Shown: positions 1-64,000 of the stretch, in pieces
How positions within the stretch are numbered: the stretch's first letter is position 1
Layout: every line of letters begins with the position of its first letter
From: Eledone cirrhosa
Taxonomy: Eukaryota
Direction of reading: 5' to 3'
Assembly: GCA_964016885.1 (NCBI GenBank)
Contig: OZ024741.1
Coordinates: 61,070,001-61,134,000, forward strand
DNA: 64,000 nucleotides
The notes under the pieces: generated by a model
What the model saw: the letters and a program-made list of their open reading frames with translations, nothing else
Told to the model about the DNA's origin: nothing
Databases searched by the model: none
Position numbers and translations under genes: made by a program

Positions 1-81
1 TCGATTTAAGCACTCAATATCATGTATTTTCTCTCTCTCTCTCTCTCTCTATCTATTTCTCTCTCTCTCCCTTTCTATCTT

Positions 82-140
<59 letters not shown>

Positions 141-176
141 GGGGGGAGAGATAGAGAGAAAGAGAGAGAGAGATAG

Positions 177-244
<68 letters not shown>

Positions 245-270
245 TGCATGATATTGAGTGCTTAAACCGA
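1..270. repeat. Fold-back palindrome centred on (CT)n-(TA)n-(GA)n microsatellite
   Basis: 1-30 (tcgatttaagcactcaatatcatgtatttt) is the near reverse complement of 241-270; the internal (CT)n and (GA)n runs are also mutually complementary. Confidence 0.85.
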
Positions 271-509
271 ATTGCATCATTATTCCTGAGTTGAGAGTTG
301 CAACCATGACTAGTCAACATGTTTACATAAATATTGTATAAGTGTAGAAATCCACAATCAGAGAAAAACGGAAATATATACTTGCAAATTTACTTACGTG
401 ACGGTAACAAATGAATATATTTTGTGAAAATAACCTTGCATCATTCAGTATCCACGTTTGATACAGCAATACCTTTTCACAAACACACGCAGAGAAACAC
501 ATACACACA

Positions 510-542
<33 letters not shown>

Positions 543-635
543 AGTTGCCCCAAAAATGTATACACACTTTGGTTACTTGTACAGGCAATATTTATTAGAA
601 TGCTCTTGAAGCGCGTATACGTTTTTAGACACACC

Positions 636-748
<113 letters not shown>

Positions 749-927
749 TTATGATTGGTATATATCATTAGAAGTGCCGTAAAGTTGTTTTACTGAATTT
801 ATATTTATTTATTATATAGCGAGTATAACGTGCAATTACTGTAGGTTCACGCGGGTGAGCACACGATGCGTAATTTCTATTCTGTAAAGAGGTGTAGAAC
901 TAAGCAGAGATGTAAACATAATACCAA

Positions 928-1189
928 AAGGACGATTTATGTCTTCATTACGTTTATTGAGTAGTGACGCGCGTTTCCCTATTGATCAGCTGAAGGTTGA
1001 ATCTGTATCAATCAAGCCCGACTCTGGAATCGAAAGCCCGTCTGACCTTTCCTGTCATTTCCACAGCAGAGATCCGACGAGCTCTTGATTCCCGAGTCGG
1101 GCTAGATCAATACAGATCGAAACTTCAGCTGATCAATAGCAAAACGCACGTCACTACTCAATAAACGTAATGAAGACATAACAAATCGT

Positions 1190-1193
<4 letters not shown>
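928..1193. repeat. Imperfect inverted repeat (~115-bp arms) abutting (TA)n
   Basis: aaggacgatttatgtcttcattacgtttattgagtagtgacg... mirrored by ...cgtcactactcaataaacgtaatgaagacataacaaatcgtcctt. Confidence 0.85.
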
Positions 1194-1218
<25 letters not shown>

Positions 1219-1220
<2 letters not shown>

Positions 1221-1799
1221 AGCTTTCACCGTATTTTTTACTAAAGAAATTTGTTAGCCTGATAGTGGGGTTTAGAACCCTCAGAGAAATGGAAAAAGAT
1301 GAGTATTGACATACATGGGAGTCGTACCCACATCTTTGGTTATCCAGACCATTGTGCTACCATTACAGCAACACATCACCCATCTCCTTCCATTCAAATT
1401 AGAAGCTACATTCTTAGCAAGTAAATGACAAGTAAGTATGTTTTGAAACAGTGAGCGAGTTTGAAATTAGAAATATAAGCTTTCACCGTATTTTTGACTA
1501 AAGAAATGGAAAAGAGAAATGGAAAAAGATGAGTATTGACGTGTTGGTGTCATGGTAGCACAGTGGTCTGGATAACCAAAGATGTGGGTTCGACTCCCAT
1601 GTACGTCAATACTCATCTTTTTCTATTTCTCTGAGGGTTCTAAACCCCACTATCAGGCTAAAAAATGTCTTTAGTCAAAAATATGGTGAAAGCTTATATT
1701 TCTAATTTCAAACTCGCTTACTGTTTCAAAACATACTTACTTGTCATTTACTTGCTAAGAATGTAGCTTCTAATTTGAATGGAAGGAGATGGGTGATGT
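1219..1799. repeat. Fold-back of a ~258-bp tandem unit containing a tRNA-like sequence, flanked by (TA)n
   Basis: aagctttcaccgtattttt occurs at ~1220 and ~1478 (direct period ~258); 1540-1799 is the reverse complement of the unit. Confidence 0.8.
1538..1608 (+). pseudogene. tRNA-like cloverleaf (anticodon loop CTGGATA); inverted copy at ~1308-1378
   Basis: Acceptor GACGTGT/GTACGTC, D arm GTGT/GCAC, anticodon arm TGGT/ACCA, T arm GTGGG-TTCGACT-CCCAT; T at position 37 and short variable loop are atypical for Ser. Confidence 0.55.
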
Positions 1800-3006
1800 A
1801 TATATATATGTGTGTGAATGTGTGTGTGTACAGGGGCCGTCTGTTGCAGCGAACGCGCCGATTAAAGAAATATCTCTGTATCAATTCTCTGTTCATATTT
1901 TGCCGTAACCCTGAAGTTGATTACTAAATCTTTACTGTATTTTACACCCAAAAATGTCGTCGGATACCTTCCGTCTTGATGTAAACCACCGGCCATAGAA
2001 ATATGTATTATGTTTGTACGAAACATTAAAGTAATTAAATCCAACCTCTTTTTTTTTTCAACCACAAGATATGAAATCCATGATAGATATTAACGACCAC
2101 GTTGAGTGCTTTTGCTTATTGCATCAGGTCGGCTAATGGCAATGACAAGTTCTACCCATTAGTTAAATCATACAACAAAAACAGAATATTTAGCTTCTAA
2201 TACAGTTGAGTGTTTTCTGGTGTAATGAAGAATGGAAGCTCTAATAGCACTACACATATTTTTTCTTAGTTATCCTGACGAAGATCTCCTCTGGGTAATG
2301 TACTCCACATCCCAGATTTCCACTTGATGAGATGGATATTATATAGAAAAGGAAATTATATGACAATATCCTTGACTTCAAGCAATGTACAATATTTGAA
2401 TACTATTAATTGGAATGATACCGATGAATGTGATCAGATGAGCAGCCTAGGCCGAGGCAACCCGCTTGAACAGATTCTGCCTCATAATATCGGCCCAACC
2501 GACCATAGCCGACGATGTCTCGGCGATTCAATCATTTACCTTACAAATGCATTGTATTCTGTATTGTATTCTATTATACAATATGTTTTACTATATGACA
2601 CTTCTGACGTAATTGCACACGAAGCACATAGCGCGTATACCCTACAACAAACACATTGTACCGAACAGTCAACCTTACATGTCTATGGAAGTTCTCCTAC
2701 ACTCCAACTATCATATCGACATTTTATAACTTTATAATTTTATAATTTTGTAACTCTATATTATGTATTATGTAATATACCATACATTATATTTTATATT
2801 ATGTTTTTACGTTTATATTATTTGTAAATTTTGGAATTTACCTCACCCCATGTCAGCTCTAAACAATAGCTACTTCTTCAATAAATTACTTCTCAAATAG
2901 TTATCTTCATTTATTATATTTGTCACATTTATTACTTACTAGTATAATGTACTACTTCTCATAACTATTATCTTTTTTAGAATGTATTCACCTTTTATTT
3001 ACTGTT

Positions 3007-3200
3007 GCGGTGTTTTGGCAGTATCGGTAGAGCGTCAGACACCATGCTTTGCAGCATAGAGTTATGGCCTTTTGTGTTCTGAGCTCAAATCCGCCGAGAT
3101 TAACTTTGCCTTTCATCCTTACGAGTTCGATAAAATAAAGTACCAGTGATGCACTGGTACTTTATTTTATAAAGTCTTGTGCCAAAAGTAGAAACAATTA
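3007..3200 (+). mobile_element. tRNA-derived SINE
   Basis: A-box TGGCAGTATCGG, B-box-like GAGCTCAAATCC, central TTTGCCTTTCATCC...GTCGATAAAATAAAGTACC; >10 related copies in window. Confidence 0.8.
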
Positions 3201-3678
3201 TTTACTGTCGCGATTCTTTCTTATGGTTAGAATAGGTGGCGTTGTTACCGATATTGCTTTTAGCGGGAGTTAATGCTATGAATTCATGTAATATGTGTCA
3301 TGGGTGTTACTACCGCTTACAGGATTATCTGGTACACATTATATCATTTATCGACCGCTTAGCCGTCCTCTTGATTACCGGATCGGCCGCCGAGATTTGA
3401 TTCTTACCTGGAGTGCTTGGAATAAATTGAACCTAATGTTCAATTTAAGCCCCTCATTCTTGCTCTTGTGTTGGCAAAGCCGCCATTGATCGCTCGTATA
3501 CAGGAAATTAACTGGCCTGTCTACTGATATGCAAATTTGGCTAATCAGTGGATCGGCTAATATGCAGATCTGACTGATCAGTCAGCCTGCTAATATGAAA
3601 ATCAGGCCGATCAGTCACTGTATATTTTAGAAAATATCATATATTCTCACTAGCTCTGACAGTTGGCAGGTGAACAGT

Positions 3679-3728
3679 GAACTGCACTGATGAAGAGTAA
3701 TACCCAGAAACATAAGTGTCTGCAGTTC
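3679..3728 (+). ncRNA. Type I hammerhead ribozyme motif (PLE pseudo-LTR type)
   Basis: Helix I GAACTGCA/TGCAGTTC (8 bp), CTGATGA, weak helix II, GAAAC-ataagt-GTC cleavage triplet. Confidence 0.7.
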
Positions 3729-4022
3729 TGTTTACATGCCAACACAAGAGCAAGAATAAGGGGCTCATTGTACTCACATGGCTTTAAAAAAGAGGCTGTT
3801 TATATTATTGATATTCGAAAAACTCAGATTACATTTATATATATATATGTGTGTGTGCGTTTGAACAATCTCTTGACGTTAGAAACATTTGAAAAATTCG
3901 AAATATTGTAACATGAAAGACAATAACGATTATCGATCACTATGTATGCGTACATATATACACACATAAATGTATATACATGTGTGTTTGTGTTTCTTGT
4001 AATAGAAATATATATACACGTT

Positions 4023-4129
<107 letters not shown>

Positions 4130-4937
4130 CGAATGCATTCAGACAGATTTGAACATTTGTTCCCAAGTTAGCTAAATAAGTCATTGTACACAGCACACGC
4201 CGACCTTTCGAACTCATAAATATTTTTATTTGTTTGGGACTAGTGTTGCCAGATTGTCTGGAGGAATGGTTTTTTAGAGACCATCCGCAAACTGTCAGAA
4301 GATAACACTTTCCTCATGAAATACTCTGTTCTCAGCTGTCCAAGGCAGTTCGTGCCAGTTCATGAAAGACATCAGAACGATGTAGTTGTCCATAGATTTA
4401 CTCCTTTAGGCCAGTGAGCAATATCAACAAAAGTTAGTTATATACAAATTTCTAACATAATTATAACAAACATCCACGCCAATCCATCACACAAACACTC
4501 ACACTATTTTACAGAGAATATCTGTTGCTTTTCCAATAATGTCACAACATCGAAGTAAGAAATTACTTAGAAGTATTAAAGCAGCGGATCTTGTATGTTG
4601 TTCATTCAATACAGGATTCCACACGGCGCTATATATGAGAAAGTTCAATTTACACATTCACCCATCAAGCTAACTTTTACTATTACATTTCATGATACAT
4701 ACTACAGTGAACTACTGACCAATTCATTCAACAACAAATTATCATCAAATTCAAACCCCTTACAATCGAGGAACATATTTAGACAAGTAACAATCAGATA
4801 ATAATTTACACCCTCTACATATATAGATATATACAAATATATATATGTATATATGTGTGTGTGTAGGTATGTATGTAAAAGATAAACAGAAATAACAACA
4901 GAATATTAGGTTAACACTTGAAATAGCAGGAAGAGGG

Positions 4938-4973
4938 TCTTAACGTTTCGGACGCTAGACCTTCTTCAGAAGA
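4938..4973 (-). ncRNA. Minimal hammerhead ribozyme motif
   Basis: Minus strand TCTT-CTGAAGA-aggtctagcgtcc-GAAAC-GTT-AAGA; palindromic helix III (ACGT). Confidence 0.5.
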
Positions 4974-5355
4974 AAGACTGAGAAATAAGATAGATTGAAG
5001 GGACGAGCGGAGTGGAATTATAAAAATGTCTTTAGATAAAAATAACAGGTCCATTCATGTTGATATCTCTTGGAAAACTGTTGATGCCGACGTTTGGTGC
5101 ATGATTTATTTTTAATTTTTTTTTAGAAAAGTGGATGATGGAGCGCGTCTACTTAAAATTGAAAAAAAAAAAATTTATAAAGAGCTATACTTATGTGCGT
5201 GCGTATGCATGTGTGTATCTGTGTACGTGTGTGTGTGTTATTATACGTACGAAGCTAAGAAGATATGTGTGTGTATATGTAAGTAAAAGAGTGTGTGTAT
5301 GCTTGTAAGTACGAAGCTATGAGAAAACGTATGTTAATATAAGGGTGGGTATGTG

Positions 5356-5575
5356 CCGTGGCGGACTGGGTCTAAAAATATTGGTTTCCAGGAGATGAAG
5401 ATGGCCCACTTACATATAGAATGCTATCATTTAATATTTATAATGAATAAATAACACTTTTGAAATATACATAAGTGGAAACAAAACGGTGCAATCAAAT
5501 CTCTTCTTTCTCCAATAAAAAATATTATGTATTTAGCGAAATCCAGAGACTTTCAATAATGACCAGAGGTCGACC
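5356..5575 (+). mobile_element. 5' part of hAT-like non-autonomous DNA transposon (second copy of the 6705 element)
   Basis: c(c/a)gtggcggactg...tctaaaaatattggtt is homologous to 6705-6930. Confidence 0.6.
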
Positions 5576-6083
5576 CTAAATATTACTAATAGCTCTAAGA
5601 AAGCCATGAACGACATCTTTTTAACTTTGATTTTGATAGTAGGTTTATAATTATCAATTTTCGTTATACTTTTGTAGCTGTCTCGGTGGTCTAGTTGGAG
5701 AAATCATAGACGGTGGTGATCCTGGTCTGAAGTCCGATCCTTGTCGGGAGTAGGATTCCCGGCAAACCTTTTTCAGTTTTTTTTTTATTGGTTGTAAAAT
5801 AAAAACTGAAAATGGTCACATGACAAGGATTGAACCCAAGGCCAGGATCTCCATCGTTTCTAGTACCTAACGCTAGGCCACAGAGACAACTACGAAAATC
5901 TTTTGAAAATTCATACTTATAAACCAACTATCAAGTCGTTTATGTCTTTCTTAATGTTATTGCTCCACTTAAGGTCGACTTCTAAATCATTTGGGTGTTC
6001 CATAAACTATATCCTCGTTTTGTTTCTCATCTATCTAGAATACATTTTAACCTGTAATCCATGTTTCATTTCTGTTCCACCTC

Positions 6084-6412
6084 ATAAGTATGTATACGTA
6101 CATATATATATGTATACAGACGTACAATAGTATGTATATACATACATACATGTACACATATATATATATATATGTACGTATGAGTTTACCGAACATTTAT
6201 TATAATGTTCCTTTGTCAGTGTTGAACAAAAGGGCAACGATGGTTACCGAACACTGTCCGGCTTAATTCAGGCTGTTTGTTTACAAACAAACCGAACATT
6301 ATAATAAATGTTCGGTAAACCCATACGTACATATATATGTGTACATGTATGTATGTATATACATACTACTGTACGTCTGTATACATATATGTATGTACGT
6401 ATACATACTTAT
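6084..6412. repeat. Inverted repeat (~125-bp arms, ~85-bp spacer)
   Basis: ataagtatgtatacgtac...tttaccgaacatttattataatgttc mirrored at 6293-6412. Confidence 0.8.
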
Positions 6413-7044
6413 ATTTAAGTATCAGCCGTGCTAAGAGTGAGAAATGAAATTTCAATTAATTTCATTTTTTCCATATATATATATATACAGAGGTATCCAC
6501 TGTAAGTTGTGGGGTCTATTCTGTATGAATAACTCAATGTAATCCATATGTTGAAAATGTTGTAGGTTAAGATAAATCTCAGAAAACAATAAAACATTAA
6601 AAGGAATACAGAGTCATGATATAAGTTAAAACAATGAAATAAAAAATAAAAAATAAAAAAATGTTTAACTTATATATACATGTGTGTGTGTGTGTGTATA
6701 TATACAGTGGCGGACTGAGTCTAAAAATATTGGTTGCCAGGAGATGAAGGGGCCCACCTCCATATAGAGTATTATTATTTAATTTTTATAATGAATAAAT
6801 AACATTTTCAAAAAATACATAAGTGGAAAAAAAACAGTGCAATCAAATTTTTCGGGAAAATATCTTACCTTCTCCAATAAAAAATATTATGTATTTTGCC
6901 AAATCCAGAGACTTTCAATAATGACCTTAGGTCTTTCTCATTCACTCAATATATATATATGCAAAAGTTTTATTTAAAATTGTTGGGTTACAACAAGTAA
7001 ATATTTTATAACTGATATAAAGCACTCAACAAGTTTTGGAGTAG

Positions 7045-7418
7045 ATATACGATATTAAACAAATGGAAACTGTTTTTATAAAACCATATTTATTTCATTA
7101 TACATATTTCGGGGATACCATATTAAAAATATGGCATGCCTTCTTCAGATAAAATACAATATATAAGCAGTTTTATAAATAATTTTGACGTACCATAAAT
7201 ATTGATCAACTTTCATGTAAGAAGTTGGTTTGGTACCAAACCAACTTCTTACATGAAAGTTGATCAATATTTATGGTACGTCAAAATTATTTATAAAACT
7301 GCTTATATATTGTATTTTATCTGAAGAAGGCATGCCATATTTTTAATATGGTATCCCCGAAATATGTATAATGAAATAAATATGGTTTTATAAATATAGT
7401 TTCCATTTGTTTAATATC

Positions 7419-7424
<6 letters not shown>
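7045..7424. repeat. 380-bp near-perfect spacerless palindrome of PLE pseudo-LTR sequence with a hammerhead in each arm
   Basis: Centre GGTACC at 7232-7237; arm sequence also found at 18505-18655. Confidence 0.9.
7314..7377 (+). ncRNA. Type I hammerhead ribozyme motif (mirror copy ~7092-7155 minus; family copy ~18552-18616 minus)
   Basis: ATTTTAT-CTGAAGA-[long helix II ATGCCATATT/AATATGGTAT]-GAAA-TATGTAT-A-ATGAAAT. Confidence 0.65.
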
Positions 7425-7463
<39 letters not shown>

Positions 7464-7979
7464 TATGTGAGTGTGTGTGTGTCTATATATTATGTTTGCA
7501 TGCATGAATGAATACACCAAGCTTTAGATTTAGTAGAATGTACAACCACTAATTCCAGCTATTTGTTCTATCGTGTAGTTTGGTTTCTAGTAATTCCCTG
7601 GGGAACTGGTTCGCCAAAGGCACTGCTTAATTATTTTTTTTTTAATTCTTTCTCTTAGACTTCAGGTATTTTTTGAAAGCAAAGCAATTGGCCCCTAAAA
7701 TACTACAGTGGGCCCTGCAATGCTACAGTGGGCTCTAGCAATCCTACCGTGGGCTCCCTGGGGTCTACTTGCCATTGGGCAACCTGGCAACCTGGCCAGT
7801 CCGCCACTGTGTATAAAGAATATGCAGGGTTGTGAAGGGAAAAGTGGAGTATGCATATTTTGTCGGTCTCTATTAGTTGTAAGACTATATGTTTCTGACC
7901 ATAAGAGAGCGATAAGAATCTAGGGGTGAATGTACAAGCGCGTGTGTGGTAATGGACGGGCTATTAAAGAAATTGGGGA

Positions 7980-8198
7980 GGTGAGTTGAGTCCATGAGGG
8001 AAACAAGACCCAAGGCGGTAAATCAGACTCTGTTCAATCTTGGTGCGCATGGCCTGTGATCCGTGGTGTAAAAGAACACCCAGACTGAGACATGTAGAGA
8101 AGAGTGACCAGGAGAACGGAAATGATGGGCGACAGCAGTATCCAAACCAAGTCGTATGTCACTCAAATGCTCAGCAAAACGGTTCACCACACGGCGTC

Positions 8199-8200
<2 letters not shown>
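7980..8200 (-). pseudogene. Penelope-like element GIY-YIG C-terminal fragment
   Basis: GRRVVNRFAEHLSDIRLGLDTAVAHHF resembles the PLE GIY-YIG motif TGRxLxxRFxEH...VAxHF. Confidence 0.65.
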
Positions 8201-8275
<75 letters not shown>

Positions 8276-9807
8276 AATATTCGAGGTCCAATATAAAGTG
8301 TGAAACTACTAAGACATTTTGTATTTCTGTTTGTTGTCTCCTTGAACGATATATATATATTTAGAAAACATGAGAGAAACACAAGCACAATGACAATTGC
8401 CGCTCATCGGCTGTCTTCTATGGATCACTGATGTTTCGAACGCATTCGAACCCATTTTAGCTATCAACGCACTGCGGTGAGATGTACTGTCTTTAATGCG
8501 TTCGAAACATCAGTCCTCCATTCTCTCTTTGTTATATATATATATATATATATATACATACATTATATAACTATATAAATATATTATATATATATTATTT
8601 ATATATATGTTTATAAATATATAGACATATATGCAAATATATATTTAATCATATGAATATCCATATTTGTATATTATTTACTTTTCTTCATTATTTTATT
8701 TTTGCTTTTATTTGCAAACCCTAAAAATAAACTCGAACTGTTGATACACACACACGTCACTAGATAAACCTTCCTAAAAAAAACATTACCAGACAATAAT
8801 AATTCTTCGTGATTGAAAAACATTTCTCCTTTTATTTGTATTTTTTTGTCTATTTTGAATTATTTGTATTTTTTTATTTTCGCCATCTCCTCATCCTGTC
8901 GAGGTCAGATAAGTGTTGCTAACGACATAATCATACTTTCCCCTCCTTTCTAAAATATTGCTTGCCTTGTGCCTAAATGAGAAATCATTATTACAATTGA
9001 TTTATAACTCCTACCGAGACACAAAAAAGAAACCATTTATTAATTTCTTCAAACAATGGTCATATTCAAAGTTTTTCAATAGAAGTAATTATTTTTATTT
9101 TGAGAATATTTTCAACGAAATATATATTTCTGCTGTTCAACTATATGTATTATTATTTAGAACAAATGCATTATTAACGATGACAATAACAGTTAGAATC
9201 TTGAAAAGAATTGCTTATGATTTTAATCTGTAAGTATTATTGAATCATTTGATATAAAAGAGATTATACGTTTTAATGTTTAATTTTTGTTTATAGACAT
9301 TAACTAGCATTATCTGTTAATAGAAAGAAAAATTTAAATGTTCATATGCTCTTTGTTACGATAATAACTATTATACTTTGAAAACAATATTACATTAATC
9401 TTGAATTAATTTAGAGTATTTTTTCAATTAATTTTAAAAGACCTTTCATTGTGTATTTCTTTACAATATATGGGTGGGTGGGGGTGATTGAACCAAACAA
9501 ACAAACGCTTTTATAACATTTATATGAAAAATTGCATCATTTATACTTGGAAACAAAGAAACAATATAAGTAGTTATATAAGTATTATTCACACACTCTC
9601 ACACACACGCATACATATATACATACATATATATACATACATACACACATACACACGTACGTACATACATACATACATACATACATACACACAAGTACAT
9701 ACATACATACATACATACATATTTATATGTGTGTGTATATATATATAAAATTTCAAATGTAGTCGACCTTATGTAAATGAGTCTGACACTATTCAATCAC
9801 TATCAAT

Positions 9808-9996
9808 AATGGTTTCTACTTTTGGAACAAGGCCAGCAATTACCCAGTACATTACTGGTACTTTATTTTATCGACCCCGTAAGGATGAAAAGCAAAGTTA
9901 ACCTCGGCGGGATTTGAACTCAGATCATAAACGGAGGTAACTCTATGCTTCAAAGCATGGCGTCCGACCCTCTACCGATACTGCCAATCCTCCGTC
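9808..9996 (-). mobile_element. tRNA-derived SINE
   Basis: Reverse complement of the 3007 SINE family. Confidence 0.85.
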
Positions 9997-10191
9997 ATCT
10001 ATAAATAATACTTGAGTACTTTACCCGATTTTCTCTTTGATCGGCTATATTCCTATAAACTGGGATGACTACATTTCAAATTTCCTGTGCACCCTCCCTG
10101 TATTGGTTCTAAACCTATCTAGTCTTCCATATACATTTTGAAACAACTCTAGTTCAAAATATATTTCCATCTCTAGTTCTTTTAAAAAATC

Positions 10192-10192
<1 letters not shown>

Positions 10193-10276
<84 letters not shown>

Positions 10277-10343
10277 ATAGTAATAGTAATAGTAGTAGTA
10301 GTAGCAGAAGCAGCAGCAGCAGTAGTAGTAGGTAGTAGTAGTA
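10193..10343. repeat. (TAG)n/(CAG)n trinucleotide microsatellite
   Basis: Direct reading. Confidence 0.95.
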
Positions 10344-11026
10344 ACATAGTGTGATTCATAGCAGAAGTTATTAGGAAAGCATGTACGATACGTTTATGCA
10401 TAATAAACATATATGCCTCGTTATGAGCGTTTTAAGTCGTAATTATGTCACAGCTATCACAGTAGCCGTGAAAGAATGCCAGACACGTGTTTCGGGATTT
10501 TTATCCCATCATCTGCGATGTTTCTTCACTCTGTATTGAGATAAAAAGTAAGCTATTGCTTATTTACATTTTGCATTATGAAGCATATTCCTTTGCATAT
10601 ATCAAAATATTAAAATCCTCAAACACGTGTCCGGTGTTCCCATAGTTTATTGAGACAGCTAACAAAATCACAGCTTGAAACATTCATAGCGAGACTTATG
10701 TGTTTATTATACACATTCAACATACATATATATATATTCAACATTTGATAAGATGGATTTTACTAATACATCGAAACCGGTTATACTTTATATTCTTTAT
10801 ACACATTACAAAACTCTTTTTAAAAGAATTGTCCCTCTCATTTTTTTAAATAATGTCCCTTTGACGAATCAAAGAAAGAAAAAAAAAAAGAAAACATCCT
10901 AAAATATATTTTCCGTGCTATTTCCAACTTCACCTTCTCTCTCTATATATATATATATATGTGTGTGTGTCTGTGCGTGTGTGGAGTGTGTGTGTGTGTG
11001 TGTCTGTGCGTGTGTGGAGAGTCTGT

Positions 11027-11074
<48 letters not shown>

Positions 11075-11919
11075 TGGGTTCAATCGGGAGTAGCCACAGT
11101 AAATAAGGTACTCAGTACATTTGTAGAGTGTATACAAGAAATTTGGGTAAAGACTCCTTTCGGTGACGAATCTCCATGAGATTTGCAACTAGAAAGTTCC
11201 TCGCCGAGGCACAAGCCTGGGCGAAATTGTTTGTAGTAGACCAGCAGAGACCCATGCATACCAGACTCCCCTCTCCACAACACCGATGTTATACAAAAGA
11301 AAGGCAATAGCACCAACGGCGCCCGCTCTACTCCATCAAGAGTTGCGTATCCTTACATACACGCATTAACCTTTAACGTTATGCCGTCATAGTGCTGATT
11401 TTCACTTATCAAAGCAAATTTTTTGTCTTTATTTTTTCAATCCTGGATGATCATATTGTTCTGAACTGCTTTATAATTATATATTTGAACATATATTCTT
11501 TCCTAGCCTACAACCTATAAAGTTAAAGTTAATTACCTACATTATATCATATACTCATAGCGGTAATAGCATGCTTAGATATCTCACGTATTTGATTATC
11601 ACTATAAAACTATATAATTTACTATCTCTGTACCAATTCTCTTAATTATAACCTACAATATTTAATCTATTTCTTTATACACTGATACAGCTTAATATCA
11701 ATAGAAATATTCTTATATTTTTTTGCTAGCTTCAGTCATAAGACTTCGCCCATGCTGGGGCGCCGCATTTAATCGATCATATTGACGACTTTACATTTTT
11801 TTTTTTTTTCAGATGTAGTACATATTTTATCGATCCATTTTGGTCGAACCGCTGAGAAATATAAACACAGAAATGAACACACACGCAAAGACATGCTTGC
11901 GCGCTCATATATATATATA

Positions 11920-14386
11920 CTAGCAGAAGTACCCGGCGATGCCCGGGTGTAAGTCGACCTTTGGTCTGTTAGAATGTGTGAAAGTTACTTCCCGCGCATC
12001 ACAGGTTCAAAACTTCGAACTTCAATGGAAAAAAATAGGTTAGTAGACACAGGTGTGTAATTTATTAATTGTAGTTACACAGTGTATCGCTGAAATTGTT
12101 CTCTGCACGACTGACCGAAGTCAAAATCGCTTGATATTGAATGTTCAGTTAATTTAAAGCAGGGTGAAAATGTCGATTACTTTCAGGGTTTTTTTTTTTT
12201 TTACAATTTTTGCGCTCACATGTGCAGAAGAAGAATTAAAAGGGCCTTTATCTTAACCGCGGCATAATGGCGAGTCTTTTGTGACAGTTTTCAAGAATAT
12301 AGGACGTTCCTGTAAAAAGTTTTCCCATGTGTAACTTTGCCTTGTTTTTTTGCGCAAAGCCGAGCCCCGCTTCAGTTTTATTGATTTTTTACATCAATGC
12401 GTGATCTCTGAAGTAGATTTGAGTAGCTAAAAACCTGTCCTGGTAAATTTGCTATAGGTGAAAAAAAGTTGATCAAAATTGTATCTAGGGTTATTGCCCT
12501 TTGCCACAGCCTCAAGCCTCGTCTGGCGGGATGTTGGTGATTCCTCCGTCAGCGCTTGTTGGCGACGAAGGCGAACATCAGCAAGCCTTGTCGTACGTGA
12601 TGTTAGTGACTCAACCAGCCGGGAAAGACGTCTATCAGCGAGTCGAGATTCGCGCTCAGCAGGTGTTTCCTAGAGAAAATTAATTAATTCTACAGTGTCA
12701 ATAGTAAATGAGAAAAGTCTAACATGAACAAAAGGGAATCAAGGTAAGACAATAAATTTAATATAACTACGATTAGAATGTTGTAGTTGCTTAAAAGTGG
12801 TGACAGTTAGGATAAACGCAGTACTTGCTAACATTAAGGGAGAATATTGCATAAAGGATTAATCAATTGTGAATGAACTCATACCTGAGAACGCCTAATT
12901 CGTTGTCTCAAAGCAATAGCTGTACCTTTTTTGGAGGTAAGCCTTGAACGTTTCCGTGTGGGCATAACGACGTGTAACGAAGCTGTTAGGTTAGAGAGAG
13001 GTGATTAAATACAGAGTGAGATGACACCAGATTCGTTAGCATGAAAGGTTTGGAAATATGATTACAATAACTTACCGAATTTTCCCGTCTCTAAATTGCA
13101 CTTAAAATAATTAAATTTAATCAAAAAACAGGTCTGCGCTTTATACTCCGGTGAGCCTTATGTATAAATAATACAATGGTAATCAATCACGGCTCTAACA
13201 GAAGTAATAGATCTAGACTAAAAGTAAAGAAGATAGCATTTTCTGGTTGACCTTACACGCCGTTGCGCGGACCTGATTTTAAATGATATGCCTTATATCC
13301 TGGTGAGCCTTATAGAGTGGAAAATATCTATTGGAAAAGAATACGAATTCATGACCAAGGTGTGACAAAATAGGCGTCTATATAGCGCCTGAAACAAACT
13401 TGTCCAAAACCCTAGGATTTTTCTCGTTAAGTATCCACCCAAAAGGAACCGTTTTTTAGTTACAAAAAATAACCAAAGTGTATAGTAGCTATATTTCTGA
13501 CATATCATGCCAAAAAGAACAATATATTCAAAAAATGTTCTAAAGTACATTCAATCTCTCTTTTTGACCGATATCTTAATAAGCAAGTTATCGATTTTTT
13601 ATTGGCTGTCAGTGTCTATCTGCATGCAGGTGTGTACGTGTGCGCAATTAATTGCAAATACGCTCATAACATTTAGTCGTAAGCAGAACAAAAAATGCCA
13701 TTAGAGGTGGGCTAATAATGAAGACACAAACCCTGGTGAACTTACGTTTAAACACCCGAAAAGTTACTCACTTCCTGTGCAAAAGACTGTATTATAAATT
13801 AAGTAATTTTTTAGAATCTTTTGTTTAAAAAAGGAAAACATTGGTACGACGTAAATTTTTTTACTTGTATTGTATGTGTACAACACAACTTGGTCAACGT
13901 CTTATTTAGTAATTTTTTTTTCAAAAAGCATGATTATTTAAGACTGTTTGAAAATTTACTCACAGCTTTTAGGTTCACAAAAGACACCATTAAATTTGGT
14001 TCCCTTTTCAGATAGGGATAATACTGTATTTCCACTTGAATAAGGTGGAATATGAAAAGAAACTCTTTAATGGTCGGTCGTTTACTGAGACAGCTGGGAA
14101 GACATGCAGCTGGCCGTCCAATCAATAACGCACGTCCTTATATGGGCATATGAAATTTATTTTTATTGCGCCAGATGTAAACTAAGAGTTCTTGTGTTCG
14201 AATTCACATAAAATTTCATTGGAATCGAAAAACATTCTGTCATAGGGCCCGATTATCGATTTTTCGAAAATTTCAAGTAGCCTATTCCAGTCTACGCGTT
14301 GAGTTTTATATATGTGTGAGGTTTCATGAAAATTGGATGAACGGTGTAGCAGGCAAGTTCGGTACACTAAACAATGTCCATCTTCC

Positions 14387-14445
<59 letters not shown>
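11920..14445 (-). mobile_element. Helitron-like non-autonomous element in (TA)n
   Basis: Minus-strand 3' end: GC hairpin ACCCGGGCATCGCCGGGT about 8 nt before CTAG|T; 5' end (TA)n-AAAGGGAAG; the 5' boundary is approximate. Confidence 0.55.
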
Positions 14446-14447
<2 letters not shown>

Positions 14448-14532
14448 TACGTTATTCCGGGTTGAATCGGAGGTAACCACAGTAAGTAAGGTACTCAATA
14501 CATAGCAGAGTATAACAGTTTTAATGTAGATG

Positions 14533-14583
14533 AGATTCTACAGGACTAGAACTGTTTCATTCTTTAGAAATCATCAGGAATCT
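14533..14583 (-). ncRNA. Type I hammerhead ribozyme motif (pLTR family 1)
   Basis: AGATTC-CTGATGA-tttctaaagaat-GAAACAG-ttctagtc-CTGTA-GAATCT. Confidence 0.75.
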
Positions 14584-16696
14584 GGGTATCAAAAAATAAA
14601 TATGGTATTTATAGGTCTTTTCAGCTTGTAGGAGAGGGTAGGGAGTGGGATGGGTAGAGGTCATTGGTTGATAGAAAAGGGAATTCATTAAAAGCTAATT
14701 CTTTAAAGCTATAATTTATATTTAGAGTAACAAAGGCAGAAAGAATTCTATAAACAAGTTCAGAATGGGGTGCCACTCCTTATTTTTAAGTTTCTCTTAA
14801 GCTAGCAATGCTTATATTTCAGGTGTCTATAAGATTGTTGGGGGTCGGTCATGGTTGATGGATTTAAAGAAAAGGGAAATTCTTTAAAAGCTAATTATTT
14901 TAAAGAATATATATATATATATTAAATATCCCTTTTGCTTATATATATATATATATATATATATAGTCTATCAAAGTTCTTTCGTCATACATTTGTGACA
15001 TCATCAGTGGTATTACTATGTTTCCTCCCGTTGTATTGTAATGTCTACGCCATTTCTATTTATCTATTTATTTATTTATTTATTTATTTCTCTGTTTGCG
15101 CATGCGTTTGTGTGTGTGTTTTCTGTTTGCTGCGTGTGTTCGTGTTTGAGTCTATGTGTTTTTGTATTCTATCTTTGTTCACTAGTGTGTGTTTATGTCT
15201 GTTTGTTGTTATTGTATTTGTGTATATATTTATTTTTTATTTATATTTACCCTAAGTCAGTATTGTTTGTTTGGGTATGGTTGTTGTTATTCCATTCGTT
15301 TTTTTCTGTTCAACTTTGGTTTTCTTAGTCCTATTTCAGTTGTTTCTCTGATTTGCCTACCTGTTGAGTCATTTCTATGTTTAGATATTATTTTAATTTC
15401 TATGTTGTCTATGTTACCATCATGTCTTTGTCTGGCTTGTTCATATAGTACTGAACCGTCTTTTTGACCTTTTAGTTCCCCCAAGTGTTGGTCTATTCTC
15501 TCTCCTATGCTTCGAGCTGCCTCACTATGTATGTCGTTGTCTTATGCTATAGACTACATTTCTAGGTTTACAATTTATTAGAGTGTTCATTCTTATTCGC
15601 ACAGTGGGTTTTCTTAAAGGGGTATGATTTTATGGTAGTTTTTTTTAGGGGGGGGGGGGGGCTTTTCTACCACTTTAATCTTTAGATTGGTCTTTCTTAG
15701 GGCCTTTCTACATTGTTTAGCTAATTTCCTAACAGGGGTAGCATCCACGAACATGACACTCTGGTATCTCTGGTAGTCGTACAATGAAGTGGCTTTCCCT
15801 ATCTTATGTTTAGTCCTATCTAAGCTATCCCATGATTTGCTCCTGTATAATGGGCAAATTCCTTTCATGCCCATTTATATTTCTTATATTTCTCCGTGGC
15901 TTCTTTGTATACTCTAATTCTGTCTCTTTGGTTGTAGTCAGAGAACTGTATGCGATTGATGAAGTGTTGGATGTGCCTTTCTCATACAGTTGGGTCGCAC
16001 ATGCAGGACACATTCTTCATCACGCTCACCAAGTCTGCGATCGGAATATTAAACTTAGCACTATTGGACATTGTTGAGTTTTTGAGTATCAGGTATTTGG
16101 AGGCCATGGGTTTAGCATAATGTGAGTGGAGAATTTGTGCCCTCTCGTCCATAGTGTTAATCCAGAGTTCCGTGTCTAATACTGGCAATCTATTGTTAGG
16201 GTGTTTGGAAGGGTAGTCAATAGTTATTTTAATTATGGGGCGTATAATCATAGAGAGAAAGTAGGAGATCCTGTAGTAACTAGCAATATTGGCTCCGCAT
16301 ACAGGTCTTGGTGCTGGTCCTGTCATAGGGTCGTTAGTTGTCTTATGGTCTTTGCGTAATCCATGGTATGTCGTTGTTGGATGCTTCGAAATTATTGGCT
16401 GTGGGTCTACTTGATTTTAGGCTGTCATTCCACATCATCATGCGAACAATGAGGATCTTTTGTCTTTCCTCGAGTGACTGTGGTGTTGTTTCGCTCGTGC
16501 TGATGATGTGGGGTTGCATAGCCTTGATGTAGTTTGGCATAACAAAAATTTGTTAATATAGCTTTAAAGAATTAGCTTTTAATTAACTCCCTTTTCTTTA
16601 AATCCTTCAAATAATGACCTACACCCATCCCAATCCCTACCCTCTCCTACCACCAGATAAGGAAAGACATAAATACTACCATTTACTTGGACAGCC

Positions 16697-16747
16697 AGCT
16701 TCCTGATGATTTTTTACGAATGAAACAGTTCTAGTCCTGTAGAAGCT
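16697..16747 (+). ncRNA. Type I hammerhead ribozyme motif (pLTR family 1)
   Basis: AGCTTC-CTGATGA-ttttttacgaat-GAAACAG-ttctagtc-CTGTA-GAAGCT; compensatory change in helix I relative to the 14533 copy. Confidence 0.75.
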
Positions 16748-17149
16748 CTTCTATATTAAAACTATATATATATATATAAAATATATATATATATACACAG
16801 AACATACATATATATAATATATATATATATACATAAAACACATACATACATAAAATATATACACACATAAAACATACATACATATATATAAAATAACTTA
16901 TATACACATATAAAATATATATATATACACATGATATACATATACATAAATATATATAATCAGGTTCAATAAAATGTGGTTTTGATGACTCCTAACCAGT
17001 AGAGGATCCGGTGGACCATCTACCATAGGGACGACAAACTATGGGTGGTTGTTGTTGTCCATTGGTCATTGGTATGGAGTGTAGGGACCTACAGGGGGGG
17101 GGCGTTGTGGGAGGCCGTAACCGGGGTTTATCCATATAACTTGAGGAAA

Positions 17150-18480
17150 GTTCCCGTCCTTAGGTGTCTGCAGGCACCGAATAAGTCGGCCCTTCTGTTT
17201 AATAGCTTGGTTCCGCCATGAAGAATCTCGAGTGTCTCACTAAGACAGAGATTGCAAATACCAGACCCGCCTCTGTCTGGGGGAACATTTCTAACCACGG
17301 ACTAGACCAGAGAGTGCGGGGTCTTTTCAAGTTTGAGCTTCCAGATCAATTCAGAAAGGGCCGTACATTTCCTCTTATCTATTCTGTTAAAGGAGTGGCG
17401 ATGGTTATACCACTGATCTTTGAAGCTCGTCGCTGTGGATCCTATGTAGTGGTGCTCCGAGTTAGGGGTTGTGACCTTGCACCTGTAGACTACGTTTTTT
17501 CGTGATGCATTCATTACTAAGGGGGCATAGTGGTGGATCTCTGCAATTACATGACTTCTTAAGTCCACCACATGTACCGCGTGGTTACCATCACTTGGGG
17601 TTGGCTGCGTAGCCTCCGCAATCAGCACAGAATCGTTGGGTTCCGATGTGCTAGTTGGGCATGTCCGGGTTCCGTTGCGTCCCACGTGCTGGTTCTGTTG
17701 GGTGGTTCCGGGGTTTACGGTGGTATTAGAGGCAGAGAGCCTATTTCTATTTATGCCAGCTATGTGTTGGGATACGGAGCGTGTGGTTGAGTAGGAAAGT
17801 TTCACCGTGTACCTGTTGAATATTTTATGGTACTTGTGGACCCTAGGGAAACATTTATCCAGTACTCTAAAGAATGTTCTAGCCAGGCTGGTACGTAGAC
17901 CCACAGAGTACGGAGGGTTGTGCCATGTGACCTTCCTGGTCCTATTCTTGCGTGGTTGTTGGGTGTCTGCCGTGGACCATCGCGTGGCTGTGCACAGCTC
18001 AGGCCGAGCTCGGTTGGTGTCACTCAGGTGTGCGGAGCGGTCACTATCATGAGGGTTATATGGGCCCACCGTGGGGCTATAAACCTGCGAGGTGCGGCCT
18101 CCTTGCTCAGTTAGGGTTCGGCGGGTGGTGGTGCCGGTGCATGGGTGCCTATGCTCCGCAGCACAGTGGTCTTCAGCGTTGTAGGTATTATACCGGTGGG
18201 GTATGCGGGACCTTCTACCGGGGGTGGCGACGGATAGGGGTCTGGGAGTGTTACTACTGGTCACCGAGGTATTAGGTGGGCGACTCATGCCCCTGATGGT
18301 ATTGGTCCGGGGTACCCTTGGGTCATCTCGATCATGTCACTTAGGGTTATAGCTGATCCTATGGCTGTGGGACGCCTTAGCTAGAGCTGAGTTATAGTAA
18401 TCAGCATTACTATTGAAGATCTCTTCATTGGCCGACAAGTTAGAGATCCTGTCAGAGACACTCTTAACTACGGCCTTAAC
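17150..18480 (-). pseudogene. Penelope-like element 3' ORF fragment (linker plus GIY-YIG endonuclease)
   Basis: ORF 17302-18288: RKVTWHNPPYS, KIFNRYTVKLSYS, NVVYRCKV..YIGSTATSFKDQWYNH, TALSELIW. Confidence 0.85.
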
Positions 18481-18705
18481 TATATATATATATATATATA
18501 TATAGATATACGATATTAAACAAATGGAAACTATATTTATAAAACCATATTTATTTCATTATACATATTTCAGGGATACCATATTAAAATATGGCATGCC
18601 TTCGTCAGATAAAATACAATATATAAACAGTTTTATAAATAATTTTGACGTACCCTAATATAAGCGACCATTATTTTTGGAAGCTGTCTGGATAGTGATT
18701 TGTTT

Positions 18706-19228
18706 ATAATTATTTAGTTATAGAGTTAAGCACAGTTAGAAAAAAGACGGAGAGAAAGAAAAAACGGAGATAAAGAAAAAACGGAGATTGAGGGGGAGAG
18801 GAAAAGAAGGAGAGAGAGAAAAAACAAAGACATATATAAATAGATAGGAGGAAGTGAAAAAGAAACAAGAAAGAAATAAGAGAGGCAAACGAAAGCAACA
18901 GGGAGATAATAATTCATCATACAGATAGAGAAACTCAAGAGAGAGGAAGTACTATATAGAGAGAGAAGGATAATAATTATTTAGTTATAGTGTTAAGCAC
19001 AGTTAGAAAAAAGACGGAGAGAAAGAAAAAACGGAGATAGAGAAAAAACGGAGAGAGAGAGGGGAGAGGAAAAGAAGGAGAGAGAGAAAATATAAATAGA
19101 TAGGAGGAAGTGAAAAAGAAACAAGAAAGAAATAAGAGAGACAAACGAAAGCAACAGAGAGATAATAATTCATCATACATATAGAGAAACTCAAGAGAGA
19201 GGAAGTACTATATATAGAGAGAAGGATA
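18706..19228. repeat. Tandem duplication (~265-bp GA-rich unit x2)
   Basis: ataattatttagttatag..ttaagcacagttagaaaaaagacggagag repeated at ~18706 and ~18974. Confidence 0.85.
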
Positions 19229-19333
19229 CAGTTACAGCTTTACGTCATGTCATATCAAGTTGAATTATCAATTCATATGAAATGAATAATAAAAACGCAA
19301 ATATCAATATTCATGAATGAGACATAGATATAT

Positions 19334-19516
19334 AATTGTTTCTACTTTAGGCACAAGGCCAGCAATCCACCAGTGCATTACTGGTACTTTATTTTATCGA
19401 CCCCGTAAGGATGAAAGGCAAAGTCAACCTCGGCGGGATTTGAACTCAGATCGTAAAGGGACGTAACTATGCTGGAAAGGATGGCGTCCGACCCTCTACC
19501 GATACTGCCAATCCAT
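19334..19516 (-). mobile_element. tRNA-derived SINE
   Basis: Same family as the 3007 and 9808 copies. Confidence 0.85.
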
Positions 19517-21201
19517 AGATATATAATATGAGAAAATAACATTGTTCAATAATGACCATATGTTTAGTTTAAAACTCTGAGGTCAATATACCAAAATCTG
19601 AGTTAAAACCTTCAAAAATTACCCTATTTATAAAAATACGGATACATATATGTGTATATATATATATACACGCATATGTACATTCTGAAAAAAGAAAAAA
19701 GAGAAAATTATGTCTAACTCTAGTCAATAATATAGACATACAAATGACTTCACCTGATCACTTCTATAATTTCTTGTGTTATAAAAATTTCACTGTATAT
19801 ATACATAAAATATACGATTAATATTCATGTCCTCACATACATGATTACCGTTCATGTATTTAATAATTATGCATATCTGTACCACACATCAACATATACA
19901 CACAGAACCATACATATATATATATATATATATGTATAAAATATCTGCGTGAGTTTTCCAGCACCGTTACGCACATATACAGACATATGAACACATAAAT
20001 AAACTCTATAAACCTTTTATATGCATGTTAATACACACAGATGGCCTTTGTATAGAGATAATCAAATATCAATATATTAACACAGAAATATCAAAGCATT
20101 AAAATACTTTTAACACACTAGAGAGTATCTCATGCCAAAACAATATGCTTCATATATTTATTATAGAAATCTATCCTACCTATATCTCAAACAGGGTAGA
20201 CATATGAAAGTTATTAGAAGCTATCAGAGTCAAAAAACAAATAAAAAGCAAAAATTATTTAAAAGATTTAGAAGACCCAGTGATTCTACGGATGCCCTTA
20301 TATTTAGTATAGAAATTTATCTTGCGTAAAATTTATTTAATACATTGGGAGCATATACATTTTAGAGTAGTTTATTATATCTTTGTTTATATTTAGGAAG
20401 AAGGTTTAAAAAGAAAAAGGTGAAGGAATCAAATGATTTATCGTCAGGTTTCATATATTAACTAAATTTCTTAATTAATTATACTACATTTTAAATTTAT
20501 ATTTATATTTAAACGTTGAGTTCAATCTATGTCTGCAGCAACTGAATAAATTGCTCCTTAAATTAAGGGAATTTTTGGACTTTAATATAAAGAATATTTC
20601 CTCCACACAGAGATCACATGTCTCTGATGAGGAATTAAAAGGAATCCCTTTTGAGACAATATTCCAAAACATCGAATACTTAACATTATCTCGTTTAAGG
20701 TGCCAGAGTAGGCTTGATAGCGAAGTGAGGATTTTTTGTTTGGATCTGTGAAAGAATTCTTATGATTATTGAAGCGAAGTTTAAATTCTGTCGAGGTGGA
20801 ACCAACATAGTTGAAAGAATTTAAGTTAGTTTTAACATTACAATTGTACACTACATTTTTAGCTAAGCAATTGTTATTTAACGGACAGTTAGATTTATTT
20901 CTACAGTTACAGTTATTTAATTGAATATTGTTTGGGTTATTATTGGTATTTTGATTAGGTTTTAAATTCCTATTATTAATTCTGTTAATATTTTGTGCTA
21001 AACTTTTGGTGGACGAGTAAGTTAATTTTATAGTGTGTCTATTAAAAATTGATTGATATGTATGTGTTCTAGGGAAGCGTTTGTCAAGAACATTAAAGAA
21101 TAGTTCGTATATCGTATATCTACTCCAAAAACTTGTCGAGTGCTTTATATCAGTTATAAAATATTTACTTGTTGTACCCCAACAATTTTAAATAAAACTT
21201 T

Positions 21202-21239
<38 letters not shown>

Positions 21240-21338
21240 AAACTTGGACGGGAACAAAAAAGAGAGGCTACAAATAAAAGTTTATTAGGTTCACGCTCTT
21301 GATATATATATATATACTCTCTCTATATATATATCATG

Positions 21339-21477
<139 letters not shown>

Positions 21478-21829
21478 CGACGTGCCTCTGCAGTTTCCGT
21501 CAACTATGTATTAAACTTATTTGTCTCTCACTCTTACCACTTTATAAACAATTCCACTTTTCCTGTTCCTTATAGACACCATGCTGTTTTGTTGAGGGAA
21601 AAAGACTTGACATTATAAATGCTATGCACGTTGTAATTGCAATAGAATACACGAAAGAAAATAATCGGTTCATGAGATTTGCAACGTCCAGTCATTTCCA
21701 CATTAATTTCACGAGTAGGCTGCTTCTTTGGTCAAACAACTGGAACTCTCAATGTCGGAACCGACGTATTTCCAATATAGAATCTATGAAACTTACTTGG
21801 CTAAACTCATAATCTGTCTGTGCATCAAT

Positions 21830-22413
21830 ACGTGTAGGTGTGTATCTATATATATATATATATATACATCTATGTGTGCGTGTGTCTAGGGGGGTATGTG
21901 TATCTGTGTGCATACATCTATATGTGTGTGTCTATGGGTGTATGTGTATCTGTGTGCATACATCTATATGTGTGTGTCTATGGGTGTATGTGTATCTGTG
22001 TGCATACATCTATATGTGTGTGTGTCTATGTGTGTGCCTCTATATATGGCTGTGTGCCTCTATCTATGTGTGTGCGTGTGTGTGTTTGAGTGCATGGGTG
22101 TATGAACGTTGTAATTCTGTTTGATCAGATATAAACAGTAGGAATTGAATTGGTTTGCGTAAATTCATACACGCACACATATATGTTATGTGTGTTTGTG
22201 TGTGTGTATACATATTTATAATATATACATATGTATTCATGTATATATATATCTATGTATGCAGGCATATACAGTGGTTTATGGCGGCCTGTCTAGTTTT
22301 GTGTGCGCCTCTATTTGTGTTCACAAGGGCATCTTGGGGGATATGTGTACGAAAGTGTGTGCGTGTAAATCTATCTAGTATATATTTTCCTACGTACATA
22401 TATATATATATAC

Positions 22414-22500
<87 letters not shown>

Positions 22501-22894
22501 TATACATATATATGTATATACTTATATATATATACATATACACATATATATATATACTATATATATATGTAAATATATATATATGTAAATATATATATAT
22601 AAACACACACACACATATATATATATATATATGTGCATATATATATGAATATATATATGTGTGTGCATAGATATATAAATATGTATGTGTATATATATAT
22701 ATATATATATACAATATATATATATACATATATATGTATATATATGTGTGTATTTACACATATATATACATATATATGTATATATATATATATATGTGTG
22801 TATATATATATATATATATTGTATATATATATACACACATATATATACATATATATGTATATATATATACTCGTATATATATATATATATATAC

Positions 22895-22942
<48 letters not shown>

Positions 22943-22952
22943 ATAGATATAT

Positions 22953-23013
<61 letters not shown>

Positions 23014-23067
23014 TATATATATACATACATATATATATATATACACATATATATGTATATATATATG

Positions 23068-23098
<31 letters not shown>

Positions 23099-23120
23099 AT
23101 TATATATTTATATATATATA
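21830..23120. repeat. Compound (TA)n/(TG)n low-complexity tract including a ~46-bp minisatellite at 21865-22020
   Basis: Direct reading. Confidence 0.9.
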
Positions 23121-23830
23121 AGAGAGAGAAAGATATAGAGGAGACGAGATATCATAAATCTAGCGTTCGTTTATGGCGTATATTATCTATTAACTTGTTT
23201 GTTATATTTTTGTTTTGTTCGTGTCTTATTTTACTTTTAACATTAAAAAATATACTCTCAATATTCGGCGTATTGCATGCTGATATTTACAGACAGATTC
23301 ACCACCCCAACTCAGCTCGCTTTCTCATTCTCTCCCTCTTTCTACTTATGTCTCTCTTTCTCTACCTCACTTCGTCAGACACGGAACACTGTTTGGCTCC
23401 AAATATTCATCTTACCTCTGGCAACGACATGTTATATATTACATGTCGAATTTGCCAGAATAACCAGTAAAAACATAATAAATAGCAACAAAAAAACAAA
23501 ATGGAGAACTAGACTGTATTCATAATTCAAGATGTTCCATACTGGGTTTTATGCAGTATGCTGTATATTTATAATGATTTCTTCATTAAATGAGGACGAT
23601 GATGATGATGACATTATCGCCATAATATTGGCAACGTATTTGTAATAACATATTATCGAGTGTCTCGTCTGCTTAGATTCATAGATTCACTAATGAAAAG
23701 GACTGCACTGCATAATTGGCTCTCTTATAGCTGGATCATCAAACGTTAGACCACTCACATACACCCCCCCCCCCTACACACACACACACACACACACACA
23801 TACACATATATATATATTTGTGTGTATACA

Positions 23831-23903
<73 letters not shown>

Positions 23904-25092
23904 AGAAGGAGTAAGCTTTTCTGACAATGGCTAAGAAACGAGAAATGGTGCCATTAGAATGTTCCACCTTGCTTGGTTGCTAAAGATCTAAAATTTCATA
24001 GCGAGGCTATAGAAATGTTTATTTACATGAACATTTTGTATATGATTTAATATACAACCCCAGTCACTTATCAATCATGCTATGTCAGAGGATCATTTCC
24101 TCTCGCATGATTTTGCCCTGTATGCAAATCAGCTTCGTAAACTTATGTTCATGAGCATAAAACCTATAAGCTTTTAGCTTATATTCGTCTCAGCATTCAA
24201 GAAGGCGTAAGGTTCTCTGACGGCGATTAAGAAACAAAAACCAAAAACGGAGCCATTAGAATATCCTCCCTTGCTTGGATTCAAAAGATCAGTGGTGAAT
24301 CATCACCGCTTCTAAAATGTTATAACGCGGTTATGAAAATGTTTATATATATATATATATTTTTATACTTGTGGAGGGTCATGTTGCCAATATTGCCCAT
24401 AAAAACTAGTTAGTTCATCAAACTTCTATCGTCACACATTAGTTACCTCTCGAATGTTTTAGTCTTTCTTTGTTTCTCCGTTTCTTTCTGCTCTTATTAT
24501 GTTTCAACGCATGATTGTGCGTTTTTTTTTCTTAATGTAATGCTCTGGTGCGATATATTTTTGGATGAAATTTTCTGGTTAAGGTAGTTATATCTTATTT
24601 AATTCTGAGGATATCTCATATTGATCTGTCAATATTAAGGATGAAACGTATGCAAATTAAAATATGATATAGTTAACAATGTTTGTTTGTTTTTTTTCGA
24701 TATATATATATATACATACATATATACATTCCTAGGCCGGATGGATGGCACAGGTAAAAGAGTAAAAGAGTAATATACCAACGGCTAGCGTGCAGGTGTG
24801 CGGGCTTGCTCGCTTCGAACTGGTTAGGCCTGGTCGTGATCAAGCTCAAATACAGTTTCGTCAATGGAAATAACACATCTTTGAAGAAGTCAATACTGAC
24901 TTATTAGTTACCAGTTGTGCAATCAATTGAGACCAAAATACTTGAACACGCTTCGTCGAAACCGACGTAGGTCCAATGCATATAAACACACACATATATA
25001 CCACACACACATTCATACATAAATAAAAGTTAGAAATAAAAATATCAAGCAAATAACACTACAAAGAAAAATTTTAAAAGGCTATTTTTCTA

Positions 25093-25822
25093 GGTGGATT
25101 GGCAGTATCGGTAGAGAGTCCGACACTATGCTTTGCAACATAGAGTTACGGCCTTTTAAGGTCTCAGTTAAAATCCCGCCGAGGGTAACTTTGCCTTTCA
25201 TCGCTATGGGGTCGAAATAATAAAGTACCGGTAATGCACTGGGTAGTTGCTGGCCTTGTGCCAAAAGTAGAAACAATTATAATTATTAGAGCGGTGGATT
25301 GGCAGTATCGGTAGAGCGTCGGGCAGCATGCTTAGTGGAATTGAGTTACGGCCCTTTATGTTCTGAGTTCAAATATCGTCCAGGTTAGCTTTGCCTTTCA
25401 CCCTTACGTGGTCGATAAAATAAAGTACCAGTAATGCAGTGGAGCCGATTTAATCGACTTTCCCTTTCCCCAAAAATTGTTGGCCTTGTGTCTAAATCAG
25501 AAACTATTATCATAATGATTTGCCCTTATCGAATCGAGAAAATTACGTACCAGTAACGCACTGGAGTCGATCTATGCCCCCCCCCCCCCTAAAGTATTGG
25601 CTTTTTGACTAAATCAGAAATATTATTTGTCATATGGAGGTGAATTGGCAGTAACGTTAGAGTTACGTCCTTTTACATTCTGAGCTCAAATCCCGCCGGA
25701 GTTAGCTTTGCTTTTCATCGTTACGGAGTCGATAAAATAAAGTACTAGTACGCACTACCGTCGATTTAATCAACTTTCGCCTCCCCCAAATGTTTGACTT
25801 TGTTCCTAAATCAGAAACCATT
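25093..25822 (+). mobile_element. Cluster of three tandem tRNA-derived SINEs (25093-25280, 25289-25510, 25636-25822) plus a partial copy
   Basis: Each begins GGTG(G/A)ATTGGCAGTA and carries the GTCGATAAAATAAAGTAC core. Confidence 0.8.
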
Positions 25823-26194
25823 ATGATTATTTGTCAAATTTATAATATTTGGCTAATTGTGTGGTACAATGTATATATTTTATTGAAAACGATAGGGTCA
25901 ATTTCATCTATTAAATAGTCATATATTTAGGTTTGTAAAATGAGATTTTTTATTTCTCTAGCGATTCAATAGTTTTGAAAAAGATTTTAACCTGACATTT
26001 ATTACTGACACCTTGTTTATGGTAATAAATTGTTGACTTTCAGTCAAGAAACTATGTAGAGATTTATTCCTGTACTTCTGCCAACGATGGGATGAATGCA
26101 CAACACAGATTGACGCTTTACACACACACACACGCACACACAGAAGCACACACACACGCGCGCGCGCGCGCGCACACACACACGCACACATATG

Positions 26195-26230
<36 letters not shown>

Positions 26231-26467
26231 CGTGTGTGTGTGCGTGTGTGTATGCGTGTGTGTGTGTGTGTGTGTAATTATGAGAGTAGGGAAATAAGCT
26301 GATCATGTGTGGTGCCAACACATATAAGAACAGATTTCAGGCTATGCGCTTCTGTTGTCATGTGACGTATTAAGCGTAAAAGTCACAGTCTGTGTTGTTA
26401 ATCTATAGCATAAATCTACACATACAACATATGTATCTATGTATTTATATATGTGTGTGTATATGGT

Positions 26468-26552
26468 TAGATAGATAAAAAGATGATAGAAAGATAGAAA
26501 GATAGAGAAGCAGATAGAGAGACAGATAGATAGATAGATAGATAGATAGATA
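26468..26552. repeat. (GATA)n tract at the 3' end of Tx1 copy A
   Basis: Direct reading. Confidence 0.95.
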
Positions 26553-26553
26553 T

Positions 26554-28670
26554 GTTTCTTTTATTTGCCACCAGGGCATCAAAATTGGGACAAGTACAAT
26601 GGGGGGAGTTTACAAAACAAGGCGTCCTCAATAGGGAGGAGGCAATAACAATATATAAAAATAAAATAAAATATAACAAAAAATCAAATTTATAACAAAG
26701 TCCTCAATAGAGAGAATGCGCCTTGGGGGGGGTCGCACACACCCCCGAAAAGAAGTGTGCAACCCTTTTCCTCGGGAGCACAGAGAGGGGGTGCTCCCTT
26801 GGTCTTTCATCTTCCTCACCTATAGTCTGATGTAGAGTGAAGGCCCATTCACACCGGCCATTCTCGCCACTTTCATCCATCTTTCATAAAAACGGCTGGG
26901 GTGCAGCACCTCTCTCTCCATCCTGATCCTTCTTCCGAAATGATATCGGAAGAATCGGACCAGTTGTTGGCCAGAGAGAAAGGTGTCTGACCTCAGTCCT
27001 TTCAGACACGTCCACCATACAACCTCTTTCGCCATGGCTATTACGCACAGAAACACCGCCTCTTCTTCGTTTTTGAAGAGGGGAGGCGGCTTGATCGTTA
27101 CAATAGACTCGGTGGTAAACCGGATCGGTCCCACCCTTGACAGCAGTTGTTCGACATAGCCCCACAAATCGGCAATGCCCGAGCAGTGTACCAATGCGTG
27201 TGCAACGGTTTCCTCGTCGCACACGCATCTGGGACAGATCTTTTTCGAGGGGTCCCTACCCGGGCGCCCGTGTCTGTAGAGCCTTTCTCGAACGGGCAGA
27301 GCCCTTCTGTAGCATTGCCAGGCCAGGGACCTCTGGAAGTTGTCCATGGGTCCCGGGCTGAATGTCCTACCGAACAGGTTAGCCAGTTCGTCTTCCTCCA
27401 TGCCTAGGGCTTCTCCGAGGGCGTCGTCGCACCTGCTAACCACCAGCCCTCTATAGAATGACGAGGTGGATTCTCCACTGACAGCCGGGTCCGCCTGCCA
27501 GAGAGCCGTGAGCGCCTGGGCACACTCGGTGTGCCAGGCGCCCAGTTTTCTCGGTCTTTGCTTGACCCAGGATTGCAGCTCGGTGAGTGAGACGAGTCTG
27601 GGAAAGGCTCGTCTCACAAACGGGGCCCACACCGGTTGACCGGAGAGGAATACCTGAAGGTGCCGTAGCCTTAATGCGTGTTTACGTATCATTAGCCACG
27701 GCATCCCCAGCCCTCCTTTCGAAGGGTGTTGACAGCAGATGGATCTCCTCACCATAGGAGCCCGCTTCTTCCAAAGGAATTGGAAGAGTGCGCGCTCCAT
27801 TTTGGCGAGCGTTTCCCTTGGGCAAGGCACAACGGTCAGACGGTAGTAGATGACGGACGCTATATAAGTGTTCGCCACCTCCGCCCGACCTTTCAGGGAC
27901 AGTTTGCACTCGGCCCACTTCTGGGTCAGTGCAAACACCCTGTTCGTTACCTCACCCCAGTTCTTCTCCACCTGGAGGTCTGGTCCGAACCAGACCCCGA
28001 GCAACTTCACCGGGCCCTCCGTCCAGCGCCCGACGACGCCATCGGAGTGCATCGATCTGCCCCTCCACGTGCCGAGTTGCAGACCGATCGACTTGTCCCG
28101 GTTCAGCTTAGCCCCTGTAAACCTTTCGTACTCCTCCAGTAAGGTGCCGATCGCCCCGATTTCCGAGGCCGTCGACACCATTACTGTTACGTCATCGGCG
28201 TAGGCTGACACCGCTTTCCGCAATCCCGGTTCCAACGGGATGCCCTGCAACAACTTCAAATTCCGCAGCAGTGGCTCTAGCGTCATTACATACAGAAGGG
28301 AGGAGAGAGGGCACCCCTGTCGGATGGACCGCGCGATTTCGAACGGCTCCGAGAGGTAGCCGTTCACCTTGACCCTAGAGCAGATGCGGCTGCTGTGCAT
28401 GGCATTGATCCAGCCCCTGAAAACGGGTCCGAAGCCTGCCGCCGCTAGCACCGCATCCAGGTAACCATGGTCGACCCTATCGAATGCCTTAGATTGATCC
28501 AAGTTGATCAGGGCCCCACCAAAGCCGGGTTCGTTCCCAACCCTCTCTATGATGTATCGCATGAGGTGGAGGTTGTCGTGGATGGACCTGGACGGGATAG
28601 CACATGTCTGCGCATCTCCCACTAGGTTGCTCACGACAAGCGCCAACCCCTTTGCTAGCACCTTGGCCAA
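26554..28670 (-). mobile_element. Tx1/L1-clade non-LTR retrotransposon, copy A (5'-truncated within RT)
   Basis: Open 616-aa frame with LDQSKAFDRV, RQGCPLS, YADD and C-terminal CPRC..ETVAHALVHC; 3' UTR with AATAAA followed by (TATC)n. Confidence 0.95.
26820..28670 (-). CDS. ORF2 C-terminal part (RT plus CCHC) of copy A
   Basis: RT motifs as above; truncated at the (GATA)n junction, no native start. Confidence 0.85.
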   Translation of the reverse strand: MAKVLAKGLALVVSNLVGDAQTCAIPSRSIHDNLHLMRYIIERVGNEPGFGGALINLDQSKAFDRVDHGYLDAVLAAAGFGPVFRGWINAMHSSRICSRVKVNGYLSEPFEIARSIRQGCPLSSLLYVMTLEPLLRNLKLLQGIPLEPGLRKAVSAYADDVTVMVSTASEIGAIGTLLEEYERFTGAKLNRDKSIGLQLGTWRGRSMHSDGVVGRWTEGPVKLLGVWFGPDLQVEKNWGEVTNRVFALTQKWAECKLSLKGRAEVANTYIASVIYYRLTVVPCPRETLAKMERALFQFLWKKRAPMVRRSICCQHPSKGGLGMPWLMIRKHALRLRHLQVFLSGQPVWAPFVRRAFPRLVSLTELQSWVKQRPRKLGAWHTECAQALTALWQADPAVSGESTSSFYRGLVVSRCDDALGEALGMEEDELANLFGRTFSPGPMDNFQRSLAWQCYRRALPVRERLYRHGRPGRDPSKKICPRCVCDEETVAHALVHCSGIADLWGYVEQLLSRVGPIRFTTESIVTIKPPPLFKNEEEAVFLCVIAMAKEVVWWTCLKGLRSDTFLSGQQLVRFFRYHFGRRIRMEREVLHPSRFYERWMKVARMAGVNGPSLYIRL

Positions 28671-28932
28671 ATAGATAGATAGATAGATAGATATATTTCT
28701 TTATTAGCCACAGGGGCACAAAAGAAGGGGACAAATACAAAGGGGGAAGTTTACATACAATAAAAACGTGTAAAATGTTATCACAGATGGAATTTAAAAG
28801 TTAGTCGATTTTCCCCAATAGAGGGAGACAGTTTATATGGGTAACACATACCCCCGAAAAAAATGTGCAACCCTCATCTCCAGGAGTACGAAGAGCTTGT
28901 ACTCCTTTCCTCTCCTCCTCCTTTTCCTCAAT

Positions 28933-31900
28933 CTACAGGCTGATATAGAGAGAAGGCCCATTCACTCGGGCCATTCTCGCCACTTTCACCCACCTTTCAT
29001 AAAACTTGCTGGGGTACAGCACCTCTCTCTCCATCCTGATTCTTCTTCCAAAGTGGTATTTGAAAAAAAGAATCAGTTGTTGGCCGGAGAGAAAGGTGTC
29101 TGACCTCAGCCCTTTCAACCTTGTCCACCATACAACCTCTTTCGCCATAGCTATCACACAAAGGAAAACCGCCTCTCCTTCGTTTTTGAAGGAGGGTGGC
29201 GGTTTGATCATGACAATGGACTCGGTGGTCAACTGGATTGGTCCCACCCGCGACAATAGTCGTTCTACATATCCCCACAGGTCAGTGACGCCCGGGCAGT
29301 GTATGAATGCGTGCGCGACGGTTTCTTCGTCTCGCACGCACCTCGGACAGATCTTTTTTGCAGGGTCCCTGCCCGGGCGCCCATGTCTGTAGAGTTTGTC
29401 TCGAACTGGTAGAGCTCTTCGGTAGCACTGCCAGGCCAGGGACTTTTGGAAGTTGTCCATCGGTCCCGGGCGGAAGGTCCTACCGAACAGACTGGCCAGT
29501 TCATCTTCCTCCACGCCTAGAGTTTCACCGAGCGCGTCGTCGCACTTGCTGCGGACCAACCCTCTATAGAATGACGAAGTGGAGTCTCCACTGATCGCCG
29601 GGTCCGCCTGCCAGAGGGCTGTGAGCGCCTGAGCACATTCGATGTGCCAGTCGCCCATTTTCCTCGGTCTCTGCTTGACCCAGGACTGCAGCTCGGTCAG
29701 TGAGACGAGTCGTGGGAAGGCTCGCCTCACGAACGGGGCCCACACCGGTTGTCCGGTGAGGAATACGTAGAGATGCCGCAGCCTGAGCGCGTGTTTGCGC
29801 ATCGTCAACCACGGCATCCCCAGCCCTCCGTTAGAAGGGTGTTGGCAGCAGATGGATCTTCTTACCAAAGGAGCCCGCCTCTTCCAAAGGAATCGGAAGA
29901 GGGCGCGCTCCATTTTGGTGAGCGTTTTGGCTGGACAAGGCACGACGGTCAAGCGGTAGTAGATGGCGGACGCTATAAAAGTGTTCGCCACCTCCGCTCG
30001 ACCTTTCAAGGATAGTTTGCACTCGGCCCACTTCTGGGTGAGTGCAAACACCTTGGCCGTCACTTCGTTCCAGTTCTTCTCCACCTGGAGGTCCGGACCA
30101 AACCAGACCCCGAGCAGCTTTACCGGTCCTTCCGTCCAGCGTCCGACGACGCCATCGGAAGGCATCGGTCTGCCTCTCCACGATCCGAGTTGCAAACCGA
30201 TGGACTTGTCCCGGTTCAGCTTCGCTCCTGTGAGACTTTCGTATTCCTTTAGTAAGGTGCCGACTTTCTCGATTTGCGAGGCGCTCGACACCATTACTGT
30301 CACGTCGTCGGCGTAGGCCGACGCCGCTTTCCGCAGTCCCGGTTCCAGAGGGATGCCCTGCAATAGCTCCAGCTTCCGCAGTAGTGGCTCGAGAGTCAGT
30401 ACGTACAGAAGGGAGGAGAGAGGGCATCCCTGTCGAATGGATCGCGTAATATGGAACGGCTCCGAGAGGTAACCGTTCACCTTGACCCTTGAGCAGATGT
30501 TGCTGTTGTGCATTGCAGCAATCCAGCCCCTGAACACGGGTCCGAAGCCTGCCGCCTCGAGCACCGCATCCAGGTAACGATGGTCAACCCTATCGAAAGC
30601 CTTAGACTGATCCAAGTTGATCAGGGCCCCACCGAAGCCGGGTTTACACCCTACCCTCTCTATGATGTATCGCATGAGGTGGAGGTTGTCGTGTATGGAC
30701 CTGGTCGGGATCGCGCATGTCTGCGCTTCTCCCACCAGGTTCTCGACGACAAGCGCCAGCCTCTTTGCCAACACCTTGGCCAAAATCTGTAACTCTGTGT
30801 TTAGCAGAGTTATGGGCCGGAAGTTGCCTATGTCATCCCCCTTATTCTCGTCCTTCCTGATTAGTGTGACCACGCTCCCGGTTACAGAACTGGGAATTCT
30901 CCCGTTCTGTTGCCAGTTGCAGTAGACCGCTTCCAGGAGACCGGAGAATAAGTCCGGCATTGCTACGTAAAATTCGTAGGGTAGACCGTCGAGACCTGGA
31001 GATTTGCGTTTGCCGCATTGGCTCAGCGCGTCCCCTATCTCAGTGGCTGAAATCGGCTTTTCGCAGAACTTCGCTGTCCGAGAGTCGCGGTAGGCCGTCG
31101 AGGTATGGACCGAAATCCATAGCCTCTCCCGGCGCGCCGCTCCCCCCGAACAGCCGAGCAAAGTGCCGCTGAAAAGCCGCACACATCTGCTTCGGCTCAC
31201 GTATCACGCGTCCGTTTTGGTCCTTCAAAGACCGAATCGTGGACTTGTTGCCACTTTTTGCCTCCGTCACTCGGGCCCAGCTAACAGCTTTGGCTCCCTC
31301 GTTTCCCAGAGCACGTATTTTGCTTCTGACAACGCAGCCCTCGTGCTTCGCGTCGAAGAACTGGTCCAAGGCCGTTCTCGTTGCTAGCACGCTGGCTACG
31401 TTGCCACTTCTAATAGCCTCTTCTACTTTATCTACCAGTTCCTTCTCGGTTCTATTTCTATCTAACGGTAATTCTTTACTAAAAACTATCGAGTCTAATC
31501 TAACTGCCCTCTTGAGAGAGTACCACCATCTGTTGTTGACAATGGCCCCTGTCAAGTGCTGTTTAACTAAAGTGCTAATCCGTCTACTGTAGGCTTTGCT
31601 TGTCGGTAACGACAAGTTCAGCTTCCAGTAGCCGGGTCCTTGTCTATGGGTTCTATCAAGGTTGGCCATGCAGGTCACTAGTTTGTGATCTGAATAGGCA
31701 ACCATGAACATTTGTGGACAGCTTAACATGTCCCTATCCTTATTTCTAACTAGAACCCTATCTAGGTACGATCTAGATGTTCCGCTACGATTACTCCACG
31801 TCCACAGTGGCGCAGTCGGAAAATCTAGTCGATAACTATCGGCCAGGTCAAATCGGTCGATTAACTGTTTGAGGCTGTTACACCCCCCTTTATCGGGACA

Positions 31901-32365
31901 TGCTCCCACATAGTCCCAACGTGCATCTAGGATTCCATTCCAGTCCCCCACTAAAAGCAAGGAGCGGGACGTTCCCAGAAAAGTCTCTAGACGTTTGAAG
32001 AAGTCTGGCCGCGGTGTCCCGGATGGGGCATATGCGGCCACCAGCCTGAACGCTCCACCTTCACTACCGTCAACGTCTAGGACCACCAGTCGACCCTCCG
32101 GGTCCAGATGAACCGTCTGTGTTACGAGGCCCAGGTGTTTCCGCAGCAAAACGGCAACTCCGCCCCCACCCCCCGGTTGACAGAGAGATGCGTAGATCTC
32201 AAAGTCATCGAAGATGGGGGCCAGCTGTCGCTCGCCGTGGATCCTGGACTCGCAAATGGCTACCACATCCAAACTGTGCGACCTGAGGTCGTTTAAGAGT
32301 TTGCCCTGTTTCCAGGGCATCCCCAGGCCGCGTACGTTCACACATCCAACTCTTATATTGGCCAT
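28933..32365 (-). pseudogene. ORF2 of copy B (APE endonuclease, RT, CCHC) with one frameshift near 31070
   Basis: NVRGL, ICESR, GDWNG, YLDRVLV, SDHKLV (APE); KSPGLDG, FRPITLLN, YADD (RT); split into 441-aa and 755-aa ORFs. Confidence 0.9.
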
Positions 32366-32398
32366 GTTGGTGCTGAAAAGTTAAAAGAGGAAAAGAGA

Positions 32399-34315
32399 TC
32401 ACTCACCCTTCGCCTCCTGGGGACCAGGCCGCACGATTTCCATGGGGGTGTTGGAGGGGTTGTCTGGATGGGTGGTGGTTTCCGGCGGGGTGGGGACGCA
32501 GATGTTTGGTGGGGTGGGATCTGGTGGGATGGGGGTGTCTGGGGTGGGGAGGCATTTGAGAAGGACGCGGTTGAGTGGTTTCACGCAGGAATTCCCCACA
32601 TCCTTCTCAAATGTTTCTTTTAGGGACCTATAAGTTTGTATAGGGACCCTAATCAGTTTTAGGTTCATTTTTTTGCTATTTTTTATAGAGTGGGCGAAAG
32701 TTTTCCCTTCGGTGAAAACCGAAGGGTCGTTCGTAATGGTCTCCATTAGTGTTTTGTTTTCAGTGTTTATGTAAGTGTAAGTGTAATTTTCTTGTGTTGT
32801 GTTTGTTTTTGTCTGTAGTTCTTGTGTGTGCTTTCGTTTTGTTGTAGGTATTTTGTTTTCAGGAGGTGGAGGTTTTGTTTGTGATATTTTTGTTGTTTGT
32901 GTTGGTGGTTGTATGTTTGTGGTAGTGTTTGCTGGTTTTTTGCTTTTGTGATGTCTTTTCTTTCTTTTCGAGCGATGGGGTTCTCCCTCGTCTTCACTGG
33001 GTGATGGCGAGATAGCCTCATCTGTTGTATCGTCTGTGTGATTGGGGAGGGGTATGTCTTGGGGAGCTGTTGTGTCTGTATGTGATTTTGCAGTGGTTTT
33101 AGGTGGAGTGAGGTTGGGTGGGACTGTGTTTGTTGTGGTTATTTTTGTGTGTTGGTGTTGTTGTTGTAGTTGTGGTGTTGGTGGTTGTGTTGTTTTGATG
33201 GGTGTTGGCAGAAGAGCCTTTTTTTGGTTCATTAGTTTAGGACAGGAAGCCCTCAGGTGACCCCTGCTAAAGAAATGGTAACATGAAGGCCGCCTACCCT
33301 CAACCGAAAGGTTTATGTAGGTAAGTCCGTCCAGGAGTACACGCTGTGGGATCATAGCTATTCGCTCTGGGCTCATTTGCACCAGAACTTCAATGCTAGT
33401 CCCATTGAATACATCTCTAGGGGACTTGCCTACTGACAGTATTCTGTCTTCATCAAAATTGATGAAGCCGCACAGTATCCACCATATGTTCACCTTTGGT
33501 GTGACACTTGTGATTCTGATCTTTTGTGTCCTTTTTCCCATGTATGTAGGGAAAAAGGTGTACAGGTTGGATACAATTGGCGACACAGAGTAATTTTGGG
33601 CCTTCAATTGATCCTTCATCAGTACCGAAATACTCCCAAAAAGTTTGCTTCTTTGAATGAATGCAATATCATTCATTGAATCTTTGAAAACCAGTTCAAT
33701 ATCTTTCTGTGACAATTGGACTGGTTTTCGGGTAGAATTGGAAACTGTCCTAAAAACTATCGTTTTGAGAGCAGTTTCCTTGCGAATTTCTACCGGAGAA
33801 TTGATGCTGAAAGCACCATTTTTTTCGAAGGTGACATATCTCTTAGCGTCCTTTAAAAGGTGTTCACCATTTGTTATGTCGAGATATATCAATTGTTCTT
33901 TCTTTTGAACTTTCTCCGCAAAGGAGATTTTTGGTTTCTTTGTGGAATCCGTATTGGTGGTGTTGTCATTATTGTTGTTATTCTTGTTGATATTCTTGTT
34001 GTCACCGATGTTGGTATCATCCGTATTTTCCTTGGTGTTGTTGTTGTCTTTGATGCTGGTGTTATTGGCGTTGTCTTTATTTTTTTCTTTGTTGTTGTTA
34101 TCATTGTTGCTTTTATCATCATTATTGGTTTTGCTGTTATTTTTGTTGTCATTGAGCTGTTTGGTGTCATTTGTGTTGTTTGGATGTGAATTCGTTTTTT
34201 TATTTTCATTTTGTCTTTCCATCTCTATAGTATCTAGTGAAGAAGACGTTGTTGACTGCGAGCTTTGTAGTCTTACCGCCTCTCCACCACCATTATCGTT
34301 GGACGCAGCGTTCAT
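32399..34315 (-). CDS. ORF1 of copy B (gag-like nucleic-acid-binding protein; zinc knuckle mutated)
   Basis: 638 aa; SFAEKV motif, VEGRRPSCYHFFSRGHLRASC (second Cys replaced by Phe), Asn/Thr/Pro-rich tails; homologous to 38953-40848. Confidence 0.85.
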   Translation of the reverse strand: MNAASNDNGGGEAVRLQSSQSTTSSSLDTIEMERQNENKKTNSHPNNTNDTKQLNDNKNNSKTNNDDKSNNDNNNKEKNKDNANNTSIKDNNNTKENTDDTNIGDNKNINKNNNNNDNTTNTDSTKKPKISFAEKVQKKEQLIYLDITNGEHLLKDAKRYVTFEKNGAFSINSPVEIRKETALKTIVFRTVSNSTRKPVQLSQKDIELVFKDSMNDIAFIQRSKLFGSISVLMKDQLKAQNYSVSPIVSNLYTFFPTYMGKRTQKIRITSVTPKVNIWWILCGFINFDEDRILSVGKSPRDVFNGTSIEVLVQMSPERIAMIPQRVLLDGLTYINLSVEGRRPSCYHFFSRGHLRASCPKLMNQKKALLPTPIKTTQPPTPQLQQQHQHTKITTTNTVPPNLTPPKTTAKSHTDTTAPQDIPLPNHTDDTTDEAISPSPSEDEGEPHRSKRKKRHHKSKKPANTTTNIQPPTQTTKISQTKPPPPENKIPTTKRKHTQELQTKTNTTQENYTYTYINTENKTLMETITNDPSVFTEGKTFAHSIKNSKKMNLKLIRVPIQTYRSLKETFEKDVGNSCVKPLNRVLLKCLPTPDTPIPPDPTPPNICVPTPPETTTHPDNPSNTPMEIVRPGPQEAKGE

Positions 34316-34532
34316 AACGTAATCAAAATTTTACAATATTTTTTCCAAGATTCGATGGAGAAAAATTTTTTAAATGGATATTCCGCCCCTGAAGGGGCGA
34401 AAATGAGTTGACCCACCACCTGAAGGTCCAGACGGGTGGTCAAGTTACACAATGATATAAAATTGAACTAAAAACTCACGTTTTTTCCTTACATAAATTA
34501 ACGGAAACTTCTCCGCGAAGTGACACACGACT

Positions 34533-34539
34533 GATAGAG

Positions 34540-34603
<64 letters not shown>

Positions 34604-34660
34604 TTCTTTATTAGCCACAAGGGCGCAACAAGAAAGGGGACAATACAAAGACATGCCGGG

Positions 34661-34753
<93 letters not shown>

Positions 34754-34796
34754 ACAGATACATATATAGATAGATAGATAGGTAGGTAGATAGATA
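34533..34796. repeat. (GATA)n tracts enclosing Tx1 copy C
   Basis: Direct reading. Confidence 0.95.
34603..34660 (-). mobile_element. Tx1 copy C (58-bp extreme 3'-end stub)
   Basis: tttctttattagccacaagggc..aaggggacaatacaa matches the 3' terminus of copy B (28696-28740). Confidence 0.8.
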
Positions 34797-35251
34797 TCTT
34801 TCTTTATTTTCCACAGGAGTGTACAAAAATGGGACATTACAAGACGGGGGTTTTACATAAAAATCATATAACTTTAACATTAATAAATAACAATAAACTA
34901 TATATAATAAAATTACAATTGAAAAACCCAGTAGGGGGGAACGTTACTGCAGGGTTGTTTTACACCCCGTGGATAGAACAACCCTCAACACCAGGAACTC
35001 GTTTTGTAGGTGTTCCTGTCTTCCCTCTGTTTATCTTCCTCAAACTACAGGTTTATATACAGAGAAGGCCCATCCACTCGGGCCATTTTCGCCACATTTA
35101 CCCACCTTTCAGCGAATTTACTGGGGTGTAGCACCTCTCTCTCCACTCTCACCTTCCTTCTGAAGTGGTACTTAAAGAAGGGGATAAGTTGTTGTCCGGA
35201 GAGAAAGGTGTTTGCCCTCAGTCCTTTTCACCTCGTCCACCATATTACCTC
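34797..35251 (-). mobile_element. Tx1 copy D (455-bp 3' fragment)
   Basis: Encodes EVIWWTR..ERWVNVAKMARVDGPSLYINL* plus a 3' UTR with AATAAA; bounded by GATA repeats. Confidence 0.9.
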
Positions 35252-35492
35252 GATAAGTAGATAAATAGATAGATAGATTTCTTTATTTACCATAAAGGCA
35301 TAAAAAGAAGGGACAAATACAAAGGGGGAGTTTACATATAATCGAGTAAAAAGGGTGTAACATGAAAATAATCGAAAATAACCTCAAAAGGGAGGGGACG
35401 TGATGGGGGTTGCACACACCCCCGAAAAAGTGTGCAATCCTTTGCCCGGGTAGCACATGGAGAAGGTGCTCCCCTCTCCTTTACTTCTTTAC

Positions 35493-38400
35493 CTACAGGA
35501 TGGTATACAGAGAAGGCCCATTTACACGAGCCATTCTCGCCACTATCACCCACCTTTCATAAAACTGCCTGTGGCCAAGCACCTCTCTCTCCATTCTTAT
35601 CCTTCTTCCGAAGTGATATCGGAAGAAGTAGACCAGACTATGGCCAGAGAGGAAGTTGCCTGACCTCAGACCTTTCAATCGTGTCCACCAAACAACCTCT
35701 TTCAACATGGCTATTACGCACAGAAAAACCGCCTTTGCTTCCTTTGTGAAGAGAGGAGGCGGTTTGATTGTCATCACGGACTCGGCGGTCAATTTAATCG
35801 GCGCCACCCGCGACAGCAGTTGTTCGGCGTAGCCCCACAGATCAGCCACGCCCGGACATTGCACCAATGCGTGCGCAACGGTTTCTTCGTGACGCACGCA
35901 TCTAGGGCAAATCTTTTTTGAGGGATCCCTGCCCGGGCGCCCGTGTCTGTAGAGCCTCTCTCGAACGGGTAGAGCCCCCCGGTAGCACTGCCAGGCCAGT
36001 GACTTCTGGAAGTTGTCCATTGGTCCTGGGCCGAAAGTCCTACCGAACAGGCTGGCCAGTTCGTCTTCTTCCATGTCCAGCGACTCTCCAAGGGTGTCAT
36101 CGCCCCTGCTAGCCACCAGCCCTCTATAGAATGCTGAGGTGGATTCTCCACCGATGGCCCGGCCCGCTTGCCAGAGAGCCCTGAGCGCCTGAGCACACTC
36201 AGTGTGCCAGTCTCCCAGTTTTCCGGATCTTTGCTTGACCCAGGACTGTAGCTCGGTGAGCGAGACGAGTCTCGGAAAGGCTCGTTTCACGAACGGAGCC
36301 CACACCGGTTGACCAGTGAGGAATACCTGTAGGTGCCGTAGCCTTACGCATTATCAACCACGGCATCCCCAGCCCTCCTTTCGAAGGTTGTTGGCAGCAG
36401 ATGGATCTTCTCACCATAGGAGGACGCTTCTTCCAAAGAAATTGGAAGAGCATGCGTTCCATGGTGGTGAGTGTTTCCTTAGGGCAAGGCACGACAGTCA
36501 GGCGGTAGTAAGTGACGGACGCTATGTAAATGTTCGCCACCTCCGCCCGGCCTTTTAGGGACAGCTTACACTTGGCCCATTTCTGGGTTAGTGCAAACAC
36601 CTTGTTCGTAACCTCGTTCCAGTTCTTTTCCACCTGGAGGTTCGGTCCAAACCAGACCCCAAGCAACTTTACCGGGCCCTCCGTCCAGTGTCCGACGACA
36701 CCGTCAGGAGGCATCGGTCTGCCTCTCCACGTTCCGAGTTGCAGCCCGATGGATTTTTCCCGGTTCAGTTTCGCTCCTGACAACCTTTCGTACTCCTCCA
36801 GTAAGGTACCGATCGCCTCGATCTCCGAGTCGGTCGATACCATTACTGTTACGTCATCGGCGTAGGCCGACACCGCTTTGCTCAATCGTGGTTCCAGGGG
36901 GATACCCTGCAACAACTCCAACTTCCTCAGTAAAGGCTCGAGAGTCAATACGTACAGAAGGGAGGAGAGAGGGCACCCCTGTCGAATGGATCGTGTGATT
37001 TCGAACGGCTTCGAAAGGTAGCCGTTCACCTTGATCCTAGAACAGATGTGGTTGCTATGTAGGGCAGTGATCCAGCCTCTGAAAACAGGACCGAACCCAG
37101 CCGCCGCTAGCACCGCATCCAGGTAACCATGGTCGACCCTATCGAAGGCCTTAGACTGATCTAAGTTGATCAGGGCCCCACCGAAGCCGGGTTTGTTGCC
37201 AACCCTCTCTATGATGTATCGCATGAGGTGGAGGTTATCGTGAATGGACCTGGATGGGATAGCACATGTCTGCGCATCTCCCACCAGGCCTCCCACGACA
37301 AGCACCAACCTCTTTGCTAACACCTTGGCCAAAATCTTTAACTCTGTGTTTAGCAGGGTTATGGGCCGAAAATTATTTATATTATCCCCCTTGTTCTCGT
37401 CCTTCCTCACCAGCGTGACTACGCCCTTGGCTACAGAACAAGGAATTCTCCCGTTCTGCTGCCAATTGCAGTAGACCGCTTCGAGGAGTTCGGAGAAGAA
37501 GACCGGCTTTGCTAAATAAAGTTCGTAAGGTATACCATCGAGACCTGGAGATTTGCGTCTGCTGCATTGGCTCAGCGCATCTCCGATCTCATCAGCCGAG
37601 ATTGGTCCCTCGCAGGACTCTGCCTCTTCGTTCGAGAGACGCGGCAGGTCGTCGAGGTATGGACCGAAATCCACGCCCCCGCCTGGACCCTCGCCTCCCC
37701 CGAACAATCGGGCAAAGTGCCTTTGAAAGGCCTCGCACATCTGCTTAGGCTCCCGGATCACCCGTCCATCTTCGTCTTGCAACGACCGGATGGTGGATCG
37801 ATTTCCACTCTTAGCTTCTGTCACGCGGGCCCATCCAACGGCTTTGGCCCCCTCATTACCTAGAGCACGTATTTTACTTCGAATGACGCAGCCTTCGTGC
37901 TTTGCATCGAAAAACTGGTTCAAGGCCGTCCTCGATGCCAGCACTCTGGCCACATCTTCGCTCTTGATTGCCTCTTCCAATTTACCTGTTAATTCTTTCT
38001 CGTTTCTATTCCTATCGGCAGCTAACATCTTGCTATAACTTATTGATTCTGTTCTAATCTCTCTTTTGAGAGATGCCCACCATCGGTTGTTGACGATTGC
38101 ACCCGTCAACCTCTCCTTAACTAATCTGCTAATCCGGTTTCTGTAAGTCTCTTTTGCCGGTAAAGACAAATTAAGTTTCCAGTAACCGGGACCCTGTCTA
38201 TGTGTTTTCTCGAGATTGACCACGCAGGTCACTAATTTGTGATCCGTGTAGCCAACCGTGCGCATTTCTGGACAGCTTAATATGTCCCTATCCTTACTTC
38301 TAACTAAGAATCTATCTAAGTACGATCTAGATTGACCACTGTGGTTTCTCCAAGTCCAGGTAGGCACAGTTGGAAAATCTAGTCGATATCTATCGACCAA

Positions 38401-38919
38401 GTTAAAACGGTCGAGTAACCCCTTGAGGCTGTTACACCCCCCTCTATTAGGACATGCTCCTGCATAGTCCCAACGTGCATCCAGGATGTCATTCCAATCC
38501 CCCGCTAGAAGCAGGGAACGCGACGTTCCCAGAAAAGTCTCCAAACGCTGGAAGAAGTCGGGCCGTTCAGCTCCGAAAGGGGAGTAGACGGCGACCAGTC
38601 TCAAGGCCGCACTTTCACTACTGCCAACGTCTAGCACCAACAAACGACCCTCCGGGTCCGAGTGCACAACCTGTACGGCAAGACCCAGGTGTTTTTGCAG
38701 CAGTACGACAACCCCACCCCCACCTCCAGGTTGACAGAGAGATGCATGCACCTCAAAGTCATCGAAGGTGGGGGCCAGCTGCCGCACGACGCTGATTCGA
38801 GTCTCACAGATAACCATTACATTTATACTACATGACCTGAGGTCATTTAGAAGCTTTGCTTGCTTCCAAGTTGAGCCCAGGCCACGTGCATTCAAACATC
38901 CTACTCTTAACACATCCAT
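35493..38919 (-). pseudogene. ORF2 of copy E (APE, RT, CCHC) with an 11-nt deletion frameshift near 36344
   Basis: 906-aa and 270-aa ORFs; comparison with copy A shows loss of ttaatgcgtgt. Confidence 0.9.
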
Positions 38920-38952
38920 GTGGGCGGCAGAGCCAAAGGAGAGTGTAGAGAC

Positions 38953-40848
38953 CTACCTTTCCGCTTCCCGGGGTTCGGGTTGCACGACTTCCATGGGGTC
39001 GGGGGTGTTGGGTGAAGGGGTGTCTTGTGGTGGTGTGGGGTCGTCAGTGTGTGGTGGGGTTGGGGTGTTTGGAGTTGTGTTGGGGAGGGGAAGGGGAGGG
39101 GGAAAGCTTTTTAGTAGGACGCGGTTTATGGGTTTGACAGAGGGTGGTCCTACGTCCTCCTTAAAATCCTTTTTTAGTTTTTGGTAGAGGTTCATTGGGA
39201 TCTTTATTAGTTTTAAATGTGGGTAGTTTTCTGACGAAACAAAGTTTACACCTTCGGTTTGTACCGAAGGATTATTGTATATGAGTTCATTTAATTTATT
39301 ATTGTTTCTGTTGATGTAAGTATAGTGTAATGTCTTTTTTTCCGATGGTGTGAGTGTTTCGAAGAGGGGAGGGGCAGGTTTGGTTTTGTTTGTTGCTGGA
39401 GGGGTGTTTTCTGTTTTGTTGGATTGTGTTGAGATTTGGGTGGGGGTTGTTTGTCCTTGTGTGTTTTGCACATGTTTTCTTTTTTTCCTTTTAATCTGTC
39501 TGAAGGACTCCGTTTCTTCCTCCGAATTAGTTGGGTTATCTTCAGTGTTGGAGGGAAGAGGTATGTTTGCTGGTAATGTTTCCGTGTTGGTTTTCTTTGT
39601 GGGGGAGATGGATGTCACTATGTTAGACTGTGTTGTGTGTTGTGTCTGCGGTGGTTGTGTTGTTTTATTGAGTGAGAGGTTGGGTGGGCCTGTATTTTGT
39701 TTTGGGGTAATGTGTTGTGACTGTTTGTGTTGTGGTGGTGTTGTGGTTTTACTGAGGGACGGGTTGGGTGGGACTGAGTTTTGTTGTTTGTTTATCTGTT
39801 GTGGTGGTGGAGCTGGTGGTGGTAGCAGGGTTTTCTTTTTGTTGAGTTGGGGACAAGCGGCCTTCAGGTGCCCTCTGCCTGCACAGATATGGCAGGACGG
39901 CCTTCTCCCCTCCACGCTAATGTTTATATACCCGTGGTCCTCTAATAGGATTCTGTCGGGTATTTGGGCGATGCGTTCAGGCTTCATTTGTACTACTAGC
40001 TCTATACCTGTTCCACTGAACGCATTGCCTGTGGTTTTCCCAATGGAAATCACGTTGTCATTCACTGGATCGATGAAGCCAGCTATGAGCCAGCAGTAGT
40101 CCACATCTGGCATCATTGCATCCAGCCATATGCGTTGAGTTCTTTTCCCCATATAAGATGGATAAAAGGTGAAATTTTTCGAACGAATCGGTGACAAAGC
40201 ACATTTTTTTGCCGCCGATTCGTTCTTCATGATAATTGCTAGGCTTCCATACAGTCTGTCTTTTCTTATGAAAGTGGTTTCATTAAGTACTTCTGTGAGT
40301 ACTGTTTTGATATCTGCTTGAGAAGGCTGTTCAGGTTTTTTTGTACTGTTGTTGATGGTCCGAAACTTGACCGTTCGGCTTTCAATGTCTTTCGTGAATT
40401 CTTGAGGCATTTTTACCGATAAAATACCATTCTCTCCTTCACTTATGTATTGTTTGGCGTCCGTGATCCTTCGTACCACATCTGAAATGTTTTCCGCTAT
40501 ATAAGTCAAAGATTTCTTTGTTTTCTGTGCAAATGAAATCTTGTCGTCTGCTTTGTTTTCTGATATGGTGTTATTTTCAACTGTTATTTTTGTGTTTGTT
40601 GTGTCTTTGTTTGTGTTATTAGTATTGTCATGCAATTTTTCAAATTTTTTTTTTTCGTTGTTGGAATCCAAGTCCAGATTTGTGTTTTCGTCATTTAATT
40701 TTTTCTCCGCAGATTCGTCTGTTTTTATTTTAATTTTTCCTTCCTTCTCTATGACGTTAGTTGGGAAGGAAGGGAGGACTAAGGCGTGCGAGCTTACAAC
40801 TCTTACCGCTGTCCCCCCACCACTATTTTCGTTCGCTGCGTTTAACAT
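38953..40848 (-). CDS. ORF1 of copy E (gag-like, intact CX2CX4HX4C knuckle)
   Basis: 631 aa; VEGRRPSCHICAGRGHLKAAC. Confidence 0.85.
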   Translation of the reverse strand: MLNAANENSGGGTAVRVVSSHALVLPSFPTNVIEKEGKIKIKTDESAEKKLNDENTNLDLDSNNEKKKFEKLHDNTNNTNKDTTNTKITVENNTISENKADDKISFAQKTKKSLTYIAENISDVVRRITDAKQYISEGENGILSVKMPQEFTKDIESRTVKFRTINNSTKKPEQPSQADIKTVLTEVLNETTFIRKDRLYGSLAIIMKNESAAKKCALSPIRSKNFTFYPSYMGKRTQRIWLDAMMPDVDYCWLIAGFIDPVNDNVISIGKTTGNAFSGTGIELVVQMKPERIAQIPDRILLEDHGYINISVEGRRPSCHICAGRGHLKAACPQLNKKKTLLPPPAPPPQQINKQQNSVPPNPSLSKTTTPPQHKQSQHITPKQNTGPPNLSLNKTTQPPQTQHTTQSNIVTSISPTKKTNTETLPANIPLPSNTEDNPTNSEEETESFRQIKRKKRKHVQNTQGQTTPTQISTQSNKTENTPPATNKTKPAPPLFETLTPSEKKTLHYTYINRNNNKLNELIYNNPSVQTEGVNFVSSENYPHLKLIKIPMNLYQKLKKDFKEDVGPPSVKPINRVLLKSFPPPLPLPNTTPNTPTPPHTDDPTPPQDTPSPNTPDPMEVVQPEPREAER

Positions 40849-41087
40849 TTCTGTTAGACGATTGAAATTTTTTACACAAAATTTTTTAAAACAGGTTTTT
40901 CACCTCTAGGAGGGGTAAAGATGAGCTGACCCACCGCCTGACAGTTCAGACGGAGGGTCAAGCTACACAATTGTATCAAAATTAAGTTTGAACTCACAAA
41001 ATTTCCTCAATAAATTTGAACAAAACTTCTGTGCGAAGTGAATGACATCCACACTGTAGAACAGACGACAGCTAGATGAGTAGATAA

Positions 41088-41124
<37 letters not shown>

Positions 41125-41476
41125 GTAATGCAATAGAAAGTGTAAGATTTTTCATGTTGAACAGCTTGACTCGAGGTTCGATCTTTGTTGAGATCTTCAT
41201 CAGTAATGGATTTCATCTTTTACAATCCACGAAGAAATAGACAACCAAATGCTTTGTATACCTAACAAATATTATAGAACTAGAGGACTGAGCCTTCCTA
41301 TTTGCATAATATTAGTGATTACCATGGTAGTTAATTAAATTATATATCATATTGTGCATATTTTTTCGTGAATTGTGAAAGATGTAGTTAGTTTCTGGTG
41401 ATGTCAATGAAAAGCAAAACTCGAATCAATATACGGAGAAATATGTACATAAAACATGTTTGCATAATTAAATATA

Positions 41477-41688
41477 CAGGGTGGCCCAAACGTCACGCAG
41501 CGGTTTTAGTTTTTATCAACTTCCTTAATTGTACAGATTGATGTATGACATTTTGATACAACTTAAAGGACATAATGGAAATTATTTTGCACTCGTCTAT
41601 CCTCGTCACACCTCTACATTACTAAATATTATAAAATAAAAAATAAAATAAAAAGTTGCGTCCCCTGTGTGACTTTTGGGTCACCCTG
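41477..41688. mobile_element. Tc1/mariner-type MITE
   Basis: TA|CAGGGTGGCCCAAACGTCAC ... GTGACTTTTGGGTCACCCTG|TA. Confidence 0.8.
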
Positions 41689-42065
41689 TATAAATGCTTT
41701 TGAGTCTTGTCTGCTGCGCGCAGCCCCAACACGACTATACCCTAGGTCCAGAGCCCAACACCCTGACCCTTCCCCTCCCATTCTTCTGTGGCCCTATCAC
41801 TTCTTTTCTGTTTTTAAATATTGATAAAATTTCTAGTTATGATGTGTAGGGTACCTTAATAATCTGTCTGTATGGTTGTTTTTCTGAATTAGAGCCCTTC
41901 CTTCTCCCTTTCAAAAAGCATATGAAACAATGTGTGTTTAAATACATATTTCTCGCAGCTTCTGTTAAAAACCTGTTCTGTTTTTACAGATATGAATTTA
42001 TAGTATACTTCACTGTTTAGTGCAAAATTCAATATATATATATACATACCTACACACACAGGCGC

Positions 42066-42150
<85 letters not shown>

Positions 42151-42201
42151 GGCTTCCTCATGATTTCTCCCGAATGAAACAGTTCTAGTCCTGTAGAAGC
42201 C
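42151..42201 (+). ncRNA. Hammerhead motif, pLTR family 1, core mutated (CTCATGA)
   Basis: GGCTTC/GAAGCC helix I, GAAACAG/CTGTA helix III; isolated in (TA)n. Confidence 0.6.
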
Positions 42202-42211
42202 ATTTCTATAT

Positions 42212-42308
<97 letters not shown>

Positions 42309-42417
42309 CAATATATGTGTGAATGAAGTAATTCCGTCGGAAAAGTCCAGGAAAAAAGAGTGCTCTATGTAGGTAACAGAGCTTAATAGTTATGTAATAA
42401 ACAACATAAGGCAATTA

Positions 42418-42477
42418 TTCCATTTACCAGTGGTTTCTTAAAAGCAAAAGATTTTGCTTTCAATCCTCAGAATGAAA
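42418..42477 (-). ncRNA. Hammerhead motif, pLTR family 2
   Basis: TTTCATT-CTGAGGA-TTGAAAGCAAAA/TTTTGCTTTTAA-GAAACCAC-TGGTA-AATGGAA. Confidence 0.7.
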
Positions 42478-42500
42478 AACACACACATATATACACACGC

Positions 42501-42537
<37 letters not shown>

Positions 42538-42699
42538 GAAATTGGAATAAATGCTCTGAAATAGCGATATATATGTGAATATAGACATAGAATATTCGAA
42601 AATATTCTGTATGTTTATAATAAACATTTTGAAGACCTAATCGCTATAGAATAGAATACGTCACGTATTACAATTAGATTCTCGATAAAAGCAAGGGAA

Positions 42700-42742
42700 G
42701 TAATCTACGCGTTTCATTCTTGTTAGAAATCATCAGGACTAC
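42700..42742 (-). ncRNA. Hammerhead ribozyme in left-arm unit (also at 43010, 43320, 43630, 43940)
   Basis: Reverse complement of the 44179 motif. Confidence 0.75.
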
Positions 42743-44178
42743 ATATCCAGTGCTTTTATCGAGAATGACACAGCTAGAGACTTATAGAATACTTAGCTGT
42801 GTACAGGAACTGGTTTGAAAGAGCGGTTGCCGGTCCGGCAGAAATTAGAAATTGGAATAAATGCTCTGAAATAGCGATATATATGTGAATATAGACATAG
42901 AATATTCGAAAATATTCTGTATGTTTATAATAAACATTTTGAAGACCTAATCGCTATAGAATAGAATACGTCACGTATTACAATTAGATTCTCGATAAAA
43001 GCAAGGGAAGTAATCTACGCGTTTCATTCTTGTTAGAAATCATCAGGACTACATATCCAGTGCTTTTATCGAGAATGACACAGCTAGAGACTTATAGAAT
43101 ACTTAGCTGTGTACAGGAGCTGGTTTGAAAGAGCGGTTGCCGGTCCGGCAGAAATTAGAAATTGGAATAAATGCTCTGAAATAGCGATATATATGTGAAT
43201 ATAGACATAGAATATTCGAAAATATTCTGTATGTTTATAATAAACATTTTGAAGACCTAATCGCTATAGAATAGAATACGTCACGTATTACAATTAGATT
43301 CTCGATAAAAGCAAGGGAAGTAATCTACGCGTTTCATTCTTGTTAGAAATCATCAGGACTACATATCCAGTGCTTTTATCGAGAATGACACAGCTAGAGA
43401 CTTATAGAATACTTAGCTGTGTACAGGAACTGGTTTGAAAGAGCGGTTGCCGGTCCGGCAGAAATTAGAAATTGGAATAAATGCTCTGAAATAGCGATAT
43501 ATATGTGAATATAGACATAGAATATTCGAAAATATTCTGTATGTTTATAATAAACATTTTGAAGACCTAATCGCTATAGAATAGAATACGTCACGTATTA
43601 CAATTAGATTCTCGATAAAAGCAAGGGAAGTAATCTACGCGTTTCATTCTTGTTAGAAATCATCAGGACTACATATCCAGTGCTTTTATCGAGAATGACA
43701 CAGCTAGAGACTTATAGAATACTTAGCTGTGTACAGGAGCTGGTTTGAAAGAGCGGTTGCCGGTCCGGCAGAAATTAGAAATTGGAATAAATGCTCTGAA
43801 ATAGCGATATATATGTGAATATAGACATAGAATATTCGAAAATATTCTGTATGTTTATAATAAACATTTTGAAGACCTAATCGCTATAGAATAGAATACG
43901 TCACGTATTACAATTAGATTCTCGATAAAAGCAAGGGAAGTAATCTACGCGTTTCATTCTTGTTAGAAATCATCAGGACTACATATCCAGTGCTTTTATC
44001 GAGAATGACACAGCTAGAGACTTATAGAATACTTAGCTGTGTACAGGAACTGGTTTGAAAGAGCGGTTGCCGGTCCGGCAGAAATTAGAAATTGGAATAA
44101 ATGCTCTGAAATAGCGATATATATGTGAATATAGACATAGAATATTCGAAATAAATTCTCGATAAAAGCACTGGATAT

Positions 44179-44221
44179 GTAGTCCTGATGATTTCTAACA
44201 AGAATGAAACGCGTAGATTAC
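44179..44221 (+). ncRNA. Minimal type I hammerhead ribozyme in right-arm unit (also at 44489, 44799, 45109, 45419, 45729, 46039, 46349)
   Basis: GTAGTC-CTGATGA-tTTCTaacaAGAAt-GAAAC-GC-GTA-GATTAC; palindromic helix III ACGCGT; enclosed by the 16-bp IR ATTCTCGATAAAAGCA/TGCTTTTATCGAGAAT. Confidence 0.8.
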
Positions 44222-46509
44222 TTCCCTTGCTTTTATCGAGAATCTAATTGTAATACGTGACGTATTCTATTCTATAGCGATTAGGTCTTCAAAATGTTTA
44301 TTATAAACATACAGAATATTTTCGAATATTCTATGTCTATATTCACATATATATCGCTATTTCAGAGCATTTATTCCAATTTCTAATTTCTGCCGGACCG
44401 GCAACCGCTCTTTCAAACCAGTTCCTGTACACAGCTAAGTATTCTATAAGTCTCTAGCTGTGTCATTCTCGATAAAAGCACTGGATATGTAGTCCTGATG
44501 ATTTCTAACAAGAATGAAACGCGTAGATTACTTCCCTTGCTTTTATCGAGAATCTAATTGTAATACGTGACGTATTCTATTCTATAGCGATTAGGTCTTC
44601 AAAATGTTTATTATAAACATACAGAATATTTTCGAATATTCTATGTCTATATTCACATATATATCGCTATTTCAGAGCATTTATTCCAATTTCTAATTTC
44701 TGCCGGACCGGCAACCGCTCTTTCAAACCAGTTCCTGTACACAGCTAAGTATTCTATAAGTCTCTAGCTGTGTCATTCTCGATAAAAGCACTGGATATGT
44801 AGTCCTGATGATTTCTAACAAGAATGAAACGCGTAGATTACTTCCCTTGCTTTTATCGAGAATCTAATTGTAATACGTGACGTATTCTATTCTATAGCGA
44901 TTAGGTCTTCAAAATGTTTATTATAAACATACAGAATATTTTCGAATATTCTATGTCTATATTCACATATATATCGCTATTTCAGAGCATTTATTCCAAT
45001 TTCTAATTTCTGCCGGACCGGCAACCGCTCTTTCAAACCAGTTCCTGTACACAGCTAAGTATTCTATAAGTCTCTAGCTGTGTCATTCTCGATAAAAGCA
45101 CTGGATATGTAGTCCTGATGATTTCTAACAAGAATGAAACGCGTAGATTACTTCCCTTGCTTTTATCGAGAATCTAATTGTAATACGTGACGTATTCTAT
45201 TCTATAGCGATTAGGTCTTCAAAATGTTTATTATAAACATACAGAATATTTTCGAATATTCTATGTCTATATTCACATATATATCGCTATTTCAGAGCAT
45301 TTATTCCAATTTCTAATTTCTGCCGGACCGGCAACCGCTCTTTCAAACCAGTTCCTGTACACAGCTAAGTATTCTATAAGTCTCTAGCTGTGTCATTCTC
45401 GATAAAAGCACTGGATATGTAGTCCTGATGATTTCTAACAAGAATGAAACGCGTAGATTACTTCCCTTGCTTTTATCGAGAATCTAATTGTAATACGTGA
45501 CGTATTCTATTCTATAGCGATTAGGTCTTCAAAATGTTTATTATAAACATACAGAATATTTTCGAATATTCTATGTCTATATTCACATATATATCGCTAT
45601 TTCAGAGCATTTATTCCAATTTCTAATTTCTGCCGGACCGGCAACCGCTCTTTCAAACCAGTTCCTGTACACAGCTAAGTATTCTATAAGTCTCTAGCTG
45701 TGTCATTCTCGATAAAAGCACTGGATATGTAGTCCTGATGATTTCTAACAAGAATGAAACGCGTAGATTACTTCCCTTGCTTTTATCGAGAATCTAATTG
45801 TAATACGTGACGTATTCTATTCTATAGCGATTAGGTCTTCAAAATGTTTATTATAAACATACAGAATATTTTCGAATATTCTATGTCTATATTCACATAT
45901 ATATCGCTATTTCAGAGCATTTATTCCAATTTCTAATTTCTGCCGGACCGGCAACCGCTCTTTCAAACCAGTTCCTGTACACAGCTAAGTATTCTATAAG
46001 TCTCTAGCTGTGTCATTCTCGATAAAAGCACTGGATATGTAGTCCTGATGATTTCTAACAAGAATGAAACGCGTAGATTACTTCCCTTGCTTTTATCGAG
46101 AATCTAATTGTAATACGTGACGTATTCTATTCTATAGCGATTAGGTCTTCAAAATGTTTATTATAAACATACAGAATATTTTCGAATATTCTATGTCTAT
46201 ATTCACATATATATCGCTATTTCAGAGCATTTATTCCAATTTCTAATTTCTGCCGGACCGGCAACCGCTCTTTCAAACCAGTTCCTGTACACAGCTAAGT
46301 ATTCTATAAGTCTCTAGCTGTGTCATTCTCGATAAAAGCACTGGATATGTAGTCCTGATGATTTCTAACAAGAATGAAACGCGTAGATTACTTCCCTTGC
46401 TTTTATCGAGAATCTAATTGTAATACGTGACGTATTCTATTCTATAGCGATTAGGTCTTCAAAATGTTTATTATAAACATACAGAATATTTTCGAATATT
46501 CTATGTCTA

Positions 46510-46601
<92 letters not shown>

Positions 46602-46604
<3 letters not shown>

Positions 46605-47889
46605 GGTGGGGCATAATTCATGTTACAAAGTTTAAATCAATTTAAAAATACATTATGTTGCTAATATAACTAATATATTTGTATCAAATCCATGCACTAT
46701 AACCATATTAACTATTGTTCAGAACATTACTCCATTAACAATTTGCAATGTCCATAGAATTGAAAAGAAAGTTCATAATGGAGAAGCATGAAAAAGGCCT
46801 GACTCCACCCAAGATATTTAAACTGGGGAAAATTCTTAAGATCAATAGAATGTTGATCAAAAGGACAATCGATCGATTTAAGGAAACTTCCTCGATCAAA
46901 GACAGACCTCGATCCAGACGCCCTCGCACCTCAAGAACACCAAAACTCGTTAAAAATGTGAGGGAAAAAATAAGGCGTAATCCAAGAAGGTCCATGAGAA
47001 AAATGGCAGAAGAAGCAAAAACATCGCCGAGAACTATGCGGAGGATATGTCGAAATGATCTGGGGATGTCACGCTCTAAGTTCCAAAAGAGGGAGCTTCT
47101 TTCTGCAGCCACAATTGAAAAGAGGCTCTCCAGAAATAAACTGTTATTGAACTGTATCAATGATGGCACGCTGCAAAATATCATCTTTACAGAAGAGAAG
47201 TTATTCCCTGTGCAGCAGTCTCACAATCATCAAAATGATCGAGTACTTGCAAAAAGTCTCAAATCAATTCCTTCAAGTGTAGGAAAAGTGTTCAGAACAC
47301 AGAAACCAGCATCAGTGATGATTTGGGCAGCCATTTCTGAAAGAGGTAAGTCTCCTCAAGGAGTTAAAATTAACAAAGAACTTTACATAAAGGATATTTT
47401 GGAAGGAGCACTGATGCCATAGTGCATATCTGTTTATGGCGATGACATTTGGACTCTCCAACAAGATGGAGCGACGAGCCACACTGCTTGCATAACACAA
47501 CAGTGGTGTAGAGACAATTGTCCTGCATGGTTCAGTAAGGAAGAGTGGCCTCCCACATCACCAGATCTCAACCCTCTCGATTTTTTTTTATGGTCAATTC
47601 TTGAGAGTGAAACCTGCTCTACTCCTAGCCAAAATATTGAAACTCTAAAATCAAAACTGAATAAAGTATGGGAGAAAATACCCATGGAAACTGTTCGTGT
47701 AGTCATCGAAGTCTTTCCTAGAAGACTTCCAGCGGTGGTGAGAGTTAGAGGAAAGCATTTCGAATAAATTTTTGTGCAGTTGTTTAATAGTATATTACTT
47801 ACTATTTGTTGGAGTCAGATCTTGAAATAAATGTTTTTTTCAAGAACTATTTGCATTTTATTTTGTAACAGTGTTTATGCCCCACCCTG
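46602..47889 (+). mobile_element. Tc1/mariner superfamily transposon, DD37D (maT-type), full length
   Basis: TIRs CAGGGTGGGGCATAA / TTATGCCCCACCCTG with TA flanks; 1288 bp. Confidence 0.92.
46748..47767 (+). pseudogene. DD37D transposase with an in-frame stop at 47420-47422
   Basis: IIFTEEKLF (first catalytic D reads E), VMIWAAIS, QQDGATSHTA..WPPTSPDLNPLDFF with 37 residues between the second and third D. Confidence 0.88.
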
Positions 47890-48300
47890 TATATGTACAA
47901 GCATACACATACACAAACATAGCCATACACACATACATATACATACATACATGCACACAATCATACATACACACGTACATACATACACATACATAAATGC
48001 ACTCCTCTACATATTCACACACGCAAATAAATATAAGAAAAAAATATAACAAAAAAATATATATAAAAAAATATAAAAATTATTATAGAGTTGACAGCGA
48101 TACAAACGGCGGGTAGATGAACAGACACGCGTGGTAAGTAATACACCCAAATGCACGTATACATACGTATGAAATAGTGAATACATACACACACTCTCAC
48201 ACATAAATATACATATACGAATACATAAACACATGCATACACATGCACAAATACATGCACAAACATGCACACACACACGTATACAATTATACACACACAT

Positions 48301-48349
<49 letters not shown>

Positions 48350-48529
48350 CACACACACATATACATACATAGCTATACAATTATACACATACAAATACGT
48401 ACATGTAATAAACACGCACAACCCAATACAAACACACACACACACAAATACATATATATATATACATACACACACATACATGTGTGTGTGTGTAAAACTC
48501 AGTCTTAGATAATTCATATGAACCTTACA

Positions 48530-50404
<1,875 letters not shown>

Positions 50405-51436
50405 TAAGATCAAAAGATGGTTAAAAGAGTTCCAAGTATTTTATTATGCGCATTTCAAAAACAAATAACATCATGCGATGACATTTGCGTTTTCGTCAGA
50501 TAAAATAGGGAGACGTGATATGAAGGTTAAAAACACTTGTGAATAGTGCAGTTTTAAATCAACATATGAAAAGTACTTTTAGATTGATGTGTGATATTGG
50601 GGAAAAAAAAAATTGAATAAGAAAAACAAAAATTTATTCAATTTGATATTGCCAGCTACTATTCTTCTATTTCGCTCTTACTTCTCAACAATGCTCTATC
50701 TTTCGCTTACAAATATTCAGACATCACCACAGATGAACTTCACATCATTCTGACCGCACGTAAAACCATCCTAGAGTTCAACAATGAATATTGGACCAGA
50801 GCTGATACCTCTAACAACTTTGACATCACAATGGGAGCATCCGATTCAACCCAATTGACAGATTTAAATAATATCTTTATTTTGAACTCTTTGAATCGGA
50901 AAATTCCTCAACTTCGTGGTGGACTTTATAGTGACGAAGGACTCTTTACTATCTTAAATTGCAACATAGTTAACCTTAATATTATTAAGAACAATATACG
51001 TAATCTCTTTAACCAACATAACTTAAAAATTGAATTTGATAACAGCATCAAACTAGCTAATTTCTTGGATGTATCTCTTAATCTTGACACTGGCCTATAT
51101 TACCCTTACCATAAAAACAATGAGAACCTAAATTATGTTAATTTTAAATCTAATCACCCCACTAATATTAAGAATGCTAAATTTAGTAATATTGGAAAAA
51201 GAATATCCAACCTATCATCTAATAAAAACATCTTTGATGCTAACGCCAATTACTATAATAACGCGCTTTCTAAAGCCGGTTATCCTGATAAAATCAAATA
51301 TAGTAAAGAAACAAATTCTAGAAGATCTTACAGTAGAATAATTAATCATGATCATTCCAATAACTTTAATAAAAGACCTAGATACAAAAACATATTCTGT
51401 TATAATGCTCCTTTCTCCATCTCTATTAATAATAAT

Positions 51437-51621
51437 TGTTTCTACTTTAGGCACAAGGCCAGCAATTACCAGTGCATTACTGGTACTTTATTTTATCGAC
51501 CCCGTAAGGATGAAAGGCAAAGTCAACCTCGGCGGGATTTGAACTCAGATCGTAAAGGGACATAACTATGCTGAAAAGCATGGCGTCCGACCCTCCACCG
51601 ATACTGCCAATCCACCGCCCT
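51437..51621 (-). mobile_element. tRNA-derived SINE inserted in the PLE ORF with a 15-bp TSD
   Basis: TCTATTAATAATAAT (51422-51436) / TCTGTTAATAATAAT (51622-51636). Confidence 0.88.
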
Positions 51622-53416
51622 TCTGTTAATAATAATATTCCTAAATTATTCTTTAGTGCCTTAAATAAATGCTCCCCTCCCTCACATATATATAGTAAAA
51701 TATTTAACAAACACACTATAAAATTTTCCTATTCGACCTCCTCCAACATCTCCAACATTATCTCTAAACACAACAATAAAATACTAAATACTAAATCTCT
51801 TCCTTCCAACACTGAATATCATAATAATAGTAATAGTTCTCCCGACGTCATTGTTAACTCTAGGCTAATTTCTGCAAACCCAAATACAACGTCAAACGCA
51901 ACTTCATTAAATGTTCTTAATCCCATTCTAAATCAAGAAACTATTATTCCTATCGTAAATAACTTCTCCAATCCAATTCCTTCTATAGATAACACTAGGT
52001 CACTTGTTAATAACTCTGTTAATTTCTCTAATCGCAATTGTAATTGCCCTGTTAAAAATAAATGTCCTCTCAACAACCATTGTCTTGAAAAAAACTTAAT
52101 CTACGAATGTAAAGTTATAACTGACACCAATTCCTTTAACTATTTTGGCTCCACTTCCACCTCCTTTAAAGCTCGTCTTTATAATCATCATTCGTCTTTT
52201 AAATACCAACTTAAAAGAACCAACACGGCACTCTCAGAATTCATATGGTCCTTGAAAGACAAAAATATTAACTATAACATCTCTTGGAGGAAGGTTTGTT
52301 CTGCTTCTACATACTTGAATGGTTCTCTATCCAAGACATGTAATCTCTGTTTATGTGAGAAATTTACCATTATATCTAATTTAGATTCTATTATAAATAG
52401 ACGCACTGACTTGTTTTCTCTCTGCTTGCATAAATTCCACAGAACATTCTATAAAGTATACAGCTAATATCTAATACTTTACTAATTTAAAATCCTTTTC
52501 TCAAAGGCATATATATATATATACATATATATTTCTTTAAAAATATATCCATCTTTCTATCTTATTTCAATGTTATTTATTATACATTATATAATACTAG
52601 TTACTCATTCTATATCACTCCTATTTATCACTTCCCTTTCTTTATTTTTTCTTTTTCTTTTAATTTCTAACCTCTAATCTATACCTTTTCTTCCTAGATA
52701 CTTCTCAATTCTCATTATTACTCACCACAATATATCCTTACCCTTTTAAATACTTTATAATATCACCTTGAAAAATTCTTCGTAAACATAAACATTTTTT
52801 GACGTTAGATTATTCATCCTCAATTCATTATTTTTTTCTCCCTTCCATGCACATCTAACTTATACATCCACTTATTCATCCACTCTTCTACTTATTTTCA
52901 CAATATATCCTTAATTACATTACTATTGTTATATTTTTATATTTTTTTAATTTCTTTCCATCGCACATATTATTAAACCCTTAAATATTATTCTTAATAC
53001 ATATTAACAATTTCTTTTCATCGCACATATTATTAAACCCTTCAATATACAAACCTTAATTTAACATTATTCTAAAATTTTTCTCTTCGTTAATTTTCAA
53101 ATTCTTTTAATTTATATATTATCTTCCAACGGTTTTTTAACCTCTCTATGTAAAACAATATATTTTTCTCAGTTATAATAGCTATCTCTCTCTCTATATA
53201 TATCACCCATCTCTCCTCCTATATCATCCTTCCTTTACTATACTCCTCCCCCTCCATTCTTTACTCTCATCTACTCCTCGTTTTCATCCTTTCCACACCC
53301 ACAACCCCTCAATTTTTTTTTCCCAATATCACACATCAATCTAAAACTACTTTTCATATGTTGATTTAAAACTGCACTATTCACAATTATTTTTTAACCT
53401 TCATATCATGTCTCCC

Positions 53417-53487
53417 TATTTTATCTGACGAAAACGCAAATGTCATCGCATGATGAAATTTGTTTTTGAAATGCGCATAATAAAATA
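53417..53487 (+). ncRNA. Type I hammerhead motif in PLE pLTR (mirror copy 50437-50507 minus)
   Basis: TATTTTAT-CTGACGA-[long helix II]-GAAA-TGCGCAT-A-ATAAAATA; palindromic helix III ATGCGCAT. Confidence 0.75.
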
Positions 53488-53615
53488 CATGGAACTCTTT
53501 TAACCATCTTTTGATCTTATATATTATTTATACTCCAGTCCTACAAACTGTAGAGTGCTACTTATCCGATATCTGCATTGCTTTATTGTACTACAATAAA
53601 ACTCACCTCCTACAC

Positions 53616-53689
<74 letters not shown>

Positions 53690-53798
53690 TAGAGCTTTGT
53701 GTCTTTCGTTTGGCTTTTTATTTTCAAAACAATCTTTTTTTTTCGTATTCACTTGCTCTCGTTCATTGTATTCTCTTTGTTAGTTTTCCTAATTTTAT

Positions 53799-53839
<41 letters not shown>

Positions 53840-54349
53840 GTACATGTAAACTGAATTCGTTATATACCCTCCGGACAAAGATCAATAGATTTATGCATGT
53901 TTGAATGTATTCTATCTTTTTCTGCCGAATAAGCTGAGCTCCGTTTTCCTTTGAAATCTATTAGCAACGAGCTCCAATATTCTAAGAAACGGAAAGATGG
54001 TGGAGTGTCAGAGTCGTTAGAGTGTCGGATAAAATGCTTTACAGCATTTACTTCCGGTTCTTTACGTTCTGATTTGATTTCAACATCGCCTTTCATCCTT
54101 CCTGAGTCGATAAAATAAAATAGCAGTCAAGTTCTGTGGTCAATGTAATCAACTTATTCTTCTCCAACCAATTTCAGACCTTGTGCCGAAATTAGAGGCC
54201 AATATTCTAACGAGCGGATTTCGTCGCTCTTTGGAATTAACCAATCAGTTCAATTGCCAAAAAAAAATGGATTCCTTGTCGTTTTCCTCTGTTATATAAT
54301 TTAACAGGAATGTTTCCTATAACTATTTGGATAGATGTCGCTGTTAACT

Positions 54350-55350
54350 CGGCTGTTGTTGTTGTTGGTGGTGGTGGTGGTGATGGTGGTGATGGTGGTG
54401 GTGATAGTAGTGGTGATGGTGGTGGTAGTGGTGGTGGTTAGAGTTGATGCTGTAGTTGTTGTTGTTGGTTGTGGTGGTGGTGGTGGTGGTGGTGATAGTA
54501 ATGGTGAGTGATGGTGGTGGTAGTGGTGGTGGTTAGAGTTGATGCTGTAGTTGTTGTTGTTGGTTGTGGTGGTGGTGGTGGTGGTGGTGATAGTAATGGT
54601 GAGTGATGGTGGTGGTAGTGGTGGTGGTTAGAGTTGATGCTGTGGTTGTTGTTCGTTGTGGTGGTGGTGGTGGTGGTGGTGGTGGTGGTGGTGGTGGTGG
54701 TAGTAGTAGTGATGGTGGTAGTGGTGGTGGTGGTTAGAGTTGATGCTGTGGTTGATGTTGTTGGTTGTGGTGGTCATGGTGTTGGTGTTGGTGATGGTGT
54801 TGGTATTGGTATTGGTGGTCATGGTGTTGGTGGTGGTTGGGGTGTTTGTGGTGCTGATCATGGTGCTGGTGTTGGTGGTGGCGGCGCTGATAATGGCGTG
54901 GTGTTGGTGGTAGTGGTAGGGGGTGTTGGTATTGATAGTCATGGTGTTGATGTTTGTGGCGTTGGTGTTGGTGGTGGTGATGGTGTTGTGGCTTTGGTGG
55001 TATTGGCAGTCATGTTGTTGTTGGTGGTGGTGGTGGTGTGGGTGTTGTTGTTGTTGTTGGTGGTGATGGTGGTGTTGTTGTTGGTGGTGATGGTGGTGCT
55101 GATATTGGTGGTGGTTATGGTGGTGGTAGTGTTAGTCGTTTTAAATTGGTTGTTATTGGAGGTCTTAACTTAGCTGGTGGTGGTGGTGGCGGTGGTGGTG
55201 GTGGCGGTGGTGGTGGTGGTGGTGGTGGTGGTGGTAAAGGTGTTGGTGCTGGTGTTGGTGTTGTTGGTGGTGGTGTTGGTGGTGGTTGACGTTGTTCTTG
55301 GTGGTGGCTGTGGTGGTGGTGTTAAATTGCCTGTTGTTGTTGTTGTTTAT
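54350..55350. repeat. (GGT)n/(GTT)n-rich low-complexity tract with an internal ~100-bp duplication
   Basis: Direct reading. Confidence 0.9.
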
Positions 55351-56187
55351 ATTGTGTTCCTGATGGTGATTGCAGCTGCGAGGATGTTGATAACGATGCT
55401 GACGAAATCGATATTGATTCTGCTTAGCTAAGTGAAAAGAGAAATGTTATAAACCTCCGTCTAATGATATATTCAATTGACGTACGCCATATTGAAATAT
55501 ACTACAACTTCTCTTTTGTTCTACTCAGCGGTGTTTTTTCCGTGTCTTCGTTAATTTTTGTTCAATCGGAAAATGAACGTGATAGATTGTCATGAATTTC
55601 ATTAGTATCTTCCAATGTATATCTGTCTGTCTGTGTGAAATAGCATACATCTGTAGTTATCTCATTTTGCAGAGGTGTGGGATAAAATAACAATAACTTG
55701 AAAATGATAGAAAAATAAATTTGACCTTTCCACTGTTCTCGAAATCAATTTTCACATAACATATTTATTGTTCCAAATAATTTGTGTTTAATTAGATCAT
55801 AACCGCCTCAATAGTTTTCTTCTTAACTTAACAAATATCTTTTTAACTAATGTGCGTGAATAATTTATTCATAAATGATTAATTATTATACAACATGAAA
55901 GGCGGTGACTTGATAACGTTAAGTTTAAACAAATGAAATGTATATTATTTTGCAATATGATATAATGGAGTTTTATAAAGAGAATGGTATAAGAAAGAAA
56001 ATGTTATAAACTGCGTATATTTAGACCCAACTGTTTTCTATCCATTACTAAAGAAACTCTCAGTGACTATTCTGGTATTAGGAGAAGCATGCTTAATATG
56101 CTGCGCATAGGGACTGAACCCAGACCCTCGTGGATGCAACTATATGTGCAAAATAAATAATTATTTATTTTTTTATTATAATCAAAT

Positions 56188-56873
56188 AATTGCTTCTACT
56201 TTAGACACAAGGCCAGCAATTATTCCAGTGTATTACTGGTACTTTATTTCATCGGCCCCGTAAGGATGAAAGGCAAAATTAACCTCGGTGGGATTTGAAC
56301 TCAGACCGTAAAGGGACGTAATTCTATGCTGGAAAGCATGGGGTCCGACCCTCCACCGATACTGCCAATAATGATTTATTATTCAGGCACAAGTTCTACA
56401 ATTTGAGGAGAGGGACACATCAACCACGTCGAAACTAGCACTGACCTTAATGATTGACTGGTATTATATTCTATCAGAGGTCGATAAAATAAAGTACCAG
56501 TAATATACTGGGTAATTGCTGGCCTTGTGCCAAAAGTAGAAACAATTATATTCTATCAGGGCGGTGGTTTGGCAGTATCGGTAGAGGGTCAGACACTATG
56601 CTTTGCAGCATAGTTAAATCCCTTTACGGTCTGAGTTCAAATCCCGCCGAGGTTAACTTTACCTTTCGTCCTTAGGGGTCGATAAACTAAAGTACCAGTA
56701 ATGCATTGGGGGTAATTGCTGGCCTTGAGCCAAAAATAGAAACAATTATATTCTATCGCCCCCGAAAGGCAGAGATGACCGCGGCTGGATTTGAACTCAG
56801 AACATAAAGAGCCGTAATTAAATGCTGTAAGGCATTTCGACGAGGTTCTAACGACTCTGCCAATTCTCCGCCC
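56188..56873. mobile_element. Nested cluster of SINE copies (56188-56369 minus, 56478-56551 plus partial, 56559-56751 plus, 56752-56873 minus)
   Basis: Same family motifs as the 3007 copy. Confidence 0.8.
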
Positions 56874-58090
56874 ACAAAATAATTGAATAATAGAAATCAC
56901 TATTATAAAAGTAATTATTACATATAGAATTTGTTAAATGTGACGCTTTCAGCATAATTGAATGAACTTAAATATCAATAGTTTATATACACCATGAAAT
57001 TAAAAGGGAAACAAAATCTAAAAGTAGAGAATTCGTAAACGTGTATTAGTACATTTGTCCTGAAAACCGGATGATACACAAGTTATAAATACAATAACAT
57101 TTTAGTGAGGAATTACAAGTCTGCTGCATTCTTGTCACACTTTTGTTTGATTATGTACCATAAAGCATTTTAGGCAAAATATTCGCTAGAACAAAAGCAC
57201 ACATGTAAGGGAAAATTTTATATTTCTATTTTAGAAATGACAAAACCAATTTTTCTCTTTATGGTCAAAGAAAACTGGTTCCGCTCTCTTGGAAAGAAAA
57301 TTTAGTAGTAGCATTAAAACAAACGTTTTACGTTGGGATGGAGTGATTTCATAGCATTGTGCTTACAAAAATAGACACCACAAACAGATAAAAAAAATAT
57401 CTAATAATTGTATTTTTTTGTGACGGCAAGCACATGATTCTGTTTTTTGGATTGCTAATTTCATATTTAGTCGCTGTTCCATGTCCATGTCTGTGGGTCC
57501 TCATAGAATTGTATGAGGCTTGTGGTGACATTAAAAATAGTGGACATTTAAAACTAGCAGATCTCATCCTTCTCCGATTGCTTCCATTTCCATTGAGAGA
57601 AAGGGGGGAAATATAGAGAGATAGACAGATAAAGTGAGAGGAAAATACATAGAAAGAATTGACACCATTACTGAACTGGTGCTTATTTATCGACCTGGAA
57701 AGGATGAATGGCAAAAATGACCTACGCGTGATTTGAACTCAAAGCTCAAGAGCTGACGCCCTAATGACTTTGCCAAATCTCCATCTAAAACTCATTTATA
57801 TATTTATCTTCCATATTTTTCTCCTTGACTCCATAAATATTTACATTGTAAAATGTCGCTTACTTCACTGGAATTTGCTGTTGGAGAGAGAAACATGTTA
57901 GAATCTGTCAGAAACTGTTTCAATTCATAATATTAACCTGCGACCGAAGATGACAAACTTGTTTAAGGCACCACGTAGATGTGAAGCGAACTCCTTAACC
58001 TCACAGTCATGCCACCACCCATATTGATATTGATATCAAATATTTAATACACAAACCTCGCGTTGTGTGTACGAGAAAGAGAGAGAGGGG

Positions 58091-58146
<56 letters not shown>

Positions 58147-58278
58147 AGTAGACTTCGGCCAAGCTAAGGCACCGCTTTTAGTGGCACTTATTTTATCGAT
58201 CCATTTTTGTCGAACCATTAACTCATGGGCTATAAGCATAGAGACACAGATACAAGCAGGGACACAGAAATAGACGCA

Positions 58279-58369
<91 letters not shown>

Positions 58370-58371
<2 letters not shown>

Positions 58372-58500
58372 TCCTGATGATTTCTAATGAATGAAACAGT
58401 TCTAGTCCTGTAGAATCTCATCTATATTAAAACTTTTATACTCTGCTATGTATTGAGTACCTTACTTACTGTGGTTACCTCCGATTCAACCCGGAATAAC

Positions 58501-58504
<4 letters not shown>
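58370..58504 (+). ncRNA. Solo pLTR fragment with hammerhead (family 1) in (TA)n
   Basis: ATTC-CTGATGA-tttctaatgaat-GAAACAG..CTGTA-GAAT; the remainder is the reverse complement of 14447-14530. Confidence 0.7.
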
Positions 58505-58547
<43 letters not shown>

Positions 58548-58599
58548 AGTTACTCAGTACTAAACGCAAGACGGCATTGATCTCCCTTACACAACGGAA

Positions 58600-58870
58600 A
58601 TTTAATATTGACATACCAGCATTCATTGAAACATTTCTTTCAGGTCCATTTCATTTAGAGGAAGTGAAAGGAGGGTATGTTTTTTCGTGTCTGGGAAAAT
58701 GGAGAATGAGCCATGCCAGTCAGGTGTTGGCTTTGCCATAAGATCAGAACTTGCCAGATCCCTTTCTACTATGCGCTTATATGTATCAAACCACATCATG
58801 ACACTGACATTTGACCTAAAATGCAATACTAGCGCTACACTAGTCAGTTGCTATACTCCAACCATGGCCA
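58600..58870 (+). pseudogene. RTE-type LINE APE endonuclease fragment
   Basis: YVFFVSGK..SGVGFAIRSEL..IMTL..ATLVSCYTPT. Confidence 0.65.
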
Positions 58871-58884
58871 GTTATACGTGTGTA

Positions 58885-59050
58885 TATGACGGGCTTCTGT
58901 AGTTTGCGTCTACCAAATTTGACCTACAAGGCAATGGTCATCCCCCGGCGATGGGAGAGAACATGTGCCCAATGTGTCGCGCAACAGGACTGAACTCGAA
59001 ACCACATAGATGCAGCGTGAACCCCCTTAACCACTCGGCCATGCCTACGC
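58885..59050 (-). mobile_element. Degenerate tRNA-derived SINE of a second family (related pieces near 11720-11860, 57950-58260, 62030-62510)
   Basis: Minus strand GGCATGGCCGAGTGGTTAAG A-box and GAGTTCAGTCC B-box-like sequence. Confidence 0.55.
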
Positions 59051-59284
59051 CCATATAAGTAACATTTCATGATGATTTCTGAATATTATTGAGCATTATA
59101 ACTTGCAGATGTAAATGTCTGATTCAAATTCAGTTTTATGTAATAACATATAAATTACATAAAAAGAGGTGTGAATGATTTTATTCATTTATCGAAAATG
59201 TGACAACTTTCAGATAAAAACATTGAACAGAACACAATTTTTATCTCATCATAAAACGGAAGCCGATGCAGAATTTAATACGTT

Positions 59285-59327
<43 letters not shown>

Positions 59328-59484
59328 GTATATATGTATCTATGTATGTATGTATATTTGTATGTATATAAATATATATATATGTGCATATATATATATA
59401 TATATGTACATATATGTATGCATATATATGTGTATATATATATATATATGTGTGTGTATGTATGTATATTTGTATGTATATATA

Positions 59485-59530
<46 letters not shown>

Positions 59531-59544
59531 TATATGTATGCATA

Positions 59545-59589
<45 letters not shown>

Positions 59590-59666
59590 ATGTGTGTGAG
59601 TGTGTGTATGTATGTATGTATAAATATATATATATATATGTATGTATGTACATATATATATATATG

Positions 59667-59733
<67 letters not shown>

Positions 59734-59794
59734 GAAAATATAATACAACGTTGAAAATTGGGATAAACAAAATAAAAAACAATATAATATAACA

Positions 59795-60256
<462 letters not shown>

Positions 60257-60803
60257 TTTTGTTGATTCTGATTTTCAACGTTTTATTATTTTTCTTTTAT
60301 AAATATTAATGGTTCTGATTATTAAAAAAAAATATAATTTTTTCAGTGGTCTTGTTTGTTAGGTCAGTAAATATGTCAGTCAGATAGCGCTGATTATAGA
60401 TATTATTATCATTATTATTATTGTTGCTGTTGTTTTCGTTGTTGTTGTTGTGTGTATCAGTCTTGTGTCGATGTAGTTGTTTGTTGCTGATGTTTGGTTT
60501 GAAGGTGATGTTGATAGGCAACGATCAACTTTTGTAAGTTTGGATTTCATGTCTACACTGCTTTTTTTTTATATCTGACTTCACAGCAATACAAGCCAAA
60601 TAATAATCAGTTATAATTCGTCATACTTTAGAACATTCTGTGTGTCTGTGCGTGTTTTATACTCAAGAATGTTTCGTTCAGTTTGTTCTCTGAATATATT
60701 TCTCTTTCTCTCCTTCTCTCTTAGTGTGTGTGTGCAAGTTTCATTCTCTAGAACCTTATATTTCCTTCCCTCTCTTTGTTTGAGTATGTGCGTACGTGAG
60801 TAC

Positions 60804-60926
<123 letters not shown>

Positions 60927-60929
60927 TGC

Positions 60930-60960
<31 letters not shown>

Positions 60961-62989
60961 TGGGGATGCGAGAGGTGTTTGCATTTTTCATACTCTACAA
61001 CTTTTTATTTCCTTTCCCGCTGTGTATGCTTATATTTCTGTGTTTGTGTGTTTATGTTGTATATGTGTGTGTGTGTGTGTATGTGTATTTTCTTTTAATA
61101 TCATTATCTCTTTCTGTGTGCCCATGTACAAACGGCAATACAATGGCGCCATCCTACTGTCCGAAACTATCCATGTTAGTGTTGAATTATCCACTGAACT
61201 CCAACCCGACTGCGAGAAAATGGAATTACTTTTTTGTCGTTGTTATACTTTACTTTGTGTAGGTTTGTGTGTGTATGAGGGAAAATTTGGCTCCGGATGC
61301 AGAAAAATAAGCCAAGTCAGGTTTTGTGGCGCTGCAGGCAAAACATCATTAAATTTTAAAAAGAAAAACATTAAATAATTTATAATAACAATCTAATAAT
61401 GTTAAAATAATACCAGAATGAAAGATAAATGTTAATGGAAATTTCATACTTAATGGACAAAAAAATATATAAGGTTTGAAATAGTTATTAGCTAAATTAG
61501 AGAATGAATGTGATTATTCATTTATTGTATTCGCAATATATTTGCGTTAGCAGGCTGGGTGTGTGGAATAATCAGTAGAATGTCAGTCAAAATTCCTGGT
61601 GTTATTTAGTAGATCTCCCTTTATCTTCTGAGTTCATATTCTGCTAGGATCGAATTTTCTTTTTATGTTTCTGTGATCGATAAAATGATTATTGCTCTAG
61701 TAAATACCTGAATTAAAATCTAGCAACTGTCTATACTCTCCAACAACTGTGTATGTGGCTCTGCACCTCTGCTAGCAATCAACATATCTGGCTTACATGC
61801 TAAAATAAACAGCTACAATCGCCAAACTGTGTGAAGATGTTCTCAGTTCAAATTTCGTTAAGATTTAATTTAATTTAAGATTTAATTTAATTTTCCTCTA
61901 TTCATAGTTAATAAAATCCTAGATTGGCCGTCGTTTGCGACGATGTGCATTTATTTCGTTGTTTCATCAACTGAATGTCTGACTCATTAATTAACGTTTA
62001 GTCGATTGAGTATTCCACAAACACGTGTACTCAACGTAATTTTCACACTGAATCAGTTGAAAAGGTTGACCTTTTGAATTACAGGAATTAATCCATCCGA
62101 CGGGCATCCACATAGTCACCGTTCACTTAATTTTACTCATAAAGTTCAGATAATTCCAAGGCTACAGAAAAGATACTTGCTCAAGATGCCACGTAATTGA
62201 GAAGTGAATGTCTTAACCACTCAGCCATATCGATAAAACAAGTAATAGTTGTTTGTATCAATTCCACTTGTGAGTATGGAACGTACCTCCACCGATTTTG
62301 ACGATGAGAATTCTTGTTGATCGATCTACTGAACGGCCGAGGCATGAAATTAACGCCTAAGTTGCTGAGTATCCCACGGATACGTGCACTCTTAACATAA
62401 TTCTCAAGAGGATTCAGCATGACACAATGCGTGATAAGGCTGGCCTTTTGAATTACAGGTACAATCCATCCAACAGGCTTCCACATAGTTTCCGTCTAAC
62501 AAGTTTCACTCACATGATGCCACGAAATGACCTAATGATCGCGTTGCAATTTCCTCAACAATTTGGCCATGTTGCGTCCACATTTAATGGGCTAGATTCA
62601 ATCAACCACACTATTCCTCAACGGTGTAACTTTGCACCCTATAAGTCAGTATACAGCCACTATATAGATACTATCAGCTTTATTTCCCATGGCTCAATCA
62701 CTGGAAGATTATTCTCGTAATCTCCATACCAACGACTAGTTCTGCCGATATATTTTCTCAGTTTATATATACCAACTTCAAAGCTTTGTTCATGACTAAA
62801 TCTTTTTCTCTACTTCACCATTTCGGTTGTTTTCAAACACCGATATCACCTGCCAAGCAAATAACTACTTACATGGAACTGGGTGGGGAGAGACCAAGAC
62901 CCCCCCCCCTCCAATAATTATATTTTTCTCCCAAAACTACCGAAACATACATTTATTTGTATATGTGCTACAATTAATGTACGTTATGT

Positions 62990-63745
62990 AGACAGATGGG
63001 AGAGATAGATATATAGATATAGGGAGGGAGAGAGTTTGGTGGTAATTGATATAGAGAGGAAGGTTGGGAGACTGTGTTGTATATAGATATAAAGAGGGGG
63101 AGAGATTGATATTTATTGATATAGTATAGAGAAAGGTATTTGAAGAGAGTTCCGTGTAGTAGATATAGAGCGGGGGAGAGTTTGGCGTTAATTGATAAAG
63201 AGAAGGGGATTGAAAGAGAGTTCCTTGTAGTAGATATAGAGAGGGGCAGTGTTTGGTGTTAATTGATATAGAGAGGGATATTGGAAGAGAGTTGCGTATT
63301 CTAGATATATAAAGAGGGAGAGTTTGGTGACTATTGATATAGAGAGGGGGATTGGGAGAGTGTGTTGTATGGTAGATATAGAGAGGGGGAGGGAGATTGA
63401 TGTTTATTGATATAGAGAGGGTAATTAGAAGAGAGTTCCGTGTAGTGGATATAGAGAGGGGGAGAGTTTGTTGCTAATTGATATACAGAGGGAGAATGGA
63501 AGAGAGTACCTTGCAGTAGATATAGAGAGGGTGAGAGTTTAGGGGTGATTGATATACAGAGGGGTTTGGAAGAAATAATTGTAGATATTTATAGAAAGTG
63601 AGAGGCTTAAATACAGAGACTAGGATAAGAGAGGCGGTGTCGTGGTAGATATAGAGGGGGGTAGAGGTTTGTTTTAGTAGATACAGAGAGGGGGATTAAA
63701 AGAGAGTTTTGTGTAATAGACATAGAGAGGAGGAGTGTTTGGTGG
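62990..63745. repeat. Degenerate GA-rich minisatellite (~30-32-bp unit, GATATAGAGAGGGG core)
   Basis: Direct reading. Confidence 0.8.
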
Positions 63746-64000
63746 CATTCTCAGGTTCAAAATCAGTAATAGCATAGTGCACGGGTGGGGACGATTATTC
63801 AAGGCCTGAGAGTACGTGAATTATTGACGGATGCAAGAATGAAAACTTAATACCGAAGTACAGTTTAAATATTCATTTATTATGGAGTTTATCTGGAGTC
63901 TCATCTGCGTACTCACCAGACAACACTGGTGATCCTGTGAGTGCACAGGTGAAACTTTACATAACAAAGCTCACCAATAGCCATAATAAATGAATGTATA

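Follow-up and report, generated by a model that had tools for sequence, protein, structure and literature searches.

The genome of Eledone cirrhosa harbours a large and young group of APE-type LINEs that lie in (TATC)n/(GATA)n microsatellites and are bounded by target-site duplications of 13–21 nt. The ORF2 endonuclease of these elements probably nicks the GATA strand at or beside a TpA step, after which the repeat-like 3′ end of the element RNA would anneal to the target and prime reverse transcription. Approximately nine in ten sampled full-length insertions sit in GATA microsatellites. The group has 24,834 3′ ends in the genome, from which its size is estimated at about 25,000 copies; it comprises at least seven 5′ types and includes near-identical members with intact ORFs.

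In the window, i.e., the whole 64-kb stretch of DNA that was analyzed, five LINE copies of the L1/Tx1 group (A to E), belonging to several subfamilies, are arranged head-to-tail on the minus strand with only GATA-type repeat between them. This layout had been described in an earlier note on the sequence, and the window coordinates bear it out, together with the differing 5′ truncation points and the presence of GATA repeats past the outermost 5′ end; in fact both outer ends are flanked (26468–26555 and 41079–41122). Copy A (26556–28672, 2.1 kb) is 5′-truncated within the RT and retains part of this domain, the C-terminal zinc finger and a 3′ UTR with AATAAA but without poly(A); the degenerate (TATC)n tract on its 3′ side (26468–26555) starts with the variant unit ACAT. 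A spacer consisting of an ATAT unit and (ATCT)5 (28673–28696) leads from the 5′ end of A to the 3′ end of copy B, which is full length (28697–34538) and shares 99.5% identity with other genomic copies. Its ORF1 (approximately 32399–34312) has the order RRM-RRM-CCHC, a Phe standing in place of the second knuckle Cys, its ORF2 (28933–32365; APE, RT and zinc finger) is frameshifted near 31073 by a 5-nt gap, and its 5′ leader contains a worn repeat unit (CTCT). A (TATC)15 tract (34539–34603) separates B from copy C (34604–34660), a 3′-terminal fragment of 57–58 bp that belongs to another subfamily and is 100% identical to a piece of locus L273, while (TATC)23 with worn units (34661–34799) lies between C and the 3′ end of copy D. 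The latter (34800–35252) is 5′-truncated to about 455 bp and has AGAT as its first unit. Copy E (35279–41077) is full length, with 99.0% identity to its best genomic match; it encodes ORF1 as a 648-aa frame (38953–40899) and an ORF2 (35493–38922) with a frameshift near 36346 (11-nt gap), ORF2 being frameshifted in each of the two full-length window copies.

Copy E is enclosed by a perfect duplication of 19 nt, the 3′ member of which (35256–35274) is identical to the 5′ member (41079–41097), where the outer (TATC)8 tract extends the repeat to 41122. Since copy E carries its own duplication, it represents an independent insertion. The ORF2 sequences of A, B and E are 78–85% identical to each other, copy D is 72–81% identical to these three copies, and the ORF1 proteins of B and E share only 36–39% identity. 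This divergence and the duplication of copy E rule out a tandem duplication as the origin of the stack and agree with the earlier proposal of independent insertions of several subfamilies. Six of the seven (GATA)3+ arrays in the window are located within the stack; the window also contains 88 (TA)6+ tracts.

The proteins place the group, on sequence grounds, likely within the Tx1 clade. Pfam domains Exo_endo_phos, RVT_1 and zf-RVT were identified in ORF2, corresponding to an N-terminal APE, an RT and a C-terminal zinc finger. The closest relative of ORF2 with a solved structure is human L1 ORF2p (179 bits, compared with 64–75 bits for R2), and higher scores were obtained with a TX1-named catfish protein (331 bits) and with BAC82609.1 from Danio (320 bits); no named Kibi, Koshi or Keno protein was present among the matches listed in the protein searches. 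Relatives of the group are also found in Argonauta hians (GAB1597330.1 and GAB1601854.1). In a quick RT tree, built without an L1 outgroup or Repbase references and after P0126 had been dropped for short coverage, the lineage joined a vertebrate group containing the catfish TX1 and Danio proteins with an SH-aLRT support of 98. ORF1 is of Type I (RRM and CCHC knuckle), unlike the Transposase_22 ORF1 of mammalian L1, and ORF1s of this type have been linked to Tx1 in animals (PMC5203782). Tandem RRM proteins were the structural matches of its predicted model (pLDDT 74), and zf-CCHC was detected in 7/7 ORF1s, the member shown scoring under the curated cut-off; a Pfam search with whole ORF1s at E 0.01 returned no match. 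The APE-RT-zinc finger architecture of ORF2, the 13–21 nt duplications and the occurrence of truncated copies are all features of the L1/Tx1 group. The catalytic residues of the APE align with those of the L1 endonuclease. As the hairpin loop of the endonuclease has the length of the L1 loop and lacks the two-residue extension seen in Tx1L, special recognition is not directly evident from the sequence.

The preference for GATA repeats was evaluated from the 5′ flanks of copies throughout the genome, a flank being scored as positive when two or more TATC units were found just upstream of the 5′ end. The E family was sampled as 70 copies on C1 listed by position (30 + 40). Positive flanks were found for 62/70 of these copies (26/30 and 36/40) and for 28/30 copies of the B family, where one sequence type in more than 20% of flanks serves as the criterion of a target preference in Tx1 elements (PMC4494074). 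Genome-wide, 319/381 minus-strand 5′ ends of the E family were positive; this rate is taken from the minus strand only, as the same copies had been counted repeatedly in the forward count (1011). The background rate was 689/318,800 random positions (0.22%), and 4/80 flanks of a SINE control were positive. Hence the tabulation of flanks elsewhere, which the earlier note had set beforehand as a refuting check, revealed TATC, and not unique sequence, in most cases. At all sampled repeat-bearing junctions, TATC is on the sense strand of the element. The GATA microsatellite is a preference of the group and not a strict rule: 8/70 E flanks fail the two-unit test, loci L209 and L215 are in (TA)n, L310 and L338 are surrounded by unique DNA that offers no more than T|ATAT, few sites are TC-rich (L213, L098 and L281), and some copies sit at a single CT|AT site.

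Such a pattern might also arise if elements inserted at random and were passively retained in GATA tracts through selection or low recombination, as has been proposed for Drosophila Waldo near CA repeats (PMC3812793). We regard this as highly improbable, given that the GATA pattern is strongest among the youngest copies, whose 5′ ends are 100% identical and many of which have intact ORFs, that the junctions are strand-specific and in repeat register, and that (TA)n tracts are rarely used although they are about 65 times commoner (196 versus 3 TATC tracts in 160 kb of random DNA).

Direct evidence on the state of the target came from the duplications. Among 75 pairs examined, 39 had no resolvable duplication and 36 were resolved, of which 7 were set aside for being tandem or entirely repetitive, leaving 29 loci with duplications of 13–21 nt (median 18); a short duplication or none was seen at L157, L158, L054 and L175. 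TATC units stand upstream of duplications that contain non-repeat bases, and are therefore not derived from the RNA. The target repeat thus pre-exists the insertion and is not merely the tail of the element. If the repeat were a 3′ tail only, like the microsatellite tails that some LINEs have, with insertion otherwise random, the repeats at 5′ ends would have to stem from the tails of upstream neighbours or from the RNA leader. Indeed, 27/70 E and 19/30 B 5′ ends follow the 3′ end of another member within 150 nt, repeat-like bases occur at both element ends, and L175 has a unique 5′ flank with (ATCT)11 on its 3′ side. However, the neighbour-free loci L208, L217, L314, L315 and L330 have TATC upstream of duplications ending in unique bases, and TATC is also present at 11/15 truncated copies (4/15 fail), which have no leader; moreover, landing so frequently in the tails of neighbours is targeting in itself. 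This extremely unlikely explanation is ruled out by the duplicated target sites.

At the 3′ side, 18,357 of the group's 3′ ends (74%) run on into ATCTAT. Rates were determined by position-ordered pattern searches, and not with an early score-ranked 3′ query that included four repeat bases; a reversed pattern was discarded as a control because it is itself the repeat. ATCTAT followed the junction at 200/230 ends checked, a run of 10 A was absent from all 230, and neither (TTCC)n nor (TTTC)n was found in the bases after them. Only 19/30 E 3′ flanks passed the TATC test. The first unit after the terminal GAA differs by subfamily (ATTT in 7/8, ACAT in 6/6 and AGAT in 3/4), and one ATCT unit on the 3′ side of L339 is missing from its 5′ flank. 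The subfamily-specific worn units at both ends and the lack of poly(A) suggest that annealing between RNA and target aids the nick at the TpA step.

Specificity could even come mainly from priming, with the endonuclease nicking TpA broadly and only those nicks that pair with an (AUCU)n tail being extended. The frequent ATCTAT after the junction, loci that match only downstream (L317, L152 and L213), the existence of (TA)n insertions, the absence of poly(A) and the L1-like length of the endonuclease loop would all fit, yet we consider this rather unlikely. In 10/12 ATAT-type copies with a resolvable duplication (a by-eye count, confounded in long tracts), CT precedes the duplication although the element supplies AT; this C, two bases before the duplication, is unpaired by the RNA, and annealing alone does not explain it. 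Furthermore, L310, L338 and L144 have clean duplications even though no more than 2–3 bases beyond the junction agree with the tail. We therefore favor a contribution of both enzyme and RNA. In the proposed mechanism, the first nick would fall on the GATA strand at 5′-GAT/AG-3′, give or take one base, the second about 18 nt away, and a read-through (AUCU)n tail would anneal at the nick for priming; 5′ joining may proceed in two modes, seamlessly via homology in B and with a few extra bases in E. Both endonuclease-set specificity and RNA-target annealing have precedents in the R1 clade (PMC1919474, PMC7265360). Of the earlier proposal, the strand-specific preference for (TATC)n/(GATA)n stands, though it is leaky, whereas the APE endonuclease as its determinant is inferred and RNA annealing likely contributes.

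Each insertion would split one tract in two. As repeat is kept on both sides, later copies would land beside earlier ones and stacks build up. It is conceivable, albeit not probable, that the group makes its own target by splitting and duplicating tracts, carrying repeat on both RNA ends and seeding (TATC)n at plain (TA)n, so that a large share of the genome's GATA microsatellites would be element-born. Of 52 listed tract starts, 24 follow a 3′ end of the group at a distance of no more than 80 nt, and the number of group 3′ ends nearly matches that of the tracts counted (27,717, one phase). Against seeding, L310, L338 and L215, in TA-rich sites, gained no ATCT unit. A separate lead is provided by L175, where the paralogous host repeat has (TA)n in place of the (ATCT)11; this empty-site comparison involves one paralog only, and about 940 bp of the host repeat are absent at L175.

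Microsatellite targeting by Tx1 elements is already known. Kibi and Koshi, likewise APE-type Tx1-group LINEs, target (TC)n and (TTC)n, respectively, in teleosts (PMC4494074, PMC3812793), in contrast to the tetranucleotide (TATC)n in E. cirrhosa. Crocodilian Tx1 group 2 (Tx1-1_Crp, Tx1-2_AMi and others; PMC4494074) shares a preference, not absolute, for a tetranucleotide microsatellite, but (TTCC)n/(TTTC)n is pure pyrimidine on the sense strand, whereas the target here contains A. Waldo (ACAY), Mino (AC), Dong (TAA) and Togen (TG) belong to other clades, of R1 or restriction-like endonuclease lineages, and use other repeat units (PMC3812793, PMC4640811). R1Bm and SART1 similarly combine an APE endonuclease recognizing a short motif with annealing of a target-like RNA 3′ sequence (PMC1919474, PMC7265360); they are R1-clade elements of 28S rDNA and telomeric repeats, and SART1 uses a poly(A) tail, which the present group lacks. 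In Octopus vulgaris, 80 L1-Tx1 families, 13 of them recently active, have been reported (PMC13282606). They are of the same repeat class and may include relatives of the group, although the main text of that paper contains neither "target" nor "GATA" and gives no target preference. In the papers searched, the microsatellites targeted by Tx1 elements comprise (TC)n, (TTC)n and (TTCC/TTTC)n, and no GATA/TATC-targeting LINE was found in them; the supplements and Fig. 3 of PMC4494074 may list more targets. Relative to the papers searched, the GATA target and the scale are new.

Our findings add a new repeat to the microsatellites targeted by Tx1-type LINEs and, likely, add cephalopods to the hosts in which such targeting occurs. 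With its many copies, diverse 5′ types and near-identical intact members, the group constitutes an unusually rich data set on site choice and joining by APE-type LINEs, in which the shares of nuclease and RNA annealing, and the two 5′ joining modes of sister families, can be put to a direct test. The group is also the source of a candidate enzyme for site-preferring insertion. Finally, it bears on the origin of GATA microsatellites, and users of GATA markers should be aware that in these animals such markers may lie in retrotransposon flanks.

Within the window, which spans G000:C2:61070001-61134000, five minus-strand LINE copies were placed at 26556-28672 (A), 28697-34538 (B), 34604-34660 (C), 34800-35252 (D) and 35279-41077 (E). 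Between them and past both outer ends only GATA-type repeat was found, and the stack reported in the earlier note, with its GATA-only spacers and its repeat beyond the outermost ends, is confirmed. ORF2 of these LINEs comprises APE (endonuclease), RT and zf-RVT domains, is 78-85% identical among A, B and E, and carries a frameshift in both full-length copies, B and E. The same note had proposed independent insertion instead of duplication, and this holds for copy E: since a perfect 19-nt duplication flanks it on both sides, E arose by an insertion event of its own, with the repeat at the 5' side of D as its site. The sole further (GATA)3+ tract in the window, at 172-195 inside a (GA)n run, has no 3' end of the group of related LINEs.

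Numerous copies of a SINE-like repeat also lie in the window (3007-3205, 9802-9994, 19324-19515, 25093-25520, 25658-25831, 51419-51637 and 56169-56873); the repeat is abundant and present in most random loci as well. The single ARAGORN call, a tRNA-Ser(GGA) at 1537-1609 on the plus strand, may be a SINE head. Frames at 46739-47419 (+), 50621-52464 (+), 48915-49598 (-) and 20585-21187 (-) resemble, as judged by eye, the N-terminus of a Tc1/mariner transposase and fragments of a Penelope-like RT/GIY-YIG.

Targeting of the GATA repeat, which reads as TATC or ATCT units on the element sense strand, is established from the genome. Among score-ranked copies, TATC repeats were seen by eye in 30/30 fetched 5' flanks of the E family (30 fetched of 40 listed) and in 29/30 of the B family. 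To avoid score-ranking bias, copies were taken in position order and both flanks tabulated. At least two TATC units, counted for E in the 30 nt preceding the first five bases of the element itself, were found in 26 of the first 30 E 5' flanks, in 36 of a further 40 (also from the position list of contig C1, minus loci already fetched) and in 28/30 B 5' flanks, compared with 689 of 318,800 random positions (0.22%), which bears out the earlier proposal of a (TATC)n-targeting element. The SINE control gave 4/80 flanks on either strand. Genome-wide, TATCTATC, a pattern that can borrow three element bases, lies within 24 nt of 319 of the 381 minus-strand E 5' ends, listed with one match per copy. 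Of the 5'-truncated copies, 2/3 and 9/12 passed, counting those with the boundary inside the fetched locus. Random DNA (160 kb) contains 196 (TA)n, 49 (CA)n, 13 (TC)n and 3 (TATC)n tracts.

Exceptions include L209 and L215, inserted in (TA)n; L310 and L338, whose surrounding DNA is unique and offers T|ATAT; L213, where the DNA is TC-rich; and L175, an intact B copy (G000:C2:349862203-349868553) with a unique 5' flank. The host repeat of L175 is presumably Penelope-like; relative to a single paralog (L296:2620-2640), about 940 bp of it are missing, and the (TA)n of the paralog is replaced in L175 by (ATCT)11.

On the 3' side, ATCTAT follows four bases on at 18,357 of the 24,834 group 3' ends, and at least two units are present in 19/30 E and 25/30 B position-ordered 3' flanks. 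No poly(A) was observed, a 10-A run being found in 0/230 distinct 3' ends. The four bases after the terminal GAA vary by subfamily (E: ATCT 68, ATAT 30; B: ATAT 43, ACAT 13, ATCT 5; others: ATTT 7/8, ACAT 6/6, AGAT 3/4) and are interpreted as a worn repeat unit that forms part of the RNA. At loci L046 and L346, a TATC tract adjoins a GATA tract on one strand, palindromically, directly 3' of the element.

A duplication with non-repeat bases was detected at 36 of the 75 full-length E loci having both ends, of which seven (L125, L128, L136, L209, L318, L324, L326) were dropped as tandem or wholly repetitive. With the four bases next to the GAA left out of the count, the remaining 29 measure 13-21 nt (median 18), some possibly 4 longer or shorter as whole repeat units are assignable to either side. 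Each of the 29 opens with AT and has a T immediately before it. Because TATC units sit upstream of these duplications, the repeat predates insertion.

At the 5' end, E joins retain the full duplication plus 0-7 extra bases, and only 5/70 are pure repeat. B joins are seamless, with a leader of zero, one or two worn units (n = 30: none 8, CTCT 15, CTCTCTCT 6, other 1). By eye, irregular 3'-flank bases of B are mostly unduplicated (L168, L172, L344, L347; partly duplicated in L349), the outcome that annealing of the cDNA end to the repeat, with trimming of the overhang, would give. About 24 nt of the element start occur twice in tandem at the 5' junction of L337 (1-150), and the first element bases are tandemly repeated in L007 (9 nt) and L127, a sign of template jumps ending reverse transcription. 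In L302, an E copy interrupts the 5' leader of a B-like copy, with duplication of that leader, so the leaders of group members also serve as insertion targets for other members.

As the enzymatic cause of targeting we infer that the APE domain would favour CT|AT(C/A)T on the element sense strand, that the read-through (AUCU)n RNA end would anneal to the nicked strand and prime, and that a second nick about 18 nt off would produce the duplication. Since ATAT-type junctions keep the element's A where the site had CT, the GATA strand would be nicked at 5'-GAT/AG-3', give or take one base. A C with no pairing partner in the RNA was seen by eye at 10/12 ATAT-type sites, which favours a role of the nuclease, although long tracts confound this and the EN hairpin loop has L1 length. 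Specificity set by the nuclease is described for TRAS1, SART1, R1Bm and Tx1L (PMC1919474); in SART1 and R1Bm, target-like RNA is reported to anneal (PMC7265360).

In the 3.0-Gb host genome, exact patterns matched 1,371 E-type 3' and 759 E-type 5' ends, roughly, given two different patterns, a high full-length share for a LINE; for B, they matched 5,536 3' and 117 5' ends. A degenerate pattern for all group 3' ends gave 24,834 matches versus 167 for the reversed control. Five additional 5' heads were found downstream of TATC repeats, and those with enough sequence run into homologues of ORF1 or ORF2, with ORF1 identity at 38-65% in four heads and at 96% in a B-like one. Both ORFs are intact in 15/36 E and 9/20 B score-ranked copies, six intact B loci being 99.0-99.8% identical, and in 0/31 position-ordered E copies, so that a young, intact subset stands beside a majority of decayed copies. 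Sampled words of E are present at 0.22-0.54 in runs labelled as three other organisms, and tandem junctions with a GATA spacer occur in a contig of organism C and in reads of another sample of organism A.

Another member's 3' end precedes 27/70 E and 19/30 B 5' ends. Tracts of at least four units number 27,717 in one phase, an undercount, and 3' ends are about equally many. As every insertion leaves repeat on both sides, stacks need no additional mechanism. Three tandem full-length E copies (L008-L010, G000:C1:348917513-348929355) have identical 5' junction bases, and this array is therefore likely a duplication or a multimeric transcript, not three insertions.

The nearest solved structure to ORF2 is L1, but the scores of ORF2 are much higher with TX1-named proteins of fish than with L1. 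ORF1 has two RRM-like domains and a CCHC knuckle, like the type I ORF1 tied to Tx1 in animals (PMC5203782). In protein searches, Argonauta hians supplies the closest named proteins, at 61% and 67% identity, which makes an octopod the likely host. In a quick unrooted tree, E, B and the Argonauta protein form one clade (99) whose sister is a set of unnamed proteins (100), and the vertebrate Tx1-named group adjoins both (98), a placement that is only suggestive of Tx1 affinity. The sister set (P0049-P0083) consists of unnamed ENA/JGI proteins of equal length (~1,150 aa), with RT 49-54% identical.

Kibi, Koshi and crocodilian Tx1 likewise target microsatellites, with units of TC, TTC and TTCC/TTTC, respectively (PMC4494074), whereas the unit here is GATA. 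Other reported targets are ACAY for Waldo, AC for Mino and TAA for Dong (PMC3812793) and TG for Togen (PMC4640811); the text seen of PMC3747384 and PMC8869645 names no additional microsatellite target, and the L1-Tx1 families of Octopus vulgaris are given without targets in that of PMC13282606. Searches of the openly accessible literature found no paper on a GATA/TATC-targeting LINE. By literature comparison, with an earlier Repbase or Dfam entry possible, GATA is a new target among the known microsatellite-targeting Tx1-type LINEs.

Follow-up and report, generated by a model that had tools for sequence, protein, structure and literature searches.

The question raised by this locus is whether a variant that recurs in every second unit along one arm of a retrozyme array records the RNA from which that arm was copied or a later event in the DNA. 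It is currently hypothesized that retrozymes spread through the reverse transcription of circular RNAs (PMC7229834; PMC7761336), while a competing view invokes local DNA expansion of Penelope ends (Li et al., 2026). Monomeric circles are reported to be abundant, with the copying of tandem cDNA from circles put forward as a proposal (PMC7229834); retrozymes are also described as deriving from Penelope ends, in arrays that may grow by unequal crossover (Li et al., 2026). The window analyzed here is a stretch of 64,000 nucleotides of Eledone cirrhosa contig OZ024741.1 (assembly GCA_964016885.1, positions 61,070,001 to 61,134,000), in which all coordinates below are numbered.

Judged on its sequence, the array at 42536-46513 can be described as a young, nearly perfect, head-to-head insertion of a non-LTR retrozyme. 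Its unit period is 310 bp. The left arm (42536..44151), whose ribozyme strand is the minus strand, spans 1,616 bp and holds 5.2 tandem units, and the right arm (44155..46513), with its ribozyme strand on the plus strand, spans 2,359 bp and holds 7.6 identical units. The arms are joined by their RNA 5′ ends through three extra bases (44152..44154), followed by a 5-nt microhomology that is common to both arms and offset by one base. The RNA 3′ ends of both arms, at 42536 and 46513, face (TA)n, remnants of the target lying at 42501..42535 on the left and 46514..46601 on the right. Compared with a unit carrying A at the site discussed below (the A unit), the left arm shows two differences and the right arm none. 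GC content over 42001-46000 is 0.32-0.34, and the whole window is free of N letters. None of the 35 frames of at least 150 aa in the window overlaps the array, which thus has no RT or GIY-YIG frame of its own. Neither end of the array carries a tail beyond unit sequence, and the microsatellite flanks would hide any target-site duplication. Tandem units of 150-450 bp, a type I hammerhead motif in each unit, GC below 50%, the absence of a coding frame and the presence of Penelope-like elements alongside in the window are all features of non-LTR retrozymes; (TA)n on both flanks, an inverted 5′-truncated copy at the 5′ end and a cDNA start inside the RNA are those of a Penelope-like insertion. About 60 bp to the left of the array is a hammerhead-bearing end (42386-42479) that matches 50213-50306 at 100% identity; the array therefore occupies a microsatellite that adjoins an older Penelope-like insertion. 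On the other side, the array's (TA)n is immediately followed by a Tc1/mariner-like element (46602-47890) with terminal inverted repeats and a broken transposase frame.

A motif scan of the array recovered 13 hammerhead cores, five on the minus strand and eight on the plus strand. The predicted type I hammerhead at 44179..44221 (+), one of the 13, would be cut after 44215; it is composed of a 6-bp helix I, a CUGAUGA/GAAA core and a 4-bp helix II closed by U.U, together with a helix III of 2 bp within a 6-nt palindrome, the self-duplex of which was computed at -7.5 kcal/mol. No Rfam ribozyme was found at gathering level, HH9 being matched weakly, with a score of 19.2 bits (gathering score, 52) and an E value of 0.033. 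On a numbering that starts at the predicted cut, the right arm has its RNA 5′ end at nt 250 and its 3′ end at nt 128, and the left arm has these ends at nt 105 and nt 170. The arms cross eight and five predicted cut sites, respectively, and none of the four arm ends coincides with the predicted cleavage site, which speaks against a lone linear monomer released by cleavage as the template.

Metazoan non-LTR retrozymes (PMC7229834; Li, Clavereau and Pollet, 2026, bioRxiv 10.64898/2026.07.22.740005) are likewise described as low-GC tandem units of ~300 bp, each with a single type I hammerhead, that lack a long ORF and have Penelope-like elements beside them. The array differs from these in being a different sequence family (it has no Rfam match at gathering level), in that cleavage and circles are here predictions, and in having two arms set head-to-head within (TA)n. 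The main text of PMC7229834 nowhere uses "inverted," "head-to-head" or "microsatellite." The inverted arms and the (TA)n setting are instead shared with the Penelope-like Hydra clade (Craig et al., 2021, PMC8557442) and the anole Poseidon PAc (Frangieh et al., 2024, PMC11167929), for which a (TA)n target, an inverted 5′-truncated copy at the 5′ side, a hammerhead near the 3′ end, a cDNA start inside the RNA and priming on both strands have been described; the anole Penelope-type protein was reported to cut and extend both strands (PMC11167929). Unlike these elements, the array encodes neither RT nor endonuclease. Nowhere in the window was the unit seen to align along its whole length with a Penelope terminal repeat, and only the hammerhead core is common to other TA-flanked ends (28 nt, 93%). 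The inverted form also invites comparison with L1 twin priming, in which priming from both sides of a break yields two cDNAs and leaves an inverted 5′ part joined via microhomology; the array, however, is without a poly(A) end, both of its starts are internal and its template is a short repeat.

A lead to the mobilizing family lies within the window itself, in a decayed Penelope-like element on the plus strand (about 50390/50407-53532) that combines GIY-YIG-like and RT-like frames with a CxCX5C linker of the Hydra type, the motif given for the Hydra clade (PMC8557442). It bears a hammerhead close to its 3′ end, and that end recurs in inverted form on its 5′ side, so that hammerheads at 53425 (+) and 50499 (-) form inverted ends, the same architecture as that of the array. 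The assignment of 50407-53532 to the Hydra clade is a lead drawn from sequence; the element marks the family that likely mobilized the array. Two of the four Penelope-like frames checked contain the CxCX5C linker; Atlas look-alikes of these frames are GIY-YIG (0.95-0.96) and, weakly and on a minority of members, RT, while a Pfam scan assigned no family to any of five. Further GIY-YIG-like fragments occur at 17302-18336, 20582-21187 and 48912-49598. Outside the array, a relaxed scan found nine hammerhead-like cores, and in the seven that were checked the distance from the predicted cut to the start of a (TA)5 run is 36-137 nt. At 7042-7427, a hammerhead-bearing Penelope-like end related to 18481-18658 forms a near-perfect head-to-head palindrome without a spacer, which suggests fold-back synthesis. 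The head-to-head form would therefore seem to be an ordinary signature in this window, shared by decayed Hydra-type elements. Short TA-flanked ends at 14446-14581, 58369-58504, 16700-16763 and 42150-42215 have a hammerhead core and helix II close to those of the array and a longer helix III region; they are a candidate related family, and in the copy nearest the array on its left the core is broken. The window also holds a cluster of tandem LINE-like elements (AP endonuclease and RT) on the minus strand at 26820-40899 and, at 1307-1608, two tRNA-like copies in inverted orientation that are probably SINE heads.

A route by which the array could have been inserted can be proposed from these likenesses. 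A Hydra-type Penelope-like protein would nick both strands of (TA)n, and each 3′ end would prime cDNA at an internal position of the RNA (nt 128 and nt 170, counted from the predicted cut). The A-type template may have been a monomer circle or an uncleaved multimer; the two cDNAs would then run for 7.6 and a few units, respectively, before joining via the short microhomology. This route is favored because head-to-head arms, (TA)n targets, priming on both strands and internal initiation are published Penelope-like traits and recur at 7042-7427 and 50390-53532. Two primings are also consistent with the places at which related units end elsewhere. In public sequencing data, four of the 15 loose ends listed (of 48) continue from the unit into TA-rich sequence, at nt 139, 165, 167 and 172; the left arm's end (nt 170) falls within this zone of 139-172 nt and the right arm's (nt 128) lies near it.

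An earlier note on this DNA had described a strict alternation of A and G in the left arm and a uniform A in the right, and both observations are borne out. Successive left-arm units carry A at 42809, G at 43119, A at 43429, G at 43739 and A at 44049, and the seven equivalent positions on the opposite strand in the right arm (44422, 44732, 45042, 45352, 45662, 45972 and 46282) are all A. The site is present in 12 copies (5 + 7), against 13 hammerhead cores (5 + 8). On the ribozyme strand, the G allele is a C in place of U at nt 207 past the predicted cut, outside the hammerhead, and its two occurrences (43119 and 43739, both read on the plus strand) are 620 bp apart. Alignment of all units, proposed in the same note as a search for further phased variants, yielded no second one: across 3,975 bp the two G bases at this one site are the sole differences from the A unit. 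Accordingly, the 620-bp spacing is real, while the higher-order period that it was taken to represent is a matter of one site in two copies, with no phasing at several sites. In satellite higher-order repeats, variant units recur at a multiple of the monomer period; with one diagnostic site and 2.6 periods, the array has too little of either for that name. Strict alternation is one of the 10 possible placements of two G bases among five units (p = 0.1), and among the 12 copies both G bases fall in one arm in 31 of 66 placements and two units apart in one arm in eight of 66. The alternation is thus correctly observed yet statistically thin, and taken alone it is not beyond chance. A 21-nt pattern over the variant site had no matches in metagenome contigs and none in viral contigs.

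Of 24 public sequencing runs listed, four (X1, X4, X6 and X21) were queried with 44007-44319, which covers every unit position once together with the variant site and the joint. X21, the one raw-read run among them, yielded 0 reads and counts neither for nor against any reading. Contigs from such runs collapse the array, so that phasing is lost and an RNA circle cannot be told from a tandem array. X4, which carries a different organism label, contains the A unit with zero differences as a single cyclic 340-nt contig at a depth of 410; an identical unit under that label may possibly reflect a close relative, a recent transfer or an issue with the label itself. X1 returned 782 matching records, which represent a diverse high-copy family. 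No run listed a letter other than the A allele at 44049. A common G allele is thereby excluded for X4 and X6; in X1, where the 2% threshold amounts to a summed depth of about 5,600, an allele of two copies would stay hidden. No bridge over the junction (44151-44155) occurred among the 22 pieces listed, with 1,028 further. As to the G bases and this junction, the public contigs speak neither for nor against them.

On balance, the alternation is tentatively attributed to a single substitution that was later copied once by duplication of a 620-bp block of DNA at this locus, a reading to which we give a probability of about 0.4; this and the weights expressed below for its rivals are judgments and not calculations. 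Following insertion as outlined above, one left-arm unit would have gained the change through RT error or mutation, and two-unit slippage or unequal exchange would then have copied it. Several lines of evidence favor this reading. There is a single variant site in 3,975 bp, and the A unit looks like the master of its family, since it recurs letter for letter in X4 and no other letter is listed at 44049 in any run. In a toy DNA model, in which one change was followed by one to four duplications or deletions under nine settings, five-unit arms with two G bases had the order AGAGA in 7-32% of cases and a two-unit spacing in 24-64%. Three other exact blocks, of 2.4-2.9 copies, occur in simple sequence of the window. 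One is an exact 149-bp block repeated 2.9 times inside (TA)n (59806..60237), which has no hammerhead and serves as an internal control: its five sub-units are spaced 87/62/87/62 with an insert in the first, third and fifth, a strict ABABA order in which even the lengths of the TA runs were copied, and it is either a recent duplication or a product of assembly. The other two lie at 54413 (2.4 copies) and 21894 (2.8 copies). Finally, unequal crossover after insertion is the model of Li et al. (2026) for the growth of such arrays. Set against DNA duplication is its need for two events, a change and a duplication, in an array that is otherwise 100% identical. The control blocks, moreover, lie in microsatellite sequence, where slippage comes more easily than it does between 310-bp units, and may be products of the assembly themselves. 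Given two G bases in five units, a heterodimeric circle also fits the order better, at 1.0 against 0.07-0.32, or by 3-15 times.

That circle was the template proposed in the earlier note, according to which the left arm was copied round a 620-nt molecule made of one A and one G monomer, a course that would take 2.6 turns, and the right arm from a separate, all-A template. As an account of the alternation we consider it doubtful. It would produce the exact pattern in one event; both outer ends of the array fall in or near the zone in which units of the family are joined to TA, as if from two primings; and the arms cross five and eight predicted cut sites. The copying of tandem cDNA from circular templates is, in addition, the standing hypothesis, and in vitro ligation with RtcB has been described as leaving a putative circular dimer among its residual products (PMC7229834). 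All this hangs, however, on one site in two copies at p = 0.1, and no source of G monomers is seen, with no G listed at 44049 in X4, nor in X6 at 2% of depth, and X1 blind below about 5,600 of summed depth. Circular folding gave no sign that the variant favors a heterodimer, A and G monomers differing by less than 1.5 kcal/mol and AA and AG dimers likewise; the program cannot represent a helix III with a 2-nt loop and so is silent on activity. An ABABA block without any ribozyme lies 13 kb away in the same window. The in vivo circles described in PMC7229834 are monomers, and a Penelope-type RT used uncleaved linear RNA in vitro (PMC11167929).

The ribozyme itself bears on the same point. Hammerheads with a weak helix III are reported to cleave as double ribozymes, an arrangement presumed to permit cutting in multimers while sparing monomeric circles (Cervera and de la Peña, 2014, PMC4209133). 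Like the double hammerheads of newt, axolotl and Penelope repeats (PMC4209133; PMC7229834), the predicted ribozyme of the array has a 2-bp helix III and a palindromic cap that can pair between copies, and differs from them in a helix II closed by U.U and in an activity that is here a prediction. It had been argued that dimers are what such minimal hammerheads need in order to cleave; the 2-bp palindromic helix III is indeed of the kind reported to act as a double ribozyme, but the argument then points against a stable dimeric circle. Because its helices III can pair with one another, a double ribozyme can form in such a circle, which would be expected to open itself, as cleavage is thought to be allowed in multimers and avoided in monomeric circles (PMC4209133). 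The dimer requirement described for the double hammerheads concerns the cleavage of multimers and not the size of a template circle. Of the proposed copying round a circle, then, what stands is that the ends fit two primings and that no end lies at the predicted cut; the alternation does not single out a 620-nt circle.

Nor do the two arms oblige us to assume two template molecules, since one linear multimer would also fit, as would fold-back copying with a later change. In the former case, the template would have been a linear RNA, uncleaved and transcribed from a donor array part of which already alternated, both arms coming perhaps from one RNA of ~4 kb that was primed twice. Unprocessed RNA was the main substrate of the anole Penelope-type protein in vitro, which initiated internally and extended both strands (PMC11167929), and eight of nine Xenopus dimers tested did not cleave (Li et al., 2026). 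The 3′ end of the right arm (nt 128) and the 5′ end of the left arm (nt 105) nearly abut, as would be expected of a single RNA primed twice; ends within 23 nt of each other, however, arise by chance in 28% of draws. A transcript of this kind is unlikely to explain the alternation, for it requires a 4-kb RNA with a dozen uncut hammerheads and merely shifts the origin of the pattern to a DNA event at the donor. In the latter case, the left arm would possibly have been made by fold-back copying of the cDNA of the right arm, with the alternation again a later event in the DNA; the palindrome at 7042-7427 suggests that such events occur.

The G bases, or the number of units, might also be artifacts of assembly, introduced by polishing or by the mis-registration of reads by 620 bp in a perfect repeat. 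Tandem and inverted insertions of this type are described as troublesome for assemblies (Craig et al., PMC8557442), none of the 22 pieces listed (1,028 further) bridges 44151-44155 or shows G, and the presence of several exact blocks of 2.4-2.9 copies in one window could reflect the assembler. Nevertheless, we regard this origin as quite unlikely. The window contains no N, the flanks of the array differ in sequence, so that it is not a simple fold-back read, and the same base change at the same unit position twice is unlike random error. X1 furthermore lists three other joints of the head-to-head type, at depths of 5-35, although two of these enter at the unit's internal hairpin and may be spurious. 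A fold-back read as the source of the whole array is ruled out by the differing flanks.

The base change itself suggested one further origin. X6 shows four listed differences from the unit and a further 17 counted by eye in four loose-end rows (two further rows, which do not continue the unit, are left out of the count), and all are A-to-G on one strand or the other, of a single class within each row, with hammerhead positions among those affected. The X1 loose end that matches that of X6 reads as unit letters. X6 is thus likely RNA, with both strands of the family's RNA probably hyper-edited, and long inverted arrays such as the present one would invite hyper-editing; nothing specific on the editing of retrozymes was found in the open-access literature. 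At 44140, loose ends of X1 and X6 show the unit continuing into a different hairpin-like sequence, which may belong to a subfamily or to a repeat of the parent element. Deamination is also known in RNA:DNA hybrids. The two G bases could accordingly represent A-to-I deamination, in an antisense RNA template or in the cDNA strand of an RNA:DNA hybrid, at one favored site that was hit twice and fixed on integration. Read on the antisense strand, the substitution replaces A with G, and with 21 of 21 counted differences in X6 being A-to-G on either strand, the RNA of the family is probably edited. Although the variant is of the same class as those changes, no G is listed at 44049 in X6, a run that is itself not on record as RNA, and hyper-edited templates should leave many changes where one is seen. 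The transition from A:T to G:C is, besides, common and ordinary, which counts against deamination, and we think this origin very improbable.

With one variant site in two copies, this single locus offers too little to decide the matter of a dimeric circle. The mobilization of retrozymes by Penelope-like proteins is, by comparison, supported here, because a clean retrozyme array carries the head-to-head, (TA)n-targeted signature. A strict period-two variant in a freshly inserted arm is the trace that a dimeric circle would leave, and it could be used as an assay across a long-read genome; in the open-access literature, no paper was found that uses alternating units as such a test. Should copying round dimeric circles prove true, phased variants in young arrays would provide a direct, genome-readable test of the hypothetical circle-templated step in the spread of retrozymes.
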